Shown here: positions 1 to 64,000 of the stretch, one piece after another
How positions within the stretch are numbered: position 1 is the first letter of the stretch
How the letters are laid out: every line of letters begins with the position of its first letter
Assembly: GCA_002420005.1 (NCBI GenBank)
Contig: DIHE01000126.1
Location: forward strand, 77,536-141,535
Length of the DNA: 64,000 nt
Direction of reading: 5' to 3'
Source of the DNA: Holophagales bacterium UBA5704
GTDB taxonomy: Bacteria; Acidobacteriota; Thermoanaerobaculia; Multivoradales; UBA5704
The notes under the pieces: generated by a model
What the model saw: only the letters and a program-made list of their open reading frames with translations
Told to the model about the DNA's origin: nothing
Database searches by the model: none
Program-made: the position numbers and the translations under genes

Positions 1-507
1 CAGCACCGCGACCTGGAGTTGCTCGGGTTGCAGGAGCCGGGAGGGGACGCGGAGCACAACGAGGCGCTGGGGACGCTGTGGAACACCTACGAGATCTCCG
101 GCGTGTCGCTGGTCGACCTGCGCGTCTGGCAGTGGCTGTACGAGCACCCGGAGGCCACGCCGGCGGAGCTGCGCGAGGCGGCGCTCACCATCGCCCGCAC
201 GGTGTGGAACCGCTGGTTTGCGCCGGTCTTCGGGGTGCGCGACAGCGAGATCCTGGCGATTTACTCGCACATGATCGCCTACGGCCTCTACCTGCCCGAC
301 TACGCGATCGGCCACATCATCGCGTTCCAGGTGGCGGGACGGCTGACGCAGGAGACGTTCGGTGCGGAGGTCGAACGGATGACCCGCCAGGGACACGTGA
401 CGCCCGGGGTCTGGATCCAAGGGGCCGTCGGAGGACCGGTCTCGGCCGAGGCCTTGCTCGCCGCGTCCCGCGTGGCGCTCGCGGCGTTCACCCGGGTTCC
501 GGCGTGA
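1..507 (+). CDS. C-terminal fragment of a conserved protein entering from upstream of the window (function not recognised)
   Basis: Frame 1 is open from base 1 to the stop at 505-507 with high third-position GC. I cannot name a family motif. Confidence 0.5.
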   Translation, partial: QHRDLELLGLQEPGGDAEHNEALGTLWNTYEISGVSLVDLRVWQWLYEHPEATPAELREAALTIARTVWNRWFAPVFGVRDSEILAIYSHMIAYGLYLPDYAIGHIIAFQVAGRLTQETFGAEVERMTRQGHVTPGVWIQGAVGGPVSAEALLAASRVALAAFTRVPA

Positions 508-1123
508 CCGCTTCCCGGAATCCCTCTGCCCTCTCCAGGTCCTGCGGGGTGTTGACGTTGAGAAACATCTCCGCGGGATCGCCGAAGGCGGCAAGCCATG
601 TCTCGTCGAGCCGGCGGATGGAGAGCCCGGGCGCTGCGGTGAGCGGATGGAGGGCGTAGAATCCATGCGCCACCCGCTCCTCCAGGGCGGCGAGCGCGCC
701 GGGTCCCCAGAGGGCACAGAGCGGCTCCGGACCTTCCCGCCCCTGAGGCACGATCCAGTCCGGCGGCCGATCGCCGGCCTGCAGCTCCGCGGCGAGCGCC
801 GCGAGGAGCGGGACGGGGACCCGCGGCAGGTCGCAGGCGAGGACCAGGAGAGGACGGCCGGGGAACGCGCGCGCCGCGCCGAGGAGCCCGGCGGCCGGAC
901 CCTGGCCGGGACCGTCCGGCACCGACCGGCGGCCCGGCACGAGGCCGCGTCCGCGGTCGGCCAGCACGACCTCCGGGCAGACCGCGGCGAGCCGCGCCGC
1001 CGCACCGGCCGCGAGGGGGATCCCCGCGACTTCGAGGCGGGCCTTGTCGCGCCCCATCCGGCGCGAGGTACCGCCCGCGAGAACCAGTCCGACGACTTCG
1101 ACCACCGCTTTCACCGTGTCCAC
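488..1123 (-). CDS. mobA: molybdenum cofactor guanylyltransferase
   Basis: N-terminal [14 protein letters not shown] nucleotide-binding motif and LACDLP motif in a 211-aa MobA-sized protein. Confidence 0.8.
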
Positions 1124-1152
1124 ACCTACAACATGACAGAGGAGACCATCCG

Positions 1153-1752
1153 ATGAAAAGAATGCATGGCATCCTGGCCGGCGCCCTCGTCCTGGGCCTC
1201 GCCGGTCTCGCCACCGCCCAGGACGCCCCCAAGGCCTCCACGCCCGCGTCTGCCGCCCCGCGCGTCGCCTTCGAGACCAGCAAGGGACGCATCGTCCTCG
1301 AGCTCTCCCCCGACAAGGCCCCCAAGTCGGTGGCGAACTTCCTCCAGTACGTCAAGTCCGGTCACTACAACGGCGTGATCTTCCACCGTGTCATCGACGG
1401 CTTCATGATCCAGGGGGGAGGCTTCACCGCGGACATGACCCAGAAGCCGGCCCAGGCACCGATCCAGAACGAGGCGGACAACGGCCTGCGCAACGACCGC
1501 GGCACCATCGCCATGGCGCGGACGGGCGACCCGCACAGCGCCAGCGCCCAGTTTTTCATCAACACGGTCAACAACGACGGTTTGAACCACAAGAGCAAGA
1601 CCCCGCAGGGCTGGGGGTATACCGTCTTCGGCAAGGTGGTCGAGGGGATGGACGTGGTGGACGCCATCGCCAAGGTGCCGACCGGCATGAAGAAAGGCTT
1701 CGCCGACGTACCGGTACAACCGGTGACCATCACGAAGGCGACCGTCCTCTAA
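1153..1752 (+). CDS. ppiA: periplasmic cyclophilin-type peptidyl-prolyl cis-trans isomerase
   Basis: Signal peptide (…[10 protein letters not shown]) followed by the cyclophilin signature [15 protein letters not shown] and [17 protein letters not shown]. Confidence 0.9.
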
Positions 1753-1783
1753 GCCTCCGGGCTGCAGAGCCGGGGAGTCCGTC

Positions 1784-1811
1784 CTGGCGCAGGGATCTGC
1801 ACCTGCGCCGG
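1784..1811. terminator. GC-rich hairpin between convergent ppiA and csp (possible bidirectional terminator)
   Basis: CTGGCGCAGG (1784-1793) pairs with CCTGCGCCGG (1802-1811), 10 bp including one G.T, around an 8-nt loop. There is no clear U-tract. Confidence 0.4.
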
Positions 1812-1813
1812 GG

Positions 1814-2020
1814 TCACCCCCGCATCACGTTGCGGGCCTGCAACCCCTTGGGTCCCTCGACGACCTCGAAGCTCACCTTCTCCCCCTGGGTCAGTGTCCG
1901 GAAACCCTCGGCGACGATCGAGGTGTGATGGACGAACACGTCCTCACCGCCCGGCTCCGGCTGGATGAACCCGAAGCCCTTGGCGTTGTTGAACCACTTC
2001 ACCATTCCTGTCTGGGGCAT
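1814..2020 (-). CDS. cspA: cold-shock protein, CspA family
   Basis: [21 protein letters not shown]…DVFVHHTSI carries the RNP1/RNP2 motifs. I chose the ATG at 2020; the track ORF starts 21 codons upstream at 2083. Confidence 0.9.
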
Positions 2021-2187
2021 GTGCTCCGACTCCTTTCTGCCAGGCCGGTTGTGCGCGCCACGAAAGGAACAACTTCCGTCCACAAGTGTGGACAGATCGT
2101 AACACAGGCGCGGCCGGCCCTGGAGGTCTTTCAGCAGTCCTGGAGGACGGAGGTCAGGGTCTGGGAGGTGAAGAGGGAGGGAAGGAT

Positions 2188-2272
<85 letters not shown>

Positions 2273-2310
2273 ACAGGAACCATTGTATCAGCCTTTCCCG
2301 CCGTCCGGAA

Positions 2311-2697
2311 CTACTGTTCGGCAGGAGCCGGCGTCCCCGCGGGAGCCGGAGAGGGCTGCGCAGGCGCCGGCTGGGCCGGAGCCGCCGGCGCGGGCACCGC
2401 CGGAGCGGCCGGCGCAGGAGCGGTCTCCGCCGCGGTCGTCTCGGCGTCTTCCATGACCGTTCCGCCGCCGCGATGGAACTGCGGCAGACCGATCAGGAGG
2501 GTGGTGATGATGAAGACGACGAAGGAGCCGACCGTCAGCTTGTGGAGCAGCGTGGTCGCTCCCCGCGCGCCGAAGGCCGTCTGCGTGGTGCCGCCGCCAA
2601 AGACGGACAGGTCCGCGCCTTTGCCCTGCTGGAGCAGGACGACGAGGATCAGAAAGAGACAGACCATCACGTGGATGGCATACAGCACGTAGATCAC
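2311..2697 (-). CDS. secG: preprotein translocase subunit SecG with an Ala/Pro-rich C-terminal tail
   Basis: N-terminus [36 protein letters not shown] is typical of SecG. It has two TM helices and a roughly 50-aa AP-rich tail. Confidence 0.85.
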
Positions 2698-2769
2698 GGT
2701 TTCAGGCCTCCGGGGATTCGTTCGGCCCGCCGCAAGGGCGAACCGGTCCAGCTCGCTCCGCTGAGCGCA

Positions 2770-3540
2770 CTAGCCGGAACCACGTATGATAGCCAGGAAA
2801 TTTCTCGGGTCAAGACTTGCACCGCCCACCAGGAAGCCGTCGATGTCCGCCTGGGCGATCAGGCCGGGCGCACTGTCGGGTGTGACGGAGCCTCCATAGA
2901 GGAGGGACAGCCCCTCCGCGGCCGGCCCCACGCCCTCCAGGCCGGCCAGCAGGCGGCGCAGAAACGCATGCGCCTCCTGGGCGATCTCCGGTGTCGCGGT
3001 CTCGCCGGTGCCGATCGCCCAGACCGGCTCGTAGGCCAACGCGAAACCAACCGGCCGGCTGTCGAGCGGGGCGAGCGCGGCGCGGAGCTGGCGTTCGAGC
3101 ACCTCGAACGTGCGGCCGGCCTGCCGTTCGTCCCGCGTCTCGCCCAGGCAGATCAAAGGGGTCAGGCCGTGGCGCAGCGCCGCCGCCGCCTTGCGTCCCA
3201 CCAGCTCGTCGCTCTCGCCGTGGTCGCGCCGCCGCTCGCTGTGCCCGCACAGGACCCAGGTGCAGCCGGCGTCGGCGAGCTGGGCACCGGAGACGTCGCC
3301 GGTGTGCGCTCCCTTCTCCGCCGGGTGCAGATCCTGCCCGCCGACCGCGATGCTGCTCCCGGTGAGCTCGCGGGCGACGACCGGGAGCAGCGGAAAGGAG
3401 GGAAAGACGGCGACGCCGACCGCCGCCTTGGAGGTCGGAAGATCGCTGCGCAGGGCGCGGCACCAGACGGCGGCCTCGGCCTGCAGCAGGTTCATCTTCC
3501 AATTGCCGGCCACCAGGGGCCGCCGCCGTCCTCCGCTCAC
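2770..3540 (-). CDS. tpiA: triosephosphate isomerase
   Basis: AGNWKMN, CGHSERR and AYEPVWAIGTG motifs. Confidence 0.95.
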   Translation of the reverse strand: MSGGRRRPLVAGNWKMNLLQAEAAVWCRALRSDLPTSKAAVGVAVFPSFPLLPVVARELTGSSIAVGGQDLHPAEKGAHTGDVSGAQLADAGCTWVLCGHSERRRDHGESDELVGRKAAAALRHGLTPLICLGETRDERQAGRTFEVLERQLRAALAPLDSRPVGFALAYEPVWAIGTGETATPEIAQEAHAFLRRLLAGLEGVGPAAEGLSLLYGGSVTPDSAPGLIAQADIDGFLVGGASLDPRNFLAIIRGSG

Positions 3541-4745
3541 CGCCCGGCCCCCTTCTGCAGCACGGTGACGCCGGGCAGCTCCTTGCCGGCCAGGAACTCC
3601 AGCGAGGCGCCGCCGCCGGTCGAGACATGGCCGATGCGTGCGGTGGAGCCCGCTTGATGGGCCGCCGCCACGGTCTCGCCGCCGCCGATCACCGAGAAGC
3701 CCGGGCAGCTTTCGAGCGCCTGTGCCACGGCGCGGGTGCCGGCGTCGAACGGTGGTTTCTCGAACACGCCCAGCGGGCCGTTCCAGAACAAGGTACGGGC
3801 GCGTCCCACCGCGGCGGTGAACGCTGCACGGGTGGCCGGTCCCACGTCCACCGCCTTGGTGCCCGCGGGGACCGCCGCCACCGGCACGGTCTCGATGCGC
3901 TGCGGGTTGCCGAGGTCGTCGGTGACCACCAGATCGGTGGGGAGGAGCACCTCGATGCCGCGGCTCGCGGCGCGCGTCAGGATGTCCTTGGCGAGATCGA
4001 CCCGGTCGGGCTCGAAGAGGGAGGCGGCGAGGTCGTGCCCCTGGGCCACCAGGAAGGTGTTCGCCATGCCGCCGCCGAGCAGCAGGATGTCGAGGCGCGG
4101 CAGCAGGTTCTCCAGGGTGTCGATCTTGCCCTCGATCTTGGCGCCGCCGAGGATCGCGGCAAACGGGCGGTCGGGCTCGCCGAGCAGGCGGCCGAGCGCC
4201 GTCACCTCGCGCGCCAGCAGCCGGCCGGCGGCCTTGTGAGGCAGCCGCTCAGGGACGCCCACCACGGAAGCATGGGCGCGGTGGGCGCTGCCGAAGGCGT
4301 CGTCCACGTAGACCTCGGCGAGGGCGGCGAGGCGGTCGGCGAACGCCGGGTCGTTCTTCGTCTCCCCGGCGTGGAAGCGCAGGTTTTCAAGCAGCGCCAC
4401 CTCGCCACGGCCGAGCTCCGCGGCCACCGCCTCGGCGGCCTCGCCCACGCAATCGGTGGCGAAGCGCACCGGCCGGCCGAGCAGCTCGGCGAGCTTCGCC
4501 GCCACCGGCCGCAGGCTGTAGCGGGGGTCGGGGCCATCCTTCGGGCGGCCGTGGTGGGAGGCGAGCAGGAGCTTCGCCCCGGCCCCGGTGAGCTCGCGCA
4601 AGGTGGGCAACGCCTCTTCCAGGCGGGTGGCGTCGATCACCTCGCCGGAGGAGGACAGGGGCACGTTGAAGTCCACGCGGACGAAGACGCGCGCCCCGTC
4701 CAGGCGGCCGCGGTCGAGATCGTCGAGAGTCAGCAGATCGGTCAT
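3537..4745 (-). CDS. pgk: phosphoglycerate kinase
   Basis: RVDFNVPL N-terminal motif, 402 aa, and a 4-nt overlap with tpiA. Confidence 0.95.
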   Translation of the reverse strand: MTDLLTLDDLDRGRLDGARVFVRVDFNVPLSSSGEVIDATRLEEALPTLRELTGAGAKLLLASHHGRPKDGPDPRYSLRPVAAKLAELLGRPVRFATDCVGEAAEAVAAELGRGEVALLENLRFHAGETKNDPAFADRLAALAEVYVDDAFGSAHRAHASVVGVPERLPHKAAGRLLAREVTALGRLLGEPDRPFAAILGGAKIEGKIDTLENLLPRLDILLLGGGMANTFLVAQGHDLAASLFEPDRVDLAKDILTRAASRGIEVLLPTDLVVTDDLGNPQRIETVPVAAVPAGTKAVDVGPATRAAFTAAVGRARTLFWNGPLGVFEKPPFDAGTRAVAQALESCPGFSVIGGGETVAAAHQAGSTARIGHVSTGGGASLEFLAGKELPGVTVLQKGAGR

Positions 4746-4769
4746 CGGGCTTCTCCCAGGTCGAAGGAT

Positions 4770-5789
4770 TCAAGAGGAGGTGCGCACCGCGAGCAGCGCC
4801 AGCAGGTCGGCGAGCCGGTGGGCGTAGCCCCACTCATTGTCGTACCAGGCGAGGATGCGCACAAGGTGGTCGCCGCGGCTTTCGAGGAGGGGCAGGTCGA
4901 CCACGGCGGAGCGCGGATCGTTGATGAAGTCGGAGGACACCAGCTCCTCCTCGGTGACGCCGAGAAAGCCGGCGAGCGGGCCGTCCGCCGCCGTCCGGAA
5001 GGCCTCGGCGAGCGCCGCCACCGGGGCCGGCCGCTCGGTCACCGCCACCAGATCGAGCAAGGCGACCGCCGGGGTCGGCACGCGGATCGCCTGGCCGCCG
5101 ATCCGCCCGGCGAGAGCCGGCAGCAGGTCGCCGACCGCCGCCGCCGCGGTGGTGGCGGTCGGGATGATGTTGAGCGCCGCGGCGCGCGACCGCCGCGGGT
5201 CGGGATGCGGCAGGTCGAGCAGCCGCTGGTTCTCGGTATAGCTGTGCACCGTGCTCATCAGCGCATGGCGCACGCCGAAGCCGTCGTCGAGCACCTTGGC
5301 GACCAGGGCCAGGGCATTCGTCGTGCACGAGGCATTGCTGGTCACCGGAGCGCGCTCCGGCTCCCAGGCGTCCTGGTTGAGACCGAGGCAGACGGTGAAG
5401 TCCGCCGGATCGGCCGGGTCCGCGTTGGCGGAGAGGATCACCGTCCGCACCCCGCCGCGCAGATGGGCGGCGGCCCGGCTCCGCGCGAGAAAGCGGCCGG
5501 TCGCCTCGACCACGGCGGTCACCCCGTGGCGCGGCCAGTCGATGCGCGCCGGATCGGGCTCCTGGAAGACCGGCAGGAAGCTTCCGTCGATCTGAAGCCC
5601 CCCCTCCACCGCCTCGACGCGGCCGGGAAACGAGCCATGGACCGTGTCGCGTGCGAGGAGCCGGGCGAGCTGCGGCAGGGGGACGATGTCGTTGCACGCC
5701 GCGATCTCGATCCCGGGAAGCTCCCGGGCGGCGCGCAGGAGGGCGCGTCCGACGCGGCCGAACCCATTGATGGCAAAGCGGAGAGACAT
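4770..5789 (-). CDS. gap: type I glyceraldehyde-3-phosphate dehydrogenase
   Basis: INGFGRVGR, SNASCTTN and WYDNEWGY motifs. Confidence 0.95.
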   Translation of the reverse strand: MSLRFAINGFGRVGRALLRAARELPGIEIAACNDIVPLPQLARLLARDTVHGSFPGRVEAVEGGLQIDGSFLPVFQEPDPARIDWPRHGVTAVVEATGRFLARSRAAAHLRGGVRTVILSANADPADPADFTVCLGLNQDAWEPERAPVTSNASCTTNALALVAKVLDDGFGVRHALMSTVHSYTENQRLLDLPHPDPRRSRAAALNIIPTATTAAAAVGDLLPALAGRIGGQAIRVPTPAVALLDLVAVTERPAPVAALAEAFRTAADGPLAGFLGVTEEELVSSDFINDPRSAVVDLPLLESRGDHLVRILAWYDNEWGYAHRLADLLALLAVRTSS

Positions 5790-6029
5790 GGCGTTTTTCT
5801 AGTCTATGTCACGCCTGGGGCCTGCGGCGCACTTATAGAGGGTGGGAGAGCGTGGACGGCTTCCGTTCGGGCCGCGCTTGGCGGATAATACGCATTCCCG
5901 GTGGAGGCTCTGCCGGGCCGGGCCGAAATCGCTGCGTCGCCCGCACCGGACATCGGTGAACGGGCCGGCGGGAAGTCATCGCAGCTCCAGCAGCTTCAGA
6001 CAACGATCCGATCGCAGGAGGACCGACCG

Positions 6030-6371
6030 ATGGCCGAGATGGGCAAGTACTGCAAGGCATACCTCGCGAAGCAGTTCCGGGAGTATCCGGGCTGGAGCGA
6101 GAAGGCGGAGAACGTCCGCAAGGACAAGAAGGACGTGGACGGCAAGGAGGTGGAGGTCGACCGGGTGCTCGACGACGAGTCGATCCTGTATCTCCAGGAG
6201 AACTACATCGTCACCGACGGCATCTTCAAAGACCAGAACATCATCTTCGACAACGTGACCGACGAGTGGAAGGAGTACTGCCATTCGACGCTCGCGTTCG
6301 AGATCCCGGTCTACGAGCCGATCAACATCCCGCAGGCGGGCGACGCGGCGCCGGCCGAGAGCAACGGCTGA
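6030..6371 (+). CDS. hypothetical cytoplasmic protein (113 aa)
   Basis: ATG at 6030 lies 8 nt after AGGAGG. GC3 is high. No recognisable domain (MAEMGKYCKAYLAKQFREYPGW…). Confidence 0.5.
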   Translation: MAEMGKYCKAYLAKQFREYPGWSEKAENVRKDKKDVDGKEVEVDRVLDDESILYLQENYIVTDGIFKDQNIIFDNVTDEWKEYCHSTLAFEIPVYEPINIPQAGDAAPAESNG

Positions 6372-6434
6372 TTCCCCACCCCCAGCCCCCTGCCATCGCT
6401 CCCTCTCCTTGACGGGAGGGGGGGCGCGTCCATC

Positions 6435-7496
6435 ATGCTCTCCCCTCTGGTCCTCGGCATCGAGACCTCGTGCGACGACACCGCCTGTGCGGTGCTCGAC
6501 GGCGAGGGGCGCATCCTGTCCTCCGTCGTCTCCAGCCAGCTCGCCTCGCACCGGCCGTACGGCGGCGTGGTGCCTGAGATCGCGTCGCGCGAGCACCTGT
6601 CCAACTGGCCGGCGGTGAGCGCCGAGGCGTTCGCCCGGGCAGGAGTCGCCCTCTCCGCGGTCGAGGTCGTGGCGGCGACCCGTGGCCCCGGCTTGGTGGG
6701 AGCCCTCCTCGTCGGGCTTGCGCTCGGCAAGTCGATCGCCCTCGCGCTCGGCCGTCCCTTTCTCGGCGTCCATCACCTGGAAGGGCACCTTTACTCGCCG
6801 TTCCTGGCTCCGCAGAGCGCCACCGCGCCGGCCGCGGAGGTCCCGGAGCGCTTCGTGGGCCTCGTCGTCTCCGGGGGGCACACCTCGTTGTTCGCGGTGG
6901 ACGCGGGGCGCATCGAGACCCTCGGCGAGACGCGGGACGACGCGATGGGCGAGGTGTTCGACAAGGTCGGCAAGCGCCTCGGCCTGCCCTACCCCCAGGG
7001 TCCCCTGGTCGATCAGCTCGCCGAGCGGGGAGACCCCGCCGCCCGCCGCTTCTCCACCCCGCGCAGCGGCGACACGCTCGACGTCTCCTACTCGGGCCTC
7101 AAGAGCCAGGCGCTGCTGGAGATCGAAAAGCTGGAGCGCACCCTCGGAGCGATCGACCTCGGAGCGCCGGACACCGAGCCGCCCCAGCCCGTCCTCGACC
7201 TCCTCGCCGGCTTCCGCGCCGCCACGGTCGCCCAGCTGATCGACCGGCTCGACCGTCTGGCCGACCGGCAGGAGATCCCCCTCCTCGCCGTCTCCGGAGG
7301 CGTCGCCGCCAACCGTCTGCTGCGCCGCGAGCTCCCCGCCTGGGCCGCGCGCCGGGGCGTCGATCTGCGCCTCGTCCCCCTCGAATGGTCGGGAGACAAC
7401 GCCGCGATGATCGCCCACGCGGCCCTCCTGCGGCATCGCCGCGGCCAGGCGGACGATCCGTTCCAGGCCGAAGCCGCGAGCCGGATTCCGCTGTGA
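6435..7496 (+). CDS. tsaD: tRNA N6-adenosine threonylcarbamoyltransferase
   Basis: LGIETSCDDTA N-terminus, HHLEGH metal motif and SGGVAAN. This matches Kae1/TsaD family architecture. Confidence 0.9.
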   Translation: MLSPLVLGIETSCDDTACAVLDGEGRILSSVVSSQLASHRPYGGVVPEIASREHLSNWPAVSAEAFARAGVALSAVEVVAATRGPGLVGALLVGLALGKSIALALGRPFLGVHHLEGHLYSPFLAPQSATAPAAEVPERFVGLVVSGGHTSLFAVDAGRIETLGETRDDAMGEVFDKVGKRLGLPYPQGPLVDQLAERGDPAARRFSTPRSGDTLDVSYSGLKSQALLEIEKLERTLGAIDLGAPDTEPPQPVLDLLAGFRAATVAQLIDRLDRLADRQEIPLLAVSGGVAANRLLRRELPAWAARRGVDLRLVPLEWSGDNAAMIAHAALLRHRRGQADDPFQAEAASRIPL

Positions 7497-7675
7497 AGCC
7501 TCACCCTGGGAAGCCCTCAGTGCCGAGCCCGTGCCCCGGAGCTACCGCCCGCGCCCCCTGGGAGCGCTGGCGTCTCGCCGGCCTTCAAATAAATTGGGCC
7601 GAAGGCCCGACCCTGGGTTTGATGCACCACGCCCCGGGTTGAAACCCAATGCCCCGGGAGCTTCCCCGGCACCGG

Positions 7676-9535
7676 CTAGGGCAACGGGTCCGGCTCACGC
7701 AAGGTGGACCGAGGCGGCGTCGCCACCTCCCCCGACTGCAACTGCCACAGGTCCGCATACGTGCCGCCGCGGGCCAGGAGGTCGTCGTGGTGCCCTTCCT
7801 CCACGACGGCGCCGTCGCGCAGGACGAGGATGCGGTCGGCGTGGCGGATGGTGGAGAGGCGGTGGGCGATGATCAGGGCGGTGCGGCCGGCGGTCAGGGC
7901 GGAGAGGGCCTGCTGGATGGCCCGCTCGGTTTCGGTGTCCACGGCGCTGGTGGCTTCGTCGAGGAGGAGGATCGGTGCGTCTTTGACGATCGCCCGGGCG
8001 ATCGACAGGCGCTGGCGCTGGCCGCCGGAGAGCTGGATGCCCCGTTCTCCCACCGGCGTGTCATAGCCCTGCGGCAGCGAGACCACGAAGTCGTGGAGCT
8101 GGGCGAGCCGGGCGGCCCGCTCGACCTCTGCGAACGGGGCATCGCCGTTCACGTAGGCGATGTTCTCCCGGATGGTCCCGTGGAACAGGTAGACCTCCTG
8201 GCTGACCAGGGCGATGTTGCGCCGCAAGTCGGCCAGGGGGATGTCGCGCACGTCGTGGCCGTCGAGGCGCACGGTGCCGTTGTCGACGTCGTAGAAGCGG
8301 AGAAGGAGCTTGATCAGGGTCGACTTGCCCGCCCCGGTGGGGCCGGCCACGCCCAGCGTTTCGCCGGGGGCGATGCGGAAGGTGAGGTCGCGCAGCACCG
8401 GCTCGTCCCCGCGTCCACGGGCATAGCGGAAGGAGACGCCGTCGAAACGGATCTCGCCCTGCGCCCGGCCGAGCCGGATCGGATGGGCCGGCTCGGCGAT
8501 GCGCGACGGGGTGTCGAGCAGGCCGAAGATCCGCCGCGAGCTCGCCTTGGCCCGCTCGAAGTCGTCGAGGGTGGTGCCGAGCCGGGTGATCGGCCAGAGC
8601 AGCCGCTCGGTGAGCATGGCGAAGAGCACCAGCTCCCCGGCGCTCAGAATCCCCGAGCCGTTGAGCACCCAGTAGCTCCCCACCAGCAGGACCCCGGCGA
8701 AGCCGATCACGATCAGCATCCGGATGACCGGGATGTAGGCCGCAGAGTAGCGGATCGCCGCGAGGTTCGACCGCCGGTAGTCCTCGGAGACCTGGCGCAC
8801 CCGCTCGGTTTCGAACCGCTCGGCGGTGAAGCTCTTGATCACGTGGATGCCGGCGATGTTGTTCTCCAGCCGGCTGGCGAGCGCGCCGACGCCGTCGCGC
8901 ACCCGGCTGTAGCGCGGCGCGATCAGGCGCTGGTAGGTGATGCCTCCCCACAGGATGAAGGGGACCGGGAAGAGCGCGACAAGCGACAGCTGCCAGGAGA
9001 TCGGGATCATCACCGCCATCGAAAAGGCGAAGAGCACGCCGACCTGGAGCATCTCGTTGAACCCGGTGTTCAAGAAGCGTTCGAGCTGGTTCACGTCGTC
9101 GTTGAGCAGGGCGAGGATCTCGCCCAGGCGGTGCTCCTCGAAAAAGGAGATCTCGCGCGCCTGCACCTGGTTGTAGGCGTCCATCCGCAGGTCGTGCTGC
9201 ACGGTCTGGGCGAGGTCGCGGAAGGCGCTCTGGTAGAGCCACTCGAACAGGCTCTCGAAGAAGAAGATGACGACCGAGAGACCGGCGAGGACGACCGCCA
9301 GGCTCCACGGATCGCGCGTGCCGGCGAGGCGGGAGATCCAGCCCGGCGGCGCGCCGCGCAGGGAGTCGATGACCCAGCCGACCAGGAGCGGCGGCATGAG
9401 GTCGAGGATCTTGTTGGTGATGCTCGAGCCGCAGGCGAAGAGAAACGCGCCGCGGTAGGTCTGGAGATACCGGAACAGCCGCCGCATCGGGCGCCCGGCG
9501 AGCGGGAGGTGGGTGGGGACCGGGCTCTGGCTCAT
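7676..9535 (-). CDS. ABC exporter, fused permease/ATPase (ABCB/MsbA-like)
   Basis: Six-TM N-terminal half, Walker A GPTGAGKST, signature LSGGQRQRLSIARA and Walker B ILLLDEATSA. Confidence 0.9.
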   Translation of the reverse strand: MSQSPVPTHLPLAGRPMRRLFRYLQTYRGAFLFACGSSITNKILDLMPPLLVGWVIDSLRGAPPGWISRLAGTRDPWSLAVVLAGLSVVIFFFESLFEWLYQSAFRDLAQTVQHDLRMDAYNQVQAREISFFEEHRLGEILALLNDDVNQLERFLNTGFNEMLQVGVLFAFSMAVMIPISWQLSLVALFPVPFILWGGITYQRLIAPRYSRVRDGVGALASRLENNIAGIHVIKSFTAERFETERVRQVSEDYRRSNLAAIRYSAAYIPVIRMLIVIGFAGVLLVGSYWVLNGSGILSAGELVLFAMLTERLLWPITRLGTTLDDFERAKASSRRIFGLLDTPSRIAEPAHPIRLGRAQGEIRFDGVSFRYARGRGDEPVLRDLTFRIAPGETLGVAGPTGAGKSTLIKLLLRFYDVDNGTVRLDGHDVRDIPLADLRRNIALVSQEVYLFHGTIRENIAYVNGDAPFAEVERAARLAQLHDFVVSLPQGYDTPVGERGIQLSGGQRQRLSIARAIVKDAPILLLDEATSAVDTETERAIQQALSALTAGRTALIIAHRLSTIRHADRILVLRDGAVVEEGHHDDLLARGGTYADLWQLQSGEVATPPRSTLREPDPLP

Positions 9536-9654
9536 GGCGGCATCCCTCTCCTGGAGGGCCGGAGTCTATCCGATCGCCCCACCGTCCTCCTCGTTCTCTC
9601 GACCCCGGCTCCACGCACCGGCTGGAGGCAAGGTGTTACAGGTTGGGTATGATC

Positions 9655-10099
9655 TGCGACAACCCCCCTTGTCCGACGGCCGCCACCGCGAAATCGCCCA
9701 ACCAACACGGCTGACGTGCGACAAGCTCCAGCCGACCGTGGAACGGAAGCACCCTTTCGGCCGGTGCTTCGCTGCTTGTTGCGACAAGGAAGCGACACAC
9801 GGCCAACAGACCCGCCCGTTTCGCGCCAACGAGGGGTCCATCTGCGACAAGATCGGGCCAAGTTGCGACAACTGGAGGTTGTCCTGCGTCGACTCGCCGC
9901 GATTCGCGCCACGAAACGCGACACTCTGCGACAAACCATGCCGCTCGACCGAGCCGGCGCCTCCTGTTTGTCGCAAGTTGCCGATGTTTCGCGACAAGCT
10001 CAGGCGTTCTGCGACAAGTCAGGCGCTCGTCGTCAACGAATCGAGAGATTCGTGGACAGGTCAGGTGATTCTGCGACAAGTTGCGGTGAGCTTGTCGCA
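9655..10099. repeat. phased array of TGCGACAA / TTGTCGCA motifs (13 GCGACA cores) in a divergent intergenic region
   Basis: Direct TGCGACAA copies start at 9655, 9717, 9780, 9843, 9864, 9927, 10010 and 10072. CGCGACAA is at 9990. Inverted TTGTCGCA copies are at 9968 and 10092. GCGACAC variants are at 9791 and 9917. Spacings between direct copies are 62, 63, 63, 21, 63, 63, 20 and 62 bp. Confidence 0.9.
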
Positions 10100-10100
10100 G
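10071..10100. promoter_or_regulatory. perfect inverted repeat CTGCGACAAG-N10-CTTGTCGCAG (candidate operator) about 80 bp upstream of the NAT start
   Basis: Read directly: 10-nt arms at 10071-10080 and 10091-10100, built from the array motif. Confidence 0.5.
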
Positions 10101-10181
10101 GCTGGCGGGAGCCGGAGACGGGCCGGACGAGGCGCAAGCCAGGAGCGAGGACGCCGCCGGCCGAGGGTACAATCCCCCGCC

Positions 10182-10934
10182 GTGGACGTCTCGGCCTATC
10201 TCGACCGCATCGGCTACCGGGGCTCGCTCGCCCCGTCGCCCGCGACCCTCCAAGCCTTGCAGGAGGCGCATCTGCTCCGCGTCCCGTTCGAGAACCTCAG
10301 CATCCACGCAGGGCAGCCGATCGTCCTTGACCTGGATGCTTTGTTCGACAAGGTGGTGACGCGGCGGCGCGGTGGCTTCTGTTATGAGCTGAACGGACTG
10401 TTCGCCGCCCTGCTCCGTACACTGGGATTCGAGGTCGCCCTCCTCTCGGCCGGCGTGGCGCGCGGGGACGGCTCGTTCGGGCCGGAGTTCGACCATCTGA
10501 CCCTGGCGATCCATCTGGAGGAGCGCCGGCTGGTGGACGTCGGTTTCGGCGACTCGTTCCGCCGCCCGTTGCGGCTCGATGCACGGGAGGAGCAGGTGGA
10601 GGGAGAGCGGTCCTATCGCCTCGACGCGGAGGAGGACCGGCTGGTCCTGCGGCAGCGCAAGGACGCCGAAGGTCCGTGGGAGGCGCAGTACCGGTTCACC
10701 CTCCAGCCGCACGAGCTGGCGGAGTACGCGGCGATGTGCCGCCATCATCAGACGTCGCCGGAGTCTCCGTTCACCCGCAAGAGGCTCTGCTCGCTGGCTC
10801 TGCCGGACGGCCGGCTGACGCTGAGCGACGGGACGCTCCTCACCACCCGCGGCGGGGTGCGGGAGGAGCGGGTGCTGGCGGACGAGGCGGAGCAGGCGAC
10901 GGTGCTGCGCGAACGGTTCGGCGTGGTGGTGTGA
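10182..10934 (+). CDS. nat: arylamine N-acetyltransferase
   Basis: VDVSAYLDRIGY N-terminus, VPFENL, and catalytic Cys context RRGGFCYELNGLF. GTG start at 10182; the long upstream extension of the track ORF is rejected. Confidence 0.8.
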   Translation: MDVSAYLDRIGYRGSLAPSPATLQALQEAHLLRVPFENLSIHAGQPIVLDLDALFDKVVTRRRGGFCYELNGLFAALLRTLGFEVALLSAGVARGDGSFGPEFDHLTLAIHLEERRLVDVGFGDSFRRPLRLDAREEQVEGERSYRLDAEEDRLVLRQRKDAEGPWEAQYRFTLQPHELAEYAAMCRHHQTSPESPFTRKRLCSLALPDGRLTLSDGTLLTTRGGVREERVLADEAEQATVLRERFGVVV

Positions 10935-10947
10935 GGAGCACAACGCA

Positions 10948-12012
10948 ATGGCCTGGGAAGAGAACGAAGCACAGCGGCATCAATTCATCCTCGACGGGCA
11001 GCAGCACGCCGATTTCTTTCTGACCCCGCTGGCCGATCCCGCCGGCAAGTCGGTCCTGGTGCTCGGCGCGGGCGCCGGCACGGACTGCCTGTGGGCGCTG
11101 CGCCAGGGAGCGCACGAGGTGGTGGGGCTCGACGTGCTGGAACAGGACCTCGGGGCGCTACGGGCGGCGGCGGTGCAGTGCGGGCTCGATCCGGGGCGCG
11201 TCTCGTTTCACCGCAAGAGCCTCGCCGAGGCGCCCGCGCTGGGGCGGCGCTTCGACCTGGTGCTCTCGAACAACGTCTTCGAGCACGTGGCGGACCTCCG
11301 CGGCGCCTTCGCCGCCTGCGCCCAGGTCGTCGAGCCCGGCCGCGGCCGGGTGGCGATCTTCTCCGCGCCGCTCTTCTATGCCTCGAGCGGATCGCATCTG
11401 CCGACCGCGCCCTGGGAGCATCTGTGGGGCGATCCGGAGACGCTGCGCGACCGGCTGCTGGCGAGCGGGGCGCTGCGCCCCGGCCATGCCCTGGAGGACC
11501 TGAGCCTGGGCGAGTACATGGACCAGGAGATCTGCCTCAACCGCGCGCGCCTCGCCGATTCGCTCGACGCCATCCGGGCGAGCGGCCTCACCTGGCTGCA
11601 TCTGTCGCTGCTGCCCGACCGTGCGCTGGCCGCGCTGCCGCGGTACCTGGAGCCGATCCGCCGCCGTTGTCCGGTGGACCTCGATGTGGCGGACCTGGCG
11701 GTCGAGGGGTATGGGGTGGAGCTGGTCCTGCCGGCCGAGGCGGCGGAGGGGGTGGGCTATCGGCCGGTCGCCGCGGTGCGCCTCGACGACGAGCGGGGCC
11801 GCCACGGTGCGGACCTTGCGGCGGCCGAGGCCATGATCGAGGCCGGCAAGAAGGAGGCGGCGGAGCTGCGGCTCCAGATCGCCGGCCTGCAGGAGGGGAT
11901 GGGCCATCTGCATGCCCTCCTCGCCCGGGTGGAGGCGAGCTGGAGCTTCCGGCTCGGCCGTGCCCTCACCGCGCCGGGGCGCTGGCTGCGCGCGCGCTCC
12001 GGCGGCGGTTGA
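10948..12012 (+). CDS. class I SAM-dependent methyltransferase with a C-terminal coiled-coil region
   Basis: Motif I VLVLGAGAGTD, post-I VVGLD, VLSNNVFEHV, and a C-terminal heptad-like segment. It starts 13 nt after nat. Confidence 0.7.
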   Translation: MAWEENEAQRHQFILDGQQHADFFLTPLADPAGKSVLVLGAGAGTDCLWALRQGAHEVVGLDVLEQDLGALRAAAVQCGLDPGRVSFHRKSLAEAPALGRRFDLVLSNNVFEHVADLRGAFAACAQVVEPGRGRVAIFSAPLFYASSGSHLPTAPWEHLWGDPETLRDRLLASGALRPGHALEDLSLGEYMDQEICLNRARLADSLDAIRASGLTWLHLSLLPDRALAALPRYLEPIRRRCPVDLDVADLAVEGYGVELVLPAEAAEGVGYRPVAAVRLDDERGRHGADLAAAEAMIEAGKKEAAELRLQIAGLQEGMGHLHALLARVEASWSFRLGRALTAPGRWLRARSGGG

Positions 12013-12018
12013 CGGGCT

Positions 12019-12915
12019 TCAGCCCTGCGGGGCCGACGTGGCCTGTTTTGCCTCGGCCATCGCCGAACGCAGCATCGAGACCGCCGCATAGAGGACGACG
12101 GCGACGACCAGCCAGCGCAGCGCAGTGAGCGGCAACGACTTGACCACGAAGGCGGCCAGGAAGACCGCCGGCACACCGCCGAGCCCGAGACCCAGTGCGG
12201 TGCGCAGGCTGTAGCGCTCGCTCTGGATGAACTTGACGCTCCCCACCGGCATCAGGAACGCGCAGGAGCCCATCATGATCGGGAAGGCCGCCGTCGGGTT
12301 CATCCCCAGCAGGCTGACCAGGATCATGCAGGGGCCGTACAGACCGACACCGGCCTCCATCAGCGCGCCGAGGATGAAGTTGCCCACCAGGCCGGCCACC
12401 AGCAGGCCGCCGGAGAGCGCCAGGGTGTCGCCGCCGGGGGGTGCGATCTCGAAGATCCGCAGCAGGAACAGCGCGGCGGCCACCAACAGCGCGAAGCCCA
12501 TGATGAGCTGGATCTTGCGCCGCGAGGCCCGCGCCACGAAGCCGGCGCCGAGCCAGGAGCCGAGCACCGCCGCCAGGATCATCAGCACCAGCGTCTTCAG
12601 CTCCACGGTGACGATGGCGATGAAGATGAAGGCCTGGGCGATGGTGGGCAGCGTGTGCCCCACGTTCAGGGTGCCCGGGATCTTCTCGTCCGGAACGGAC
12701 CGCGTCATCTTGAGGGCCGCCGTGGTCGGCGCGAACGAGCCGATCCCCAGGGTGTCGAAGAAGTTGGTCACGAAGCCGAGGGCGAGATCGAAGAGGGTCG
12801 GTGCGGCCGTCTGGCCGTGGGAGCCGAGGCGGCGGGCGCGCAATACCGCGGCCGCCAACACCAGCAGGTAGAGGACGCCGACGGCGCCCAGCGCGACGAA
12901 GAGGGCTGTTTTCAC
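12019..12915 (-). CDS. TauE/SafE (TSUP) family anion-export membrane protein
   Basis: About 8 TM helices with the internal duplicated Gly-rich pattern typical of TSUP, 298 aa. Confidence 0.6.
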   Translation of the reverse strand: MKTALFVALGAVGVLYLLVLAAAVLRARRLGSHGQTAAPTLFDLALGFVTNFFDTLGIGSFAPTTAALKMTRSVPDEKIPGTLNVGHTLPTIAQAFIFIAIVTVELKTLVLMILAAVLGSWLGAGFVARASRRKIQLIMGFALLVAAALFLLRIFEIAPPGGDTLALSGGLLVAGLVGNFILGALMEAGVGLYGPCMILVSLLGMNPTAAFPIMMGSCAFLMPVGSVKFIQSERYSLRTALGLGLGGVPAVFLAAFVVKSLPLTALRWLVVAVVLYAAVSMLRSAMAEAKQATSAPQG

Positions 12916-12924
12916 GCCGGAATC

Positions 12925-13503
12925 TTACACCGGCCGGTCGCTGCGCAGCAGCCCGAAGATCACCGAGTCCTGGATGTCGCCGTCCTTGATATACCGCTCG
13001 CGCAGATATCCCTCGCGGCGGAAGCCGAGCTTTTCGAGCACGCGCAAGGACGGCGCGTTGCGTGGATCGACGTCGGCTTCGATGCGGTGCAGGCCGAGCT
13101 CGCCGAAGGCATGGTCGAGGACGGCGGCCAGGGCGTCGAGCATGAGGCCCCGGCCCCAGGCGGTGCGCGCGAGAGCGAAGCCGATCTCGGCGCGCCGGTT
13201 GTCCCAGTCGAGGCCGCCCAGGGTGGTGGTGCCGACGATGCGGCCGCCGCTCTCGATCCCCCACTGGAAGAGGGTGCGGGTATGGAATCCCTCGTGGATG
13301 CCGGCGAGGAACTCCTCGGTCATCTCCCGGCTCGTCTGGCAACGGATCGCCAGGAAGCGGGCGACTTCGGGATCCGAGAAGATCGCATGGAGGTCGTCGA
13401 CGTCGTCGGTGGTGAGATGCCGCAGGTGCACCCGGGAGCCACGGAGGGTGGGGAGACCCCCTTCGCGGGGGGCGCCGGCAGTTGGGCGGGGGGCGCGGTG
13501 CAT
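12925..13503 (-). CDS. GNAT family N-acetyltransferase (RimJ/RimL-like)
   Basis: …RRAEIGFALARTAWGRGLMLDALAAVLDHAFGELGLHRIEADVDPRNAPSLRVLEKLGFRREG matches the GNAT A/B motifs. Confidence 0.8.
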   Translation of the reverse strand: MHRAPRPTAGAPREGGLPTLRGSRVHLRHLTTDDVDDLHAIFSDPEVARFLAIRCQTSREMTEEFLAGIHEGFHTRTLFQWGIESGGRIVGTTTLGGLDWDNRRAEIGFALARTAWGRGLMLDALAAVLDHAFGELGLHRIEADVDPRNAPSLRVLEKLGFRREGYLRERYIKDGDIQDSVIFGLLRSDRPV

Positions 13504-13597
13504 CGCGGAATCTTAGCCGAAGGTTCCCTGTGCTATCGTCCGGCCGATCACAGCAACAGCCGGTGGAGTTCCCCTTTTGACCCATGGAGGAGAGTGC

Positions 13598-14431
13598 ATG
13601 AGCTCCGAAGATGACGTGAAGACGCCGTACGACAAGTTTGAGCTGGCCACCGCGATTCTGCTGGGCATGACCGCCCTCGGCGCCGCTCTGGCCGGACAGC
13701 AGGGCGGGCAATGGGGAGGCAAACAGCTCGAGGCCTTCAGCGCCGCCAACAGCCTGACCACCAAGGCGGCCACCCAGTACACCGAGGACACCGTCCTGGT
13801 GAACGCCGACTACGCGGCCGTGGCGGCGGCCAAGTCGTTCATCCTGCAGGCGCGCGACGCCTCCGGCCAGGCCCGGGAGCGCAACTTCGACCTGGCGAGC
13901 TACTACTACACCTACCAGATGAGCGAGCTGGGTTACAAAGCCATGGGACTGCCCATGGACTACTACGTCGAGGACGAGGAAGAAGGGGGCGAGGAGGCCG
14001 CGCCGCAGGGCGAGGAGGCCCAGGCGGTCGAAGCCGCCACCACCGAAGACGCCGCAGCGGATGAAGAGGCGGCGGCGGATGGGGAGGAGGACCCCGAGGC
14101 GATCGCAGAGACCGCGCTGGAACGGGACCTTCCGGATGAGGTTCTCCTGGCGTCGCTGGGCACCGAGCTCGATGACGAATACATCGACCAGGCGCTCGCC
14201 GCGGGAACCAAGATGTTCGAGGATGCCGACAAGCGGTTCGAGGAGGGACGGCAGGCGAACGACAACGGAGACAAGTTCGACCTCGCGGTCGTCTTCTACA
14301 CCGTCGCCCTGTTCTTCGCCGGTCTGGGACTGGTCTTCAAGACGCCGATGCGCTGGAAGTTCTTCTTCGCGGGCCTGTTGTTCTTCGGCGGGACCACGAT
14401 CTACATGCTCACCCTGAACTGGACGACCTAG
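13598..14431 (+). CDS. hypothetical membrane protein with a central acidic low-complexity region
   Basis: ATG at 13598 follows GGAGGAGAG. One N-terminal and two C-terminal TM helices flank a central E/D/A-rich stretch. Confidence 0.55.
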   Translation: MSSEDDVKTPYDKFELATAILLGMTALGAALAGQQGGQWGGKQLEAFSAANSLTTKAATQYTEDTVLVNADYAAVAAAKSFILQARDASGQARERNFDLASYYYTYQMSELGYKAMGLPMDYYVEDEEEGGEEAAPQGEEAQAVEAATTEDAAADEEAAADGEEDPEAIAETALERDLPDEVLLASLGTELDDEYIDQALAAGTKMFEDADKRFEEGRQANDNGDKFDLAVVFYTVALFFAGLGLVFKTPMRWKFFFAGLLFFGGTTIYMLTLNWTT

Positions 14432-14473
14432 TCTTCTCCTGGTCGGTGCCGGTGCAGCACGCCGGGGCGGCGC

Positions 14474-16462
14474 TCACGAAGGAAGGAAACGCACCGACTC
14501 CAGGCAGGGCAGGGCACTCCCCTGGCGGGTCAACCAGAGCACGGTGGAGCCCTGGGCGCCCGCCGGCCAGGGGAGGCGCGCCTCCGTCCAGGCGGTGCGC
14601 CCGAGGGTGATGGCGTGCTCGACCGCGGCGTCAGGTCCCCCGGATCGGACGGCGAGCGCGCCCCGGTCTTCCTGGAGGAGCGCGGCGCGCAGGCCGATCG
14701 AGCGCGTTCCGGCCGGAACCTCCAGCCCGACGCCACCCAGGATCGGCCGGCATCCTTCGAGACGGGGCGGCCCGGAAATCCCCGGCAGGAGCAGGGCGAA
14801 GCTCGCCTGGCGCTGCTCCGGCGCCCGCATCCAGCGGACCTGCGCCCGCTCTTCGTCGGGGAGCCAGGCGAAGTCGACACCGGGTCCGGCGAGCGGTGTT
14901 CCCTGGAGGAGCTCCCGCCGCACCTCGGCGACCACGGTGCCTCCAGGGGCCGGTGCCGGCACCAGGGGGCGGCCGAGGAGCTGCGGGACGCGCAGGAGGT
15001 CGGGGTTGACCGCGGCGATCGTGGGCGGTGCCGGGCGGCGGGCGAGGCTCTCGACGATCGAGCCCGCGCCATGGCGGTAGGCGAGGGTCAGGCCGGGCGT
15101 TCCCAATCCGATCAGGTCGATCATCGGGCCGTCGTGGGCCAGGGCGATGAGGCCGGCGTCATTGAGCAGGAGGACGTCGCCGCGCCCCTGGCTCGACAGC
15201 CAGCTCACCGCCCGGCCATGGCGCCGGAAGAGGTCGGTCGCCGCCGCGGTGTGCTCCCGCGCCCACAGGTGGGTGGTGGCGAGGAGCGCCGCCGGGAGAA
15301 GCAGCGCGAGGGCGCGCCAGCGGGGCGCGAGCCCCCCGGCCGACCGGCGGCGCACCCAGGCTTCGATCGTCAGCGCCGATCCCGCGATCGCCAGCACCCA
15401 GGCGGCGGCGAGCCCGGCGTGGTGGTGGCGCATCTGCTGCCACGCCAGGTAGGAGGAGAGAGGCGCGGTGAGGAACAGGACAGCCCACGCGGCGGCCAGG
15501 GGGGCCAGAGGCGCCAGCGGCGATGCCTGGTGCCGCCGGAGGGCGCGCGCGCCGGCCAGCCCGACGGCGAGCGCCGTGGCGACGGCGAGGAGCCCGACCG
15601 GGAACCACAGCGCCGGGGTGCGCCCGGCATACACGGGCAGGAGGACGCTGCGGGCGGTCAGCCACCAGGCTTCCGGGAGCCGGCTCGCCGGTACGAAGGC
15701 TGCGTGGGTCCAGGACTTGGCGAGGGCTCCGGCCGGCTCGGCGGCTCCGGTGGCGGCGAGATGGAGCAGGGCCAGGCCGGCGCCCGGCAGGAGGGCGAGC
15801 AGAGCCGTCCCGCGGCGGCGCGGCCCGCGGCCGAGCAGGGCGGCGCCCACGGCGAGAAGGGTCAGGAAGGCGTTTTCCGGACGGGCCAGCGGGAGGAGGG
15901 CCACCAGGGTGAGAGGCGTCGCCCAGCGCGCCGCGGCCGGCTCGCGGAGCGCCCGGCTCCAGGCTGCGCAGGCGGCGAGGATCAAGGCGGCGTTCAAGGC
16001 GCTTTCCATCCCGGCGACGGCACCGAAGCCGACCGGCCCGGACCACACGACGGTGAGCCCGCCGGCGAGCGGCCAGGGCTCCGCCACGCCCGCCGCGCGC
16101 AGGGCGGCCGCCGTGGCGAGGCCGAGGAGGAAGAGGCTCAGCACACCCACGCCGCGCGACCAGAGAGACCAGATCCCGGGGTCGGACGACAGCCGGTGGA
16201 CCGGTACCAGAGGCAGGGTGAACAGCAACGAGGAGGCTCCCGAGGAGGGCTCGCCCTCGTTCCACTGCATCGGCAAGCCGCGCGCCGCCTGCCGGGCGTA
16301 GCGGACGAAGATGTAGGCGTCGTCCACGGCAAGCAGCCAGGGAGGAGGGGCGGCGAGCCCCGGAGCGCGGTTCGGATGGCGCAGAGGAGCCGTGAGGAGC
16401 GCGGCGAAGAGGAGCGCCGCGGCCAGAAGAAGGACGGCTTCGACGAGCCGTCGGCGGGTCAC
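14474..16462 (-). CDS. large polytopic membrane protein, possibly a GT-C-fold glycosyltransferase
   Basis: The GTG at 16462 overlaps the upstream TGA (GTGA). About 12 TM helices with an early-loop VDDAYIFVRYAR acidic motif, then a roughly 230-aa soluble C-terminal domain. Confidence 0.55.
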   Translation of the reverse strand: MTRRRLVEAVLLLAAALLFAALLTAPLRHPNRAPGLAAPPPWLLAVDDAYIFVRYARQAARGLPMQWNEGEPSSGASSLLFTLPLVPVHRLSSDPGIWSLWSRGVGVLSLFLLGLATAAALRAAGVAEPWPLAGGLTVVWSGPVGFGAVAGMESALNAALILAACAAWSRALREPAAARWATPLTLVALLPLARPENAFLTLLAVGAALLGRGPRRRGTALLALLPGAGLALLHLAATGAAEPAGALAKSWTHAAFVPASRLPEAWWLTARSVLLPVYAGRTPALWFPVGLLAVATALAVGLAGARALRRHQASPLAPLAPLAAAWAVLFLTAPLSSYLAWQQMRHHHAGLAAAWVLAIAGSALTIEAWVRRRSAGGLAPRWRALALLLPAALLATTHLWAREHTAAATDLFRRHGRAVSWLSSQGRGDVLLLNDAGLIALAHDGPMIDLIGLGTPGLTLAYRHGAGSIVESLARRPAPPTIAAVNPDLLRVPQLLGRPLVPAPAPGGTVVAEVRRELLQGTPLAGPGVDFAWLPDEERAQVRWMRAPEQRQASFALLLPGISGPPRLEGCRPILGGVGLEVPAGTRSIGLRAALLQEDRGALAVRSGGPDAAVEHAITLGRTAWTEARLPWPAGAQGSTVLWLTRQGSALPCLESVRFLPS

Positions 16463-17685
16463 CGCCAGACCCTCGTCTGCGGGTGATGGGTCCGCCAGTC
16501 GAACCAGGCGTCGAGCAGGACGTAGACCCGGGTCAGCCGCCGGCCCGCCAGGGGACCGCTCAGGGCCTCGCCGGCGAAGCTCCAGGTGCTCCCGGTCTCG
16601 GCGTCCAGCAGGACGAGCGGCGGCCCGCCCGGCCGGGCGAACAGATCGAGGGTGCGGCCGTCGATCCGCCGGTCGAAGACCCGGAGCGAGCGGCCGTCCT
16701 CGCCCACCACCAGCAGCAGCGGAACCCCCGCCAGGGTGTCGAGCACGGGGCTTTCCCGCCGCAGCCTGGCGACGGAATAGGCCTTGGAGGCCCCGGGCAG
16801 GGCGATCCCCGCGACCAGCTCGCGGGGATCGAACGGATCGCCCGGTCTCTCGGGGGTCACCACCGGCAGCTTCGCCGTCTCCGCTTCCCAGTCGTGCGAG
16901 AACTCCCGCCACGGTGCGCCGTCGTCCGGCCGCAGCACCCGCCCTCCCGGCTGTTCCCGCTTCCAGAGCCCGAAGGAGATCTCGTCGTGGTGCACGAGGT
17001 CCAAGGTGCGGCCCTTGAGCGGCCCGAACAGGGCTTCGCCGGTCACCTGCTGCCACCATGATCCCGTCTGCTCGTCCTGCATCAGAAAATTCTGGTTGTT
17101 GATTCCCGTGAGGTGGAACCGGAGGGTCCGCCCGTCGATCTCTGCTCTCCACACCAGACCGGTGTGACAGAGCGTTCAGTAGGTGACGGCCACGGGGACG
17201 CCGCCGACCACATCCTGCACGATGTGATGGTAGGCGACCTGGCGCACCGGATAAGCCGCGGTGTCGCCGTTCAGGGTGACCGCGAGCACCGCCTCGTCCT
17301 CTGCGACCCAGGCGGCCTCGGCGGCGGTGGCGTAGCGGGGGTCCGGCAGCGGCGCGAACATCCTCTCGAAGAGGTTCTGGCGGGATTGCCAGGCGGTGCC
17401 GAGGAGGGGCAGGAAGGCGAGGACGAGGAGGACCCGGCTCCTCCACCGTGCGCCGCGCCACAGCACCCCGGCGCACAGGACCGCGGCGGCCCCTGCGCCG
17501 AGAGTCAACCCGGGGGCGAGGCGGCGCATCCAGAACGCCACGGCGAGCCCGTCGGGTGTCTGCGGCGCGAACGGACGGATGAGCCAGACCGGCAGCGCCA
17601 CCAGGGCGAGACTCACCAAGACCAGACACACGAGACCGGCGCCCGCCAGACGGCGGAGGCCCGGCAAGGACCGCGGCTCAGACAT
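16459..17685 (-). CDS. DUF3179 family membrane-anchored protein with an in-frame UGA (17178-17176), candidate selenocysteine (UxxC)
   Basis: Track ORFs 17176-17685 and 16459-17154 share one frame and are separated only by TGA plus 7 sense codons. The joined sequence …VGGVPVAVTY-U-TLCHTGLVWRAEIDGRTLRFHLTG…QTGSWWQQ matches the DUF3179 core as I recall it. Confidence 0.6.
17145..17172 (-). other. candidate bacterial SECIS hairpin
   Basis: The mRNA CUCUGUCACACC-GGUCU-GGUGUGGAGAG forms 7 bp (one G.U), one bulged G and 4 more bp. The hairpin starts 4 nt after the UGA, and the apical GGUCU loop begins 15 nt after it. Confidence 0.5.
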
Positions 17686-18109
17686 GTTTCTCTCCTTTCG
17701 ATCGCGCCGAGGGCTCCGGCGCCGGCACGGCGACCAGCTTGCGGAACAGCTCGTCGAGCGCCTGCTCGGGGGCCCGGCAGAGGCCGGAGTGGACGGGCGA
17801 GACCTGCACCACGGTGCTGCGCGGGGCCACCAGCCAGTGGAAACGCTCGCGCCGCGACAGGCGGGCGATGGGGCCGGCGTCGGGAAGGCCGGCGCAGATG
17901 CGGGGGACGGCCTCCAGGTGGCGCCGGATCGTCTCGACGTCCGTCTCCGGCCAGAGCGCGCGCAGGCGGGGTGCGTCCACGGTGACCCGCGCGGCGAGCA
18001 CGTCCCGCTCGAGGCAGAACAGGATCACTCCGGCGTTGAGCTGCTCGCCGCGCTCCACCCGTGGCACCACGCGCAGAATCGCGTAGTCAAACGAGCTGGG
18101 CGCGGGCAC
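17678..18109 (-). CDS. DUF3037 domain protein
   Basis: FDYAILRVVPRVERGEQLNAGVILFC is the characteristic DUF3037 N-terminus. The GTG at 18109 lies 6 nt after GGAGG (alternative GTG at 18133). It overlaps the downstream gene by 8 nt. Confidence 0.7.
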   Translation of the reverse strand: MPAPSSFDYAILRVVPRVERGEQLNAGVILFCLERDVLAARVTVDAPRLRALWPETDVETIRRHLEAVPRICAGLPDAGPIARLSRRERFHWLVAPRSTVVQVSPVHSGLCRAPEQALDELFRKLVAVPAPEPSARSKGEKHV

Positions 18110-18869
18110 GCTCCGCCTCCTCGACGAACGCACGGGCGGCGGCGAGCCGTCCGGTCAGAAAGGCCAGGTAGCCGGCGCGCCGCCCGGCCGGCGTAAGGTC
18201 CCCCGGAGCGGCGCGCAGCCATGCGTCCGGGACCTCGTCCAGGATCGCGGCGAGCCGCGCCGCGGGGAGCAAGGCAGGAAGCCGCTCGCCGGCTTCCTCC
18301 AGCCGGCTCGCCCACGGGAGCAGCACGTGCTCGCGCACCGCGGCGAAGCGGGTCTTCGCCATCTCCTCGACGTTCTGCCAGGCGTGATGGAAGTACAGGG
18401 CCGCTCCGTGGTCGATCAGATACGGAGCGCGGTGCCAGAGCAAAAGGTTGGGATTGCGCGGCGTGCGGTCGACGTTGGTGACGAGGGCGTCGAACCAGAC
18501 GATCTCCGAGGCGAGCTCCGCCGCGAGGGAATCACCCGCCGCCGGATCGAACATCACCGAGCCCGGCAGATAGTCGAGAGCGAGATTGCAGCCGATGCTC
18601 GCCTTGAGCAGCTCGCGGATCTCCGGGTCGGGCTCGTTGCGGCCGAGCTCCACGCCGACCTCCATGAGCACCAGCTCGGGCACCGGAAGGCCCAGCGCGC
18701 GCCCGATCTCTCCGGCGACCAGCTCGGCCACCAGGGCGAGCGGCCCCTGCCCTGCGCCGCGGAACTTGAGGACGTAGAGCCCGTCGTCGTCCGCCTCGAC
18801 GAGCGCGGGCAGCGAGCCCCCTTCACGGAGGGGGGTGACGTAGCGGGTGGCGGTGACGGTGCGGAGCAT
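18087..18869 (-). CDS. HipA-like serine/threonine kinase family protein (the type usually paired with DUF3037)
   Basis: Kinase-like catalytic loop VTNVDRTPRNPNLLL and metal-binding YLIDHGAAL, 260 aa, immediately upstream of DUF3037. Confidence 0.6.
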   Translation of the reverse strand: MLRTVTATRYVTPLREGGSLPALVEADDDGLYVLKFRGAGQGPLALVAELVAGEIGRALGLPVPELVLMEVGVELGRNEPDPEIRELLKASIGCNLALDYLPGSVMFDPAAGDSLAAELASEIVWFDALVTNVDRTPRNPNLLLWHRAPYLIDHGAALYFHHAWQNVEEMAKTRFAAVREHVLLPWASRLEEAGERLPALLPAARLAAILDEVPDAWLRAAPGDLTPAGRRAGYLAFLTGRLAAARAFVEEAERARAQLV

Positions 18870-19050
18870 GGACCTGCGGCAGAACTGTACCTCAGATGCC
18901 GCGGCCGGTCATCTCGCACCGCAAGACGGCGCCTTCGGGCGAGACGGATGCCCCCGAAAGAGGAAAACCCTGCGATCTTTCGAAATGCGGCCGTTTTGCG
19001 GCCGTGTTCCCTTCACTTCTCGGCTCTTTCCTCCACTTTTGCCGCCAGAA

Positions 19051-19064
19051 CGGGAAATTTCCCG
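19051..19064. promoter_or_regulatory. perfect 14-bp palindrome CGGGAAATTTCCCG in the divergent promoter region
   Basis: Read directly. It is centred about 20 bp upstream of the putative -35 of the XRE gene. Confidence 0.4.
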
Positions 19065-19076
19065 GAAAACCGACCG

Positions 19077-19105
19077 TTGACGGGGCACGGCGCGGTCTCT
19101 ACGAT
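19077..19105 (+). promoter_or_regulatory. sigma-70-like promoter TTGACG-17 nt-TACGAT; predicts a leaderless XRE mRNA
   Basis: -35 at 19077-19082 and -10 at 19100-19105. The ATG at 19114 is only 8 nt after the -10, and there is no room for a Shine-Dalgarno sequence. Confidence 0.4.
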
Positions 19106-19113
19106 GCGCGCCA

Positions 19114-19527
19114 ATGGAAACCCAACGGAAACGAAAAGACGACCTCGGTGAAGCGTTGCGCCCCTTGCTCGGGAATGAGATCGCCCGCATCCGCGAGGAC
19201 AGCAAGGTTTCGCAGGAAAAGCTGGCCCGCCTCGCAGGGATGGATGCCGGGACACTGCGGCGTCTGGAGAAGGGCGAGGCCCCGCTGCGCGAGGATTATC
19301 TGGTCGGCCTCTGCAAGGCGCTGGACGTCGATCTGGGCGACACGCTGCGCCGCATGACCCATCTCTATGAGCAGTCTCTCCGTGAGGGGCGCACCGCCGA
19401 TCAGGAGGGGCGGTTGCAGGAGCTCTGCCATAAAATCCGCGAGAAGTTCGAGGTCCGCGTCCGCTCCGACCGCGAGCTTCTGGATGCTTTCATCGAGCTG
19501 GCCTCCTACTTCGACACGCGGCGCTGA
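19114..19527 (+). CDS. XRE-family helix-turn-helix transcriptional regulator
   Basis: …IARIREDSKVSQEKLARLAGMDAGTLRRLEKGE is an HTH_3-like motif. The gene is divergent from the HipA-like operon. Confidence 0.75.
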   Translation: METQRKRKDDLGEALRPLLGNEIARIREDSKVSQEKLARLAGMDAGTLRRLEKGEAPLREDYLVGLCKALDVDLGDTLRRMTHLYEQSLREGRTADQEGRLQELCHKIREKFEVRVRSDRELLDAFIELASYFDTRR

Positions 19528-19600
19528 GGGTCCTCTCGCCTCGCAAGAGTAGAATGCCGGGAGCCACCGTCTCCCGGCTCTCATCTTCGCGAGGTCGTCC

Positions 19601-21943
19601 ATGGTCCAGCCCCGTTTTCGCCCGTTCCTTCTTCTCGCCTTGGTCTTCGGACTGCCCTCCGGGCTCGCCGCGGAGGGCGCCCGGTTGTTCCACGACCGCC
19701 CGTTCGCCGGCCTGCCGCCGCGCAGCGGCGCCTGGGAGCTTCCGTTGCCCCGTCACCACCGCGTGCTGGAGGTGGACGTCGACGGGCTCCAGCGCGTGCT
19801 GGACCGCGCGCCGGCCGAGCTCTTCCTCCCGTATCCGGACGGCACCGACCGCCGGTTCCGGGTGGAGGAGGCGCCGATCCTCGAGCCGGCCTTGGCGGAT
19901 CGGTTCCGCGATCTGCGCACCTTCACGCTGCAGGGGATCGACGATCCCACCGCCACCGGGCGCCTCAGCCTCACCCCGCTCGGCCTCCATGCGCTGGTTC
20001 TCTCCGCCTCCGGCACGGTGCTGCTCGATCCCTACCGCAAGGGGGAGATGAGCCCTGTGGTGGCGTCCTTCAAGCGCGACGCGCGCCGGAGCGCGGGAGA
20101 ACCCTTTCACTGTGACGTTCCGGCGGAGAGCGAAGGCGCCCGGCCGGTCTCCGCCGGGCCGCCGGGGCGCCTGGCGGTTGCGTCGGGGACGCAGCTGCGC
20201 ACCTACCGCCTGGCGCTGGCCGGCACCGGCGAGTACACCGCCGCGGTCTGTGCGCCAGACCCGGCCGGCGTCGCCTGCGGGCTGGCCGCCATGGTGGTGT
20301 CGATGAACCGGGTGAACGCCGTGTACGAGCGGGAGGTGGCCCTCCGCATGGTGCTGGTCGGCAACAACAACCTGGTGGTCTACACCGACGGCGCCACCGA
20401 TCCCTACACCAACGGCAGCGGCGTCACCATGCTCGGAGAGAACCAGACCAACCTCAACACGGTCATCGGTTCCGCCAACTACGACGTCGGCCACGTCTTC
20501 TCGACCGGCGGCGGCGGTGTCGCGTCTCTTCAGGTGCCCTGCACGGCGAGCAAGGCGCGCGGCGTCACCGGCCAGGCGAACCCGGTGGGGGACCCGTTCG
20601 ACATCGACTACGTGGCGCACGAGATGGGGCATCAGTTCGGCGGCTCCCACACCTTCAACGGCACCACCGGGAATTGCAGCGGCAACCGCAGCTCGTCCTC
20701 CGCCTACGAGCCGGGCAGCGGCACGACGATCATGGCCTATGCCGGGATCTGCGGCGCCGAGAACCTCCAGCCGCACAGCGACGACACGTTCCACACCCGG
20801 AGCTTCGATCAGATCGTCGCCTTTTCGACCGGTGTCACCGGCACCTCCTGCGCGGCGGTCACCGCCACCGGCAATACGCCGCCTACGGTCAACGCCGGCC
20901 CGGCCTTCTCGATCCCGAAGCAGACGCCGTTCACCCTCACCGGCTCGGGCGCAGATGGCGATGGAGACGCGCTGACCTATCTCTGGGAGGAATTCGACCT
21001 GGGGAGCGCCGCGCCGCCCAACGACGACGTGGCGGCGGTGCGCCCCATCTTCCGCACCTTCGTGCCGCTCACCGTGCCGAGCCGCACCTTCCCGCGCCTC
21101 GCGGACCTGCTGGGCAATACCACGACCCTGGGAGAGTCGCTGCCGACGCGAGGCCGCACCATGACCTTCCGGTTGACCGTGCGCGACAATCGCACCGGCG
21201 GCGGCGGCGTCAACTGGGCGTCGACCACGGTGGCGGTGGACGCCACGGCGGGTCCGTTCGTGATCACCCAGCCGAACACGGCTCTGAGCTGGCTCGGAGG
21301 CGGTGGGCAGACGGTGACCTGGAACGTCGCCGGGACCACCGCCGCGCCGGTTTCCTGCGCCAACGTGGCGATCGACCTGTCGACCGACGGCGGGCTGACG
21401 TTTCCGGTGGCGCTCGCCGCCTCGACGGCCAACGACGGCACCGAGGCGGTGACCCTCCCGAACACCCCGACCCCCCAGGCGCGGGTGCGCGTCTCCTGCG
21501 TCGGCAACGTATTCTTCGATCTCTCGAACGTGAATTTCACCATCCTGGCCGGAGGCCCGCCGGCGCCCGCGGATTTCTACACGGTGACGCCCTGCCGGGT
21601 CCTCGACACCCGCAATCCCGAGGGTCCCCTGGGAGGGCCGGCCCTGGTGGGAGGCGCGACCCGCTCGTTCGCGATCGCCGGGAGTTGCGGCGTACCGGTG
21701 GATGCCACGGCGGTGGCGGTCAACGTCACGGTCATCCAGCCCGCGGCCCCGGGCTATCTGACCCTCTTCCCGAGCGGCCTGACCCCGCCGGTGGTGGCGA
21801 CGATCACCTTCAGCGCCGGCCAGATCCTGTCGAACAACGCGATCCTCGGCTTGACCGGCGCGGTCCCCGGACGTCTCGACGTGCTCTCCCAGCTCGCCGG
21901 TGGCAGCCACTTCGCGCTCGATGTGACGGGGTATTTCAAATGA
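19601..21943 (+). CDS. secreted zinc metalloprotease, reprolysin/M12B-like metzincin
   Basis: Signal peptide, HEMGHQFGGSH (HExxHxxGxxH), and C-terminal beta-rich domains. Confidence 0.75.
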   Translation: MVQPRFRPFLLLALVFGLPSGLAAEGARLFHDRPFAGLPPRSGAWELPLPRHHRVLEVDVDGLQRVLDRAPAELFLPYPDGTDRRFRVEEAPILEPALADRFRDLRTFTLQGIDDPTATGRLSLTPLGLHALVLSASGTVLLDPYRKGEMSPVVASFKRDARRSAGEPFHCDVPAESEGARPVSAGPPGRLAVASGTQLRTYRLALAGTGEYTAAVCAPDPAGVACGLAAMVVSMNRVNAVYEREVALRMVLVGNNNLVVYTDGATDPYTNGSGVTMLGENQTNLNTVIGSANYDVGHVFSTGGGGVASLQVPCTASKARGVTGQANPVGDPFDIDYVAHEMGHQFGGSHTFNGTTGNCSGNRSSSSAYEPGSGTTIMAYAGICGAENLQPHSDDTFHTRSFDQIVAFSTGVTGTSCAAVTATGNTPPTVNAGPAFSIPKQTPFTLTGSGADGDGDALTYLWEEFDLGSAAPPNDDVAAVRPIFRTFVPLTVPSRTFPRLADLLGNTTTLGESLPTRGRTMTFRLTVRDNRTGGGGVNWASTTVAVDATAGPFVITQPNTALSWLGGGGQTVTWNVAGTTAAPVSCANVAIDLSTDGGLTFPVALAASTANDGTEAVTLPNTPTPQARVRVSCVGNVFFDLSNVNFTILAGGPPAPADFYTVTPCRVLDTRNPEGPLGGPALVGGATRSFAIAGSCGVPVDATAVAVNVTVIQPAAPGYLTLFPSGLTPPVVATITFSAGQILSNNAILGLTGAVPGRLDVLSQLAGGSHFALDVTGYFK

Positions 21944-21997
21944 GGCCCGGCGCATCACCCTCCCCTTCACCGCCAAGGGGATCGCGATCATCGGCCG

Positions 21998-23185
21998 ATG
22001 CGATACCCTTGCCCGATGCGCATCGACCCCGACCATGTCACCGAGCTCCTCGCCCGGCTCGTCCGGATCAACTCGATCAACCCGTTCTTCTCCGCAGGGA
22101 CCACCGACGAGCGCGAGATCGCCGCCTGCGTGGCGGAGGAGCTGCGCCGGATCGGTGCGCGGGTCGAGATCCGTGAGCCGGAGCCGGGACGGACGAGCGT
22201 GCTGGGGACCCTTCCCGGCCAGGGTGGAGGCCGCTCGCTCCTCCTCTATGCGCACATGGACACGGTCGGCATCGGCGGCATGCCCGAGCCGTTCTCCGCC
22301 GCGGTGCGCGACGGAAAGATGTACGGCCGCGGCACCTATGACATGAAAGGCGGCCTCGCTGCGTGCCTCGCGGCGGCCCGGGCGGTCGCGGAGGCGGGTG
22401 TGCCGCTCGCCGGAGACCTGCACGTGCTCGGCGTGGCGGATGAGGAGGTGGCGAGCCTCGGTCTCTACGACATGCTGACCGTCTGCCGGCCGGACGCGGC
22501 CATCGTCACCGAGCCGACCGAGCTCGACCTCTGCCTGGCCCACAAGGGATTCATCTGGGTCGAGGTGGAGACCGAGGGCCGTGCGGCGCACGGCAGCCGG
22601 TTCGAGCTGGGGATCGACGCCAACCTGCGGATGGGCCGCTTCCTCGGCCGGCTGGACGCGCTGGAGCAGCAGCTGCGGCAACGGCCGCCTCATCCGCTGG
22701 TCGGGCCGCCGTCCCTGCACGCCGGCACCCTGCACGGGGGCACGGCGCCGAGCATCTACGCCGCGAGCTGCCGCCTGGAGATCGAGCGCCGCACCGTCCC
22801 CGGCGAGACCGAAGCCGGTTGCCTCGCCGAGCTGCAAGCTCTCGCCGACGCGCTGGCCGAGGCCGACCCGACCTTCCGCGCGACGATCCGGCCGACCCTC
22901 ACCCGCCCGCCGTTCGAGGTCGCCCCCGGCGCCCCCATCGTCCGCACGGTGACCGAGGCGGCCACGGGTGTCCTCGGCCATGCACCGGCCGCGCTCGGAC
23001 ATTCCTTCTGGATGGATGCCTCCCTGCTCGCCGAGGCCGGCGTCGAGACCGTGGTGATCGGCGCCCACGGGGCCGGCGCGCATGCGGACGAAGAGTGGGT
23101 CGACCTGCGCTCGGTCGCCCGGCTCGCCGAGATCCTGGCCCGCTCCGCCGTGGCCTGGTGCGGCGCGCCGTCAGACACTCCTTAA
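21998..23185 (+). CDS. M20 family metallohydrolase (ArgE/DapE/ACY1-like)
   Basis: LLLYAHMDTV, GRGTYDMKGG and ADEE motifs. An alternative start lies at 22016. Confidence 0.8.
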   Translation: MRYPCPMRIDPDHVTELLARLVRINSINPFFSAGTTDEREIAACVAEELRRIGARVEIREPEPGRTSVLGTLPGQGGGRSLLLYAHMDTVGIGGMPEPFSAAVRDGKMYGRGTYDMKGGLAACLAAARAVAEAGVPLAGDLHVLGVADEEVASLGLYDMLTVCRPDAAIVTEPTELDLCLAHKGFIWVEVETEGRAAHGSRFELGIDANLRMGRFLGRLDALEQQLRQRPPHPLVGPPSLHAGTLHGGTAPSIYAASCRLEIERRTVPGETEAGCLAELQALADALAEADPTFRATIRPTLTRPPFEVAPGAPIVRTVTEAATGVLGHAPAALGHSFWMDASLLAEAGVETVVIGAHGAGAHADEEWVDLRSVARLAEILARSAVAWCGAPSDTP

Positions 23186-23244
23186 TCTTCGCTTGATAGA
23201 GTTCTCTTCCGCGAGAAAGGGCTCGCGTATCAGGAGAGAATTCA

Positions 23245-23706
23245 ATGGACGACATCATCAAGAATCTGGCCGCTCAGTTGGGAATCGGCGTCGGACAGGC
23301 GGAAGCCGGGGCCGGCGCCATCCTCCAGCTCATCCGGGAACAAGCCGCGCACGGCGACTTCCAGCAACTCTTGAAGGCGGTTCCCGGTGCCACGCAGTGG
23401 ATGGGCACGGCGTCGGAAGTGGCGGGTGGAGACGGTGGAGGCCTGCTCGGCCAGGCGGCGGGCCTGTTCGGCGGCCTGACCGGCAACGGCGGGCTCGGCG
23501 CGGCGATCTCCGCCCTCGGCAAGAGCGGGATCGGGCCGGAGGCCGCGGCGCGCTTCGTACCGGCGCTGCTGGAGCTTTTGCAGTCGAAAGCCGGCGCCGA
23601 TCTGGTCGGCCGCCTCTCCTCCTCGGTCCCCTTCCTCAAGGAAGCTCTCGGAGCGGCGGGAGGGGTGGGCGGATTGGCAGGTGCGCTCGGCAAGATGTTC
23701 GGATAA
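23245..23706 (+). CDS. DUF2780-like protein
   Basis: MDDIIKNLAAQLGIGVGQAEAGAGAILQLI…FVPALLELLQSKAG with Gly-rich linkers matches my recollection of DUF2780. Confidence 0.6.
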   Translation: MDDIIKNLAAQLGIGVGQAEAGAGAILQLIREQAAHGDFQQLLKAVPGATQWMGTASEVAGGDGGGLLGQAAGLFGGLTGNGGLGAAISALGKSGIGPEAAARFVPALLELLQSKAGADLVGRLSSSVPFLKEALGAAGGVGGLAGALGKMFG

Positions 23707-23765
23707 GGTCGTGTGGTAACCTCCCGCCTTTCGTGGCGGGACGACCGCTCCCGGAGGACATCCCT

Positions 23766-24833
<1,068 letters not shown>

Positions 24834-24945
24834 GAAAAGTCCGGCCGGCCGGCTCGCAAAATCCCTCGGCGCGCACCATTACCAGTGAGAGCGCTCTTGG
24901 CGCGGCAAGACCGCCGTGGCCCCTCTGGCGCGATGGAGGTTGAAG

Positions 24946-27027
24946 ATGAGCCGTCAGCTCACCTGGATGGTGTTGATTCTGCTCGCCTTCGGTGGTGTGG
25001 CCCAGGCTGCCCCCGAGGCCGGCGGTCCCACGGCCGCTTTGTATCCGGTGGTCGATGTCAACCGTGTGCAGTCCGTGGTCGGCCAGCAGCTCGACCTGAC
25101 ACGGATCGGGGAGGAGGACCTCGCGCGCGACCGGGAAGGCCTGCCGCCGCGGTTCGCGATCCCCGAGCGGGTGTCCTTGACCCCTGCCAACAGCGGCACC
25201 TGGGAAGACCTCGGCAACGGTTTGAAGCTCTGGCGCCTGCGCGTCATCGGCCGCGAGGGGACGAACTCCCTGAACCTCGGCTTCACCCGCTTCAAGATGA
25301 CGCCGAACAGCCGCGTGCTGTTCTACTCGACCGACGGCCGCGAGAGGACCCGCGCCTTCACCGCCGCGGACAACGAGGCCCACGGTGAGATGTGGACACC
25401 GGTGATCCCCACCCGCGACCTGATCGTGGAGCTCACCGTGCCCAAGGCGGAGGCCAAGGGGCTGCAGCTCCGGCTCGGCTGGATCAACCAGGGCTATCGC
25501 GGCTTCGGCACGATCACCGCCGACTCCTACAACAAGTCCGGAAGCTGCAACATGGACGTCGCCTGCCTCGACGCCGGAGACTCCTGGCGCGAGGAGATGC
25601 GGGCGGTGGGCGTGATCTCCACCGGCGGCTCGACGTTCTGCTCCGGCTCGCTGATCAACAACACGGCCGGCGACCGCAAGATGTACTTCATGACCGCCAA
25701 CCACTGCGGCATCACCGCGTCGAACGCCGCCTCTCTGGTGGTCTATTGGAACTACCAGAACTCCTTCTGCCGCACCCCGGGCAGCACCGCCAGCGGCCAG
25801 GCCGGCGACGGCAGCCTCGCGCAATTCCACACCGGGTCCTTCTTCCGCGCCGCGTATTCGCCTTCGGACTTCACCCTGGTCGAGCTGGACGATCCGGCCG
25901 TCACCGCCTACAACCACTACTGGGCGGGCTGGGACCGTTCGACGGGCGACTTCGCCTGCTCCGCCGCCTCTCCGTGCGCGGCGATCCACCATCCGTCGAC
26001 CGATGAGAAGCGGATCACCTACTCCACCACCAACACGGCGACGACCAGCTACAACAATCCGACGTCTCCCGGCGACGGCACCCATGTCTGGGCGCGCTGG
26101 GCGACCGATCCTCCCGGGCCCTTCACCGTGCCCGGTGTGACCGAGGGCGGTTCCTCGGGCTCGCCGCTCTACAACGCGGCCGGCCGTTTCATCGGCCAGC
26201 TCCATGGCGGCCCGTCCGCCTGTGGTGCCACCGGGACCAATCTCTCCGACTACTACGGCCGTTTCAGCATCTCCTGGACGGGCGGCGGCACGAACAGCAC
26301 CCGCGTGTCGAACTGGCTCGACGCCGGCAACACCGGGGCGACCACGACCAACGGCCTCGACACCGGCGGCGGTGGCTGCACGCCCCCCGCGGCGCCCACC
26401 GGCTTGACCGCCACCGCCGCGTCGCAGACCCAGGTCAACCTCTCCTGGACCGCCGTCTCCGGCGCCACCTCCTACACCATCTGGCGCTCGACGACCAGCG
26501 GCGGCCCCTACACCTCGGTCGGAACCTCCGCCACGACGTCCTTCTCGAACACCGGCCTGTCTTGCAACACCACCTACTACTACGTGGTGACCGCGTCGAA
26601 CGGGAGCTGCAGCTCCGGCAACTCGGCGCAGGCGTCGGCGACGACCTCGGTGTGCACGGCCTGCACCGCCACCACCGAGGTGGAGGCGAACAACACCCGC
26701 ACCGCGCCGCAGGTGATCTCGGGAACCTGCAACCAGATCTCCGGCACGTTCCTCAACGACTCCTCGACGCAGCAGAACGACTACTTCCGCCTGAGCCTGC
26801 CGGCCGGCGCGACCGTGACCGCGCTGCTCAACGGCCTCACGGTCGACTACGACCTCTACATCTACAACTCGACCACCGGCAGCGCCGTGGCCAGCTCGCT
26901 CAACGGTGGCACGACCGCCGACCAGGCGTCCTGGACCAACACGGGAGCCTCGGCGATCAACGTCTTCGTGCGCGTCTACCGCTACTCTTCGACCCGCACG
27001 ACGTATCAGCTCCGGGTCAGCTACTGA
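24946..27027 (+). CDS. secreted S1-family (lysyl-endopeptidase-like) serine protease with FN3 and pre-peptidase C-terminal (PPC) domains
   Basis: Signal peptide, TANHC (His), GGSSGSPL (Ser), an FN3-like SWTAVSGATSYTIWRS segment, and a PPC-like tail DYFRLSLPAGATV…YDLYIY. Confidence 0.75.
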   Translation: MSRQLTWMVLILLAFGGVAQAAPEAGGPTAALYPVVDVNRVQSVVGQQLDLTRIGEEDLARDREGLPPRFAIPERVSLTPANSGTWEDLGNGLKLWRLRVIGREGTNSLNLGFTRFKMTPNSRVLFYSTDGRERTRAFTAADNEAHGEMWTPVIPTRDLIVELTVPKAEAKGLQLRLGWINQGYRGFGTITADSYNKSGSCNMDVACLDAGDSWREEMRAVGVISTGGSTFCSGSLINNTAGDRKMYFMTANHCGITASNAASLVVYWNYQNSFCRTPGSTASGQAGDGSLAQFHTGSFFRAAYSPSDFTLVELDDPAVTAYNHYWAGWDRSTGDFACSAASPCAAIHHPSTDEKRITYSTTNTATTSYNNPTSPGDGTHVWARWATDPPGPFTVPGVTEGGSSGSPLYNAAGRFIGQLHGGPSACGATGTNLSDYYGRFSISWTGGGTNSTRVSNWLDAGNTGATTTNGLDTGGGGCTPPAAPTGLTATAASQTQVNLSWTAVSGATSYTIWRSTTSGGPYTSVGTSATTSFSNTGLSCNTTYYYVVTASNGSCSSGNSAQASATTSVCTACTATTEVEANNTRTAPQVISGTCNQISGTFLNDSSTQQNDYFRLSLPAGATVTALLNGLTVDYDLYIYNSTTGSAVASSLNGGTTADQASWTNTGASAINVFVRVYRYSSTRTTYQLRVSY

Positions 27028-27040
27028 TCTGCCCCCCCGC

Positions 27041-27072
27041 CGCCCGCCCCCTCGCCTTCCCGGGGGCGGGCG
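27041..27072. terminator. perfect 11-bp GC hairpin between convergent genes (bidirectional terminator candidate)
   Basis: CGCCCGCCCCC (27041-27051) pairs with GGGGGCGGGCG (27062-27072) around a 10-nt loop, followed by CCCTCCTTTC. Confidence 0.5.
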
Positions 27073-27094
27073 CCCTCCTTTCGATCCGGTCCCT

Positions 27095-28873
27095 TTACAC
27101 GAAGATCCGCGGTGGCTCTTGGGCCTTCGGGGCCTCGTCCGACTGGAGGAGGTTGCCTTCGACGTCCTGATAGCGCCCCTGGCCGACGTCGAGGAGGACG
27201 CGGTTGCGCCCGCGGCGCTTGGCTTCATAGAGGGCTTCGTCGGCGAAGAGGAGGAGCTCGGCGGCGGTCTTCGCGAGGACGCCGGGAGAGGAAGCCACTC
27301 CGGCGCTCATGGTGAGGGGGATGCGCTGCCCGCCGTGCTCGAAGGGGAGGTCCTGGATTCTCTGCCGGACCTGCTCGGCGATCGCGAGGCCCTGGCCGCC
27401 GTCCATGCCCTCCAGGAGGATCACGAACTCCTCGCCTCCGTAGCGGCAGCAGAGCGCTCCCTCCCAGGCGGTTTTGAAGACGGCGGCGGCGGCGACCAGG
27501 GCGGCGTCGCCGGCCGGATGCCCAAAGGTGTCGTTGATCTTCTTGAAGTGGTCCAGGTCGCAGAGGATGACCGCCATGGCCCCACCTTCTTCGGTCACCT
27601 GGGCGTGGACCTCGTGGAGCCGCTTCTCCAGGACGCGGCGCAGGACGGCTCCGGTCAAGGTGTCCTCGCGCGCCTCGCGGCCGGTCAGGCAGCGGCCCAC
27701 CGAGGCGCTCATCTGGGGCACCAGCCGGTCGAGCAGCTCGACGCCGGCGAGGTCGAGCTTGCGCGGATCGCACCACAGGCGCAGACGCCCGAGGAGCCGG
27801 CCGTCGCTGCGGAGCTGGCGCTCGACGATGTTCCACTGCGCCCGCCGGTGGACGCCGGGAAGGACCGGGGCATAGCGATCCGGCTCCGGGACGCCGGTGC
27901 GCAGCTCGCTCTCCGGACCTTTGGGTCCCGCCCACCAGCTCTTGAGCTCGCCGCCGGGCGCCATCAGCTCGAACTGGAACCAGTGGAATCTCACCAGCTC
28001 GCCGCTTTCGGTCTTCATGCGGTCGATCACGTCGACGATCTCGCGCTCGCCTTTGTCGACCATCCGCTTGCCGGCCCGCCGCAGGCGTTCCAGGTCGAAC
28101 GCGCGATGGTGGGAGCGTTCGTGAAGGACCCGGTTGCGCGCCGCCTCCAGGGCGAGCAGGGCACAGGCGGCGGCGAGCAGGGTGGTCAGGGTCCAGCCGG
28201 AGGTCTTCTGCACCGCGACCAGCACCCCTCCCAAGGCCCAGCCGAAGGCATCGAGGCCGAGCGGTGGGAGCAGCACCTTCCAGCGCGCAAGCACCGGGTG
28301 CTCGGGGCGCCGGATCTTGCCGTCGGCCGCTTCGAGCCCGGCCCAGACGAGGAGGTAGAGGAGACCGGAGGCGGTGGCGACCGTGGCGAGGGCGGTGCCA
28401 CGGGGGAACAGCACCCAGGTCAGGGCGGCGGCGAGGGTGGCGAGAACCGCGCGCCCGGCGGTCTCCAGGGAGCGGAGGAGACTCCGCCGGTCGGGCACCC
28501 CGTAGACCCCGCGGCGCCGGACCAGGCGCAGCAGCAGCTCGGCGGAGAGAAAGGACGCCGCGGCGAGCCCTGCCGCCGGAACGCCACCGGCTCCCTCCAC
28601 GATCAGTGGCAGGACGAGGGTCCCGAGGCCGACCGTGGACACCGAGCGGAACGGGCGGTGGCAGGCCGCGGCGGCTCCGGCCAGGATGAGGACGAGCAGA
28701 AGGCCGGTGGGCGGCAGCTCTTCCGCGCGCAGGGCGGGCACACGCACGGCGGCGGCGAGCGCCAGAAGGGCGCTCAGGATCGGCACGAGCGACGCCCCGA
28801 GCTCGCGAGGCAGGAGAGCGCGCTGCAGCAAGCGTGAAGGTCCCGGCACGTTTTGCCATGGTACGCGGTTCAC
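27095..28873 (-). CDS. membrane-bound diguanylate cyclase (GGDEF domain)
   Basis: About 8 TM helices, a central uncharacterised domain, and a C-terminal DHFKKINDTFGH…RYGGEEFVILL GGDEF domain. The start is uncertain (GTG at 28873 or 28849; there is no ATG). Confidence 0.75.
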   Translation of the reverse strand: MNRVPWQNVPGPSRLLQRALLPRELGASLVPILSALLALAAAVRVPALRAEELPPTGLLLVLILAGAAAACHRPFRSVSTVGLGTLVLPLIVEGAGGVPAAGLAAASFLSAELLLRLVRRRGVYGVPDRRSLLRSLETAGRAVLATLAAALTWVLFPRGTALATVATASGLLYLLVWAGLEAADGKIRRPEHPVLARWKVLLPPLGLDAFGWALGGVLVAVQKTSGWTLTTLLAAACALLALEAARNRVLHERSHHRAFDLERLRRAGKRMVDKGEREIVDVIDRMKTESGELVRFHWFQFELMAPGGELKSWWAGPKGPESELRTGVPEPDRYAPVLPGVHRRAQWNIVERQLRSDGRLLGRLRLWCDPRKLDLAGVELLDRLVPQMSASVGRCLTGREAREDTLTGAVLRRVLEKRLHEVHAQVTEEGGAMAVILCDLDHFKKINDTFGHPAGDAALVAAAAVFKTAWEGALCCRYGGEEFVILLEGMDGGQGLAIAEQVRQRIQDLPFEHGGQRIPLTMSAGVASSPGVLAKTAAELLLFADEALYEAKRRGRNRVLLDVGQGRYQDVEGNLLQSDEAPKAQEPPRIFV

Positions 28874-28910
28874 CCCGGAAGCTGCAATCGGAATCCGATA
28901 GACTGAAGCG

Positions 28911-30545
28911 ATGAAGCACACTGCGCCGCCGCGCCGCCGGAAGCTGAATGCCTGGGGATTCGAGGGCGTCTCGTTCTCGCCGCCGCGCCCTCTGCGGTCC
29001 TGGCTGGAGGAGCGCATCGGCCCGCCCGAGCCCCGGTCGGCGGTCGATCCCCGCTCGCTCCGCCTGCCCGCGCCCGCCCGTCTGCCGGATCTGCCGGTGC
29101 CAACCTCCGACGATCCGGCCGACCGGCTGCTGCATGCGCGCGGGCGCGGCTTCAGCGATCTGGTGCGCCTGCGCACCGGCACCCTGCCGGCGCTGCCCGA
29201 CGCCGTCGTACGGCCGGAGGATGCGACGGACGTCCAGGAGGTGCTGCGGATCTGCTCGCGCGCCGGGGTCCGCGTGATCCCCTGGGGCGGCGGCACCTCG
29301 GTGACCGGCGGGGTCAACACCCTGCCCTCCGCGGCGCCCACCGTGGTGCTCGATCTCGAACGGCTCTCCGGTCTGGTGGCGGTCGACGCCCGCTCCGGGC
29401 ATGCCCGGGTGCGCGCCGGCACGCTCGGTCCGGCGCTCGAAGCGGCGCTCGCGCCGCACCGCCTGACCCTCGGCCACTTCCCGCAATCGTGGGAGCTGTC
29501 GACCCTGGGCGGCTGGGTGGCCACCCGCTCGTCGGGCCAGGAATCGCTCGGCTTCGGCCGTATCGAGGACCTGGTGGCCGGCCTGGAGCTGGTCGCACCG
29601 GCCGGCCGGCTCTCTCTGCCGGCCCTCCCGGCCTCGGCCGCCGGCCCGGATCTGCGCCAGCTCGCGCTCGGCAGCGAGGGCCGATTCGGCGTGATCACCG
29701 AGGCCACTGTGCGCGTCAGCCCGCGGCCGGCGCGCCGCGCGGTCGAGGCGTTTCTCCTCCCTCAATGGGAGGACGGCGTCGAGGCTGTCCGCGAGATGGT
29801 CCTCGCCGGCCTGCCGCTGCACATGCTTCGTCTGTCCGATCCCACCGAGACGGAGGTGGGGCTGGCGACCGGGACGGGGGGCCATGCCTGGTCGCCGCTC
29901 GCCCGCGGCTGGCTGCGGCTGCGCGGCGCCGGCCCGGGCTCGTGCCTGCTGCTCTGCGGCGCCGCGGGGACGCCGCGGGAGATCCGCTGGACCCTGGGCG
30001 AGACGCGGCGGCTGCTCAAGAGATACCGCGCTGTGTCGCTCGGCGAGGGGCCGGGCCGGCGCTGGCTGCTCGACCGCTTCCGCCATCCCTACCTGCGCGA
30101 CGGCCTGTTCGACCTCGGCTGGGCCACCGACACCCTGGAGACCGCGGCGTCCTGGTCTGCGCTGCCCGGCCTCTATCGCGCGGTGCGGCTGGTCCTCGCC
30201 TCGACGCTGCCCAACGAGGAGGTGGCGGTGCTCTGCCACGTCTCCCACGCCTACCGCGACGGCGCCTCGCTCTACTTCACCTTCTTCTTCCGCGACGCCG
30301 AAGACCCCGAGGAGATGATCGCGCTCTGGGCCGCGCTCAAGCGGGCCGCCACCTCCGTCCTGCCGGCGGCGGCGGGCACGCTCAGCCATCACCATGGAAT
30401 CGGTTCCTGGCATGCCCCCTGGTATGCCCGCGAGGCCGGGACGGATGGCGTGCGGCTGCTCGCCGCCGCGGCCCGCGAGCTCGATCCGCAGGGAATCCTC
30501 AACCCCCACGTCCTCTTCGATCCGGTCGATCGCCTGGAGGTGTGA
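28911..30545 (+). CDS. FAD-linked oxidase, alkyldihydroxyacetonephosphate synthase (AGPS)-like
   Basis: N-terminal LNAWGFEG (compare WNGWGY of AGPS), HARGRGFSDLVRLRTG, and the FAD motif IPWGGGTSVTGG. Confidence 0.7.
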   Translation: MKHTAPPRRRKLNAWGFEGVSFSPPRPLRSWLEERIGPPEPRSAVDPRSLRLPAPARLPDLPVPTSDDPADRLLHARGRGFSDLVRLRTGTLPALPDAVVRPEDATDVQEVLRICSRAGVRVIPWGGGTSVTGGVNTLPSAAPTVVLDLERLSGLVAVDARSGHARVRAGTLGPALEAALAPHRLTLGHFPQSWELSTLGGWVATRSSGQESLGFGRIEDLVAGLELVAPAGRLSLPALPASAAGPDLRQLALGSEGRFGVITEATVRVSPRPARRAVEAFLLPQWEDGVEAVREMVLAGLPLHMLRLSDPTETEVGLATGTGGHAWSPLARGWLRLRGAGPGSCLLLCGAAGTPREIRWTLGETRRLLKRYRAVSLGEGPGRRWLLDRFRHPYLRDGLFDLGWATDTLETAASWSALPGLYRAVRLVLASTLPNEEVAVLCHVSHAYRDGASLYFTFFFRDAEDPEEMIALWAALKRAATSVLPAAAGTLSHHHGIGSWHAPWYAREAGTDGVRLLAAAARELDPQGILNPHVLFDPVDRLEV

Positions 30546-30546
30546 G

Positions 30547-32166
30547 ATGCTCGACCCCCTCTGGCGGCGGCGGGCGCTGGACGGGCTGGCCCAGCCGTTC
30601 GACCTGATCGTCCTGGGGGGCGGCATCACCGGCTGCGGGATCTTTCTCGACGCCTCCCAACGTGGCCTGCGCGTCCTCCTGCTGGAGCGGGGCGACATCG
30701 CCTCCGGCACCTCCTCGCGCTCCTCCAAGCTGATCCATGGGGGCTTGCGGTATCTCAAGCGGCTGCAGCTCCACGTCACCCGCCAGGCCGTCCGCGAGCG
30801 CGACTTGATGCTGGCGGTCGATCCCCACCTGGTCTGGCCGATCCGCTTTCTGTATCTGGTCTATTCCGGCGCCCGCCCCCCTGCCTGGCAGATGGAGATC
30901 GGCCTCCAGGTCTATGACCGGCTGAACCGCGGCCGGCGGCACCACCGGCGGCTCCCGACGGAGGAGCTCCTGGCGAGCGCGCCGGGCGTCGCGACGGCCG
31001 GGCTCCAGACCACCTTCGCGTACGGGGACGCGGTGACCGACGACGCCCGCCTGACCCTGGCGGTCGCCGCCACCGGCACCGGCTACGGGGGGTACCTCCT
31101 CACCCGGGCCGAGCTGGAGGACGGCCTGCGCACCACGGCCGGCCGGCTGAGCGGGGTGCGCTTTCGCGACCAGGAGACCGGCGAGGTCCACACCGCCCGG
31201 GCGTCTCTCGTGGTCAATGCCACCGGCGCGTGGGTGGACCTCGTCCGCCATCGCCTGGGGATCTCGGGAGCGCGCGTCCGCCCGTCGCGGGGCAGTCATC
31301 TCATCTTCGCGAGCGATCGCCTGCCGATCACCGAGGCGGTGACCCTCCCCTCTCCGGACGACGGACGCCCGGTGTTCTTCATTCCCCACCCGGAAGGGGT
31401 CCTGGCCGGGACGACCGACCTGTTCCACACGGGAGATCTGGACGATCCCCGCCCGTCCCCGGAGGAGGTGGGGTACCTCCTGCGCGCCGCGCAGACGGCC
31501 TTTCCCGGCCGGCAGATCGGTGCGGACGACGTCCGTGGCGCTTTCGCCGGAGTGCGTCCGATCGTCGACACGGGAGCGGCGAGCCCGTCGGCGGCGAGCC
31601 GCGAAGAGGCGTTGTGGGACGAGGAGGGCCTCCTCTCGGTGGCCGGCGGCAAGCTGACCACCTGGCGGGCGATCGCCGAGGAGGTGGTCGACCACGCCCT
31701 GCGCTTCCTGCCCTCGGAGCGCGCCCGCGAGGCGTCCCCCTGCGCCACCGCCGGCACCACGGTCGGTGCCCTGGCACCGCCTGATCTGGCGGAGCGGCTG
31801 CAAACAGTGCAGGGGATCGCCCCGGATGTCGCCGCCGGTCTGGCCCGCCGGCTCGGCGGCCTCTCCTGGCTCGCCGGGGCGGTGGCGCGGTCGCCGAGCG
31901 AGCTGCACCCGCTCCTGGACGGCACCGACCTCACGGCCGCCGAGGTGCGCGTCCATCTGCGGCACGGAGCGGTGGTGCACCTCGAAGACCTCCTGCTGCG
32001 CCGTGCCCGCTTCGGCCTCTGGGACCCCGCCGCCGCCCGCGCCCTGGTCCCGCGCCTCGCGCCGCTCTTTCAGGAAGAGCTCGCCTGGACCGCCGACCGC
32101 TGGGACCGGGAGACGGAATCCGCCGCCGGGGCGTTGGCCGCCTGGACGCCGGAGGGGGTGCGGTGA
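30547..32166 (+). CDS. glpD: FAD-dependent glycerol-3-phosphate dehydrogenase
   Basis: DLIVLGGGITGCG dinucleotide fold and SSRSSKLIHGGLRYL motif. The ATG lies 1 nt after the upstream stop. Confidence 0.85.
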   Translation: MLDPLWRRRALDGLAQPFDLIVLGGGITGCGIFLDASQRGLRVLLLERGDIASGTSSRSSKLIHGGLRYLKRLQLHVTRQAVRERDLMLAVDPHLVWPIRFLYLVYSGARPPAWQMEIGLQVYDRLNRGRRHHRRLPTEELLASAPGVATAGLQTTFAYGDAVTDDARLTLAVAATGTGYGGYLLTRAELEDGLRTTAGRLSGVRFRDQETGEVHTARASLVVNATGAWVDLVRHRLGISGARVRPSRGSHLIFASDRLPITEAVTLPSPDDGRPVFFIPHPEGVLAGTTDLFHTGDLDDPRPSPEEVGYLLRAAQTAFPGRQIGADDVRGAFAGVRPIVDTGAASPSAASREEALWDEEGLLSVAGGKLTTWRAIAEEVVDHALRFLPSERAREASPCATAGTTVGALAPPDLAERLQTVQGIAPDVAAGLARRLGGLSWLAGAVARSPSELHPLLDGTDLTAAEVRVHLRHGAVVHLEDLLLRRARFGLWDPAAARALVPRLAPLFQEELAWTADRWDRETESAAGALAAWTPEGVR

Positions 32167-32432
32167 GGGCGGCTCGGGCGGTTGAGACACCTGCGCGCCG
32201 CTCTGCAGACCACACATCGCGTTGCATGGGGGTGAGGACTCCGAGCGAGGCACTCCCGAGGCTTCCAAGAGATTCCCGAGGCGCCTCTGGGGACAGGAAT
32301 TCCTTCGCGCACCTGCGGTAGAATAGGGAGATGAAAACGCTGTCGACTCTGCGCAGGCCGGTGGCCCTCAGCCGGCTTGCGACCTGCTGCCCTTTTAGAT
32401 TTAGATAACTCTGACTTGGCGTGGCGTGCATC

Positions 32433-35135
32433 ATGTCTATCATCACCAATGAAATGACCTTCGACTTCGACGGGCTGATCCAGCTCCTCGCCGGCCACCT
32501 CTATTCCGAGAAGAAGGTCTTCATCCGCGAGCTCATCCAGAACGCCCATGACGCCATCCAGCGCCGGGCGGTAAAGGACCCGTCATTCAATCGAGAGCAG
32601 GGTCACATCGACATCCTGACCGACCTGACCGCCTCGCCTGCGCGCATCATCTTTCGCGACAACGGCCTCGGCATGAGCGTCGAGGACCTGGAGGAGTTCC
32701 TCTCCACGATTGGGAAGTCCGGCACCAAGGCAGCCAGGGACGAAGCGCCGGAGGTGATCGGCCAGTTCGGCATCGGCTTCCTGTCCGGCTTCGTCGTCGG
32801 CGCGCGTGTCGAAGTTCGCACCCGCTCCTGGGAAGCGGCGCCGGATCAGGCCTGTCTGTGGGAGAACTCCGGGAACAAGGACTACACCATCACGCCCTGC
32901 ACGCTCGCCTACGTGGGGACCGAGGTTACCGTTCACCTTCGCTCCGCCGAAGATCGTGGCCTGTTGCACGAGGATGCAGTCAAGAAGGTCATCCGTACCT
33001 ACGCGGACATGCTTCGCATTCCCATCCACCTGAACGACCCAGGGCACCACAGCGCCGCGATTAACACCATGGTGATGCCGTGGGAACGCAATGGCATTTC
33101 CGAAACGGAGATGCGCTTCGACAGCATGATCTATCTGGAAAGAACGGTGCCCGACAGCGTTCTCGAGGTGATCCCGATTCGCATCAATGATCCTGCTGCC
33201 GACGGCAAATCCACCCTTCATGCGGAGGGTCTGCTCTACATTACCCGCACTCGCTTGATCGCGACGGATGCCCCCCGCACCGTGCGGGTTTTCCTTAAGC
33301 GCATGTTCCTGTGCGAGGAAGCCAAGGAGATTCTGCCGCCCTGGGCACGCTTCATCAATGGCATCATCAATACGCGCAGTCTTTCGCCCAACGCTGCCCG
33401 TGACAACTTCACCCGCGACGCCAGTTTTACATCTCTACGTGATCGCCTCGGCGACCTCATCGTGGACCACTTCGAGCATCTGCGGGAAAAGGAACCCCAG
33501 CGCCTCTCAGAGATCCTTGCATATCACGACCTTGGCATCAAAGCCGCCTGCCACTACTACGACCCGTTCTTCGACAAGTTCGCCCATCTCCTGGAATGGC
33601 GGATCAATGCCAAGTCTGCCGCCGCCCGTGACCGCAACCGGCCGAGCGGTCGCCGTGTCCTCAGCGCCGATATTGGGGCCAATTACACTTGGGCGACTCT
33701 GCCGGAGATCCTTGCCGCCCTCCCCTCCCCGGAAGGCGGCGGTGCCAAGCGCTTCCCCTGCTTCACCACCAGCAGCTCCGCCAACCAGTTCTTCGAGATG
33801 GCCGATGCCGCCGGAACCACCGTAGTGGACGCCAGTTACTATTTCGAGGCGGAGCTGCTCAAAACCTGGGCCGAACGGCGCAAAGCGGTGCTCTCTCTCG
33901 TCTATGTAGACCGCGAGGACGACCCCGCGGTCTTCCGCGAGATCGATCCCGCCCAGGACCGCGCCGTCCGTGCCCTCGCCCAACAGATGTCTCACTACCT
34001 CCGGCCTGGTGGCACCGGTCGCCTGCGTGTCGAACCGCGGCGTTTCCAGCCGGAGTCCCTGCCCGCCGTGCTCAAGAGCAGCGAGGTCGCCCAGGGCAGC
34101 AGGAAGGCCCGTAGCATCCTCAGCGATCCGAATAGCCCATCTGATCTTCGCGCAATGGCGGAGGAGATGCTCCTCCTCAGCCGAAATGCCGACATGCGGA
34201 TGAGTATCAATGCGGCCAATCCTCTCATCCGCACCCTCGCCAGCCTCGCCGAGATCAATCCCGAGGACGACGACCTGCTCCACCTCATGCAATGTGTTTA
34301 TAACGATGCCATCCTCTACAACCAGGAGCTCATGACCCCGCGCAATGCGCAGATTTTTCACGAGCAGTTCCAGCGGCTCATGAACAAGTCCCTCCAGTTC
34401 CTGGTGGAAAAGGGCGACCTCGCCCGCGAACGCGCAGAGCTGGACAAACAACGCCGCCAGACGGAGACCAAACGGAAGCGTGAGCGGAAGCATCTCACCG
34501 CCTTCCTGATGACTCCCTTCGCCAAGGAGTTCGACACTGCCCGCGAAGCCGTCCGCCTCGCGGTCGAAGACCGCCTCGGCTGCGAGCTGCGCACAGCCGA
34601 TCAGAAGACCTTCGAGGACCTTATCCGTGGCAACGTCGAGGCGCACCTCGACGATGCAGACTTTTTTATTGCCGATGTCACCGGAGCCAATCCCAACGTC
34701 ATGATGGAATTGGGAGCCGCCCTGTACGGCCGCGGCCATCAGCCAAGCCTTCTCATCGCCCGCGTCGCGAAGAGCGGCGACAAGCCGGAGCTCCCTGCGG
34801 ATCTCGCCGGGCACATTACCGGCGGCCTCTACGTCGCGAGCCAGAGCGAGGTGGAGATTGCTGATTTGCTGGAGGAAGGCTTCCGCAAGCACGAGCGGCT
34901 GGGCATTCTGCTCAAGCGCGAAGGCCGCGAGGACTACATCTCGCCGCAAACCCTTCGTGCCTGGACGAGGGACATCCTCATTTCGAAGACCCTCTACGAA
35001 CGGCTCAGCGACGCTTATCCCACTGTGAGCGCCTGGAGGAAGGTCAATGAGAAACAACTGGAGATCCAACTGATCGGAGAAGCTGATCTCGCCTCCGTGG
35101 TGCTGAGGCGCATCAAGGAAAACCTTCCCGGCTGA
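32433..35135 (+). CDS. Hsp90/HtpG paralogue (GHKL ATPase plus middle and C-terminal domains) fused to a C-terminal TIR/nucleoside-2-deoxyribosyltransferase-like domain
   Basis: LLAGHLYSEKKVFIRELIQNAHDA, DNGLGM, GQFGIGFLSGF and RVFLKRMFLCEEAKEILPPWARFINGIINTRSLSPNAARD parallel the Hsp90 N and middle signatures. A C-terminal coiled-coil is followed by AFLMTPFAKEFD…ADFFIADVTGANPNVMMELGAAL. GC is much lower than the flanks. Alternative GTG start at 32421. Confidence 0.75.
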   Translation: MSIITNEMTFDFDGLIQLLAGHLYSEKKVFIRELIQNAHDAIQRRAVKDPSFNREQGHIDILTDLTASPARIIFRDNGLGMSVEDLEEFLSTIGKSGTKAARDEAPEVIGQFGIGFLSGFVVGARVEVRTRSWEAAPDQACLWENSGNKDYTITPCTLAYVGTEVTVHLRSAEDRGLLHEDAVKKVIRTYADMLRIPIHLNDPGHHSAAINTMVMPWERNGISETEMRFDSMIYLERTVPDSVLEVIPIRINDPAADGKSTLHAEGLLYITRTRLIATDAPRTVRVFLKRMFLCEEAKEILPPWARFINGIINTRSLSPNAARDNFTRDASFTSLRDRLGDLIVDHFEHLREKEPQRLSEILAYHDLGIKAACHYYDPFFDKFAHLLEWRINAKSAAARDRNRPSGRRVLSADIGANYTWATLPEILAALPSPEGGGAKRFPCFTTSSSANQFFEMADAAGTTVVDASYYFEAELLKTWAERRKAVLSLVYVDREDDPAVFREIDPAQDRAVRALAQQMSHYLRPGGTGRLRVEPRRFQPESLPAVLKSSEVAQGSRKARSILSDPNSPSDLRAMAEEMLLLSRNADMRMSINAANPLIRTLASLAEINPEDDDLLHLMQCVYNDAILYNQELMTPRNAQIFHEQFQRLMNKSLQFLVEKGDLARERAELDKQRRQTETKRKRERKHLTAFLMTPFAKEFDTAREAVRLAVEDRLGCELRTADQKTFEDLIRGNVEAHLDDADFFIADVTGANPNVMMELGAALYGRGHQPSLLIARVAKSGDKPELPADLAGHITGGLYVASQSEVEIADLLEEGFRKHERLGILLKREGREDYISPQTLRAWTRDILISKTLYERLSDAYPTVSAWRKVNEKQLEIQLIGEADLASVVLRRIKENLPG

Positions 35136-35152
35136 CCTTCCCTGTAGTCCTC

Positions 35153-36283
35153 ATGGCCTACCACGACGAACTTTTTAAGCAAGGTCGGCAAGCCGGCTTG
35201 GCTGATCGCGTGGCTGAAGCGGCGCTGCTCTACCGCAGTGCCGCTTCAGCCGCCCTTGAAGTCGGCGACCGTACCGCATGGTTCAAGTGCATGGTGCGGG
35301 CAGCATCTGCCACAGGCGACAAAGGCGACATACGAGCCAGCCTCGCCCTGCTTCTAGAAGCTCGCGAGTCGGAGCCGGAGGATGCCCCGCAGTTCGAGGC
35401 ATGGTCGGCTCGGAGAGAAATTTTTTTCATCACACAGTCGATCCGCCCAGAACGATCTCGGCTGAAACAACTCCTCGCCGACCTCCGGTTTTACGCCACA
35501 ACCCACAGTGCTCGGGCAGCCGAACTTCTCTTACTCGAAGGGAGTCTGAATTCCTTTTGCGGAGACTGGCGTACCGCCCTCGCCTGTTTCGAGACCGCAT
35601 GGCAGGCCAAAGATGGACACGACCTCAAAGCGTACAACGCTTACATTGCCGCCTCGCACTGCCTGCGACTCGGCCAGCCTTCCGCCTGCCGGGATTGGAT
35701 TTTCGCGCTTGACCAATGCGAGGATAAATCGGTTCCCCGCTGGAGCGCTGAGAGCACCCTCCTTCTCGCCCGCGCCGAGGGCCAACCTTTCGCTACCCTC
35801 CTATCAAATCTGCGCACTTACACTGACCGCGCAGCCGGTGTCCAGCGCGCCGATACCGCCGACATTGTACGTGAGCTGGTCGCCCGCACCCACCTTCTCG
35901 ATCCCAATGCGGGCGACCCTGCTGCCGACTTTCACCCAAGCCGCTCCGAGCTCCGGCAGGCACCCAGAAACCGGCAGGTTGTCCACAGCCGCTACGACGC
36001 CCACTTGCTCCACCTCGACTACCGGCTCGCCTGCCTCCGCTACGTCGCCAGCGTTCCGGCCGTGGATGATTTTTATTACTATCAACCCCAGCAAGTGCCG
36101 GCCAGCCTCGTACCAACAGACCTCGCTCAGTTTCAACGCCGGCTCCACAAAGCCCGTGCCGCTGTCGCCAGCACCCTCCGCTACGCCCGCCACCTCGATA
36201 CCCTCCTCGAATGCGACTACCGCCAACGTGAGGTCCAGGCCCGTAGCGAGCGGATTGAGGAGATCGCGCGGGCAGTCGGTTGA
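35153..36283 (+). CDS. uncharacterised all-alpha (TPR-like?) protein, likely co-transcribed with the Hsp90 paralogue
   Basis: It starts 17 nt after the upstream stop on the same strand and shares the low GC. The sequence is helix-rich and Ala/Leu/Arg-rich with no motif I recognise. Confidence 0.55.
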   Translation: MAYHDELFKQGRQAGLADRVAEAALLYRSAASAALEVGDRTAWFKCMVRAASATGDKGDIRASLALLLEARESEPEDAPQFEAWSARREIFFITQSIRPERSRLKQLLADLRFYATTHSARAAELLLLEGSLNSFCGDWRTALACFETAWQAKDGHDLKAYNAYIAASHCLRLGQPSACRDWIFALDQCEDKSVPRWSAESTLLLARAEGQPFATLLSNLRTYTDRAAGVQRADTADIVRELVARTHLLDPNAGDPAADFHPSRSELRQAPRNRQVVHSRYDAHLLHLDYRLACLRYVASVPAVDDFYYYQPQQVPASLVPTDLAQFQRRLHKARAAVASTLRYARHLDTLLECDYRQREVQARSERIEEIARAVG

Positions 36284-36503
36284 TCCGCCTCGACCAGTAG
36301 TTTCGACCAGTGGTTGGGGTAAGCAGCGTACGCAGCACAGTTGTTCGGCATTCCGCAGCCGCGCGTCTCCGATGCTCAAGAACTACAAGCTCAGCCGCTT
36401 CTCCTCCGAGCGCCCTCCTGGTGGACCGCGATGTCGAGATCGTCATCCGGCCCAAGGCCAAAGGGCACGCCGCGCGCGTCGTCTCTGTGTCGGTTGCTTT
36501 ACC

Positions 36504-36533
36504 TTGACGCAGCATACGGCAAGGCCGTAGAGT
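36504..36533 (+). promoter_or_regulatory. possible promoter TTGACG-18 nt-TAGAGT for the toxin-antitoxin operon (predicts a leaderless GTG start)
   Basis: -35 at 36504-36509 and -10 at 36528-36533. The GTG start at 36541 is 7 nt after the -10. Confidence 0.3.
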
Positions 36534-36540
36534 CTGACCT

Positions 36541-36855
36541 GTGTACACGGTCGTTGAGACACCTCTCTTCCAGCGGCTCGCCGACGACCACTGGTCGGAC
36601 GAGGAGCGGAGCGCCTTCGTGGCATTCATCGCGGCCCATCCTGAGGCCGGCGAGGTGGTCCCGGGCTCAGGAGGGGTGCGCAAGGTTCGCTGGGGCCTCG
36701 GCGGGCGTGGTAAACGCGGCGGCGTGCGCGTGATCTACTTCAACCGGCTGACGGCGGGTGAGATCTGGCTTCTCGTCTTGTACGCGAAGTCGGAGGCCGG
36801 GAACATCCCGGCTCACGTCTTGCGGCAGATCAAGGAGGACATTGAGCATGGCTAA
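36541..36855 (+). CDS. type II toxin, RelE/HigB-2-like
   Basis: …GSGGVRKVRWGLGGRGKRGGVRVIYFNRLTAGEIWLLVLYAKSE… is typical of HigB-2/RelE-family toxins. The toxin precedes the antitoxin. Confidence 0.75.
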   Translation: MYTVVETPLFQRLADDHWSDEERSAFVAFIAAHPEAGEVVPGSGGVRKVRWGLGGRGKRGGVRVIYFNRLTAGEIWLLVLYAKSEAGNIPAHVLRQIKEDIEHG

Positions 36856-37156
36856 GGTTTCCGGGAAATCCAGGCTCGCCACCTCCGGCGAGGAGTTGGG
36901 CGAGCAGCTTCTGCAAGCGGTGCGGGAGATGAAGGCCGGATTGCGCGGCCGTGTGCATACGCCGGAAAGGTCCAGCCTCGTCGAGGCCCGGCTGAGGACG
37001 GGACTCTCGCAGGCCTCGTTCGCGGTTCTGATGGGGGTTTCCGTGCGCACGCTGCAAGACTGGGAGCAAGGCCGCCGAGAGCCTTCCGGCGCGGCGAAGA
37101 CTCTCATCAAGGTGGCGACCCGGCATCCGGAGGTTCTGCAAGAGCTCGCGCTGTAA
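36848..37156 (+). CDS. type II antitoxin, XRE-HTH (HigA-2-like)
   Basis: ARLRTGLSQASFAVLMGVSVRTLQDWEQGRREPSGAAKTLI. It overlaps the toxin gene by 8 nt (ATGGCTAA). Confidence 0.75.
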   Translation: MAKVSGKSRLATSGEELGEQLLQAVREMKAGLRGRVHTPERSSLVEARLRTGLSQASFAVLMGVSVRTLQDWEQGRREPSGAAKTLIKVATRHPEVLQELAL

Positions 37157-37294
37157 GATCTCCGGCGGCTCCTCGGTTCGATCCGCTCGTCAGGTCGGCG
37201 CGGGCCTCAGGCGTCCGCACGGCCAGGCACGACGTGAGTCTGGTCCATGAGCGGCTGCGAGCTGCGCGAGAGGGCGCCCTCGGACCCGCCGCCC

Positions 37295-37801
37295 CTAGTC
37301 CACCTCGGCCTTGATCGACAGCGCCAGAAGCGAGCCGTCGGCCTGGCGGGTTCCGCGGCCTTCGGCGCGGGTGGGACGGCCGGCGGCCACGGAGCGGGCG
37401 ATCTGGGCGAGGGAGTGGAGGTCGCCGCGCGCCTCCCACCGGGTCTGGGCGTTGACCACGATCCGGGTGCCACCGGCGAGGGTCAGGGAGCTCTGGCCGG
37501 CGGTGGTCACGGCTCCTTCGAACTCTTTGCCGGCCCGCGGCGCCTTGCCGCCTCCCTTCCCCCCCTTGCCTCCTTTGCCCCCTTTGCCACCACGGTTGTC
37601 GCCGCCGTTGTCGTCGTTGCCCCGGGTCTGGTTGTCGTCGGTGAGAGCGGCTGTCGAGCTGGCGGTGGTCGAGAAGGCCGGGGCGTCGTCGGTGAACGCG
37701 GGTTCCGTGGGGCTGGAGCCCTGCGAGCAGCCGATGGTGCCGAGCGCGAGGGTGGAGAGGGAGAGCAAAGCGATAAGCTGGAGGGAGCGATGGCGGTTCA
37801 T
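37295..37801 (-). CDS. lipoprotein with a (GGK)n low-complexity linker
   Basis: Lipobox LALGTIGC after a signal peptide, then GGKGGKGGKGGKGGGK, then a C-terminal beta-rich domain. Confidence 0.65.
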   Translation of the reverse strand: MNRHRSLQLIALLSLSTLALGTIGCSQGSSPTEPAFTDDAPAFSTTASSTAALTDDNQTRGNDDNGGDNRGGKGGKGGKGGKGGGKAPRAGKEFEGAVTTAGQSSLTLAGGTRIVVNAQTRWEARGDLHSLAQIARSVAAGRPTRAEGRGTRQADGSLLALSIKAEVD

Positions 37802-37810
37802 GGTATCTCC

Positions 37811-40363
37811 TTGTGGTTTGGTCGAGTTCTGTTCCGTCTGTTGAGACAGGCGAAGGCCGCCGGTGGAACAAACTTCTTTTGCGGTCTTCTGGTGCTGGCT
37901 CTGGTGGCCTCTCCTGTCGCCGGGCAGACGCTCGACCAAGCCGTTGCGCTGCACCAGGCGGGGCGCCTGCGCGAGGCGCTCCAGGCCTACCGGCGGATCG
38001 CCTCCGCCCACGCAGGTCAGGAGCCGGGGCTGGCCGCGGCGGCGCTCAACAACGCCTGCGTGCTGCAGCAGGACCAGGGCGCCCTGCGCGCCGCGCTGCC
38101 GGACTGCGAGGAGGCGCTGCGCTTGCGCCGGATCGAAGGAGACCCCTTGTCGATCGCCGAGACGGTGAACAACCTGGGGCTGATCCTGGAGACCCTGGGC
38201 CGCACCGGCGAGGCGGAGCGCCACTACCGCGAGGCGCTGGCGATCAACCGCAAGCTCGGCGAAGCCGAATCGGTGGCGATGAACCTGGGCAACCTCACCG
38301 CGATCGCGGTCCAGAAGGGCCGCTATTCCGAGGCCATGCGCCTCTCCACCGAGGCCGCCACGGTGGCCGCCCGCCATCCGGATGCGCCCTGGGCCGAGGA
38401 GCAAGGGCAGATCGCGCGGATCAACCAGAGCGTCGTGCTGCGCAAGGTGGGCGCCTACCGGGAGGCGCTCGATCTCTCTCGGGATCTCCTGAAAAGCAAC
38501 CGGCTGGACCCGCGGCGGCGTGCCGCACTGCTGGTGAATACCGGCGTCTTCTATCGCAACCTGGGAGATCCGGTGAGCGCGGTGGAGAGCTTCCGCGCCG
38601 CCATCGCGAGCTATCGCGCGCTGGGGGACACCGCGGGGCTGTCCAACGCCTGGCTCAACCTCGGGATCGCCCTGCATCTGAATCTGGCCCGCCCGCGCGA
38701 GGCCGAGGCCGCCTACCGGGAGGCGCTCCGTCTCGCCGAAGCGGACGGCAATCAGATCGAGGCGGTCGAGGATCTGTTCTATCTCGGCCGCCTCCTCCTG
38801 GCGCAGGGCCGGCTGGACGAGGCGGAGGCGGCCTTCCGGCGCTGCCTGGACGGGGCGACGCAGAGCGGCTCGGTCGATGGGCGGTGGTCGGCCCGCGAGG
38901 GGCTGGGGCGGATCGCCGCGGCGCGCGGGGACCTGCCGGGCGCCCTGGCGCACCTCCTCGGTGCCCTGGACGAGATCGAGCGGGTACGCGCCGGCCTCGA
39001 CCGCAGCGGCTGGCGGGCCGGCTATTTCGGCGACAAGCGCTCCGTTTATGCCGCGACGGTGGACGTGCTATGGCGGCTCGCCCGGCTCCGGCCGCGGGAA
39101 GGCTTCGCCGGCCGCGCCCTGGAGGTGGTGCAGCGCGCCAAGGCGCGCGACCTGCTCGATGCCCTGGGACCCGGGGGCGCTGCGTTGACCCCGGCCACCG
39201 CCGCCGCGATCACCGCCCGGGCCGACGGCACCCTGCTCGAATATTTCCTGAGTGAGGACCGCCTCTATCTCTGGACGATCCGTCGCGGTGCGCTGCAGAT
39301 GGCGGACCTCGGCCCCAAGACCCCCGTGGCGGCGGACGTTCTGCGGGTGCACCGGGCGCTCGCCGGGGGGACCGAGCCGGACGCGGCGGCGGTCACGCGG
39401 CTCTCCCGCACGCTCCTCGGGCCGGCCGGTCCTCTGGGTGCGAAGGGGGAGACGCTCCGCATCGCGCCCGACGGGCTGCTGCACTATCTCCCGTTCGAGA
39501 TCCTCGCGGCGCCCGCGGCCGACGGCGCGCCCCTGGTCGAGCGCCACGCCATCTCCTACCTGCCGAGTGCCTCCCTGCGGGGGGCCGGTGACGCCACCGC
39601 CTCCCCCACCCTCCGCCTCGCCGGCTTCGGCGCCCCGCTTCCCTCGCGCCCGACCGCCGGGGCAACCCTTGTGGTGGCCCAACCCCTACCGGCCGCCGAG
39701 CGGGAGCTCACCGCCATCGGGAGCCTCCTGGGCGGATCGAGCGAGCGGCACCTGGGCGCACAAGCGACTGAGCGGGCCTTCCGCCAGGTGTTCGCCCGGG
39801 GCGCCCGGGTGGTGCACTTCGCCACCCACACCGTGGTGGAAGAACGGCCGGGCGGTGGCGCCTCCATCCTCCTCACCGCAGCGGGCGGAGACGACGGCCT
39901 CCTGCAACCGCGGGAGATTGCCGGCCTCACCGGCTCGTGTGACCTGGTGGTGCTCGCGGCCTGCAGCACGTCCCTCGGAGCGGGGGAGGAAGGAGGAGCC
40001 CTGGTCTCCCTCACCGGCTCCTTCCTCGCCGCCGGAGCCCCCGCCGTCGTGGCCACCCTCTGGGACGTGGGCGATGCCGCGACCGCCGTCTTCATGGAGC
40101 AGCTCTACGCCCAGCTCGGCCGCGGCCTTCCTCCGGACGAAGCCCTGCGCCGGGCGAAGCTGCGCCTGCGCGCCGATCCGCGCTGGAACCGGCCTGGCCT
40201 CTGGTCGGGCTATGTCCTGGTGGGAGAGGCGCCGCCGGTGGCGCCGCGCCGGGAGCTGCGGCTGGCCCTGATCTGGGGAGGCGCGGCGGGGCTCCTGCTG
40301 CTCGGCCTCGCCGCGCGCCGCCTCACTCGAAGACGATCGCGCCGTTCTCCATCGCCAGCTTGA
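37811..40363 (+). CDS. TPR-repeat plus CHAT (caspase-like) domain protein with a C-terminal TM anchor
   Basis: Multiple TPR-like repeats (…AERHYREALAINRKLGE…). CHAT His/Cys dyad contexts are VVHFATHTV and DLVVLAACSTSLG. The tail is hydrophobic. The start is uncertain (TTG at 37811; the ATG at 37790 would overlap the divergent gene). Confidence 0.7.
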   Translation: MWFGRVLFRLLRQAKAAGGTNFFCGLLVLALVASPVAGQTLDQAVALHQAGRLREALQAYRRIASAHAGQEPGLAAAALNNACVLQQDQGALRAALPDCEEALRLRRIEGDPLSIAETVNNLGLILETLGRTGEAERHYREALAINRKLGEAESVAMNLGNLTAIAVQKGRYSEAMRLSTEAATVAARHPDAPWAEEQGQIARINQSVVLRKVGAYREALDLSRDLLKSNRLDPRRRAALLVNTGVFYRNLGDPVSAVESFRAAIASYRALGDTAGLSNAWLNLGIALHLNLARPREAEAAYREALRLAEADGNQIEAVEDLFYLGRLLLAQGRLDEAEAAFRRCLDGATQSGSVDGRWSAREGLGRIAAARGDLPGALAHLLGALDEIERVRAGLDRSGWRAGYFGDKRSVYAATVDVLWRLARLRPREGFAGRALEVVQRAKARDLLDALGPGGAALTPATAAAITARADGTLLEYFLSEDRLYLWTIRRGALQMADLGPKTPVAADVLRVHRALAGGTEPDAAAVTRLSRTLLGPAGPLGAKGETLRIAPDGLLHYLPFEILAAPAADGAPLVERHAISYLPSASLRGAGDATASPTLRLAGFGAPLPSRPTAGATLVVAQPLPAAERELTAIGSLLGGSSERHLGAQATERAFRQVFARGARVVHFATHTVVEERPGGGASILLTAAGGDDGLLQPREIAGLTGSCDLVVLAACSTSLGAGEEGGALVSLTGSFLAAGAPAVVATLWDVGDAATAVFMEQLYAQLGRGLPPDEALRRAKLRLRADPRWNRPGLWSGYVLVGEAPPVAPRRELRLALIWGGAAGLLLLGLAARRLTRRRSRRSPSPA

Positions 40364-41345
40364 GCTTCCGGCCCAGCGTGTTGGTGAGCCAGGTGCCGGC
40401 CGGATCGAGGGTGACCGGCGACTCGGTGCCGAGGGCTGCGGAGGCTTTGGTCGGCAGGGAGACGGCGATGATCGTGCCGGGCACGGTGTTGAGCGTGCGG
40501 TTCGGGGATCGGAAGTCGATCCGCAGGATGCCCGGCTTGCTGCGGTCCACCGTGAAGGTGGCCTTGCCGTAGCGCGGATCGATGCGGACGACCGCAGGTC
40601 CCGCGGCGACGGCGGCGTTGTAGCGCAGGGTCACCCGGCCGCTCGAGATGCCGAACGGCTCGAAGGTCTGGAATCCCAGCTCCGCCGTCTCCCCCGGTGC
40701 GAGCTGGTCGCCTTCGGCCTCGACGGCGAGGGGGGCGGTGGCGCCGCGCACGGTCAGCATCGCGTTGATCGGGGCGAGATCGACAGGGGCGCCCCCGCTG
40801 TCGATCAGCGAGGTGAAGGAGGGATCGACGGTGATCGTGTACTGCTGCCCGGCGGTCACCGATGGATCGAGCCGGAAGCGCAAGACGGCGAGCGGGCCGT
40901 CGGAGGCGTTGATGGTTCCCGAGGGAGAGGAGAACTGGACGCCCACCGACTGGCTGTCCGCCGCACCCGTCGGCGTCGCCTGGACCGTCACGTCACCACG
41001 GGTGCTGTAGACCACGGCGCTCAGAAAGGTCAGAGGCCGGACGGGCTGCCGCAAGGCTTCCGCAGTGAGCCCCTGGAGGGCGGCGGCGGTCGGCCTGCCG
41101 ACGCGCACGGTGATCTTGCCCTGACGAATCGGCCGCGCCGCGTAGGTGCGCAGCACGACCGCCACGATGCCCCCCGGCTTGCCGATGGCGTCGTTCGCCC
41201 GCAGCTTAAGCGTCTCATGCCCACCCGATCCGCCGCCGTCGTCGCCGCCGCCCTGGCGGGCCGCGGCCTCGGGGTGGCCGGTGACGAGGAGGGCCAGGGC
41301 GAGGAGAGGGGCGGAGAGGAAACGGGAACGTGCTGTCTGGCTCAT
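40323..41345 (-). CDS. secreted beta-rich protein (two cohesin/Ig-like repeats?), downstream of the ECF sigma/anti-sigma pair
   Basis: Signal peptide followed by two internally similar roughly 130-aa beta segments. The 3' end overlaps the convergent CHAT gene by 41 nt. Confidence 0.55.
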   Translation of the reverse strand: MSQTARSRFLSAPLLALALLVTGHPEAAARQGGGDDGGGSGGHETLKLRANDAIGKPGGIVAVVLRTYAARPIRQGKITVRVGRPTAAALQGLTAEALRQPVRPLTFLSAVVYSTRGDVTVQATPTGAADSQSVGVQFSSPSGTINASDGPLAVLRFRLDPSVTAGQQYTITVDPSFTSLIDSGGAPVDLAPINAMLTVRGATAPLAVEAEGDQLAPGETAELGFQTFEPFGISSGRVTLRYNAAVAAGPAVVRIDPRYGKATFTVDRSKPGILRIDFRSPNRTLNTVPGTIIAVSLPTKASAALGTESPVTLDPAGTWLTNTLGRKLKLAMENGAIVFE

Positions 41346-41414
41346 GGTGCGACCTCCGGCGGCGGCGAAATGCCCGCAATTCCAGAGTCTACTCCTCTTG
41401 TCATGACGCAGACA

Positions 41415-42203
41415 TTACAGCGGTGGCTCTTCCGGCCGCGGCTTCGCCTGGAACCCCACCGGAGGGGAGATCGCGAGCCGCCCCCCTTGCGGGTCCAGGG
41501 CTTCGACGGTCCAGGTGTAGCGCACCGCGCGGTGGAGCCGGCCGGCGAGGTCGGCCGGCAGGGGAGCCACCGGCGTCTGCGTCGCCGCCTCCCAGAGCAC
41601 CGAGCCGTCCACCGTCGTCAGGCGCACCCGGTAGCCGGCGGCTCCCGGCACGGCCCCCCAGCGCAGCTCCGCCGGCAGGTCCGCCACCTCGCCCACCGGG
41701 GCGACGACTTCCACCGTGGCACCGCGCAGCGCGCCGCCGACCTCCGGCGTCGGCAGGTCCGGGGGCGCTTGCAGCACCCGCCAGGTGAGACCGAAGCCGA
41801 GCACCAGAACGGCCGCCGCGGCAAAACGCAGGAGGGAACGCGAAACGGTGCGGGCCGGTGCGGCCGGTGCGGCTGGTGCAGGACGGCGCGGACCCGGGAA
41901 GGGCACGACGTTGGAGCGGGCCGGGGCCGCCGTCGGTGCCGCCAGGCGGGAGACGACGTGCTCCAGATCTTCCGGCGCCACACCGGCCTCCGCGGGTGCC
42001 GCATCGAAGAGACGGGCGAGGTCCCGCTCGGCGGCACAGGCCGGGCAGCGGTCGGCGTGCGCGTCGATCGCTTGTTGCCCGGCGGGAGAGAGGTCCGCCC
42101 GCTCCGCGGCGAGAAAAGCCTCCGGGGGAGGGCAGGCGCCCGCGTCCGGGGCGTAGGCGGCCTGGAGCCAGGCGTCCAGGGTCTGGCGCGATCCGTCGCT
42201 CAT
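41415..42203 (-). CDS. anti-sigma factor (zf-HC2, single TM)
   Basis: HADRCPAC (Hx3Cx2C) and the TM helix LLRFAAAAVLVLGFGL. ATGA overlap with the sigma gene. Confidence 0.75.
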   Translation of the reverse strand: MSDGSRQTLDAWLQAAYAPDAGACPPPEAFLAAERADLSPAGQQAIDAHADRCPACAAERDLARLFDAAPAEAGVAPEDLEHVVSRLAAPTAAPARSNVVPFPGPRRPAPAAPAAPARTVSRSLLRFAAAAVLVLGFGLTWRVLQAPPDLPTPEVGGALRGATVEVVAPVGEVADLPAELRWGAVPGAAGYRVRLTTVDGSVLWEAATQTPVAPLPADLAGRLHRAVRYTWTVEALDPQGGRLAISPPVGFQAKPRPEEPPL

Positions 42204-42805
42204 GACAAGGCACCTCCGGCGGATTGGCGGGCGAGCCACTTCCCGAAGTGGCGCTTGAGCTTGCGTCCGCCGCTGACGATGCAAGCCTTGGCACCCGATT
42301 TGTTGGCGAGCTGCAAGAGGTCGGTGATCGCGGCGAGCGGCAGGCCGTCGACGAAATGGAGATAGAGGACCTTGGCCTCGACCGGCTCCAGGTCGCGTTC
42401 CATCGCGGTGCGAAACGCCGCCAGAATCTCCTTGCGCTCCAGCTCCCGCTCCGCGCCCGGCGAGGGCTCGACCGGCTCCGGGATGCTCTCGTCGTCCAGC
42501 GCCTCGGTCTGCCGGCGCCGCGCGGCGACGCCCCGGTTGATGGCGACGCTGCGGGTGACCGTGTAGAGCCAGGTGGAGAACCGGCTGTCGCCGCGGAAGG
42601 AGGCGAGCCGCTCGTGCACCCGCAGAAAGACCTCCTGGGCGACGTCCGCCGCCTCCTCGCGGTCGCTGCAGATCCGCAGGCACCAGGCGGCCACCTTGGG
42701 CTGATACCGCCGGTAGAGGACGGAGAGGAACGCATCGCCGCCCCCCGGCGCCGCCTGGCGGGCTCGCGCGATCAGCTCTTCATCGTCGAGACGGTCGAGA
42801 TCCAT
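42200..42805 (-). CDS. ECF (group IV) RNA polymerase sigma factor
   Basis: Region 2 (DVAQEVFLRVHERLASFRGDSRFSTWLYTVTRSVAIN) and region 4 (VLYLHFVDGLPLAAITDLL). Confidence 0.85.
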   Translation of the reverse strand: MDLDRLDDEELIARARQAAPGGGDAFLSVLYRRYQPKVAAWCLRICSDREEAADVAQEVFLRVHERLASFRGDSRFSTWLYTVTRSVAINRGVAARRRQTEALDDESIPEPVEPSPGAERELERKEILAAFRTAMERDLEPVEAKVLYLHFVDGLPLAAITDLLQLANKSGAKACIVSGGRKLKRHFGKWLARQSAGGALS

Positions 42806-43190
42806 GAAGGTCCGGGGTCGTCGCCTGAGGGAGGCGGGGCTCCAGAGAAGAATACCCGAGCCGTGCCCGGTGCGGCCAGCGCGGCGCGGCCGGGTCTCCC
42901 GAGCCGGATCGGCCGGGAGGCGAGGGGGCGCGGCGAGGAGGGGCGAGGCACTCATCACCCCTTGAGACAGCGAAGAGGGCGCGGCGGAACAGGAATCGTG
43001 CCGTCTCCGTGCGGGGACAGACCCGTCCCCTCACATCGGCGGCCCGAGGGCGTTGCGCCGGGCACGCCCCTGGAGACCACCCTTCGGCACGAAGCTTGCT
43101 CAAACGCACGATACTGCCCCCGATCGCTCTCGCCGTTGTCGCGAGGGCTCGAATTCATGGGTGCCGCCCCGATGCGGCAAGGAGGGATGC

Positions 43191-45290
43191 ATGCGCACGA
43201 GAGGTTGTGGACTTCCTGTTTCCGGGTTTCTGGTCGTCTTCGGATTGTCTCTGGCCACCGGCCGGTTGGCGGCGGTGCCGGTGCCCAGCCCACCGGCGGC
43301 GGCGGAATCCTCCGAGATCGCGGTGACCGTGGTGGAGATTCCGGTGGAGGTGACGCGGCGTGGCGAGCCGGTCCTCGGGCTCACCGCCGCAGACTTCGAG
43401 GTGGTGGAAGGGAAGCGTTCCCTGCCGGTGGTGGGGTTCGAAGTGGTCGACCTGGCGGCGCCGGAACCTCCGGACGCCCCGGCCCCCGCCGCCGCCGCGA
43501 GCCGGAACTTCCTTTTCCTCTATGACTTCGCGATGAGCAGCCGGGAACGCTTGAAAGATGGCGTCGCCGCCGCCCGGGAGCTCGTCGACCGCGGGCTCGA
43601 TCCGCGCGACCTGGTGGCGATCGCGGTCTATCTCCCGACCGGAGAGCTCGATCTGCTGCTCAGCTTCACCACCGACCGGGCGGCCGCCACGCGAACCCTC
43701 ACCGCCCTCGAAGACCTGCTGAACGGCAAGGAGGCGGCCGCCGCGGCCGTCGGCTCCGACCCGTTGCGCTTGACCGGCCTGGGAGCGCGCGCGCTGCTCA
43801 GTCAGACCTTCCAGGTTCACGAGACCAACTTCGCCGACGACGCGCGGGACAGCCTGGGACCGATGGATGGCTCCGTGGGCTCGCTCCTGCAGCAGGAAGC
43901 GCTTTACGAGGCAGGCGTGGTCCACCGGCCGGCCGTCGAGGCCCGTCAGGCCGGTCACGTCAAGTCCCTGGCCGACGCCCTGTGGGGTCTCGCCGAGGTC
44001 CTGCGGCCGGTGACCGGACGCAAATACCTGACCCTGTTCAGCGAAGGCTTCTCCCTGTCGCTCGTCCCCCACGTAGCTGACGGTTACACCGGGTCTTCGG
44101 TGGGGAACGGAGATCTGCTGTTCAAGCTCCGGATGACCCTCGGCGAGCTGCGCCATGCCGGCTGGGTGCTCCACGCCGTGGACCTCGCCGGCATCCGGCG
44201 GGGAGAGACCGATGGAGACGGCCTCTTCTTCCTCGCCAACGAGACCGGAGGCTCCGTGGTCGAAGGGACCGCCCGGCTGGCGGAGGGTTTGGGCGCAGTC
44301 CTGCGCCGCAGTGCGCACAGCTATCTCCTGTCCGTGCAGGCGGACGTGCCGTCCGACGGATCGTTTCATCCGCTCGAGGTCCGCCTCCGCAAAGCGCCGC
44401 GGGGCACCCAGGTCCTCCATCGCGACGGCTATTACGCACCCCTGCCGTTCCGGCACCAGAACGACGTCCAGCGGCTCGCCGAGGCGGCGGTCCTGGTGTC
44501 CGGCACCGACGAGCGCGACGACCTGGGTCTGCGCGTGGCGGCGGTCTCTCTGGTCGCCGGAGTGGAGACCACCCGCGTCGCCGTCCTCGTCGAGATCCCC
44601 GGGGCACCGCTCCTCGCGGCCGGCTCCCCCCGGATCGGCGTCGAGGTCTTCGGCTATGCGCTGGACGCAGCGGGCAACAGCAGCGATTTCTTCGCCCAGG
44701 CCGTCGCGCTCGAACGGGAGAAGGTCGGCGCCCGGCTCGCCCAGGGGGGCGTCCGGGTGCTCGCCCGGCTCGACCTCCCGCCCGGGGCGCACCGCCTCCG
44801 GGTGCTGGCCCGCGACCGCCAGACCGGCCGTGCCACCCTCCTCACCGTTCCGCTCCACGTCGAGGCGGCGGCCGGCCCGGCCGCCCTGGAGGCCCTCTTC
44901 CTCGCTCCCGCCGACGATCCCTGGGTGCTCGTCCGGCCGGAGGACGCGCCGTTCGACATCCACGGCCGGGGGGTGGTTCCGGCGGCCCGGGGGACCCTCG
45001 CCGCGGCCGGTCAGGCGCAGCTCTTCCTGCTCGGCCGCGGCCTGGCCGAAGAGGGCACCTGGATCAAGAACCGCATCCTCGATGCCTCGGGGAAAGCGAT
45101 GGAGGGAGGCCTTCTGGAGCTGCAGGCGATCGCCCCGGGAAGCGCCGGGGAGCTCGATCTGGTGATGGCCCGCCTGCAAGCCGGCACCCTGCCCCCGGGC
45201 GCCTATCACCTGGAGCTGCGCGCCGGCCACGCGACGCGCGCTCAGTCGGTCGCCGTGCGGCCGTTCGAGGTCCAACCGGCTCAACCGTAG
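43191..45290 (+). CDS. secreted VWA-related protein (acidobacterial TIGR03436-like)
   Basis: Signal peptide, then the N-terminal VTVVEIPVEVTRRGEPVLGLTAADFEVVEGKRSLPV module, then a VWA-like region. Confidence 0.6.
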   Translation: MRTRGCGLPVSGFLVVFGLSLATGRLAAVPVPSPPAAAESSEIAVTVVEIPVEVTRRGEPVLGLTAADFEVVEGKRSLPVVGFEVVDLAAPEPPDAPAPAAAASRNFLFLYDFAMSSRERLKDGVAAARELVDRGLDPRDLVAIAVYLPTGELDLLLSFTTDRAAATRTLTALEDLLNGKEAAAAAVGSDPLRLTGLGARALLSQTFQVHETNFADDARDSLGPMDGSVGSLLQQEALYEAGVVHRPAVEARQAGHVKSLADALWGLAEVLRPVTGRKYLTLFSEGFSLSLVPHVADGYTGSSVGNGDLLFKLRMTLGELRHAGWVLHAVDLAGIRRGETDGDGLFFLANETGGSVVEGTARLAEGLGAVLRRSAHSYLLSVQADVPSDGSFHPLEVRLRKAPRGTQVLHRDGYYAPLPFRHQNDVQRLAEAAVLVSGTDERDDLGLRVAAVSLVAGVETTRVAVLVEIPGAPLLAAGSPRIGVEVFGYALDAAGNSSDFFAQAVALEREKVGARLAQGGVRVLARLDLPPGAHRLRVLARDRQTGRATLLTVPLHVEAAAGPAALEALFLAPADDPWVLVRPEDAPFDIHGRGVVPAARGTLAAAGQAQLFLLGRGLAEEGTWIKNRILDASGKAMEGGLLELQAIAPGSAGELDLVMARLQAGTLPPGAYHLELRAGHATRAQSVAVRPFEVQPAQP

Positions 45291-45304
45291 GGGCGGCCGC
45301 CCCC

Positions 45305-47878
45305 CTACGGGTAGTACCCCCGCACCGTCTTCGCCTCCAGGCCCGGCCGGGCCAGTTGGACCTCGACGGTGCGGAATTTGTCGTCGCGGCTCGGATTGGT
45401 GGACTGGTAGGCGAGCATGTATTGCGAGCGCAGCTCCTCCTCGACGACGGCGAAGACCTTCTCCAGCTCGGAGGCGGCGGCGATGAAGAAGGAGCGGCCG
45501 CCGGTCTCGTCTGCCAGCTTCTGGAGCTTGGCGCGCACGTCATAGTCCTTCTGGGGCATGTCGATCCCGACGCTGTAGATGGCGACGCCGCTGCGGCGGG
45601 CGAATTCCAGAGCTTCGCTGAAGGTGTAGTGGCTCGCGGTGTCCTGGCCGTCGGAGAGCAGGACGATCGCCTTCTTTCCCTTGATGCCGCCGAAGTAGTA
45701 GAGGGAATAGATCAGGCCGTCGTACATCGCCGTGTTGCCTTCCGGGGTGAGACCGTTCAGGCCGGCGGTGAGCACGTCCAGCTGGCTGGTGAAGCGGACG
45801 CCCAGGCTCGCGGTGTCGTTGAAGGTGAAGACGGCGGCCCGGTCCTTGGGTTCGAGCACGGCCTCGAAAAACCGTGTCGCGGCCTTGATCGCTTCCTTCA
45901 ACCGCTCGCCGTTGCGTTCTCCCATGGACGACGAGGTGTCGACCATCACACCGGCATAGATCGGCAGATCGCGCACCAGCTCGAACCGGCGCACCGCCTG
46001 GGGCTTTCCGTCTTCGAGGACGGTGAAATCCTTTTCGGTCAGTCCCTCGACCGCCTCGCCCTGGCGGTTCACCACGGTGGTGAACAGCTCGACGAAATCG
46101 ACGTCCACTTCTTCCACGTAATCCGGCGCATTGATCAGCACCAGGTCCTCGGTGGAGTTGCCGTCCGGCGTGTAGGCGACGGCGCGGACGTAGGAGACCC
46201 CGGCGTTCGCGGGCAGCAGGATGGGCTGGACGTACGGCGGCTGGTAGAGGCTCGCGAGGAGCGTCTCGTTCAGATAGATCTCCACCCGGTCCAGGCTCTC
46301 CCCCTCCGGCAGCTCCACCTGCGCCTGGGCGCGCAGGCTCGCCTGATAGGTCTTGCCCGGCTGCGGCTCGACGAGGCGGATGGAGAAGCGGTGCGGCCCG
46401 GAGTTCAAGAGGATCTCGTCCTCCGCCAGCCTTTCGTCGCCAGGGCCGAGGGCGAGGGCCTGCAGGGTGTGGATCTTCGGCGCGGTGCCCAGGTTCAGCT
46501 CGACGCTGTAGGGCGGCTTTCCCTTGGTGAGGACCGGCTTGCCGTCGAGCAGGAAGCGGACGCGGGCGATCCCTTCGCCGGTGGCGCGCGCTTCGATGCG
46601 CACGGTGCCGGTGATCAGGCCGGGAGGCGGCGGCAACAGGCGGATCGTCTTCTCGTCGGTGCCGAAGCTCGGCGCGTTGGCTTCCGCCAGCTGGGCCGGA
46701 GCGGAGGCGGTGGGTGCCGGCACCGGGGCCGGCGCCGAGGCGGCCTGGGCTTCTTCGGCGGAAGGGATGGCGAGCTCGCGGGTCTCGCGCCAGAAGCGTT
46801 GGCCGCCGGTCTCCTCCACCTTGAGGATCAGCGTATAGGTGCCCGGCCGCAGATAGCGCTGGAAGACGAGCGGGAAGGTGTCCGCCGCCGTGGCGTCTCC
46901 TCCGGGGAAGAGGAACCGGTAGCGGAACTGCTCGAACAGCTCGCCGCGGTAAAGCACCTCGCCATCCACCACGAAGCTGGCGGACGTGCCCGCCGCCGCC
47001 AGGTCGGCCCGGGCGACGCTGACCACGCCCTGCACGACGGTTCGGCTGCCATAGCGGCCGGGGAAGGCGAAGTCGGCGCGGGCCGGGAAGGTGGCCGCGC
47101 CTTCAGGCACGTCGGTGGAGCGGGCGAGGAAGGCGGCGACCCACTCTTCGTTCGGCCGCGGGATGAGCTGGGAGGCCTTCAGAAAGGCGTCCCAATCGAC
47201 CGCAAAGGCGAGGCGGCCGAGCACGTCCTCGCCGCCCTGTGAGCAGGCGGTGTCGATCAGCTCCTGGTCTTTGACGCCACCGGTCGCGCGCAGCCGCAGC
47301 TCGACCGAGAAGAGAGAGGAGAGCCCCTCGCCGGGCGACCACAGGCGCCAGGGTCCCCGCGATGAGCCGCCGGGGGAGACGAAGACCACCGAGAAGCCGC
47401 GCTTCACACGCTCGGAGCCGTCGTAGTCCCAGACCTCCAAGGGCATCAGGCTGTCGCAAAGGGAATGGGTGACCGTCCGGGGCGGCCCGGCGAGCAGAAG
47501 GACGCGGGCGCGGTCCTCGGTGACGTTGCCCATCTCCTCGCGCGCCTGCTTCAGGCGCTCCTGCCATTTCTCATGGAGCTCGTTGCGCGCCGTCTGGGTG
47601 TAGGGGTCCCGCACGTCCCAGAAGCGGCGGATGAAGGCGTCGCGCTGGTAGTCGCGGGGGAGCGCGAGAAACGCCTGGCGCTCGGTGGCGCTCAGCAGGG
47701 GCGCGGTCTCTTCGAGAAACTCGCGGTGCCGCGGCTGCAACCCGGCGGCGGGATCGGGCGTCTCCGGTGCCGCTGACGCGAGGTCCGCGGCGGCCAGGGC
47801 ACAGCACAGCAGAGCGCAAGGCAGGGAGAGGGCCGGGAGGGTACGGCGGAGCCTCGACATGGCCGCTCGATCGTACAC
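45305..47878 (-). CDS. GWxTD-domain plus VWA-domain secreted protein
   Basis: The N-terminal RDYQRDAFIRRFWDVRDP segment is GWxTD-family like. The C-terminal VWA has the MIDAS motif MVDTSSSM and …NTAMYDGL…LLSDGQDT. Alternative start at 47860. Confidence 0.7.
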   Translation of the reverse strand: MYDRAAMSRLRRTLPALSLPCALLCCALAAADLASAAPETPDPAAGLQPRHREFLEETAPLLSATERQAFLALPRDYQRDAFIRRFWDVRDPYTQTARNELHEKWQERLKQAREEMGNVTEDRARVLLLAGPPRTVTHSLCDSLMPLEVWDYDGSERVKRGFSVVFVSPGGSSRGPWRLWSPGEGLSSLFSVELRLRATGGVKDQELIDTACSQGGEDVLGRLAFAVDWDAFLKASQLIPRPNEEWVAAFLARSTDVPEGAATFPARADFAFPGRYGSRTVVQGVVSVARADLAAAGTSASFVVDGEVLYRGELFEQFRYRFLFPGGDATAADTFPLVFQRYLRPGTYTLILKVEETGGQRFWRETRELAIPSAEEAQAASAPAPVPAPTASAPAQLAEANAPSFGTDEKTIRLLPPPPGLITGTVRIEARATGEGIARVRFLLDGKPVLTKGKPPYSVELNLGTAPKIHTLQALALGPGDERLAEDEILLNSGPHRFSIRLVEPQPGKTYQASLRAQAQVELPEGESLDRVEIYLNETLLASLYQPPYVQPILLPANAGVSYVRAVAYTPDGNSTEDLVLINAPDYVEEVDVDFVELFTTVVNRQGEAVEGLTEKDFTVLEDGKPQAVRRFELVRDLPIYAGVMVDTSSSMGERNGERLKEAIKAATRFFEAVLEPKDRAAVFTFNDTASLGVRFTSQLDVLTAGLNGLTPEGNTAMYDGLIYSLYYFGGIKGKKAIVLLSDGQDTASHYTFSEALEFARRSGVAIYSVGIDMPQKDYDVRAKLQKLADETGGRSFFIAAASELEKVFAVVEEELRSQYMLAYQSTNPSRDDKFRTVEVQLARPGLEAKTVRGYYP

Positions 47879-47977
47879 CCCGTACCGGCTCGAAGGGTAG
47901 CGCGCAGCCTCGCGCTAAACCTTCCTCGCGTCGCGGGTTCTCCGGTGGGTGAACCGGAGATCCCAGGACGCGAGGCC

Positions 47978-48781
47978 ATGAACGAGACATCTTCCCGCTA
48001 CCACAGTGACGTCCACGTGCTCACGGTCTGCGGGCCGGTGCGCGAAGAGAACCAGGATGCCGCCGCCGTCTGGAAGGCGGAGGGGGGCGAGGTCGCCCTT
48101 CTCGTCGCCGACGGCATGGGAGGGCATGCCGCGGGGCGCGAGGCGGCGGAGATCACCGTCCACTCCTGCCTCGACACGCTGCGCCGCCACAGGGAGGGCT
48201 CCTGGGAAGACGCCTTCCGGTCGGCGGTCACCGGGGCGCAGGCGGCGGTTCGCGAGGCCTGCGCCCGGGAGGAGGGCCGGCGCGCGGCGATGGGTGCAAC
48301 GGTCGCCCTCGCGGTCTTGGGAGAGCTCGCGGCGGTTCCCCACCTGCACGTCGCCCACGTCGGCGACAGCCGCGTGTACCTCTTCCGCGGTCGTTCCCTC
48401 TACCGCCTGACGGCGGACCACTCGCTCGTCGCCCAGATGGTGCGCGACGGCCTGCTCGCCGAGGAGGAGGCTGCCGGGCATCCGGATTCCCATGTGATCC
48501 AGCGCGCGATCGGCCAGTCCGGACCTCTGGAGCCGGAGATCGGAGAGCCGCTGCCGCTGGATGTGGGGGACGTGGTGGTTCTGTGCTCGGACGGGCTGCA
48601 TGGCGCCGTGCCGGACGGCGGCCTCGGCGAGGTCCTCGGCCGCTCGGGCAGCGCCGAAGAGGTCTGCCGAAATCTGCTGGCGGCGGCCCTCGCGGCCGGC
48701 AGCGAAGACAACATCACGATCGCCTGCGCCCGCCTTCTCGGAGAGCGGCCGGGCCGGCGCAAGACCCGGGTTCCGCGCTGA
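47978..48781 (+). CDS. PP2C-family Ser/Thr protein phosphatase
   Basis: LLVADGMGGHAAG, GDSRVY, LCSDGL and DNITIA motifs. Confidence 0.85.
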   Translation: MNETSSRYHSDVHVLTVCGPVREENQDAAAVWKAEGGEVALLVADGMGGHAAGREAAEITVHSCLDTLRRHREGSWEDAFRSAVTGAQAAVREACAREEGRRAAMGATVALAVLGELAAVPHLHVAHVGDSRVYLFRGRSLYRLTADHSLVAQMVRDGLLAEEEAAGHPDSHVIQRAIGQSGPLEPEIGEPLPLDVGDVVVLCSDGLHGAVPDGGLGEVLGRSGSAEEVCRNLLAAALAAGSEDNITIACARLLGERPGRRKTRVPR

Positions 48782-48809
48782 GCCGAACCCGAAGCAAAGG
48801 AGACATGAA

Positions 48810-49517
48810 GTGACCGAATGTGCGAGCTGCCATACCTTGAATCCCGGGACGGAGCGGGCATGCCTGGCCTGTGGCACCGCCCTGCCGCGCTCCGGCCCGA
48901 CCGGCTCGACGCCTCTGGGGCTGACGAGCTGCCCGGCGGGACACCCGATCGACCCCTCCTGGCGCATCTGCCCCTATTGTGAGCGCAGCGCCGCCACGGC
49001 AGGCCCTCCGGCCCCGGGCCGCGCAACCCGGCTGGATGGTGCGCCGCCGGCCGCCGCCGGTGCGGCGGCGACGCGGCTGGAGCCGGTGCTCCCGGCCGGC
49101 CGCCGAACCGTCCTCGAAGGGGCCTCTCCGGTGGTGCCGGGGGACGCTTTCGCCGCGCCGCCCACGGCGCCACCGGTGGCCCCGTCCGCCCGTCTGGTGG
49201 CGGTCCTCGCCGCGCCGGAGCTGGGCGGCGGATCGATCTTCCCGGTGCGGGCGGGGCGGACCACCCTGGGGGCCGGCCGGCAGAACGACGTCGTGCTGGC
49301 CGGGGACACCGAAGCCTCCGGGGAGCATGCGGTCCTCCTCCACCGCGGCGACACCTTCCATCTGACCGACCGACTGTCGACCAATGGCACCTGGCACAAC
49401 GGCCATGAGGTTCCGGCCAACGGCACCGTACAGCTCCAGGACCGTGACTGCATCCGGTGCGGCCGGACGGAGCTGATTTTCCTGAGCATCCCCAACCACC
49501 CCGGCAAGGAGGAATGA
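48810..49517 (+). CDS. double zinc-ribbon plus FHA domain protein
   Basis: CASC…CLAC and CPAGH…CPYC, then a C-terminal FHA domain (GRQNDVVL…SGEHAVL…STNGTWHNG). The GTG at 48810 lies 6 nt after AAAGGAGA. Confidence 0.75.
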   Translation: MTECASCHTLNPGTERACLACGTALPRSGPTGSTPLGLTSCPAGHPIDPSWRICPYCERSAATAGPPAPGRATRLDGAPPAAAGAAATRLEPVLPAGRRTVLEGASPVVPGDAFAAPPTAPPVAPSARLVAVLAAPELGGGSIFPVRAGRTTLGAGRQNDVVLAGDTEASGEHAVLLHRGDTFHLTDRLSTNGTWHNGHEVPANGTVQLQDRDCIRCGRTELIFLSIPNHPGKEE

Positions 49518-50920
49518 ACGTGTCCATGATTCTGACCATCCGCCATCTCGGCGGCTCGCTGGCGGGCAAAAGCCAGCGGGTCGCCCTGCAAGAGGGGCAG
49601 AGCGTGCGCCTCGGCCGCTCCCCGGAAAGCGAGATCAAGTTCACCGACACCGCGGACGACGGCGTGAGCTCGCTCCATGCGGAGCTCAGCCTGCAAGGCT
49701 CCCGCCTGTTCGTGGAAGACAAGCGCAGCTCCAACGGCACCTTCCTCAACGGCACCCTGTGCCCGCCTCTCCAGAAGGTCGCGGTGCCGGACGGTGCGCG
49801 CCTGCGCCTCGGCCGCCAGGGTCCGGAGATGCAGATGGCGGTCGCAACCGCAGAAACCGGCCCGGCCAAGGAGAGCATCGGCCGCGCCACCCTGCTGCGG
49901 GAGATCGACAAAGTCCGCCAGGAGGAGCGCGGCGTGGTGGCCGGCGAGATCGCCGAGACCCACCGGCGGTCGCGGCTCTGGCTCGGCGGCGGCCTGGGCC
50001 TGGTGCTTGTGCTGGCGGCCGCCGGGATCGGCGGTGCCGCCTGGTGGAGCCACCAGAAGTCCGAGCGGCTGGCGGCGGATCTCTCGCGGCAGAAAACGGA
50101 GCTCGACCAGGAGAAGAACCCCTGGCCGGCGGTCGAGGCCCGGGTCAGCCCTTCTGTGGTTTCGATCAAGTGCCGCTACCGGCTGCGCCGGCCGCTCCCG
50201 GTGAACGAGGATCAGGCCATGGTCGTCGAAGATCTCTGGGGAGGCGGTGGTGGCTCGGGCGTCCTGATCAAACCGGGGCTCATCCTCACCGCGCTGCACG
50301 TGGTGGAGCCCTGGAAGTTCGTCCTGCCCGGCTGGGAGGGCGTGGTCGAGAGATTCGCCGTCCGGCCCGAATATGACGTCCTGGAGGTCCAGTTCCCCGG
50401 CCAGCAGCCGCTCAAGGCTTCGGTGGTCGCGGTGTCGGCCGAGCATGACCTGGCGATCCTCCAGGTACAGCAGACGGGCGCTTCGGCCGTGCCTCTGGGC
50501 CAGACCAATGCCGAGGTCAAGGTGACCGACGAGATCGCCGTCCTCGGCTATCCCGGAAACCTCGGCCAGTACCAGGTCCAGGTCCAGAACGTCACCGGCT
50601 TCGGCGAAGCGACGCGCGCGATCACCGAGGTCACCCCGAGCTTCATCCAGGGAACCGTGGCCCAGCCGCTGACCGCCTCCGGCGAAGGCTCCCACCATCT
50701 GGTGTTCACCGCCGCCATCGAGCCCGGCAACAGCGGCGGCCCGGTGGTCAACCGGCAGGGCCAGGTGATCGGGATCGTCTCTTTCCAGTTCGACCGCACG
50801 GGTCCGCCGATCACCATCCTCGGCGAAGAGATCCCGACGCAGCTGCCGGCCCAGGCGGGCAGCCGCGCCGTGAGCCCCGACGACATTCAATCGTTCCTGC
50901 GCCAGCACGGGTTCGCCTGA
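49514..50920 (+). CDS. FHA domain - TM - trypsin-like (S1) serine protease fusion
   Basis: N-terminal FHA (GRSPESEIKF…SSLHAEL…SSNGTFLNG), the TM helix LWLGGGLGLVLVLAAAGIGGAAWW, and the protease triad contexts TALHVV, EHDLAIL and GNSGGPV. ATGA overlap with the upstream gene. Confidence 0.75.
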   Translation: MNVSMILTIRHLGGSLAGKSQRVALQEGQSVRLGRSPESEIKFTDTADDGVSSLHAELSLQGSRLFVEDKRSSNGTFLNGTLCPPLQKVAVPDGARLRLGRQGPEMQMAVATAETGPAKESIGRATLLREIDKVRQEERGVVAGEIAETHRRSRLWLGGGLGLVLVLAAAGIGGAAWWSHQKSERLAADLSRQKTELDQEKNPWPAVEARVSPSVVSIKCRYRLRRPLPVNEDQAMVVEDLWGGGGGSGVLIKPGLILTALHVVEPWKFVLPGWEGVVERFAVRPEYDVLEVQFPGQQPLKASVVAVSAEHDLAILQVQQTGASAVPLGQTNAEVKVTDEIAVLGYPGNLGQYQVQVQNVTGFGEATRAITEVTPSFIQGTVAQPLTASGEGSHHLVFTAAIEPGNSGGPVVNRQGQVIGIVSFQFDRTGPPITILGEEIPTQLPAQAGSRAVSPDDIQSFLRQHGFA

Positions 50921-50939
50921 GCCCGTGAGGAGACGTGCC

Positions 50940-51629
50940 ATGCGAGCAAGCCGATCCCTTCGCTGCCTCCTTCTCCTCGGGCTCTTCGCCGGCGGGCTCC
51001 TCGCCCAGGCGCCACCACCGGCGGAGCCGGTCGTCGACGAGCCGTTGACCCTGGAGGCCCCTCCGGTCGAGCCCGAGCCGCCCATCGACGGGGCGCCGGC
51101 CGAGGAGCCGCCGGTCCCCGCGGAGCCCTGGCCGGACGAGCCCGTTCCCGATTCGGCTGCCGGGGTGGCCGAACCTCCGCCGGTCGATCCGATGGACGTG
51201 CCGGTGGATGCACTGGACCTGCCGGCCGAAGCCCCTGCGGCGATCCCGCCGCCGCAGGCTCCCCCCTCCGCCCCCGCCGCCCCGGGAACGGGCCGGCCGG
51301 CGAAGGCCCCGGGAGAGACCTTCCGGGTCCGGCTCGCCGAAGCGGGCAAGGGATTCCGTGCCGGGATCGTCGGCCAGCTCCGGGTGAGCGCCGTCGGGCT
51401 GGCCTTCACCCGGGACGGACAGAGCCGGGCCGACTGGTCGATCGCCTGGAAGGACCTGGAGGCGGCGCGCAAGGAGAAAGGCCTGTGGGACGCACCCTTC
51501 GTGCTGGGCCTCATCGGCCGCGACGGAAGCCGCCGGTTTCTCGCCCGGCTCGACAAGAGCGGGCGGTATCTCGACGGCGCTCCGCTCCTCGCGGCCATCG
51601 TCCGCACCGGAGGGGCGCGGCTCAAGTGA
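50940..51629 (+). CDS. secreted Pro/Glu-rich protein with a small C-terminal globular domain
   Basis: Signal peptide, a roughly 110-aa P/E/A-rich region, and a roughly 100-aa C-terminal domain. The ATG at 50940 follows GAGGAG. Confidence 0.5.
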   Translation: MRASRSLRCLLLLGLFAGGLLAQAPPPAEPVVDEPLTLEAPPVEPEPPIDGAPAEEPPVPAEPWPDEPVPDSAAGVAEPPPVDPMDVPVDALDLPAEAPAAIPPPQAPPSAPAAPGTGRPAKAPGETFRVRLAEAGKGFRAGIVGQLRVSAVGLAFTRDGQSRADWSIAWKDLEAARKEKGLWDAPFVLGLIGRDGSRRFLARLDKSGRYLDGAPLLAAIVRTGGARLK

Positions 51630-51656
51630 CGGCCTGAGGACCACCCGGGAGGAGCC

Positions 51657-53324
51657 ATGAGAGAGCACATCGGACATTACCGGATCGAGGCCGAGCTGGG
51701 GCGGGGCGGCATGGGCGTCGTGTACCGCGGCGTCCACGAGCACCTGGGGCGGGAGGTCGCCATCAAGGCCCTGACCCCTGAGCTGACCCGCCAGCCGGAG
51801 TTCAAGGACCGGTTCTTCGCCGAGGCCAGGACCCAGGCCCGGCTGCAGCATCCCCACCTCGTGGCGGTCTACGACCTGCTGGCCGAGGCGGGCGAGTATT
51901 TCATCGTGATGGAGCTGGTCACCGGCATCGGCCTCGACGACCTCCTGCGGGGCCGGGCGGGTCGCCTGGAGCTGGCCGAAGCCCTGGGGATCTTCAGCCA
52001 GATGCTCTCCGCCCTCGACTACGCCCATTCGGAAGGCGTGATCCACCGGGACATCAAGCCTTCCAACGTGCTGATCACCGCGGACGGCCGGGCGAAGCTG
52101 ACCGACTTCGGCATCGCGCTGCTGGTGGGAGACAAACGCCTGACCGCCTCCCAGTCGACGATCGGCACCCCGACCTACATGTCCCCCGAGCAGATCTTGC
52201 GGCCCCGGTCGCTGGATCACCGCACCGACATCTACAGCGCCGCGGTCGTGTTCTTCGAGATGCTGACCGGAAGCCCGCCGTTCGACGGGGAGACGGAGTA
52301 CGGGATCAAGAAGCTGCACGTCGAAGCGGCTCCGCCGGACCTGGCCCGCCTGCGCGCCGATCTGCCGCCGGGGATCGCCGAAGCGGTCGCCCTCGCCTTA
52401 CGCAAGAATCCGGACGACCGGCCGCCGAGCGCCGGAGCCTTCCTGCGGGCGCTTCTCGCCGCCTCGCCGGAGGAGGCAGCGCCCGCCGTCGCCACCCTCT
52501 CCCCGCGGCCGGTGCCGGGTCTCGGTGCGCCGACGGCCGTATCCGGCGGGCCCCGGCCGGCTGCGCGGCCGGCCTTCGGCCGGTTCCTGGCCGAGAACCG
52601 CCGGCTCCTCCTGGGAGCCGCGGGGCTCCTCGCCGCCACCCTCGGCGCGGCGTTGGTCCTGATGCGCCCAACGGACCAGAGCACCGTGCCGGCGCTCGCC
52701 GCCCTCCATTCCGACCCGGCACCTTCCCAGCCGCCGGCCCCGGCGCTGCAACCCCCGCCTGCGGAGCCGATCGCGGCCCCTCCTGCGCCCCGCCCGGCCC
52801 CGACTCCGGTCAAGCCCCGGAGCACCCCGCGCCCCCGCACCGCCGAGCCCGTCCCCGCCCAAGAGGCACCCGCCGCACCTCCCCAGGTCGCGGAAACCCA
52901 GGCTGAGCCCTCTGCACCGGCCCCGGTGCCGGCGGAGTCCGGCGCGGCCCTCGACGCCCGCCTGGACGAGCTGAGCCCGGTGGCGGATCGCTTGGAGGAC
53001 CTGAGCAAGAAGACCTGGCGAGCCTACGAGCGGGCGCGTCTCCAGACGGCGCTCGGCCCCGGGCTGGCCTCCTTCCGCGACGCAACCGCCGCCCTGCGCA
53101 AGGAGCTCCGCGCCGTCCGGGGGACCGGGATCTTCGGCGCGTTGCGCCGGCGGGGCCGTGAGACCGACACCCGGACCTTGGAGAGCAGAGCCAGCGACGT
53201 GCTGCGCCGAGGCGGTGACGTCGAGAGCCTGCTCACCGACGACCCCGGACGAGCGGAGATCGAAAGCTCGTGGCGCGAGGTCCGGCGGGAGCTGCAGCGA
53301 CTGGAGACGTTCTTTCTGCGCTAG
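51657..53324 (+). CDS. Hanks-type Ser/Thr protein kinase with a TM and extracytoplasmic C-terminal region
   Basis: GRGGMGVVY, AIK, HRDIKPSNVL, DFGIA, and GTPTYMSPE. The TM helix is LLLGAAGLLAATLGAALVL. Confidence 0.9.
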   Translation: MREHIGHYRIEAELGRGGMGVVYRGVHEHLGREVAIKALTPELTRQPEFKDRFFAEARTQARLQHPHLVAVYDLLAEAGEYFIVMELVTGIGLDDLLRGRAGRLELAEALGIFSQMLSALDYAHSEGVIHRDIKPSNVLITADGRAKLTDFGIALLVGDKRLTASQSTIGTPTYMSPEQILRPRSLDHRTDIYSAAVVFFEMLTGSPPFDGETEYGIKKLHVEAAPPDLARLRADLPPGIAEAVALALRKNPDDRPPSAGAFLRALLAASPEEAAPAVATLSPRPVPGLGAPTAVSGGPRPAARPAFGRFLAENRRLLLGAAGLLAATLGAALVLMRPTDQSTVPALAALHSDPAPSQPPAPALQPPPAEPIAAPPAPRPAPTPVKPRSTPRPRTAEPVPAQEAPAAPPQVAETQAEPSAPAPVPAESGAALDARLDELSPVADRLEDLSKKTWRAYERARLQTALGPGLASFRDATAALRKELRAVRGTGIFGALRRRGRETDTRTLESRASDVLRRGGDVESLLTDDPGRAEIESSWREVRRELQRLETFFLR

Positions 53325-53607
53325 TCGAGTTCTTTGTTGCGTCCATGGAAGGGGGTGCTCCGCACCGGTTTGGCCGCCGCCGTCCCTGCGCAGGAGGTGA
53401 CGGAGGCTCCGTCTCTGGTCCAGGAGCTCCGCCGAGGCCCCGGGGGAGAGAACCTCTCGGGCCTCTCCTGAGCCGGGCAACTTTCTCCCCGCTTCCACGT
53501 ATCCAGACAGGCGCTGCGCCCGCTCGTGGAATCGGCTATCCTGGAAGGCGGGCCGGGCCTCCGAGCCACCGTTCGCTGCCAAACACGCATCCCATGAGGA
53601 GGACTAC

Positions 53608-54360
53608 ATGATTCGCAAGACTCTGGCCGGCCTGGTGATGGCCGGCTTGGTGAGCACCATCGCCTGGGGACAGACCGCCGACGAGCTGATCGAGAAGAAC
53701 ATCGAGGCCAAGGGAGGCCGCGAGAAGATCCAGGCCATCAAGACCGCGCGCATGACCGGCACGATGACGCTGGGGATGGGGATGGAGGCGCCGATGACCA
53801 TGGAGATGGCCCGCCCCAACAAGGTCCGGCTGGAGTTCGTCTTCCAGGGCATGACCGGGGTCCAGACCTACGATGGCAAGGACGGCTGGATGCTGATGCC
53901 GTTCCTGGGCAAGACCGATCCCGAGGCGATCACCGGCAAGCAGCTCGAACAGCTCCAGGAACAGGCCGACATGGATGGCCTGCTGGTGGACTACAAGGCC
54001 AAGGGCCATCAGGTCGAATTCGCCGGCAAGGAGGACCTGGAGGGGACTCCCACCTACAAGCTCAAGATCACCAAGAAGAACGGGGATGTCGGCTACTACT
54101 GGCTCGATGCCGAGACCTACCTGGAGCTCAAGGCCTCCGGCAAGACCAGCATCAACGGCCAGGAGGTCGAGGGGGAGGCCTGGTTCGGCGACTTCAAGGA
54201 GACCGGCGGCGTGCTGTTCCCTCACTCGATCGAGAACAAGGCGGCCGGCGCGCCGGGCGGCATGACGATCTCGATCGAGAAGATCGAGGTCAATCCGGAG
54301 CTGGCCGAGGCGCGCTTCGGCAAGCCGGAGCCGGCCGCGGCGCCTGCGCCCAAGCCCTGA
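53608..54360 (+). CDS. LolA-fold outer-membrane lipoprotein-sorting-like protein
   Basis: Signal peptide. …ADELIEKNIEAKGGREKIQAIKT…TYKLKITKKNGD…YWLDAETYL… resembles the 'outer membrane lipoprotein-sorting protein' family. Confidence 0.5.
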   Translation: MIRKTLAGLVMAGLVSTIAWGQTADELIEKNIEAKGGREKIQAIKTARMTGTMTLGMGMEAPMTMEMARPNKVRLEFVFQGMTGVQTYDGKDGWMLMPFLGKTDPEAITGKQLEQLQEQADMDGLLVDYKAKGHQVEFAGKEDLEGTPTYKLKITKKNGDVGYYWLDAETYLELKASGKTSINGQEVEGEAWFGDFKETGGVLFPHSIENKAAGAPGGMTISIEKIEVNPELAEARFGKPEPAAAPAPKP

Positions 54361-54442
54361 CGGTTGTTCCGGGAGGCTCCCGCGTGCGGAGGGCCTCCCT
54401 CTCTCCCTTCGGTCGTCCTTCATGTCCAGAGAGGAAACGTGT

Positions 54443-57400
54443 ATGAGGCCCATCCCTCGGAGCTTCCTAGGCCTGGCCACCGGACTGGCGCTCGCCGCGA
54501 GCGTACCGGCCGCCGCCCAGGTCGAGATCGACTCGTCCACCTTCGGCGGGCTTGAAGCCCGCTCCATCGGTCCCGCGGTCATGAGCGGCCGCATCGCCGC
54601 CATCGACGGCGTGGCGAAGGATCCCCTCACCTTCTATGTCGGCGCGGCCGGCGGTGGCGTCTGGAAATCCACCGACGGTGGCACCACGTTCAAGTCGGTC
54701 TTCGAGGACCACGCGCAGTCGATCGGTGCCGTCCGGATCGATCCGCGCCAGCCCAGGAACGTCTGGGTGGGTACCGGCGAGTCGTGGACGCGCAACAGCG
54801 TCTCGATCGGCGACGGGGTCTACCGCAGCACGGACGGCGGCGAGACCTGGACCCATCTGGGACTCGAAAAGACCGAGCGCATCGCCCGCATCCAGGTCAG
54901 CTCGGCGAGCTCCGACACCGCCTGGGTGTGTGCCACCGGCCCGCTGTGGAGCGCCGGTGAGGACCGCGGTGTCTACAAGACCACGGACGGCGGCAAGACC
55001 TGGAAGCGCGTCCTCTATGTCGATGCGGACACCGGCTGCTCCGATCTCGACATCGATCCGCAGGAGCCGAAGATCCTCTATGCCGGCTTCTGGACCTTCC
55101 GCCGCGGCCCGAGCGAGTTCCGCTCCGGCGGCAAAGGCAGCAGCCTTTGGAAGAGCACGGACGGCGGCGAGACCTGGCGCAAGATCGAGAAGGGGCTGCC
55201 GGCCGGTGACAAAGGGCGGATCGCCCTCGCCGTGGCGCCGTCGCGCACCAGTGTGGTCTATGCCTTGGTGGAGTCCAAGGACACCGCCCTCTATCGCTCC
55301 GAGGATCTCGGGGAGAGCTGGGAGCGGGTCAACAGCTCGTTCAACGTGCAGGCGCGGCCGTTCTACTTCGCCCACGTGGTGGTCGATCCCACCGATCACA
55401 ACCGGGTCTACAAGCCGGGTCTGACTCTCACGATGAGCGAGGACGGCGGGCGCAACTTCAACAGCTCGATGATCCCCAGCTTCGCCGGGCCGCACGCCGA
55501 TCATCACGCGCTGTGGATCAATCCCCACAACCCGTACGAGATGATCCTCGGCACGGACGGCGGCGCCTATATCAGCCAGGACCGCGGCAACCGCTGGCGG
55601 CACGTGAAGTCGCTGCCGATCTCGCAGTTCTACCGGGTGAGCGCCGACATGGCCTACCCCTACAACGTCCAAGGCGGCCTCCAGGACAACGGGTCCTGGC
55701 GCGGCCCTTCGCGCGGCAGCCGGGGGATCCAGAACCGCGACTGGCAGAACATCGGCACGGGTGATGGTTTCTATGCCTTCCGCGACCCGCTCGACGAGGA
55801 CCTGGTCTACTCCGAATACCAGGGCGGCCAGGTTTCGCGCCTGCGCCTGTCCACCGGGGAGAGCCGCGACATCAAGCCGCTGGAAGCCGCGGGGGATCCG
55901 CCCTACCGGTTCAACTGGAACACGCCGATCCACCTGAGCCCGAACGATCCGGGGACGATGTACATCGGCGCCCAGTTCCTCTTCCGTACGCGGGACCGCG
56001 GCGAGTCCTGGGAGAAGATCTCGCCGGACCTCTCGACCAACAACCCGGCGTTGCAGCGCCAGCTCCAGTCCGGCGGCCTGACGGTGGACAACTCGGATGC
56101 CGAGAATCACACCACGATCTATGCGATCAGCGAGTCGCCGAAGAATCGCGACGTGATCTGGGCCGGCACGGACGACGGCAATCTCCAGGTGACGCGCGAC
56201 GGCGGCAAGACCTGGACGAACGTGGCGGCGAACCTGGCCGGTGTCCCGAAAGGCACCTGGGTCTCCAGTGTCGACGCCAGCCCGCACGACGAAGCGACGG
56301 CCTTCGCCACCCTCGACGGACACACCCGCGGAGACATGAAGACCTACGTCTTCAAGACCACCGACTTCGGCAAGACCTGGACGGCTCTCGCCACCACGGC
56401 GACCGAGGGCTACGCGCACATCGTCCGCCAGGACCCCGAGCATCCCGGCCTGCTCTTCCTGGGCACCGAGCTCGGCCTGTTCATCTCGGTCGATGGCGGC
56501 GTGCGCTGGGCGCGGTTCACCGGCGGTTTCCCGGACAAGGTGGCGGTGCGCGACCTCGCCCTCCATCCCCGCGACCACGACCTGGTGATCGCCACACACG
56601 GCCGCGGCATCTACATCGTGGACGACATCTCGCCGCTGCGCCATCTCACCGCGGAGGTGATGGAGCAGGAGGTCGCGTTCCTGCCGTCGCGCCCGGCGGT
56701 GATGATCATCCCCAATTCGATCCAGGATTTCCCGGGGGATGACGAGTTCGTCGGCACCAATCCGGACGAGTCCGCCACGATCACCTACTGGCTCAAGAAG
56801 CGCCACCTGATCGGCGACCTCAAGCTGGAGGTCTATGACAGCCAGGGCACCCTGGTGGCCACCCTGCCGGGCGGCAAGCGCAAGGGCATCAACCGGGTCG
56901 CCTGGCCGATGCGCCTCGCGGCGCCCACCATGCCCGGCGGCAACTCCGTGATCCTGACGGGCAACGCCTTCTTCGGGCCGCGCTCGCCGCTCGGCACGTA
57001 TGCGGTGAAGCTGATCAAGGGAAACCAGACCTTGCAGAGCCAGGTCATGCTGGTTCCCGATCCGCGGTCGACCCATACCGCCGAGGACCGGGCGTTGCAG
57101 AACCAGACGGTGATGACCCTCTACCGCCTGTTCGAGCGGCTCGCCTGGGCGGATGCCGCCGCCGTCGGCGTCCGCGACGAGCTGCGGCAGCGCGCGGCGG
57201 GCCTGCCCAGGGGGGACAAGCTGCGGGCGCCGATCGACAAGCTGGCGGGGGACCTGGATCGCTTCCATGCCGAGCTGGTGGCCACCGGCGAAGGCGGCTG
57301 GATGTCCGGCGAGGAGCAGCTGCGCGAGCGCCTCGGCGGTGTCTACGGCGGAGTCAACGACTATGACGGCCGCCCGACGCAGTCGCAGCTCGACAAGACG

Positions 57401-57547
57401 AAAGGCCTGGTGGAGGAGCTCGATCAAGTCGCCGCACGGCTCGCAGCGGTCGAGAAGGGCGAGCTGGCCGCGATCAACCGGACGCTCACCGCACGCGGGC
57501 TCGCGCCGGTGAAGCTGCCGTCGTTCGAGGAGTGGAAGAAGAAGTAG
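54443..57547 (+). CDS. secreted BNR/Asp-box repeat protein (sortilin/VPS10-like double beta-propeller)
   Basis: At least 8 Asp-boxes (KSTDGGTTF, RSTDGGETW, KTTDGGKTW, …VTRDGGKTW) after a signal peptide. Confidence 0.75.
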   Translation: MRPIPRSFLGLATGLALAASVPAAAQVEIDSSTFGGLEARSIGPAVMSGRIAAIDGVAKDPLTFYVGAAGGGVWKSTDGGTTFKSVFEDHAQSIGAVRIDPRQPRNVWVGTGESWTRNSVSIGDGVYRSTDGGETWTHLGLEKTERIARIQVSSASSDTAWVCATGPLWSAGEDRGVYKTTDGGKTWKRVLYVDADTGCSDLDIDPQEPKILYAGFWTFRRGPSEFRSGGKGSSLWKSTDGGETWRKIEKGLPAGDKGRIALAVAPSRTSVVYALVESKDTALYRSEDLGESWERVNSSFNVQARPFYFAHVVVDPTDHNRVYKPGLTLTMSEDGGRNFNSSMIPSFAGPHADHHALWINPHNPYEMILGTDGGAYISQDRGNRWRHVKSLPISQFYRVSADMAYPYNVQGGLQDNGSWRGPSRGSRGIQNRDWQNIGTGDGFYAFRDPLDEDLVYSEYQGGQVSRLRLSTGESRDIKPLEAAGDPPYRFNWNTPIHLSPNDPGTMYIGAQFLFRTRDRGESWEKISPDLSTNNPALQRQLQSGGLTVDNSDAENHTTIYAISESPKNRDVIWAGTDDGNLQVTRDGGKTWTNVAANLAGVPKGTWVSSVDASPHDEATAFATLDGHTRGDMKTYVFKTTDFGKTWTALATTATEGYAHIVRQDPEHPGLLFLGTELGLFISVDGGVRWARFTGGFPDKVAVRDLALHPRDHDLVIATHGRGIYIVDDISPLRHLTAEVMEQEVAFLPSRPAVMIIPNSIQDFPGDDEFVGTNPDESATITYWLKKRHLIGDLKLEVYDSQGTLVATLPGGKRKGINRVAWPMRLAAPTMPGGNSVILTGNAFFGPRSPLGTYAVKLIKGNQTLQSQVMLVPDPRSTHTAEDRALQNQTVMTLYRLFERLAWADAAAVGVRDELRQRAAGLPRGDKLRAPIDKLAGDLDRFHAELVATGEGGWMSGEEQLRERLGGVYGGVNDYDGRPTQSQLDKTKGLVEELDQVAARLAAVEKGELAAINRTLTARGLAPVKLPSFEEWKKK

Positions 57548-57568
57548 GCTCGATCCGAGGTCGACGAC

Positions 57569-58465
57569 ATGGCGGGGTTCGATGCAGCACGGCGGGCGGC
57601 TCTGGTGTCCGACCTGCTCGCCCTCGTCGGCGGCCGGCCGGCGGACCTGCTCCCGTTCGAGCCGGTGCGCCGGAGCCTCCAACTGCGCCATCTCGTCGAC
57701 CGCGGCCTGCACCAGGTCCCTCTCGACCGCATCGTCGGCAGCCTCGACCGGGCCGGCGAGTTCAACCGGGTCTTCCTCCCCCGGGAGGAAGCGCTGCGCG
57801 AGCGCTGGGAGGAGATCAAGGAACTGGCGGAAGGCCCCCGTGGCTTTCCGCCGGTCGAGCTCTATCAGGTCGGCCAGGTCTATTTCGTGGTCGACGGCCA
57901 CCACCGCATCTCCGTCGCCCGTTCCCTCGACGCCCCTTCGATCGAGGCACACGTCCTCGAATTCCTCACCCCCCTCCCCCTGGGACCGGAAGACGCGCTC
58001 GACGACGTCCTCCGGCAGCACGGCCGGGCCGAATTTCTCGACCTGACCGGCCTGGTCCCGGAGACCCCGGGCGACTATCGCGTCAGCGGGCCGGACGGCT
58101 ACCGCCGTTTGCTCGACCACATCCGCGTCCATGGATACTACCGGGGGATCGAAGAAGGCCGTGACGTCCCCTGGGACGAGGAGGTCGCCTCCTGGCGGGA
58201 CACGGTCTACCGGCCGATGCGGGAGACGATCCGACGGAGCGGTCTCCTGGAGGAATTTCCCCATCGCACCGAGACCGACGTCTACCTCTTTTTCATGGAT
58301 CACCTCCACCACCTGCGGCAGGTTTACGGCGACCCCCATCTCTCCCCGGATGCCGCGGTCGAGGACTTTGAAGAGCTGCAGAGACAGGCGCGGAAGACCC
58401 GGCGGCGGCGGCGCATGCGGCGCTGGTTCTCCGGCGGCCGGTCGGACCCGGACGCTGCGGGATAG
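57569..58465 (+). CDS. ParB/sulfiredoxin-fold domain protein (orphan)
   Basis: YFVVDGHHRISVAR matches the ParB-like nuclease-domain DGHHR motif. I do not recognise the C-terminal half. Confidence 0.45.
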   Translation: MAGFDAARRAALVSDLLALVGGRPADLLPFEPVRRSLQLRHLVDRGLHQVPLDRIVGSLDRAGEFNRVFLPREEALRERWEEIKELAEGPRGFPPVELYQVGQVYFVVDGHHRISVARSLDAPSIEAHVLEFLTPLPLGPEDALDDVLRQHGRAEFLDLTGLVPETPGDYRVSGPDGYRRLLDHIRVHGYYRGIEEGRDVPWDEEVASWRDTVYRPMRETIRRSGLLEEFPHRTETDVYLFFMDHLHHLRQVYGDPHLSPDAAVEDFEELQRQARKTRRRRRMRRWFSGGRSDPDAAG

Positions 58466-58495
58466 GATCGATTCTCGACGAGAGGAGGGAGCCGC

Positions 58496-59191
58496 ATGGA
58501 CAGAGTCGCCGTCGTCACCGGAGCTTCGCGCGGGCTGGGTGCCACGTTCGCACGTGTGCTGGCCGAGGAGGGATGCGCGGTCGCCCTGGGAGCGCGCGAT
58601 GGCGCGGCGCTCGACCGGCTGGCGGCGGAGCTGCCCGGCGCCGCCTTCGCCCATCCGCTCGACGTGAGCGAACCCGCCAGCATCGAGGCGTTCCGCCGGG
58701 CGGTGGTCGGCCGCTACGGGCGCCTTGACACGCTCATCAACAACGCCGGCGTCGGGACGTTCAAGCGCCTGGACGAGCAGAGCTGGGAGGACTGGGAGCG
58801 CACCTTCCGGGTGAACGTCTTCGGCGCCTGGGCGACGACCATGGCCTTCCTGCCGCAGCTCAAGGAGAGCCGGGGCCTGGTGCTCATGGTCTCCTCGGAC
58901 GTCTCGGTGCGCACCTTCCCGGGCGGCGGCTCCTACACCGCCTCCAAGTTCGCCCTGCGCGCCCTCACCCGTACTCTGCAGCAGGAAAATCCGGACCTGC
59001 GGGTCCTGGAGCTGCGCCCCGGAGCCGTCGACACCTGGTTCGCCGGCTCCACCCCCGGCGCCCCGGGCAAGGACTGGTTCCTCCAGCCTGAAGTGGTCGC
59101 AGAAGCCGTCCGCTTCGCCCTGCGCCTCCCCCCCGGCGCGCGGGTCGAGGAGATCGTGCTGCGCAGCGCGGCGCAGACGCCGGAGTACTGA
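58496..59191 (+). CDS. SDR-family oxidoreductase
   Basis: [13 protein letters not shown] and YTASK motifs. Confidence 0.85.
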
Positions 59192-59235
59192 TCGGCCTCG
59201 CATACAATCACAGGCGCTTCCGACGAGGAGGATTC

Positions 59236-59697
59236 ATGAAGCTGCAAGTGAACGGCAAGGAACACGAGGTCTCGGTCCCCGACGACATGCCGCTGCTCTG
59301 GGTGCTGCGCGACGTGCTCGGGTTGACCGGGACGAAGTACGGCTGTGGCATGGCCCAGTGCGGTGCCTGCACGGTCCATCTGGACGGCGAGCCGGTGCGG
59401 TCCTGCGTGCTGCCGGTGGCGACCGCGGCCGGCAGCCGGATCACCACGATCGAAGGCATCGACCCTGCGGGCGGGCATCCCGTCCAGAAGGCCTGGGCGG
59501 AGCTCGACGTGGTGCAATGCGGCTACTGCCAGTCCGGCCAGATCATGACGGCGGTCGCCCTGCTCAAACAGAATCCCAAGCCCTCCGACGGCGACATCGA
59601 CCTGGCGCTCGGCGGCAACATCTGCCGGTGCGGCACCTACCAGCGCATCCGCGCGGCCGTCCACCTCGCGGCCGAGATCGCAGGAGGCCGCGCATGA
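59236..59697 (+). CDS. (2Fe-2S)-binding small subunit of a molybdopterin-dependent oxidoreductase (IorA/aldehyde-oxidase type)
   Basis: [12 protein letters not shown] and [10 protein letters not shown]…NICRCGTY motifs. Confidence 0.85.
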
Positions 59698-61844
59698 GCG
59701 CTCCCGTCTCCCGCCGGACGTTTCTCACCCATTCCGCCCTGGCCGGCGGCGGCCTGCTGATCGGCCTTGCCTTGCCCTCGCCGGTACGCCGGTTGTTCGC
59801 CCAGGAAGGTGGCGGCGCCGCGGCGCCGGCGGTGAAGCCGAACGCCTTCCTCCGCATTGCACCGGACGATACGGTGACCATCTTCCTCAAGCACTCCGAG
59901 ATGGGCCAGGGCATTGCCACCTCGCTTCCGATGGCCGTCGCCGAGGAGCTGGAGTGCGACTGGAGCCGGGTGCGCAGCGAGCATGCACCGGCCCATGCGG
60001 ACTATGGTCACACCGTCTACCGGATGCAGATGACCGGCGGCTCCACGAGCACCTGGGAGTCGTTCGACCAGCTCCGCCTGGCCGGTGCGGCGGCGCGCGA
60101 GATGCTGATCGCCGCGGCGGCGGCCCGGTGGAACGTTCCCGCCGCCGAGTGCCGGGCGGAGAACGGCTTTGTGGTCCACGGCGAGCGCCGGGCGCGGTTC
60201 GGCGAGCTGGCCGCCGCGGCGGCAGCCCTTCCGGTCCCCACTTCACCGAAGCTCAAGGAGCCGAAAGACTGGAAGATCCTCGGCAAGCCCACACACCGGC
60301 TCGACAACCTGGAGAAGATCACCGGCCGTGCGGAGTTCGGCATCGACGTCCAGCGCCCCGGCCTGCTCACCGCCGTCGTCGCGCGGTCTCCCTGGTTCGG
60401 CGGCAAGGTCAAGAGCTTCAAGGCGGCGAAAGCCAAGGAGATCCCCGGAGTGACGGACGTCGTCCAGATCCCGTCGGGCGTCGCGGTCGTGGCGCAGCAC
60501 TTCTGGGCGGCCGTCAAAGGGCGGGAGGCCCTGGAGGTCGAGTGGGAGGCCGGGTCGATGGCCGGCTTCTCCTCCGCCGCGCAGCGCGAGGACTTCGGCA
60601 AGAAGGCGCGCACCCTGGGCGCCGTCGCCGCCTCCAAAGGGGACGCCGAGGCCGCCCTCGCGGGCTCGGCGCGGCAGATCGAGGCCGAGTACAGCCTTCC
60701 TTACCTGTCCCACGCCATGATGGAGCCGCTCAACTGCACGGCCGAGATCCGTCCCGGCGCTTGCGAGATCTGGACCGGCACCCAGTTCCAGACCGGCGAC
60801 CAGGCCGCCGCGGCACAGATCGCCGGGCTCGAGCCGGAGCAGGTGCAGGTTCACACCACCTTCCTGGGCGGCGGCTTCGGCCGCCGGGCCAACCCGCGCT
60901 CCGACTTCGTCGTCGAGGCGGTGCATCTCGCCAAGGCGACCGGCAAGCCGGTCAAGGTCGTCTGGACCCGTGAGGACGACCTGCGCGGCGGCTACTACCG
61001 GCCGTCGTGGGTCAGCCGGATGCGCGCCGGTCTGGACGCCGCGGGGAAGCCGGTGGCGTGGACGCACACGATCGTCGGCCAGTCGATCATGGCGGGAACG
61101 CCGTTCGCCGGCATGATCCAGAACGGCGTCGACGGGACCTCCGTCGAAGGGGCTTCCAACGCGCCCTATCTGGCGGCGATCGGCGACCACCGGGTGGACC
61201 TGCACAGCCCGGAGTCGCCGATTCCGGTCCTCTGGTGGCGCTCGGTGGGCCATTCACACACCGCCTTCGTCGTCGAAAGCTTCATCGACGAGCTGGCACA
61301 CGCCGCCCAGAAGGACCCGCTCGCCTTCCGCCGCGAGCTCCTGCCGGCGGATTCCCGGCACCGCCGGCTGCTCGACACCGTGGCCACCGCCTTCGGCTGG
61401 GGCAAACCGCTGCCGCCGGGGCATGGCGCCGGCCTTGCGGTCCACGAGTCGTTCGGCAGCGTTGTCGCACAGGCGGCGGAGGTCTCGGTCGAGCAGGGCT
61501 CGATCCGCGTCCACCGCGTGGTTTGTGCCATCGATTGCGGCCCGGTGGTCAACCCGGACGGCGTGGAGGCGCAGATGCAGTCCGGCATCGTCTACGGCCT
61601 GTCGGCCGCCCTGTACGGAGAGATCACCTTCCGCGACGGGCGGGTCGAGCAGTCCAACTTCCACGACTACCAGGTCCTGCGCCTCCCCGAGATGCCGAAG
61701 ATCGAGGTGCACATCGCCCAAAGCAAGGACAAGATGGGAGGAGCCGGCGAGCCGGGCACGCCGCCGATCGCTCCCGCCGTCGCCAACGCCCTCTTCGCAG
61801 CGACCGGCAAGCGCCTGCGGAGCCTGCCGCTGCGGTTGGAGTAA
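59694..61844 (+). CDS. molybdopterin-binding large subunit (IorB/aldehyde-oxidase type) with a Tat signal
   Basis: [17 protein letters not shown] twin-arginine leader, 716 aa, with GGGFGRR and [15 protein letters not shown] motifs. ATGA overlap with the small subunit. Confidence 0.8.
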
Positions 61845-61853
61845 AGAGCCCCA

Positions 61854-61881
61854 CCGCCGGGCCGGTGCTGCGGCCCGGCGG
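61854..61881 (+). terminator. perfect 11-bp GC hairpin 10 nt after the oxidoreductase stop
   Basis: CCGCCGGGCCG-GTGCTG-CGGCCCGGCGG. There is no U-tract. Confidence 0.5.
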
Positions 61882-61936
61882 CGCCCCGCTTGTCACGGCT
61901 TGGGTGGCGTGGCTACAATGGCCGCGGGAGGTTTCC

Positions 61937-62221
61937 ATGTCCACCGTCAGCACCCGCGTCCTCAAAGACCAGCTCTCCAGCTATTTGCAGCGAGCCGAGG
62001 GCGGTGAGCAGATCGTCGTGCTGCGCGACGGCCGGCCGGTGGCCGCGTTGATCCCTCTGGCCCAGCTCCGGGAGATGACCGAGCTGCAGCGGCTGACCGA
62101 TCTGGAGGCGCGCGGCCTCGTGGCGCTTCCCCGGCGGGGCGAGCGCGCCGCGTTCCAGGGACCATCCATCCCCCACCGGGGCAAGTTGGCCTCCGACATG
62201 GTCCGCGAAGACCGGCGTTGA
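61937..62221 (+). CDS. type II antitoxin, Phd/YefM family
   Basis: MSTVSTRVLKDQLSSYLQRAEGGEQIVVLRDGRPVAALIPL. Confidence 0.75.
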   Translation: MSTVSTRVLKDQLSSYLQRAEGGEQIVVLRDGRPVAALIPLAQLREMTELQRLTDLEARGLVALPRRGERAAFQGPSIPHRGKLASDMVREDRR

Positions 62222-62655
62222 TCCTCTTCCTCGACACCAGTGCGCTGGTCAAGCTCTACATCGCGGAGCCCGGCTCGGAGCGAATGCGAAGCGTCGTGGC
62301 CCTGGGGGAGCCCATGGCCGCCTCGGTTCTCGCCTTCGCTGAGATTCACGCAACGTTAGCGCGCCGCCGGCGCGAGGCGCTCCTGCGGCCTCCGGAGCTC
62401 GCGCAGCTCCAGCAAGCCTTCGCCCTCGATTGGGAGGAGCTCACCCAGGTCTCGGCCAGCCTTGCGGTGCTCCAACTCGTGCCGGGCCTTTGCGCGCGCC
62501 ACCCTCTCCGGGGGGCCGACGCCGTCCATCTCGCGAGCGCCCTTCTCCTCCACCAGGAAGGGCTCCGAGTCACCTTCGCCTGCTCCGACCGCGACCTCGT
62601 GGGCGCTGCCGCCGCGGAAGGTCTGCTCACCTTCGATCCAGTTGCTTCGGCCTGA
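62218..62655 (+). CDS. vapC: type II toxin VapC (PIN domain)
   Basis: (TTG)ILFLDTSALVKL…D…HLASAL…SDRDL carries the PIN acidic residues. It overlaps the antitoxin stop by 4 nt. Confidence 0.75.
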   Translation: MILFLDTSALVKLYIAEPGSERMRSVVALGEPMAASVLAFAEIHATLARRRREALLRPPELAQLQQAFALDWEELTQVSASLAVLQLVPGLCARHPLRGADAVHLASALLLHQEGLRVTFACSDRDLVGAAAAEGLLTFDPVASA

Positions 62656-62836
62656 GCACCGAGCCGCTGCCGCACGGCCTCGCCGCCTGGATGGCCCGCT
62701 GAAGATTCAGAGATGCGATGTCCTCCACGTCCACCGGGAGGAGGTCCTGGCGCCTCGCCCCCCGCACCTCCGCGATTCTCGCCAGGCAGCGGTCGATGGT
62801 GGCGATCTTCGCCAGGACCCGGTCGCGGTCGATCAT
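62627..62836 (-). pseudogene. probable remnant of a DUF86/HepT-type toxin gene (N-terminal about 50 aa only)
   Basis: MIDRDRVLAKIATIDRCLARIAEVRGARRQDLLPVDVEDIASLNLQRAIQA resembles the first helices of HepT. The C-terminal Rx4HxY region is absent, the tail overlaps vapC, and there is no cognate MNT gene. Confidence 0.3.
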
Positions 62837-62916
62837 CCGCGCATCCTGCGGAAGAGGGCGGGCACCATCGTAACAGACCGGCCGGGAGGCGCCCTTGCCT
62901 CCCGGCCGGTTCCGGT

Positions 62917-64000
62917 TCAACGGTGCAGGGTGACCGTCGAGGTCCTCGCCTCGGCGCCGGCGTGGACGGTCGCCGGGACGGGGAGGGTCTTCGGGGCCGC
63001 CTTCGCCGGGGCCAACGCCTGCTTCAGGACCCGGAAGAGGACCCGCGGACGGAACAGCGACTCGGGGCCCTTGATCATGTGGTTGACCTCCTGAAAGGCC
63101 AGGAAGACCTCCGGGCTCTGCGGAATCAGGCGGATCACCTGGTCGATGTACCAGTGCAGGAGCTTCACCTTGGCGGTGATCTCGCCGCCCTGGGTGGCCG
63201 GCCAGCGCAGGTCCTCGCCGGTGGTGAGCGCCCAGGGGGCGGTCACCAGCTTGCCGACGGCTTTCTGGAAGGCCAGGGGATCGAGCGTCCGGCCCCCGTC
63301 GCTGGTGCGCAGACAGCGGGCCAGCTCTTCGACCTCCAGGCCGGTCAGCGTCATGCCGAGGCCGTAGACCGGGTTGAATGCGCAGACCGAGTCTCCGAGC
63401 GCCACGAAGCCCTGCGGCAACCGGGAGAGCCGGTCGTACTGGCGCAGCCGGTTCGAGGTCCGGCGGTAGCCCCAGATCCGGGTCAACGGCTTGGCCTGGG
63501 AGATCGCGTTGTACAGGTCCGGGGCCGACAGGCTGCGGGCGAAATTCAGGAAGCCCTCGTCATCGGTCGGCGGATAGTCGTGCATCACTCCGGCGAGAGA
63601 GACCAGCCACCGTCCTCCCTCGATCGGCTGGATGATCCCGGCGCGCGGCTGGTACGGAGGCCGGTTCATCACCAGAAGGGTCTGCCAATCCTTCGCGATG
63701 TGGGCAGGCGGCTGGTAGATGCGGGTCGCATAGCCCCAGAAGGCGTCGACCTCGGCCTCTTCCGGGGCCGCGTAGCCCAGGCTTTCGAGCCATTGCGGAG
63801 CCGGCGACGTCCGGCCGGAGCTGTCCACCACCAGCTCGGCCTGGAGGATCTGCTCCTCGCTCTCCCCCTCACCCCGGCGGCGCGGCACGATGCGCACCCC
63901 GGTCACCGCCGAGAGGTCGGCACGGGACGACAGACCGGCGACCTCGAAGCCTTCGACGAAACGAACCTTCGGGTGGGGCAGCAGGTGGCGGCGGATGGTC
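62917..64000 (-). CDS. FAD-dependent monooxygenase/oxidoreductase (5' end outside the window)
   Basis: The GDSVCAFNPVYGLGMT motif is typical of the FAD-monooxygenase C-terminal FAD contact. The frame stays open to base 64000. Confidence 0.6.
   Translation of the reverse strand, partial: TIRRHLLPHPKVRFVEGFEVAGLSSRADLSAVTGVRIVPRRRGEGESEEQILQAELVVDSSGRTSPAPQWLESLGYAAPEEAEVDAFWGYATRIYQPPAHIAKDWQTLLVMNRPPYQPRAGIIQPIEGGRWLVSLAGVMHDYPPTDDEGFLNFARSLSAPDLYNAISQAKPLTRIWGYRRTSNRLRQYDRLSRLPQGFVALGDSVCAFNPVYGLGMTLTGLEVEELARCLRTSDGGRTLDPLAFQKAVGKLVTAPWALTTGEDLRWPATQGGEITAKVKLLHWYIDQVIRLIPQSPEVFLAFQEVNHMIKGPESLFRPRVLFRVLKQALAPAKAAPKTLPVPATVHAGAEARTSTVTLHR

Follow-up and report, generated by a model that had tools for sequence, protein, structure and literature searches.

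Direct repeats spaced two helical turns apart, together with inverted copies next to a promoter, constitute the classic iteron-plus-operator layout found in F, P1, pPS10 and R6K. OmpR/PhoB-type regulators, among them ArcA, PhoP and the SARPs, use asymmetric direct repeats (10-11 or 21-22 bp) in variable in-phase number, with two to five repeats located near positions -35 to -100. In the R1 and pSK41 parC centromeres and in sopC, the repeats assemble a continuous protein-DNA superstructure and double as operator for the operon beside them. At BvgA-dependent promoters, where the array lies upstream of the promoter that depends on it, six BvgA dimers occupy one face of the helix with a centre spacing of 22 bp; they nucleate upstream and spread cooperatively over weak sites (PMC7250471).

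The window analyzed here is a 64-kb stretch of DNA in which a non-coding array of ~460 bp lies inside a 646-bp divergent control region (Table 1), flanked, as a preliminary description of this DNA had stated, by a minus-strand ABC exporter and a plus-strand arylamine N-acetyltransferase (NAT). Its sequence is that of a tandem array of 21-bp units, approximately 22 in number and now decayed, with a 63-bp higher-order organization. Thirteen GCGACA cores fall within 445 bp, and ten of these belong to exact copies of TGCGACAA, counting both strands; outside the array, the 64-kb window contains 38 instances of GCGACA and a single exact TGCGACAA, on the minus strand within a gene (61462). Because these window-wide background counts set the expectation per 445 bp at 0.27 GCGACA and 0.007 TGCGACAA, the observed numbers correspond to Poisson probabilities of ~4e-18 and ~8e-29, respectively. 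The clustering of the motif is confirmed as real and far above chance, and across the entire window no 8-mer clustering was found besides that of the array. Exact k-mer counts and the Rayleigh test were used in place of a one-mismatch k-mer enrichment, which was dropped because low-complexity GC k-mers swamped the signal. The direct, inverted, single CGCGACAA and GCGACAC variant sites (9791, 9917) all lie where they were first reported, and successive direct copies are indeed separated by 62, 63, 63, 21, 63, 63, 20 and 62 bp. Strong copies occupy lattice rows 0, 3, 6, 9, 10, 13, 15, 16, 17, 20 and 21.

The 13 sites fit a lattice of 20.85 bp with residuals of at most 1.4 bp, and the Rayleigh test yields an Rbar of 0.985 at this period (p ~3e-6) and of 0.944 at 10.43 bp. 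The helical phasing put forward initially is real. When 168 NAT loci were scanned blindly for periodicity, the top score went to the window, with a period of 10.4. The two GCGACAC variants fall at half-steps, forming 10-11 bp pairs (9780/9791 and 9917/9927) that face the same side of the helix. Unoccupied lattice points correspond to degenerate copies of the motif: their mean PWM score is -1.5, compared with -6.6 ± 1.3 at random positions (P ~0.0005). Most phase-shifted lattices, those displaced by 4-15 bp, score approximately -7.5, and displacements of 16-17 bp give -4.3 and -3.6. Masking the strong cores leaves self-similarity peaks whose z is 2.7 at lag 63 and 2.2 at lag 42. It is these degenerate copies on empty points and the self-similarity at lag 63 that identify the array as a decayed tandem repeat. 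The earlier statement that sequence between copies is not conserved is therefore only partly true, as it fails at the apparently empty lattice points, where degenerate copies lie, and the accompanying rejection of a simple tandem duplication has to be reversed: a 21-bp repeat with a 63-bp higher-order unit has decayed, with only its core held constant.

Table 1. Features of the array and its flanking genes, in window coordinates
Feature	Position	Strand	Basis or remark
Whole array, ~22 units (rows 0-21), 20.85-bp lattice	9650..10110	no strand	PWM, masked autocorrelation, Rayleigh
Exact TGCGACAA sites	9655, 9717, 9780, 9843, 9864, 9927, 10010, 10072	+	sequence
Strong site, row 0 (ATCTGCGACAAC)	9655..9662	+	sequence
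Strong site, row 3	9717..9724	+	sequence
Strong site, row 6	9780..9787	+	half-step variant AGCGACAC (9791-9798) 11 bp later
Weak site, row 8 (CGCGCCAA), second subtype TTCGcGcCAa	9822..9829	+	PWM, lattice rows
TTCGcGcCAa subtype, other rows	rows 2, 5, 12, 16, 19 (~9692, 9754, 9900, 9984, 10046)		
Strong site, row 9	9843..9850	+	sequence
Strong site, row 10	9864..9871	+	sequence
Weak site, row 11 (TGCGTCGA)	9885..9892	+	PWM
Strong site, row 13	9927..9934	+	half-step variant CGCGACAC (9917-9924) 10 bp upstream
Strong site, row 15, inverted (TTGTCGCA)	9968..9975	-	sequence
Site, row 16 (CGCGACAA)	9990..9997	+	sequence
Strong site, row 17	10010..10017	+	sequence
Second inverted TTGTCGCA	10092	inverted	sequence
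Perfect terminal inverted repeat CTGCGACAAG-N10-CTTGTCGCAG	10071..10100		rows 20 and 21
MsbA/SmdA-like ABC exporter	7676..9535	-	divergent from array; annotation
Predicted -10 TAGACT, ABC exporter promoter	9563..9568	-	prediction read from sequence
Predicted -10 TACAAT, NAT-methyltransferase operon	10168..10173	+	prediction read from sequence
Arylamine N-acetyltransferase (NAT, PF00797), 250 aa	10182..10934	+	annotation
SAM-dependent methyltransferase, weak ArsM/UbiG-like matches	10948..12012	+	operon with NAT

Pairwise identity among the strong units reaches 0.977 in the core and only 0.324 in the other 13 positions, and 87 of the 88 core positions are intact across the 11 units. This disparity (98% versus 32%) points towards sequence-specific recognition; neither uniform decay nor chance can give such core-only conservation. 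Spacing has been maintained within ~1 bp despite saturated divergence of the spacers, which argues for selection against indels. The array is also identical (100%) across six independent assemblies of the same species, and is therefore stable rather than slipping. MAGs carrying the locus include GCA_003504885.1 and GCA_031976355.1. None of the six frames across the array looks coding by GC3 or by codon log-odds, the latter being negative throughout, and the repeats are spread over three frames; these statistics, together with NAT homologues of ~250 aa, bear out the original proposal of a DNA-level, non-coding element.

A search for full sigma-70 consensus promoters found none, and the two divergent promoters are predicted here from -10 hexamers alone, with no -35 element at either. 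The putative TACAAT stands 8 nt before the GTG at 10182, which would imply a leaderless NAT mRNA, and the NAT-methyltransferase operon is apparently leaderless; three related loci (L001, L289 and L430) have an equivalent hexamer 6 nt ahead of their NAT start. Homology with relatives detected by blastn (the nearest other NAT is 74% identical) begins at 10168, exactly at the predicted -10 hexamer, leaving the array uncovered. On the opposite side, a GGAGAGGG ribosome-binding site precedes the exporter ATG at 9535. Transcription is predicted to start near 10181 on the plus strand (NAT) and near 9556 on the minus strand (ABC). The strong sites nearest to these predicted starts are 82 bp (NAT) and 99 bp (ABC) away, the terminal inverted repeat lies upstream of the NAT one at a distance of ~82-110 bp, and no site abuts or overlaps the -35 region of either promoter. 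Given the 82-99 bp distance and the lack of a clear motif in rows 22-24, toward the NAT promoter, direct contact with RNA polymerase is not evident. The array is centrally placed between both promoters. To our knowledge, its 22 lattice positions over 460 bp go far beyond any characterized transcription-factor array. Export, acetylation and methylation form a coherent set of neighbouring functions, plausibly a xenobiotic-detoxification module. The only recognizable DNA-binding gene in the 64 kb encodes one ECF-like sigma factor, 32 kb away.

The reading that we favour, to which we assign a probability of about one half, is that the array acts as a one-face cooperative docking platform for a regulator, combining strong nucleation sites with weak in-phase sites; of the possibilities raised in the preliminary description, cooperative protein loading remains the best. 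Sites on one face, at 21-22 bp centres and mixing strong with weak, are indeed what the locus displays (Rbar 0.985). In the scenario we propose, a 21-bp unit would have been amplified, followed by a 63-bp unit, after which all but the recognition core would have decayed, the non-core sequence drifting to random. Under selection, 11 units would have kept an invariant 8-11 bp core (yTGCGACAAg) and approximately six a weaker variant (TTCGcGcCAa); the cores all lie on one helical face, two turns apart. A sequence-specific DNA-binding protein, probably a dimer over ~21 bp, would nucleate at the strong sites, mostly 63 bp apart, and would then fill the weak in-phase sites cooperatively, giving rise to a one-face nucleoprotein filament or looped complex of ~460 bp. 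Because the array ends ~80-100 bp from two putative divergent promoters, each with a -10 and without a -35, the complex would co-regulate the efflux pump and the acetylation-methylation operon. Such a platform would be among the longest arrays of phased operators so far known from a bacterial chromosome, in this case that of an uncultured Acidobacteriota lineage, and its readable history would provide a natural experiment on the evolution of cooperative regulatory architecture by tandem duplication. The 10-11-bp site or the 63-bp unit offers a concrete bait for a new regulator, which may govern xenobiotic acetylation and efflux.

Arrays of 21-bp units with unrelated, mostly palindromic motifs are also found near NAT genes in L001, L005, L230 and L432. 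The first three are intergenic, upstream of NAT-containing operons, and the last lies elsewhere in its locus, 2.5 kb downstream of NAT. They share with the window array the 21-bp period and, in L005 and L432, a 63-bp higher-order unit and termination in inverted units; they differ from it in their unrelated motifs and in having far more homogeneous units, which are therefore younger. The L001 array is missing from relatives with a NAT ~89-90% identical to its own. In the lineage, 21-bp arrays come and go quickly, and at least one of these is recent. With motifs that are unrelated, and with the L001 array missing from close relatives, these arrays do not demonstrate a conserved regulator-site pair. 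An array is possible in L289, where a contig edge upstream of NAT bears only a weak 21-bp lattice, made up of two perfect units and three degenerate ones, and TRF reported nothing; a hit in L040 proved to be a pentapeptide-repeat gene. Methyltransferase relatives in GTDB genomes have neither a NAT neighbour nor an array. In the 1.16 Mb of NAT loci, four arrays are located upstream of NAT at no more than 1.35 kb from it, and one is located elsewhere. That 21-bp arrays whose motifs differ recur next to NAT operons of other lineages is suggestive only, hinting at a wider phenomenon.

The matches listed in scans of genome and viral contig collections for spaced TGCGACAA triples, and of genome contigs for the L001/L289 core CATCNNGATG, were coding repeats with no relation to the array, CRISPR-like arrays or dispersed elements; given that any 8-mer occurs in some tandem repeat, triple-copy scans are uninformative on homology. 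A literature search on the motif and on 21-bp arrays in the lineage yielded nothing specific. Similarities to the Spo0A box TTCGACA, the F RepE iteron TGTGACAA, the ECF41 -35 element TGTCACA-N16-CGTC and the Streptomyces DnaA box TTGTCCACA were treated as chance, their spacing or phylogeny being a misfit.

A bolder reading, which we regard as doubtful, would make the locus a new kind of control region, in which a dedicated protein coats one helical face over ~460 bp via 22 phased sites and forms an enhancer- or centromere-like filament that switches the detoxification module, with such 21/63-bp arrays recurring by operator-unit amplification beside NAT operons in several phyla. Recurrent operator-unit amplification, if true, would represent a general and fast route to such platforms.

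We consider it improbable that the array is a functionless relic, a slippage-born 21-bp minisatellite in decay whose cores persist through gene conversion or mutational bias. Its tandem-repeat origin is clear, and arrays of this period are rapidly gained and lost in the lineage, as illustrated by L001 and by the location of the L432 array elsewhere in its locus. Neutral decay should nonetheless strike all 21 positions alike, yet the core is almost fully intact (87/88) and the flanks are random (0.32); gene conversion limited to 8 bp among units 21-420 bp apart is implausible, and a spacing kept to ~1 bp between saturated spacers speaks for selection against indels.

The motif could alternatively operate at the RNA level, in a transcribed long leader or in a CsrB-like sponge RNA whose repeated UGCGACAA would titrate an RNA-binding protein. 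We consider this distinctly unlikely. Nine of the 11 strong copies do share one strand, the first copy is immediately preceded by a -10-like TATGAT (9648-9653), folding gives mildly negative z-scores (-2.1 and -2.7) and in L289 a terminator-like hairpin separates the array from NAT. However, Rfam returned no match, the window contains no terminator, the motifs show no preference for the unpaired state (0.39 vs 0.32 elsewhere), and the array does not present the hairpin-loop motifs, flanked by promoter and terminator, of a CsrB-like sponge. The two inverted copies and the strict 10.4-bp phasing fit duplex DNA, not RNA, and NAT has its own conserved predicted promoter right at the start codon.

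Very unlikely too is an iteron- or centromere-like role, with sites for a replication initiator or partition adaptor in an integrated-plasmid remnant or a chromosomal organizing site. The combination of direct repeats and promoter-side inverted copies is the classic one, direct repeats of ~17-22 bp recur at the ~21-22 bp period of iterons (20.85-bp lattice, 22 rows), the motif is lineage-specific, as incompatibility determinants are, and its likeness to TGTGACAA, which opens the F RepE iteron, was counted in favour. It is on context that the iteron or parC option of the preliminary description fails. The 64 kb contain no rep, par, relaxase or integrase gene; Pfam annotation of GC3-picked likely genes across the window revealed no Rep initiator gene, and no ParA, ParM, ParB or ParR-like domain is present in it. 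The neighbours are PGK, GAPDH, TsaD and SecG, and the gene beside the inverted pair is NAT rather than a rep gene. No DnaA box (TTATCCACA, up to two mismatches) occurs between 9300 and 10400 and no parS was found with up to three mismatches; there is no AT-rich unwinding stretch (the lowest-GC 40-mer has 47.5%), GC skew shows no switch, and plasmid and phage collections hold no similar sequence.

We give even less credence to a derivation of the 21-bp unit from the core promoter, with the units serving RNA polymerase or a sigma factor as decoy or reservoir. The window core GACAAG resembles the -10 TACAAT, and the L001 core CAGATG resembles TAGACT; the core in both genomes keeps the A at -11, without the T at -7, and the last lattice rows of L001 grade in register into its -10, agreeing with the unit consensus at 10 of 19 positions. 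Against this, 4/6 and 3/6 matches are expected by chance given 21 possible registers, the window -10 sits on a half-step, off the lattice, and L289 shows no such resemblance. Finally, the proposal that the open frame 9513-10934 encodes an N-terminal NAT extension with Cys-Asp-Lys every 21 residues is effectively refuted: the frame is open throughout the region in phase with NAT and translates six copies of the motif as CDK or RDK, but codon log-odds are -0.5 bits per codon (vs +0.5 to +0.68 in real genes), GC3 is 0.71 (vs ~0.9), the remaining copies fall in two other frames, a conserved predicted -10 lies at the annotated NAT start, and the 120 NAT homologues listed range from 249 to 308 aa, almost all of them within 249-260, with 250 aa in the window cluster, which excludes a 223-aa extension.

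Considered against described repeat systems, the array is unlike a CRISPR locus in that its conserved core spans only 8-11 bp, its spacings mix 21 and 63 bp, no cas gene accompanies it and the would-be spacers are degenerate repeat copies. With plasmid iterons (F ori2/incC, P1 oriR/incA, R6K, pPS10) it shares 21-22 bp direct repeats, a short core in a less conserved unit, inverted copies at the promoter-side end and a lineage-specific sequence; it departs from them in lacking an initiator gene, a DnaA box and an AT-rich unwinding element, in its location on a housekeeping chromosome and in being several times longer than iteron clusters. Many in-phase direct repeats are likewise a feature of the R1 parC, pSK41 parC and F sopC centromeres, which differ in their parA, parM or adaptor genes and in their contiguous, homogeneous units (11, 20 and 43 bp), where half of the units are degenerate here. 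The two 10-11-bp GCGACA pairs recall OmpR/PhoB-type sites, from which the array differs in its 22 units. BvgA arrays comprise 3-6 dimers over ~130 bp, the last abutting the -35, and their sites are inverted heptads, whereas the present array extends over ~22 positions and 460 bp, ends 82-99 bp from the predicted starts and is built of mostly direct, asymmetric cores. What it has in common with the BvgA promoters of Bordetella (Pptx and Pfha) is the placement of sites two turns apart on one face and the combination of strong nucleating sites with weak cooperative ones (PMC7250471).

The array occupies positions 9650-10110, and on recheck every site in the preliminary description proved correct: eight direct copies of TGCGACAA, one CGCGACAA at 9990, inverted copies at 9968 and 10092, and GCGACAC variants at 9791 and 9917. 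Measured against the window background, 13 GCGACA cores were observed in 445 bp where 0.27 are expected (P ~4e-18), and exact TGCGACAA was observed 10 times for an expectation of 0.007 (P ~8e-29); outside the array, the 64-kb window contains GCGACA 38 times and exact TGCGACAA just once, and no other 8-mer clusters anywhere in it. The helical phasing proposed earlier likewise stands, with 13 sites fitting a 20.85-bp lattice (residuals ≤1.4 bp, Rayleigh Rbar 0.985), and the window returned the top score, at 10.4 bp, when 168 loci encoding arylamine N-acetyltransferase (NAT) were scanned blind in their upstream regions for periods between 9.5 and 24 bp. Two copies of GCGACA stand 10-11 bp apart at 9780/9791 and again at 9917/9927. 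At its end nearer NAT the array closes with a perfect inverted pair, CTGCGACAAG-N10-CTTGTCGCAG. Both clustering and phasing are real and statistically overwhelming.

Arranging the region in 20.85-bp rows showed the "empty" lattice points to be other than unrelated sequence, with recognizable degenerate copies in rows 8, 11 and 12 (CGCGCCAA, TGCGTCGA and CGCGCCAC) and a second subtype, (g/a)(t/a)TTCGcGcCAa, common to rows 2, 5, 8, 12, 16 and 19, which always precede a strong site, that is, a row with an intact 8-bp core. A position-weight matrix derived from the strong sites assigned the weak rows a mean score of -1.5, compared with -6.6 ± 1.3 at random positions (P ~0.0005) and mostly about -7.5 on lattices shifted by 4-15 bp (-4.3 and -3.6 at 16-17 bp), and after masking of every strong core the region's self-similarity is still highest at lag 63 (z 2.7), followed by 42, 125 and 105. 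Given these scores and the masked signal at lag 63, the array is a tandem repeat, now decayed, of some 22 21-bp units, which at some stage was amplified as a higher-order unit of 63 bp composed of a weak variant, a strong site and a decayed unit. The earlier statement that this is not a simple tandem duplication therefore has to be corrected, and the one that sequence between copies is not conserved is true only in part.

Pairwise identity among the 11 strong units is 0.977 in the 8-bp core versus 0.324, close to random, in the other 13 positions, and spacing between units is kept to ~1 bp. Core-only identity of this kind, at fixed spacing, marks out a short recognition motif and its helical register as being under purifying selection. 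That the decayed repeat is a neutral relic is the alternative that survives best, and we regard it as rather unlikely.

A role as an RNA element is less likely still: the array region has no Rfam match and neither a terminator nor a consensus promoter, its folding z-scores reach only -2.1 and -2.7, and motif copies are not preferentially unpaired in the predicted folding. The likeness to iterons or parC-type centromeres raised at the outset did not hold up, leaving such an element with a slim chance. The preliminary description had remarked that no rep or par gene is nearby; the whole 64-kb window has none, nor any relaxase or integrase gene, and its genes are those of an ordinary chromosome (PGK, GAPDH, TsaD, SecG, peptidases, kinases); there is no DnaA box, parS or AT-rich stretch at the array (lowest-GC 40-mer, 47.5%), no GC-skew switch, and no similar sequence among 72,556 plasmids or 50,697 phage records. 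A core of 8-11 bp, spacings that mix 21 and 63 bp, and "spacers" with degenerate copies inside them rule out a CRISPR array. Promoter-derived decoys appear slightly less credible than an iteron or centromere-like element. Coding sequence has practically no chance, with negative codon log-odds in all six frames (-0.40 to -0.83 bits per codon versus +0.5 to +0.68 in real genes), third-position GC falling from ~0.95 to 0.6-0.75 across the region, copies in mixed frames, and NAT homologues, like the window's own protein cluster, of ~250 aa (249-308 aa among 120 listed). The log-odds and mixed frames also uphold the earlier view of a DNA-level element rather than a peptide repeat.

A 473-codon open frame (9513-10934, plus strand) does extend across the array in the same frame as NAT, reading CDK (Cys-Asp-Lys) at six motif copies, the remaining copies falling in other frames; as an N-terminal extension of NAT it was rejected on codon statistics as a high-GC artefact. 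Elsewhere in the window, a gene pair at 17681-18908 (minus strand) encodes a HipA-like kinase (PF20613) and a DUF3037 protein, matching the PADLOC candidate defence pair PDC-M66A/B. A low-GC island at 32200-36900 (0.62 vs 0.70) carries genes for a 904-aa GHKL/HSP90-like ATPase (weak TIR-type match), a 376-aa no-family protein and a RelE-like toxin; with the adjoining TPR-CHAT protease it is possibly an acquired defence region.

Coordinates of features in the window and at NAT loci from other genomes (L handles)
Feature	Position	Strand	Details
Intergenic region	9536-10181		between ABC exporter start and NAT start
ABC exporter	7676-9535	-	MsbA/SmdA-like
NAT	10182-10934	+	arylamine N-acetyltransferase
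Methyltransferase	10948-12012	+	weak ArsM/UbiG-like matches; 3' of NAT
-10-like TACAAT	10168-10173	+	8 nt before NAT GTG
-10-like TAGACT	9563-9568	-	exporter; read from sequence
Ribosome-binding site GGAGAGGG		-	before exporter ATG
TPR-CHAT protease	37247-40363		1038 aa; follows low-GC island
Array, Thermoanaerobaculia	L001:1667-2100		16-20 units, exactly 21 bp; core CCCATC-NN-GATGGG
Array, Anaerolineales MAG	L005:3480-3920		21-bp units, 63-bp higher-order unit (TAACAAATCAGGCCTGTTGAG), inverted end
Array	L230:1581-1995		12 near-perfect 21-bp units; GAACATG-N4-CATGTTC, 18-bp palindrome (GAACATGCGGCCATGTTC)
Array	L432:7527-7970		19 units of 21 bp (GGCGnCTCGCCnnAACCTATC); GGCGnCTCGCC plus AACCTATC
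Weak possible lattice	L289, contig edge		upstream of NAT; GGCATCGGGATGCC
H89_878-type element copies	L303:6630-6700, L359:4890-4952, L364:20-90, L408:3560-3630
Stretches with -10-like hexamers (TAnAnT)	L001:2092-2109, L289:494-509, L430:4989-5003, L230:2074-2088

From their annotations, the exporter, NAT and methyltransferase look like a module for export, acetylation and methylation. The hexamer preceding NAT has equivalents 6 nt before the NAT start in L001 (TAGACT), L289 (TAGAAT) and L430 (TAGACT), L230 has TATAAT 6 nt before the first gene of its NAT operon, and homology between window and relatives starts exactly at the hexamer; from these observations we infer a leaderless NAT-methyltransferase transcript in the window. 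The pattern would imply leaderless mRNAs for NAT, or the operon's first gene, in these lineages, from TAnAnT 6-8 nt before the start. Neither predicted promoter has a -35 match, which suggests that both depend on an activator. The array lies between them, ending 99 bp from the exporter start and 82 bp from the NAT start (predicted). At L289:455-485, a GC-rich, terminator-like hairpin followed by TTTTT separates the possible array from the NAT promoter, so something upstream may be transcribed towards NAT.

The host is an uncultured Acidobacteriota of Thermoanaerobaculia type. The intergenic region is identical in six assemblies, all from the same population, and the next-closest NAT shares just 74% identity. 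The NAT of L289, in the same NAT-methyltransferase operon, is 74% identical. Elsewhere, NAT genes do have arrays built on the same plan nearby, each using a motif of its own. Among 1.16 Mb of NAT-centred loci, period-21 arrays with at least 4 copies lie within 1.35 kb upstream of NAT, a zone comprising 16% of the surveyed sequence, in L001, L005, L230 and, weakly, L296, where the array coincides in part with a called gene and is possibly coding; that of L432 lies elsewhere. This suggests a link to NAT operons and does not prove it, since the loci were selected through NAT. Most close NAT relatives have operons with no long upstream region and no array.

The L001 array sits directly upstream of NAT, in register into its -10 hexamer TAGACT. 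L430, L432 and L433, with NATs ~89-90% identical to that of L001, lack this array; it is therefore a recent expansion, and such arrays can arise quickly. The L005 motif is not palindromic throughout, and its array precedes a PEMT-like methyltransferase and NAT; a run of ~145 N directly adjoins it. In L230, the array is followed by a 57-bp direct duplication and lies upstream of an operon, predicted to be leaderless, of Zn-ribbon, NAT and methyltransferase genes. The L432 array, with a clear 63-bp higher-order period and two inverted units at its end, lies 2.5 kb downstream of NAT in an intergenic gap of 1.2 kb. A dispersed element with three 21-bp units (GGGCGCATCGTGATGCTTCAC) and conserved flanks is present in at least three copies in Anaerolineae MAG H89_878, to which all listed copies but the fourth, L408, are assigned; it resembles a MITE or REP-like repeat, a phenomenon distinct from the window's array.

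Our main reading, with a probability of roughly one half, is phased cooperative binding by a regulator. A putative dimeric regulator would nucleate at the strong cores, mostly 63 bp apart, and then fill the weak in-phase rows cooperatively, forming a filament or loop on one helical face that would govern how active both divergent promoters are. The weak points of this model are that the array is unusually long, that neither of its ends is close enough to a promoter to contact it directly and that the promoters are only predicted. A winged-helix regulator binding head to tail would fit the 10-11-bp GCGACA pairs and the mostly direct copies, and a symmetric dimer would fit the partly palindromic CTTG-N3-CAAG form and terminal inverted pair. 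Interest in the array would be higher if a dedicated binder exists, or if a systematic survey bears out the recurrent link to NAT operons.

The closest functional precedent, on which this binding model draws, is BvgA, a Bordetella response regulator whose head-to-head dimers, up to six, bind on one face with centres every 22 bp, nucleating at an upstream site and extending cooperatively via weak sites to the promoter (PMC7250471). The array falls outside the iteron, centromere, CRISPR and sponge-RNA families, because features that define them were looked for and not found. By analogy it would work like known phased multi-site arrays, as an exceptionally long chromosomal example, half decayed, with a core apparently still under selection.

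Follow-up and report, generated by a model that had tools for sequence, protein, structure and literature searches.

Two reviews (PMC9312934 and PMC13188914) tabulate DUF3179 as a selenoprotein family with the motif UxxC/T. Both credit it to Zhang and Gladyshev (2007, NAR 35:4952), a study that, as these reviews present it, covered the deltaproteobacterial symbionts of Olavius and other genomes. The published members share the Pfam domain, carry selenocysteine (Sec) at the first position of CxxC/T, have Cys homologues, and contain a SECIS-like hairpin directly 3' of the UGA. The 2026 review makes no mention of Acidobacteriota or Gemmatimonadota. A homologue with 51% identity to the protein described here, P0039, bears the NCBI name 'DUF3179 domain-containing (seleno)protein'. 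A preceding sequence-only reading of the locus, which did not count DUF3179 among the listed selenoproteins, was thus mistaken on this point. Its central proposal, a selenoprotein with a Sec-for-Cys UxxC motif and a SECIS element, is well supported by the conservation of TGA, reading frame, and hairpin in 105 genomes.

We found no essential difference between the published DUF3179 selenoproteins and the protein encoded here. The Sec family, the position of Sec, and the motif have already been published, and the finding is correct but ordinary. What it adds is that soil Acidobacteriota and Gemmatimonadota very commonly carry the Sec form, whose SECIS core is almost invariant. The points established here are the integrity of the gene, the correspondence of Sec and Cys, selection on the RNA element, and the presence of selA in genomes that carry orthologues. 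We conclude with high confidence that the gene encodes a single 408-residue selenoprotein of the DUF3179 family, the UGA being decoded as Sec.

Results and discussion

A single in-frame UGA interrupts an otherwise intact gene

The coding sequence occupies positions 16459–17685 of the 64-kb window (the whole stretch of DNA that was analysed) and lies on the minus strand, as do all other features given below. It is complete, with 408 codons, an ATG at 17685–17683, a Shine-Dalgarno-like AGGAG (17692–17696) 6 nt upstream of it, and a TGA stop at 16461–16459. The sole interruption of the frame is the TGA at 17178–17176, the predicted Sec codon 170 at the first position of U-T-L-C. The junction peptide reads VAVTY-UGA-TLCHTGLVWRAEIDGRTLRF. 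The earlier description of an ORF that runs from 17685 to a TGA at 17176 and stays open beyond it to 16459 was correct in all coordinates, and its quotation of the junction matches ours. In 151 related loci the N-terminal 169 residues are conserved, with the frame intact as far as the TGA, and both gene halves are kept in frame in more than 100. The gene has a single in-frame UGA within an otherwise intact and conserved frame, as is characteristic of selenoprotein genes.

If the UGA acted as a stop, the gene would be split or a pseudogene, consisting of a 169-aa membrane peptide and a separate or dead C-terminal ORF of 231 aa with a GTG start at 17154. Automatic gene callers produce just such calls, and the approximately 100 database proteins nearest in sequence are entries of ~234 aa that start with MWRAE directly after the UGA. 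For such a split, however, 105 species of two phyla would all need to have kept the break in frame, as TGA, and at the codon of the catalytic Cys, with both halves staying conserved. The split would also break the DUF3179 domain internally, abolish the invariant Cys-x-x-Cys, and leave the synonymous freeze downstream of the UGA (see below) without explanation. We therefore regard a split gene as extremely improbable. The appropriate annotation is one selenoprotein of 408 aa instead of the two fragments given by most metagenome pipelines, whose truncated products make up these database entries.

The codon at position 170 is TGA, and never TAA or TAG, in 105 loci from Acidobacteriota and Gemmatimonadota, comprising Thermoanaerobaculia, Holophagales, Vicinamibacteria, Blastocatellia/Pyrinomonadaceae, Terriglobia, Bryobacterales, and Gemmatimonadota. 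Only one base change in the contig, from TGC or TGT to TGA, would be needed if this codon were a sequencing or assembly error. The same TGA, however, recurs in assemblies made independently by many projects on many platforms, 104 in all and long-read MFD MAGs among them, and an error is effectively refuted.

The UGA replaces the invariant first Cys of the DUF3179 domain

The read-through product matched PF11376 from residue 115 to 404 (16474–17343) with 204.8 bits (gathering cut-off 27 bits; E = 2.5e-60), covering profile positions 9–292 of 292. The match to this beta-rich domain, which contains an internal repeat, crosses the UGA junction. In the alignment, all 38 distant DUF3179 proteins of the Cys type (100%) have Cys in the UGA column, and seven close homologues have TGC at this codon, as checked at the DNA level. 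Both the profile and the Cys orthologues thus place the UGA at the first Cys of the CxxC motif, where the sequence-only reading had put it, and this Cys is invariant in the family. Family HMM searches with the protein matched DUF3179 only, and a search of NCBIfam yielded no matching model.

All family-invariant residues are found in the protein, namely His153, Cys/Sec170, Leu172, Asp204, and Trp211. His153 (17227–17229) belongs to an H-E/H-I-V-N-D motif and is present in 100% of 39 sequences. Asp204 (17074–17076) is part of a D-x-x-T-x-S-x-W motif that recurs at residues ~361–368. Cys173, encoded together with His174 at 17164–17169, is predicted to serve as the resolving Cys, or as a ligand, in UxxC. 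Across the broad family, 94% of sequences retain it and two have Thr instead. His174 is restricted to the acidobacterial clade, and other members have N, Y, A, or R at this position, or G in two CPLT sequences. We also considered a c-type cytochrome with CXXCH-type haem attachment at UTLCH. The string U/C-T-L-C-H is confined to the acidobacterial clade, and the lack of conservation of the His in the broad family led us to reject haem attachment.

A conserved stem-loop follows the UGA

The conserved SECIS core (17149–17167) consists of the 7-bp stem UCACACC/GGUGUGG and the apical loop GGUCU (17160–17156), which begins 15 nt after the UGA. In this genome the full hairpin (17144–17173) additionally comprises a lower stem GCUCU/AGAGC, separated from the core by the bulged G17168. 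RNAfold reproduced the previously described hairpin of 11 bp at 17172–17145, with one bulged G and a GGUCU loop, and added a twelfth pair, G17173–C17144, at a minimum free energy of −22 to −23 kcal/mol. This energy is ordinary for DNA of 70% GC (z = −0.43; 63 of 200 shuffled sequences folded as well), so the significance of the hairpin derives from comparative data and not from thermodynamics. Rfam returned no SECIS or tRNA-Sec match, either at the gathering threshold on the window or in E-value mode on 17050–17250.

The SECIS of E. coli fdhF (sequence taken from NC_000913) likewise lies within the coding sequence directly 3' of the UGA, and its loop also begins with GGUC. The proposed likeness to fdhF holds for this loop, for the shared GGUCUG, and for the similar distance from the UGA, which at 15 nt is one codon shorter than the 18 nt of fdhF. 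It does not extend to the bulged U of fdhF, which is absent from the regular 7-bp upper stem, the G bulge here lying below the conserved stem. The apical loop comprises 5 nt, compared with 4 nt in fdhF, and SelB binding is predicted here.

Across the relatives, synonymous sites are nearly frozen in the 27 nt 3' of the UGA (UCACACC/GGUCU/GGUGUGG). Synonymous entropy drops to 0.08–0.58 bits at codons +1 to +8 only, compared with 1.3–2.0 bits at similarly conserved (≥93%) four- and sixfold degenerate codons. The upper-stem pairs are retained in 97.6–100% of 82 distinct sequences. Among the Sec forms, 81 of 98 show no difference from the 27-nt consensus (mean 0.21). The seven Cys forms, which encode the same peptide TLCHTGLVW, carry two to six synonymous changes and have mostly lost the hairpin (Mann-Whitney p ~ 1e-9 for Sec vs Cys forms, uncorrected for phylogeny). 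One compensatory change, from C–G to U–A, distinguishes the stems of loci L137 and L152, and loci L081 and L082 possess an alternative hairpin. Covariation among the 82 sequences is sparse and its test uninformative because the stem is nearly invariant. When the hairpin is followed through the UGA-bearing orthologues, the upper 7-bp stem and the loop prove conserved, while the lower 5-bp stem is particular to a Thermoanaerobaculia subclade and poorly conserved outside it, hairpin columns 7/34 and 9/32 being unpaired in most sequences. These comparisons show that the SECIS-like stem-loop is under selection in genes with Sec and that this constraint is relaxed in those with Cys. Sec and Cys forms of an identical peptide offer a clean natural experiment on the selection of a SECIS within a coding region.

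UGA is a normal stop codon in the window, and relatives encode SelA

TGA terminates 26 of the 42 ORFs with a coding signature in the window, including tsaD, pgk, and gap, and also the HipA-like gene. The earlier observation that TGA ends many genes of the window, among them tsaD and the HipA-like gene, was accurate. Reassignment of the UGA codon is well ruled against, TGA being a normal stop here. In the window, only a single in-frame TGA is flanked on either side by coding signal, and no further selenoprotein gene was found there.

The selA gene (TIGR00474) was detected with 437–452 bits (cut-off 268 bits) in at least eight MAGs that also carry the Sec-form gene, namely SMAG_U6494, MFD03066.bin.1.255, MFD09730.bin.2.32, BP_60, SMAG_U8840, MFD04935.bin.1.7, SMAG_U6239, and SMAG_U16097. 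None of selA, selB, selD, and tRNA-Sec lies within the 64-kb window, and neither selB, selC, nor selD was found adjoining selA in the relatives, so that selA is the sole machinery gene documented for the clade. ARAGORN, applied to the window and 360 loci, detected tRNA-Sec in no acidobacterial locus. Searching the window and the first 160 loci by tblastn with E. coli SelA, SelB, and SelD gave three kinds of match only: an actinomycete SelD (locus L059), a SelA-like match in L081, and GTPase-domain proteins. The match in L081 is a Tat-signal protein of the DgaE type and not SelA.

The UGA might also be recoded to something other than Sec, with a selC* tRNA(Cys) or an allo-tRNA inserting Cys or Ser, or near-cognate read-through inserting Trp. 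Mukai et al. (PMC5389517) described selC*, tRNA(Cys) species mimicking tRNA(Sec), as well as suppressor-like allo-tRNAs, many of them acidobacterial, and the inserted residue is not readable from DNA. The selC* species of that study, however, belong to Firmicutes, Thermodesulfobacteria, Nitrospirae, and Proteobacteria, not to Acidobacteriota, and DUF3179 is already curated as a selenoprotein. The true SelA equivalog in the eight MAGs also speaks against such recoding. Selenoproteins classically show alternation of Sec and Cys at the first position of CxxC together with a SelB-type hairpin, and the presence of this signature here likewise argues for Sec. We consider non-Sec recoding very unlikely.

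Predicted architecture and mechanism

Upon translation, UGA170 would be decoded as Sec. The stem-loop UCACACC-GGUCU-GGUGUGG, with its loop 15 nt behind the UGA, would serve as a bacterial SECIS within the coding sequence and presumably bind SelB·GTP·Sec-tRNA(Sec) and bring it to the ribosome when the UGA moves into the A site. Hydropathy suggests that the protein is anchored by approximately three N-terminal transmembrane helices (residues ~14–100; 17386–17646), with an Arg-rich loop at residues 77–85. Homologue P0039, which has the motif C-T-L-C-H, shares this three-helix N-terminus, and its AF2 model shows three long N-terminal helices. The DUF3179 beta-domain is predicted to reside outside the cytoplasmic membrane because of the positive-inside rule and the single N-terminal anchor in other family members.

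In the predicted centre, Sec170-x-x-Cys173 would lie beside the family-invariant His153 and Asp204. Some members have Thr instead of the second Cys, and the first Cys, which is invariant, is the one that Sec replaces; this makes Sec170 the probable reactive nucleophile or ligand. We infer an extracytoplasmic centre on Sec170, with Cys173, His153, and Asp204, that may be redox-active, forming a selenenylsulfide, or may bind a metal. These four residues are the candidates for assigning a function to DUF3179.

By analogy, the protein most likely works like the thiol-disulfide oxidoreductase-like selenoproteins (UxxC/UxxS/UxxT; DsbA-like and thiol-disulfide isomerase-like), in which Sec replaces the attacking Cys and the second residue is Cys or Thr. 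An extracytoplasmic location, predicted for the present protein, is a further likeness. Unlike these proteins, however, it has no thioredoxin fold, and the AF2 model consists of a two-lobed all-beta domain. No PDB match was obtained by sequence. By fold, Foldseek gave weak Rieske-like matches only (E ≥ 0.05, best 0.052), with no c-type cytochrome model among them. The Rieske [2Fe-2S] domains 3gce and 5cxm were the sole recurrent matches (probability 0.99; TM to target 0.56–0.58). The beta-domain likewise contains His and Cys ligand candidates, but the Rieske ligand pattern CxH…CxxH is absent, and with this E value we rejected a Rieske [2Fe-2S] identity. The resemblance may reflect a generic beta-sandwich similarity.

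It is conceivable, though rather doubtful, that the protein represents an uncharacterised class of extracytoplasmic, membrane-anchored selenoenzymes with a catalytic Sec(Cys)-His-Asp centre carried by a Rieske-like beta scaffold. If so, the Sec form would be a main reason for many soil Acidobacteriota and Gemmatimonadota to retain the Sec machinery, and the near-invariant 27-nt SECIS in two phyla would reflect unusually strict recognition by SelB or horizontal spread.

Gene neighbourhood

Immediately downstream, a 662-aa multi-pass membrane ORF without Pfam match (14474–16462) overlaps the DUF3179 stop with its GTG start (GTGA). It has no homologue in any related locus, and its linkage to DUF3179 is not conserved. 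No conserved operon partner of the DUF3179 gene was found in the related loci, where the clustered neighbours are generic, and no redox partner is encoded nearby. Upstream lies a DUF3037 gene (17678–18133; PF11236, E = 6e-44), which overlaps the start of the DUF3179 gene with its TGA stop (ATGTCTGA). Its upstream partner is a HipA_2-family kinase gene (18087–18869; PF20613, E = 8e-21), which also ends with TGA. HipA_2 and DUF3037 are retained only in the two closest genomes (loci L001 and L002). Located 3' of two of the Cys forms is a CMD/AhpD-like gene.

An in-frame UGA occupies the position of a conserved cysteine

On the minus strand, an ORF preceded by AGGAG extends from an ATG at 17685 to a TGA at 16461–16459 and encodes 408 aa. 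As claimed in the earlier sequence-only reading, its sole in-frame interruption is a TGA at 17178–17176, codon 170. The product, with this position filled with Cys, was searched against PF11376 (DUF3179), a check proposed in that reading. The domain spanned the UGA junction (aa 115–404) with 204.8 bits, compared to a cut-off of 27. The UGA had been predicted to replace the first Cys of a CxxC motif, and when the product was aligned to 38 distant DUF3179 proteins (26–35% identity), the corresponding column was indeed Cys in 38/38. The second Cys was retained in 94% of this alignment, with Thr in two proteins, and His153, Leu172, Asp204, and Trp211 were invariant. Close full-length homologues, for example, P0001 and P0039, carry TGC at the aligned codon (seven verified in DNA).

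Of the 42 ORFs in the window whose GC3 shows a coding signature, 26 end in TGA, among them tsaD, pgk, gap, and the gene resembling HipA, which makes codon reassignment as unlikely as previously supposed. No second in-frame TGA in the window has coding signal both before and after it.

The UGA is conserved among relatives

Two scans of a species-representative genome collection yielded 159 loci with relatives. The codon aligned to the UGA was TGA in 104 of them, in addition to the window, and in none was it TAA or TAG. The conserved TGA is followed by (T/R)LCHT(G/A)xVW and, going by record titles, occurs in Thermoanaerobaculia, Holophagales, Vicinamibacteria, Blastocatellia/Pyrinomonadaceae, Terriglobia, Bryobacterales, and Gemmatimonadota; the closest TGA-form relative (78% identity) belongs to the Thermoanaerobaculia. 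The N-terminal 169 residues were conserved in 151 loci, ending in frame exactly at the TGA. In the protein database, approximately 100 of the 120 best matches were calls of ~234 aa beginning with MWRAE, which start at a GTG or ATG just 3' of the UGA and represent gene-caller truncations. Thus, metagenome gene catalogues systematically misannotate Sec-form DUF3179 genes, i.e., those with TGA at the first motif position, as fragments. Taken together, these findings exclude both a sequencing error and a pseudogene.

The sequence-only reading did not place DUF3179 on published selenoprotein lists. The family is, however, already included in two of them (PMC9312934, PMC13188914), and NCBI names the 51% identical P0039 a "DUF3179 domain-containing (seleno)protein". 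Thus, the protein identified correctly from raw sequence belongs to a known selenoprotein family rather than to a new one; the proposed biology holds, whereas the novelty does not.

P0077, from a 3-kb ENA contig, is 98% identical to the C-terminal half of the window protein and diverges completely after ...RIDGRT; a near-identical strain with a frameshift or a chimeric assembly is the probable cause. The Actinomycetota MAG MGR_bin198 (L048:2019) contains an apparently independent Sec form, VTW-TGA-PLCFS, whose downstream hairpin differs (loop UGUA) and which adjoins a Cys-type paralogue at ~976, suggesting more than one Cys-to-Sec conversion within the DUF3179 family.

Synonymous codons are frozen downstream of the UGA

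The hairpin described previously 3' of the UGA was found on the minus strand in all its parts: a lower stem GCUCU/AGAGC, a bulged G at 17168, an upper stem UCACACC/GGUGUGG, and an apical GGUCU loop (17160–17156) beginning 15 nt from the UGA. The overall observation of an in-frame UGA plus hairpin in a DUF3179 gene is confirmed. The folding energy is ordinary for 70% GC DNA (z=-0.43), so that the window sequence alone displays the elements without proving their function.

Among 97 distinct Sec-form genes, synonymous-codon entropy was 0.08–0.58 bits at codons +1 to +8 past the UGA, which coincide with the upper stem and loop, compared to 1.3–2.0 bits at other four- and six-fold degenerate positions of the alignment with comparable conservation (>=93%). 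A 27-nt consensus was matched exactly by 81 of the 98 Sec forms encoding TLCHTGLVW (mean 0.21 differences). In contrast, seven Cys forms (Cys codon in place of the UGA) encoding the same peptide showed 2–6 synonymous differences (GGT to GGC/GGG/GGA, CTG to CTC/CTT, GTG to GTC; Mann–Whitney p ~1e-9, phylogeny ignored), and most of them have lost the hairpin folding. We conclude that the nucleotide constraint follows the UGA and not the peptide.

The stem is so nearly invariant that it offers little classical covariation. Between loci L137 and L152, a compensatory change from C-G to U-A affects the His and Val third positions; both have a variant with an 8-bp stem and a 7-nt loop within the first ~48 nt past the TGA. 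In L081 and L082, one usual pair is broken, and an alternative hairpin, CCGCUC/UGGUCUGG/GAGCGG, can present the same GGUCU. The lower stem of the window is restricted to its own subclade. The proposed likeness to the fdhF SECIS holds as a resemblance: in the E. coli K-12 genome sequence, GGUC follows the UGA after 18 nt, compared to 15 nt to GGUCU here, and both elements share the hexamer GGUCUG. The window element is a putative SelB-binding hairpin.

Selenocysteine machinery in related genomes

No selA, selB, selD, or tRNA-Sec gene was found within the 64-kb window. To test the clade, genomes were scanned with the SelA PLP motif GDKLLGGPQAG, back-translated into GC-rich codons; true SelA genes were thereby detected in several members of the Acidobacteriota and Gemmatimonadota. 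With the SelA of locus L170 as query, the 80 closest relatives, mostly from Thermoanaerobaculia, were retrieved, and their isolate names were matched to the Sec-form loci. Eight isolates possess both selA and a Sec-form DUF3179 gene (SMAG_U6494, MFD03066.bin.1.255, MFD09730.bin.2.32, BP_60, SMAG_U8840, MFD04935.bin.1.7, SMAG_U6239, and SMAG_U16097). A 7,050,730-bp chromosome also carrying P0084 is likely a ninth case. These SelA proteins scored 437–452 bits on the equivalog model TIGR00474 (cut-off 268). No selB, selC, or selD adjoined selA in the relatives' selA loci. Selenoproteins of Acidobacteria have been recorded before (Zhang et al., 2006; PMC1794560).

A SelA-like PLP protein of the DgaE type with a Tat signal, encoded ~2–3 kb from the Sec-form gene of L081 (9256–10461, minus strand), is not a true SelA. 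An actinomycete MAG encodes a Cys-type DUF3179 protein and, ~6 kb away, a SelD homologue with 40% identity to E. coli SelD (L059:1259–2263, minus strand).

Protein architecture

In the AlphaFold model of P0039, a Cys homologue (pLDDT 85.8, pTM 0.79), three long helices at the N terminus precede a beta-rich domain. Hydrophobic segments of the window protein match these helices, the second and third being separated by an Arg-rich loop; we infer that the N terminus faces the cytoplasm (N-in) and that the DUF3179 domain lies on the outer side of the cytoplasmic membrane. Within this domain, the pattern D-x-x-T-x-S-x-W ... G-x-A-x-x-G-P-L-x-G-x-x-L forms an internal repeat. No solved structure matched by sequence, and fold matches were weak, mostly to Rieske-type domains (E>=0.05). 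The clade-specific U/C-T-L-C-H could be read as a haem motif, which we rejected because its His is not conserved across the family. Most likely, Sec170, encoded by the UGA, provides the reactive atom of a predicted redox-active or metal-binding centre, in which Cys173 would be its partner, assisted by His153 and Asp204.

Gene neighbourhood

No conserved neighbour of DUF3179 was found among the related loci. Upstream, two overlapping genes on the minus strand (17678–18869) encode a kinase of the HipA_2 family (PF20613) and a DUF3037 protein (PF11236); the stop codon of the DUF3037 gene overlaps the start codon of DUF3179 (ATGTCTGA). The pair resembles a toxin-antitoxin or defence-type module, and only the two closest genomes (L001 and L002) retain it. 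Downstream, a 662-aa multi-pass membrane ORF (14474–16462, minus strand) starts at a GTG that overlaps the stop codon of DUF3179 (GTGA) and had neither a Pfam match nor a homologue in 160 related loci. These neighbours are local accidents of the lineage.

A CMD/AhpD-like gene (PF02627) lies downstream of two Cys-form DUF3179 genes, L365:2129–3132 and L366:2267–2839. It follows directly in L366; in L365, a 329-aa ORF lacking annotation intervenes, the Pfam match is weak, and the locus end truncates the CMD/AhpD-like gene. Such thiol-peroxidase-type CxxC proteins weakly hint at a redox context. Elsewhere, the window encodes a 1038-aa TPR-CHAT protein (37247–40363, plus strand) and an arylamine N-acetyltransferase (PF00797; 9513–10934, plus strand) with an N-terminal extension of ~240 aa without domain match.

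Follow-up and report, generated by a model that had tools for sequence, protein, structure and literature searches.

An Hsp90-family protein fused to an N-glycosidase-like domain and its TPR partner: a candidate conflict module built around a chaperone

Introduction

Control of a defence effector by a GHKL ATPase has a precedent in the Shedu protein VcSduA (GHKL-DUF4263; PMC12137116), and an N-terminal GHKL ATPase with a C-terminal toxic-type effector on one polypeptide is also found in SLFN-pAgo-GHKL (bioRxiv 10.64898/2026.05.29.728809) and in the TmtA models of PADLOC. Conflict systems combine TIR/DRHyd, peptidase and EAD parts (PMC7159879), and in the NTPase-centred ones TIR/DRHyd, trypsin/caspase and EAD parts are interchangeable around a central MoxR, STAND ATPase or GTPase (Kaur et al., 2020, PMC7159879); the word "Hsp90" is absent from that paper. 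BcTir/Tpr is a TIR and TPR pair without a chaperone (bioRxiv 10.1101/2023.05.26.542521). In CBASS, Pycsar, Thoeris and STAND/Avs, TIR NADase effectors, including the CAP12/Pycsar TIR (PF10137), hold the terminal effector position on a larger switch protein. The enzymes NDT, DNPH1 (Rcl) and BcmB-MilB (PF05014; "DRHyd" in PMC7159879) are, in contrast to such fusions, stand-alone metabolic enzymes.

Genes A and B, located in the window analysed here (the whole 64-kb stretch of DNA), appear to form a candidate immune (conflict) module that has not been described before and has a chaperone at its centre (Table 1). Gene A has the domain order of VcSduA, SLFN-pAgo-GHKL and TmtA, and the PADLOC TmtA models match its residues 17–134 (5e-14). 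However, those proteins contain only the GHKL module with other middle regions, whereas gene A keeps the whole three-domain Hsp90, carries a different effector and has a TPR partner gene that can be called obligatory (26 of 28 loci). The putative effector of gene A is terminal, as in the CAP12/TIR effectors, and its family shows weak but recurrent similarity to PF10137 and the CBASS TIR model; nevertheless, the window protein is sub-threshold, its structural matches point to NDT/DNPH1 more than to canonical TIR, and its controlling NTPase is an Hsp90 instead of a STAND or CD-NTase pathway. The DRHyd/TIR-like, Trypsin_2, Trypco1, CHAT, EAD8 and TPR parts are shared with the NTPase-centred conflict systems and BcTir/Tpr, as is, with the former, a bias to cyanobacteria, actinomycetes, Chloroflexi and myxobacteria (PMC7159879). 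The architecture of Hsp90, N-glycosidase module and TPR partner is not represented among the PADLOC v2 models, and an Hsp90–N-glycosidase fusion with a TPR partner was not found in the full-text literature searched, in agreement with the initial annotation, which knew of no described defence system of this composition.

Table 1. Features of the Hsp90–TPR locus and the adjoining toxin-antitoxin genes in the window.
Feature	Coordinates	Strand	Evidence
Gene A, Hsp90-family protein fused to N-glycosidase-like module	32433..35135	+	ORF; Pfam HSP90 and HATPase_c_3; NCBIfam PRK14083
Hsp90 core, residues 1–655: N-terminal GHKL ATPase, middle domain, C-terminal dimerisation domain	32433..34397	+	PRK05218 alignment, motifs
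Charged K/R/E-rich linker, residues 656–687 (FLVEKGDLARERAELDKQRRQTETKRKRERKH)	34398..34493	+	Sequence; low conservation
N-glycosidase-like alpha/beta domain, NDT/DNPH1/DRHyd/TIR-like fold, residues 688–802 (115 aa)	34494..34838	+	AF2, Foldseek, profiles
Helical tail, about seven short helices, residues 806–900 (95 aa), invariant W868	34848..35132	+	AF2 model, pLDDT at least 96
Gene B, 376-aa TPR-solenoid partner	35153..36283	+	ORF, AF2, Foldseek, profiles, adjacency to gene A homologues
RelE/HigB-like toxin, 104 aa, probably an independent unit	36541..36855	+	Pfam RelE PF06296, 8.8e-5, below cutoff
HTH (Xre/MqsA/NadS-like) antitoxin, 102 aa, 8-nt overlap with toxin gene	36848..37156	+	Pfam HTH_3 8e-9, MqsA_antitoxin 6e-8

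Results

Hsp90 core of gene A

The longest frame of gene A is a 904-aa ORF (32421–35135, plus strand), in which an in-frame GTG at 32421 adds four residues; from the ATG at 32433 the product is 900 aa and 100% identical to the 900-aa cluster representative P0001. It scored 57.5 bits against Pfam HSP90 (cutoff 24.4) and matched NCBIfam PRK14083 ("HSP90 family protein") at 1e-99 and HtpG PRK05218 at 2e-70, with residues 11–654 aligned to profile positions 4–614 of 614. The motifs ELIQNAHDA (residues 33–41, key residues E33 and N37), DNGLGM (76–81, D76), the GQFGIGF lid (110–116) and NAARDNF (320–326, R323) are at least 90% conserved among about 110 homologues, and every Hsp90 hallmark listed for the ~900-aa protein by the initial annotation was found in its place. 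Gene A encodes an intact Hsp90 that is probably ATPase-competent and dimeric. The alignment with HtpG and PRK14083 runs end to end and takes in the GHKL motifs, the catalytic Arg of the middle domain and the C-terminal domain. Gene A differs by 245 additional C-terminal residues, which make up the linker, the N-glycosidase-like domain and the tail, by scores under both NCBIfam equivalog cutoffs (HtpG, 237.8 vs 371 bits), by a patchy distribution and by the dedicated TPR partner gene. Database sources label the homologues "molecular chaperone HtpG", and some family members carry a fused N-terminal HTH.

N-glycosidase-like domain and helical tail

The AF2 model of the N-glycosidase-like domain had a pLDDT of 92.8, and the start of the module model, on the linker side, was a short helix only (pLDDT 61). 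The best 50 Foldseek matches of the domain in the PDB were all NDT, DNPH1 or BcmB, essentially the sole high-ranking structural matches, and a structure search of a viral library returned hmCMP hydrolase, NDT and the CAP12 TIR. PF10137 was the most frequent Pfam match of the family (29 of 36 members, best 3.7e-7), followed by Nuc_deoxyrib_tr (PF05014) in 16 of 36, and the PADLOC CBASS TIR effector model matched gene A at 2.5e-6; the window protein itself was sub-threshold for PF10137 (14.6 bits, cutoff 24.7) and for PF05014. Similarity in sequence to the NDT/DNPH1/BcmB-MilB enzymes was marginal, with a best Pfam E-value of 1.4e-3 and an Rcl/DNPH1 match of 0.005 (profile vs PDB sequences). Models and matches together support an enzymatic-type N-glycosidase fold (NDT/DNPH1/BcmB), related to TIR, for the C-terminal domain, which bears out the TIR/deoxyribosyltransferase-like domain proposed earlier and speaks against a non-enzymatic fold.

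The domain includes FLMTPF (residues 691–696) and NPNVMMELGAA (753–763), which, like the Hsp90 motifs, are conserved in the set of about 110 homologues, and its nearly invariant positions are F691, P695, N734, H738, N755-V756-M757, E759 and an LPxD motif (787–790). E759, the Glu of the ExG motif at the nucleophile position, is kept in at least 90% of members and was aligned with the catalytic ELG Glu of Rcl in the profile alignment. In contrast, the β1 Tyr important in NDT/DNPH1 is replaced by Phe in the gene A family, and the general-acid Asp is not conserved as such, its region being occupied by Asn/His with an invariant Asn one residue away from its position. The chemistry may therefore differ from that of NDT/DNPH1, or the domain may bind instead of cleaving.

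The helical tail gave no significant Pfam or PDB sequence match, and no family was assigned to it. It always accompanies the N-glycosidase-like domain, and profile matches span positions about 5–227 in proteins of many lengths; judged from this pattern, the domain and the 95-aa tail are one mobile module on large scaffolds. The same module was present on Trypsin_2, EAD8-trypsin, LRR and Clp_N (one protein) scaffolds and on a 2620-aa STAND-like protein, and such interchangeable scaffolds are the combinatorial pattern known for conflict systems (PMC7159879). For the trypsin domain of an accessory trypsin-module gene, matches were obtained to the protease effectors in Lamassu, RT-protease and Avs1b.

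TPR partner

Gene B begins 17 nt 3′ of the end of gene A. Its AF2 model (pLDDT 93.2, 17 helices) gave Foldseek matches to MalT domain III, APC5, Rap, LGN, P58IPK and Tom70/71, its profile matches TPR proteins in the PDB, and TPR Pfams were detected in 13 of 29 members. In the model, the gene B product folds into a TPR superhelix similar to that of ligand-sensing TPRs, among them MalT domain III and Rap. The earlier description of a 376-aa helix-repeat protein 17 nt downstream thus holds, but its "no recognisable motif" does not, since model and profiles reveal a TPR solenoid. The C-terminal third contains the family-specific motifs GDPxxxxHPxR (254–264), YRLAxxR (290–296), VDDxYY (304–309) and LDxxLxCxxRQxEV (348–361).

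Eukaryotic Hsp90 likewise works with TPR proteins (Hop/Sti1, P58IPK, Tom70; SGT1 in NLR immunity), and the initial remark that an all-alpha partner was intriguing on this account is sharpened because the partner is a TPR protein, structurally near P58IPK and Tom70/71. However, gene A is without a MEEVD-type tail, and the conserved motifs in the C-terminal third of gene B are its own. The comparisons made gave no evidence of common descent of gene B with eukaryotic TPR co-chaperones, and the resemblance is at most a functional analogy. No use of TPR co-chaperones is known for canonical bacterial HtpG.

Linkage and genomic context

A gene B homologue adjoins the gene A homologue at 26 of 28 assessable loci, in varying gene order. 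The pair is patchily distributed over at least nine lineages (Acidobacteriota, Planctomycetota, Cyanobacteria, Actinomycetota, Chloroflexota, Abditibacteriota, Myxococcales and Alpha-/Gammaproteobacteria). Divergence of genes A and B is correlated (Spearman 0.73), the partner being the fastest-evolving part (mean identity 32%) and the Hsp90 core the most conserved (52%). Spacing is tight, the genes overlapping at two loci (L002 and L004), and a single Microcoleus MAG harbors two copies of the system on separate scaffolds (L009, L031).

In the window, the pair lies in an islet (32–37 kb) with a GC content of 0.61–0.65 against roughly 0.70–0.77 in the flanks; no bounding integrase, tRNA or flanking repeats were found. 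A promoter-like site (36504–36533) precedes the adjacent toxin gene, and the antitoxin also matched NCBIfam TIGR03830 (2e-12) and NadS (1e-9), both below cutoff. The low-GC islet and the HigBA-like module of the initial annotation were thus recovered, the antitoxin well supported and the toxin weakly. A TPR-CHAT gene is also present in the window.

Conflict or mobile genes were observed in 5 of 9 wide neighbourhoods, and the other four (L037, L039, L040 and largely L001) contained ordinary metabolic or regulatory genes only. The neighbours at L005/L006 are TIR_2 genes, patatin, LD_cluster2 and an integrase, and those at the Chloroflexi locus L038 are CHAT, Trypco1, a PIN/Phd pair and a HigB/HTH pair 0.9 kb from the system; trypsin-module genes, CHAT and Trypco1 are added at some loci. 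The expectation that homologues would be linked to the partner gene was confirmed across many phyla, and several of the loci lie among conflict or mobile genes. A search of phage collections with the module gave no match, and plasmid collections gave one weak partial match only (46% of the module, 31% identity, 2e-6). Within the core pair and among the annotated genes around it, no cyclase, other signal-generating gene or SAVED/STING-type sensor was found.

Discussion

We lean towards genes A and B being a horizontally spread two-gene conflict module, probably anti-phage and of the abortive-infection type. The sensor/effector immunity architecture first proposed for the locus is supported by these results, which suggest a defence function, although about half of the inspected neighbourhoods are ordinary. 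Such neighbourhoods would also suit a specialised proteostasis or stress module, an unlikely though serious alternative, in which the Hsp90 paralogue and a dedicated TPR co-chaperone see to the folding or triage of particular clients, the N-glycosidase-like domain is a nucleotide/NAD sensor tuning the chaperone to metabolic state, and in some lineages a protease with the same docking module joins Hsp90 and TPR. Consistent with this are the intact, most conserved Hsp90 core, the TPR co-chaperones P58IPK and Tom70/71 among the partner's structural neighbours, the classic quality-control layout of chaperone, protease and adaptor, with Clp_N on one module-bearing protein, and the ligand-binding members of the TIR/SLOG/DRHyd fold (PMC7159879). 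However, the patchy phylum spread, the low-GC islet in the window, the two copies in one MAG, fusion of the module to EAD8, to LRR and to a very large STAND-like protein, an accessory protease like defence effectors, the nearly invariant nucleophile-position Glu and the toxin-antitoxin, TIR_2, patatin, CHAT and integrase neighbours of several loci argue against it.

It is improbable that the pair is a toxin-antitoxin-like addiction unit, with the N-glycosidase module as constitutive toxin, the TPR protein as antitoxin and Hsp90 merely as scaffold or stabiliser, without dedicated phage sensing. The tight two-gene operon in either order, the faster evolution of the partner, the bona fide toxin-antitoxin pairs adjoining the system in the window and at L038, and the N-terminal HTH of some members, which could autoregulate, fit such a unit. 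Yet an ATPase of 655 aa that keeps every catalytic motif is a costly scaffold, a 376-aa ligand-binding-type solenoid is not a small labile antitoxin, and the extra trypsin-module genes are ill-suited to simple toxin-antitoxin logic. This reading overlaps the conflict-module explanation because many toxin-antitoxin systems are themselves defensive. That gene A is the housekeeping HtpG with an accessory C-terminal domain, next to a functionally unrelated gene, is very hard to credit in spite of its end-to-end alignment with HtpG, the annotation of its homologues and the lack of a second Hsp90 within the 64-kb window. Evidence against a housekeeping role comes from a score below the HtpG cutoff and from the presence of two copies in a Microcoleus MAG, and further from the neighbour kept and co-diverging across phyla, the second equivalog cutoff missed and a locus GC under that of its surroundings.

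Under the conflict-module explanation, the Hsp90 dimer would carry two copies of the enzyme domain. The active sites of NDT, DNPH1 and TIR are built through dimer or oligomer contacts. The ATP-driven clamp cycle of Hsp90 could decide whether both enzyme domains adopt the active arrangement, and the TPR partner could set this cycle as sensor, adaptor or inhibitor. An infection cue, e.g., a phage protein bound to the TPR solenoid or taken as an Hsp90 client, would trigger the module. In response, the N-glycosidic bond in NAD+ or a (deoxy)nucleotide would be cleaved, leading to metabolite depletion or signal release. In the cyanobacterial and Chloroflexi versions, trypsin-type proteases with the same module may add a proteolytic arm.

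Genomic Organization of the Locus

Gene A encodes an Hsp90 core (residues 1–655), a linker, and a C-terminal module consisting of an N-glycosidase-like domain with a helical tail (residues 688–900), and is followed by gene B, which codes for a 376-aa partner protein. As the identical database representative of gene A is 900 aa long, the ATG at 32433 is its likely start. The GC content was 0.61–0.65 over 32–37 kb as against roughly 0.70–0.77 on both sides. Upstream of the two genes are located FAD-linked oxidase and glycerol-3-phosphate-dehydrogenase-type genes. Downstream, the presence of a promoter-like site (36504–36533) ahead of a RelE/HigB-like ORF and an HTH antitoxin gene suggests that this pair forms a transcription unit of its own. 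The gene of a TPR-CHAT protein is placed directly 3′ of the toxin–antitoxin pair, and a CHAT gene is also found beside the system in Chloroflexi (L038). The 703-aa trypsin protein encoded upstream is probably unrelated to the system, as it carried no module in a screen with the module profile. The islet was searched for an integrase, a nearby tRNA, and convincing flanking repeats, and none was found, repeats being at chance level only. Very long overlapping ORFs on both strands (24800–32500 and elsewhere), such as the Arg/Pro/Gly-rich ORF of 1184 aa at 27225–30779 (−), were rejected as genes, being the usual artifact of ∼72% GC.

Coordinates of genes A and B, of their neighbors in the window, and of features at homologous loci in other genomes (L-numbers)
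Feature	Position	Strand	Remarks
Gene A	32421/32433–35135	+	ORF
Gene B	35153–36283	+	ORF; same orientation as gene A, gap 17 nt
RelE/HigB-like ORF	36541–36855		Downstream of gene B; Pfam RelE 8.8e-5, sub-cutoff
HTH antitoxin	36848–37156		Overlaps RelE/HigB-like ORF; HTH_3 8e-9, MqsA-type TIGR03830 2e-12
TPR-CHAT (caspase-like) protein, 1038 aa	37247–40363	+	CHAT 1.3e-62 and many TPR matches
Trypsin_2 + fibronectin-III protein, 703 aa	24916–27027	+	Upstream of gene A
GGDEF protein, 870 aa	27095–29707	−	Upstream of gene A
Trypsin_2–module gene	L002:5585–6850		Immediately upstream of partner and Hsp90 fusion
Trypsin_2–module gene	L009:1240–2547		As for L002
Trypsin_2–module gene	L030:3–1256		As for L002
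Trypsin_2–module gene	L038:7579–8847		As for L002
Planctomycetaceae island feature	L005:11780–12139
Planctomycetaceae island feature	L005:16023–16628
Planctomycetaceae island feature	L006:14172–15366

The Hsp90 Core of Gene A

The sequence analysis of gene A revealed a Bergerat-fold ATP site with the motifs ELIQNAHDA (residues 33–41), DNGLGM (76–81), and GQFGIGF (110–116). Across ∼110 homologues, at least 90% conservation was observed for the ATP-site motifs ELIQNAHDA, DNGxGM, and GQFGIGFLS as well as for the middle-domain AARDNF with the catalytic-loop Arg323. Hence, the ATPase of gene A is very probably functional, and the Hsp90 hallmarks ascribed to it in the initial annotation are present and conserved to the same degree. 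Gene A matched HATPase_c_3 (1.3e-9), Pfam HSP90 (PF00183, 57.5 bits vs. a cutoff of 24.4), and the NCBIfam models PRK14083 ("HSP90 family protein," 1e-99) and PRK05218 (HtpG, 2e-70). Residues 11–654 aligned with positions 4–614 of the 614 positions of PRK05218, i.e., nearly the whole profile, showing that gene A holds all three Hsp90 domains, the predicted middle domain and C-terminal dimerization domain included. The scores of 237.8 bits with PRK05218 (cutoff 371) and 334.7 bits with PRK14083 (cutoff 455) remained below the respective cutoffs, and by these profile scores gene A belongs to the Hsp90 family without being an HtpG equivalog. An extra N-terminal HTH_3 (Xre-type) domain was present on some Hsp90 fusions (cluster representatives P0042, P0046, P0047, P0049, and P0092; e.g., L040:10001–12964), a hint that these may autoregulate or bind DNA.

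The C-Terminal Module Resembles NDT/DNPH1 N-Glycosidases

The K/R/E-rich linker of gene A (residues 656–687) is followed by 229 modeled residues. The model of the module, built from a 36-sequence alignment (mean pLDDT 92.8, pTM 0.88), showed a five-stranded α/β domain (688–802) and, bundled together, about seven helices of short length (806–900). The top 50 Foldseek matches in the PDB were all NDT, DNPH1/Rcl, or the CMP N-glycosidase BcmB (E from 5e-4, probability 1.00, target TM-scores 0.5–0.7), and the predicted fold is the flavodoxin-like α/β fold of the NDT/DNPH1 N-glycosidases. The search against the viral library returned a CMP/hmCMP hydrolase, NDT, and a CAP12/Pycsar TIR protein. PF10137 (CAP12/Pycsar TIR) was matched by 29 of the 36 module members (best 3.7e-7), with 14.6 bits for the window module against a gathering threshold of 24.7, and precomputed weak PF10137 matches exist in some relatives; at the sequence level, this indicates a relationship to CAP12/Pycsar TIR at superfamily level only. 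PF05014 (NDT) was matched below threshold by 16/36 members (best E 1.4e-3), the window protein itself giving no match to it, and the PADLOC model of the CBASS TIR effector matched residues 710–783 of gene A (2.5e-6). The module belongs to the NDT/DNPH1/TIR-like fold group while passing no curated family threshold. For the helical tail, only sub-threshold matches to Sigma70_r4 and DEK_C were obtained, in 2 of the 36 module members, and it matched no family above threshold.

The module family profile found Rcl/DNPH1 among the PDB sequences (E 0.005) and aligned the NVMxELG motif of the module onto VGYELG of Rcl. In Rcl/DNPH1 and NDT, this Glu acts as the covalent nucleophile. The residue at this position in gene A, Glu759 of the ExG motif after β4, is the putative catalytic Glu and is nearly invariant (at least 90% of the module family). 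The β1 Tyr and the general-acid Asp of Rcl, Tyr13 and Asp69, are both absent. The β1 strand of the module reads FLMTPF, with Phe in place of Tyr, and the Asp69 column is occupied by Val735, with an invariant Asn734 one residue off and His738 one helical turn on. Lacking these two residues, the active site as read from the alignment is different in make-up from that of NDT/DNPH1. The initial annotation had proposed a TIR/deoxyribosyltransferase-like domain, to be checked with Foldseek. An enzymatic fold group (NDT, DNPH1, BcmB) came out on top with the Glu retained, in line with that proposal. The predicted N-glycosidase fold and the key Glu are thereby confirmed, the chemistry and substrate being candidate assignments only.

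Gene B Encodes a TPR Protein

Gene B of the window gave no match in the Pfam, PADLOC, and NCBIfam libraries. A 29-sequence family profile searched against PDB sequences identified the designed consensus TPR (CTPR, 3.6e-7), IFIT1, alpha-SNAP, and Sec72, and TPR Pfams were found in 13 of the 29 family members. The AF2 model, built on 21 fairly close sequences (pLDDT 93.2), consisted of 17 helices in a single solenoid. The best geometric matches were APC5 (TMq 0.73), MalT domain III (0.64), and Rap/RRNPP receptors, and LGN, P58IPK, Tom70/71, and CTPR were also among the Foldseek matches. The tandem helix-turn-helix repeats of a TPR superhelix are thus predicted by both model and profile, and the partner is a TPR protein. 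The helix repeats described in the initial annotation proved to be a TPR solenoid; its statement that the protein has no recognizable motif did not hold for the family profile. The C-terminal third contains family-specific invariant motifs, i.e., GDP..HP.R, RLA..R, VDD.YY, and LD..L.C..R.

The Two Genes Are Paired Across Bacteria

The word-indexed database yielded 23 homologues of gene B, and a family profile search there gave 22 proteins, none of them new. The number is low since partners in distant hosts were found only by inspecting neighborhoods. In such hosts, a ∼380-aa gene without a Pfam match adjoins the Hsp90 fusion and proved to be a homologue of gene B, at 2e-66 for a Planctomycetaceae MAG, 1e-46 for Microcoleus, and 9e-22 for Nonomuraea. 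Loci were added by scanning one genome per species for the back-translated pattern NPNVMxELGA and by further look-ups, and all loci were screened with one profile each for Hsp90 core, module, and partner. Seven loci from the pattern scan (L011, L012, L017, L019, L021, L027, and L028) were set aside as they are not Hsp90 fusions.

The partner adjoins the Hsp90 fusion in 26 of the 28 assessable distinct loci, and the pair recurs in at least nine distinct bacterial lineages. The hosts include Acidobacteriota, Planctomycetota, Cyanobacteria, Streptomyces, Nonomuraea, Chloroflexota, and Abditibacteriota as well as Methylococcaceae, Chromatiaceae, Xanthomonadales, Alphaproteobacteria, and Myxococcales. 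The gene order is mostly A–B and is reversed in cyanobacteria and Chloroflexi. Identities of gene A and partner to the window proteins fall together (Spearman 0.73, p 0.003, n = 14), with mean identities of 52% for the Hsp90 core, 39% for the module, and 32% for the partner. One Microcoleus MAG harbors two differing copies of the system on separate scaffolds (L009 and L031). At two loci, the partner was not detected, namely, L033 of Ideonella, a very divergent copy, and L015 of Ferruginibacter. On the Ferruginibacter chromosome (L015:2979–5599, −), the Hsp90 fusion is split into ORFs of 433 and 401 aa with no partner, and this may be a decaying copy.

Occurrence of the Module on Other Scaffolds

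An exhaustive profile search of 1.84 billion representatives identified 430 clusters carrying the whole module, domain and tail, at E ≤ 1e-10. Many of the mid-length matches are probably fragments of Hsp90 fusions, and several representatives of this length without Pfam domains may be as well. This is certain for P0147 (locus L041), which had been considered a non-Hsp90 module protein beside the partner and was shown by the Hsp90-core profile to be a contig-truncated fusion. Other architectures were Trypsin_2–module, module–Trypsin_2, module–EAD8–Trypsin_2, Clp_N–module, and BspA-type LRR–module. The 2620-aa protein P0194 combines a STAND-like ATPase region (AAA_22/ATPase_2, ∼1970–2170) with a module at its end (2392–2610).

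At loci of Microcoleus, Oscillatoriaceae, and Chloroflexi, the partner and the Hsp90 fusion share their operon with a trypsin–module gene. This three-gene version (Trypsin_2–module, partner, Hsp90 fusion) is found in cyanobacteria and Chloroflexi, and at the Chloroflexi locus L038, CHAT and Trypco1 genes lie ahead of the operon. The accessory trypsin domain is similar to protease effectors in the Lamassu, RT-protease, and Avs1b models. In Microcoleus, an Hsp90 fusion and a gene resembling the partner are followed by that of a 684-aa module–EAD8–Trypsin_2 protein (L031:3229–5280). At L044, which like L042 and L043 is on a short contig, the 346-aa neighbor of a module–Trypsin_2 gene is not homologous to the partner; the region L044:209–3358 comprises, in this order, the gene of a 501-aa module–Trypsin_2 protein, this unannotated gene, and that of a Uma2-type putative restriction endonuclease.

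Conflict and Mobile Genes in the Neighborhoods

Conflict or mobile genes were present in five of the nine neighborhoods viewed at ±8–10 kb, and the other four looked ordinary. The window contains the toxin–antitoxin pair and TPR-CHAT gene, L038 CHAT, Trypco1, PIN/Phd, HigB/HTH, and a Cas4-like nuclease, L004 a TIR_2-WD40 protein, and L002 a large helicase pair. L005/L006 contain two TIR_2 genes, a patatin, an LD_cluster2 gene, an excisionase-type HTH, and an integrase. The genomic context is suggestive of a defense role and is not proof of it. Genes are densely packed in the island formed by the Planctomycetaceae locus (L005/L006): one of its two TIR_2 genes, of 119 aa, comes directly after the partner, and a methyltransferase gene is present beside the patatin and the integrase, which is phage-type. 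Its LD_cluster2 protein is SLOG-like, and four unannotated upstream genes (254–731 aa) had almost no PADLOC matches. In L001, the nearest relative on a complete contig (Acidobacteriota, 5.8 Mb), small genes of DUF433, often an antitoxin-like protein, are located on both sides of the pair (7475–7786 and 12395–12739). The phage collection searched with the module gave no match, and the plasmid collection gave one only, weak and partial.

Relation to Known Systems and Proposed Mechanism

No system model of PADLOC-DB v2.0.0 matched both genes over their full length; gene A was matched partially by TmtA models (17–134) and by the CBASS TIR effector model, and the partner by none. The architecture was not found described in a full-text literature search, the coverage of which is incomplete, so that silence is no proof. 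The initial annotation had known of no described defense system with this composition, and within the literature searched and PADLOC v2, to which it had pointed as a check, the pair is covered by none. A GHKL ATPase controlling a defense effector has a precedent in the VcSduA Shedu system (PMC12137116). NTPase-centered conflict systems were described by Kaur et al. (2020; PMC7159879), with Hsp90 nowhere mentioned; similar to these, the present system shows a TIR/DRHyd-fold domain, trypsin, CHAT, Trypco, and EAD parts, and a host bias toward filamentous or social bacteria (Kaur et al., 2020; PMC7159879). The logic of an NTPase switch with a repeat-protein partner and a TIR-like effector is already known. 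What is new is the proposed use of an entire Hsp90 chaperone for this switch, together with a dedicated TPR partner.

The two subunits of the Hsp90 dimer are joined at their C-termini, and their N-domains close on ATP. NDT and DNPH1 are also dimeric and share active sites between subunits, and TIR NADases depend on contacts within oligomers. In the proposed mechanism, the Hsp90 dimer would set two enzyme domains just past its dimerization domain, and its ATPase cycle, which the TPR protein would modulate, would control the formation of an active enzyme-domain pair. The TPR protein could act as a sensor of a phage component, an adaptor, or an inhibitor, and the output would be cleavage of NAD+ or (deoxy)nucleotides. 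That genes A and B form a conflict or defense module working roughly in this manner is, in our estimate, slightly favored. A bolder form, in which the Hsp90 paralogue is an immune receptor that takes phage proteins as "clients" via the TPR co-chaperone and activates the fused N-glycosidase by ATP-driven clamp closure, destroying NAD+ or (modified) nucleotides, seems unlikely. If true, it would be the first chaperone-centered anti-phage system and the first prokaryotic Hsp90–TPR partnership, a counterpart of the eukaryotic Hsp90–TPR co-chaperone machinery of NLR immunity. A dedicated proteostasis module is likewise improbable; it would nonetheless provide the first case of a bacterial Hsp90 with a TPR co-chaperone of its own. 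An addiction pair of the toxin–antitoxin kind appears slightly more doubtful, and a housekeeping HtpG, for a protein scoring below the HtpG cutoff, is hardly credible.

Bacterial Hsp90 is still poorly understood: few of its clients are known, and it is not known to use TPR co-chaperones. Here, it is hard-wired to a TIR/deoxyribosyltransferase-fold domain and to a co-evolving TPR protein. If the pair is an immune module, chaperone-type ATPases would join the STAND, MoxR, ABC, and GHKL switches that control immune effectors, and the system would offer a tractable readout of Hsp90 conformational cycling by a fused enzyme and a possible bacterial parallel to the Hsp90-dependent immune receptors of plants and animals. 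As dNMPs, hmdUMP, and (hm)CMP are the substrates of the closest structural relatives of the module, its output may target nucleotides instead of depleting NAD+.
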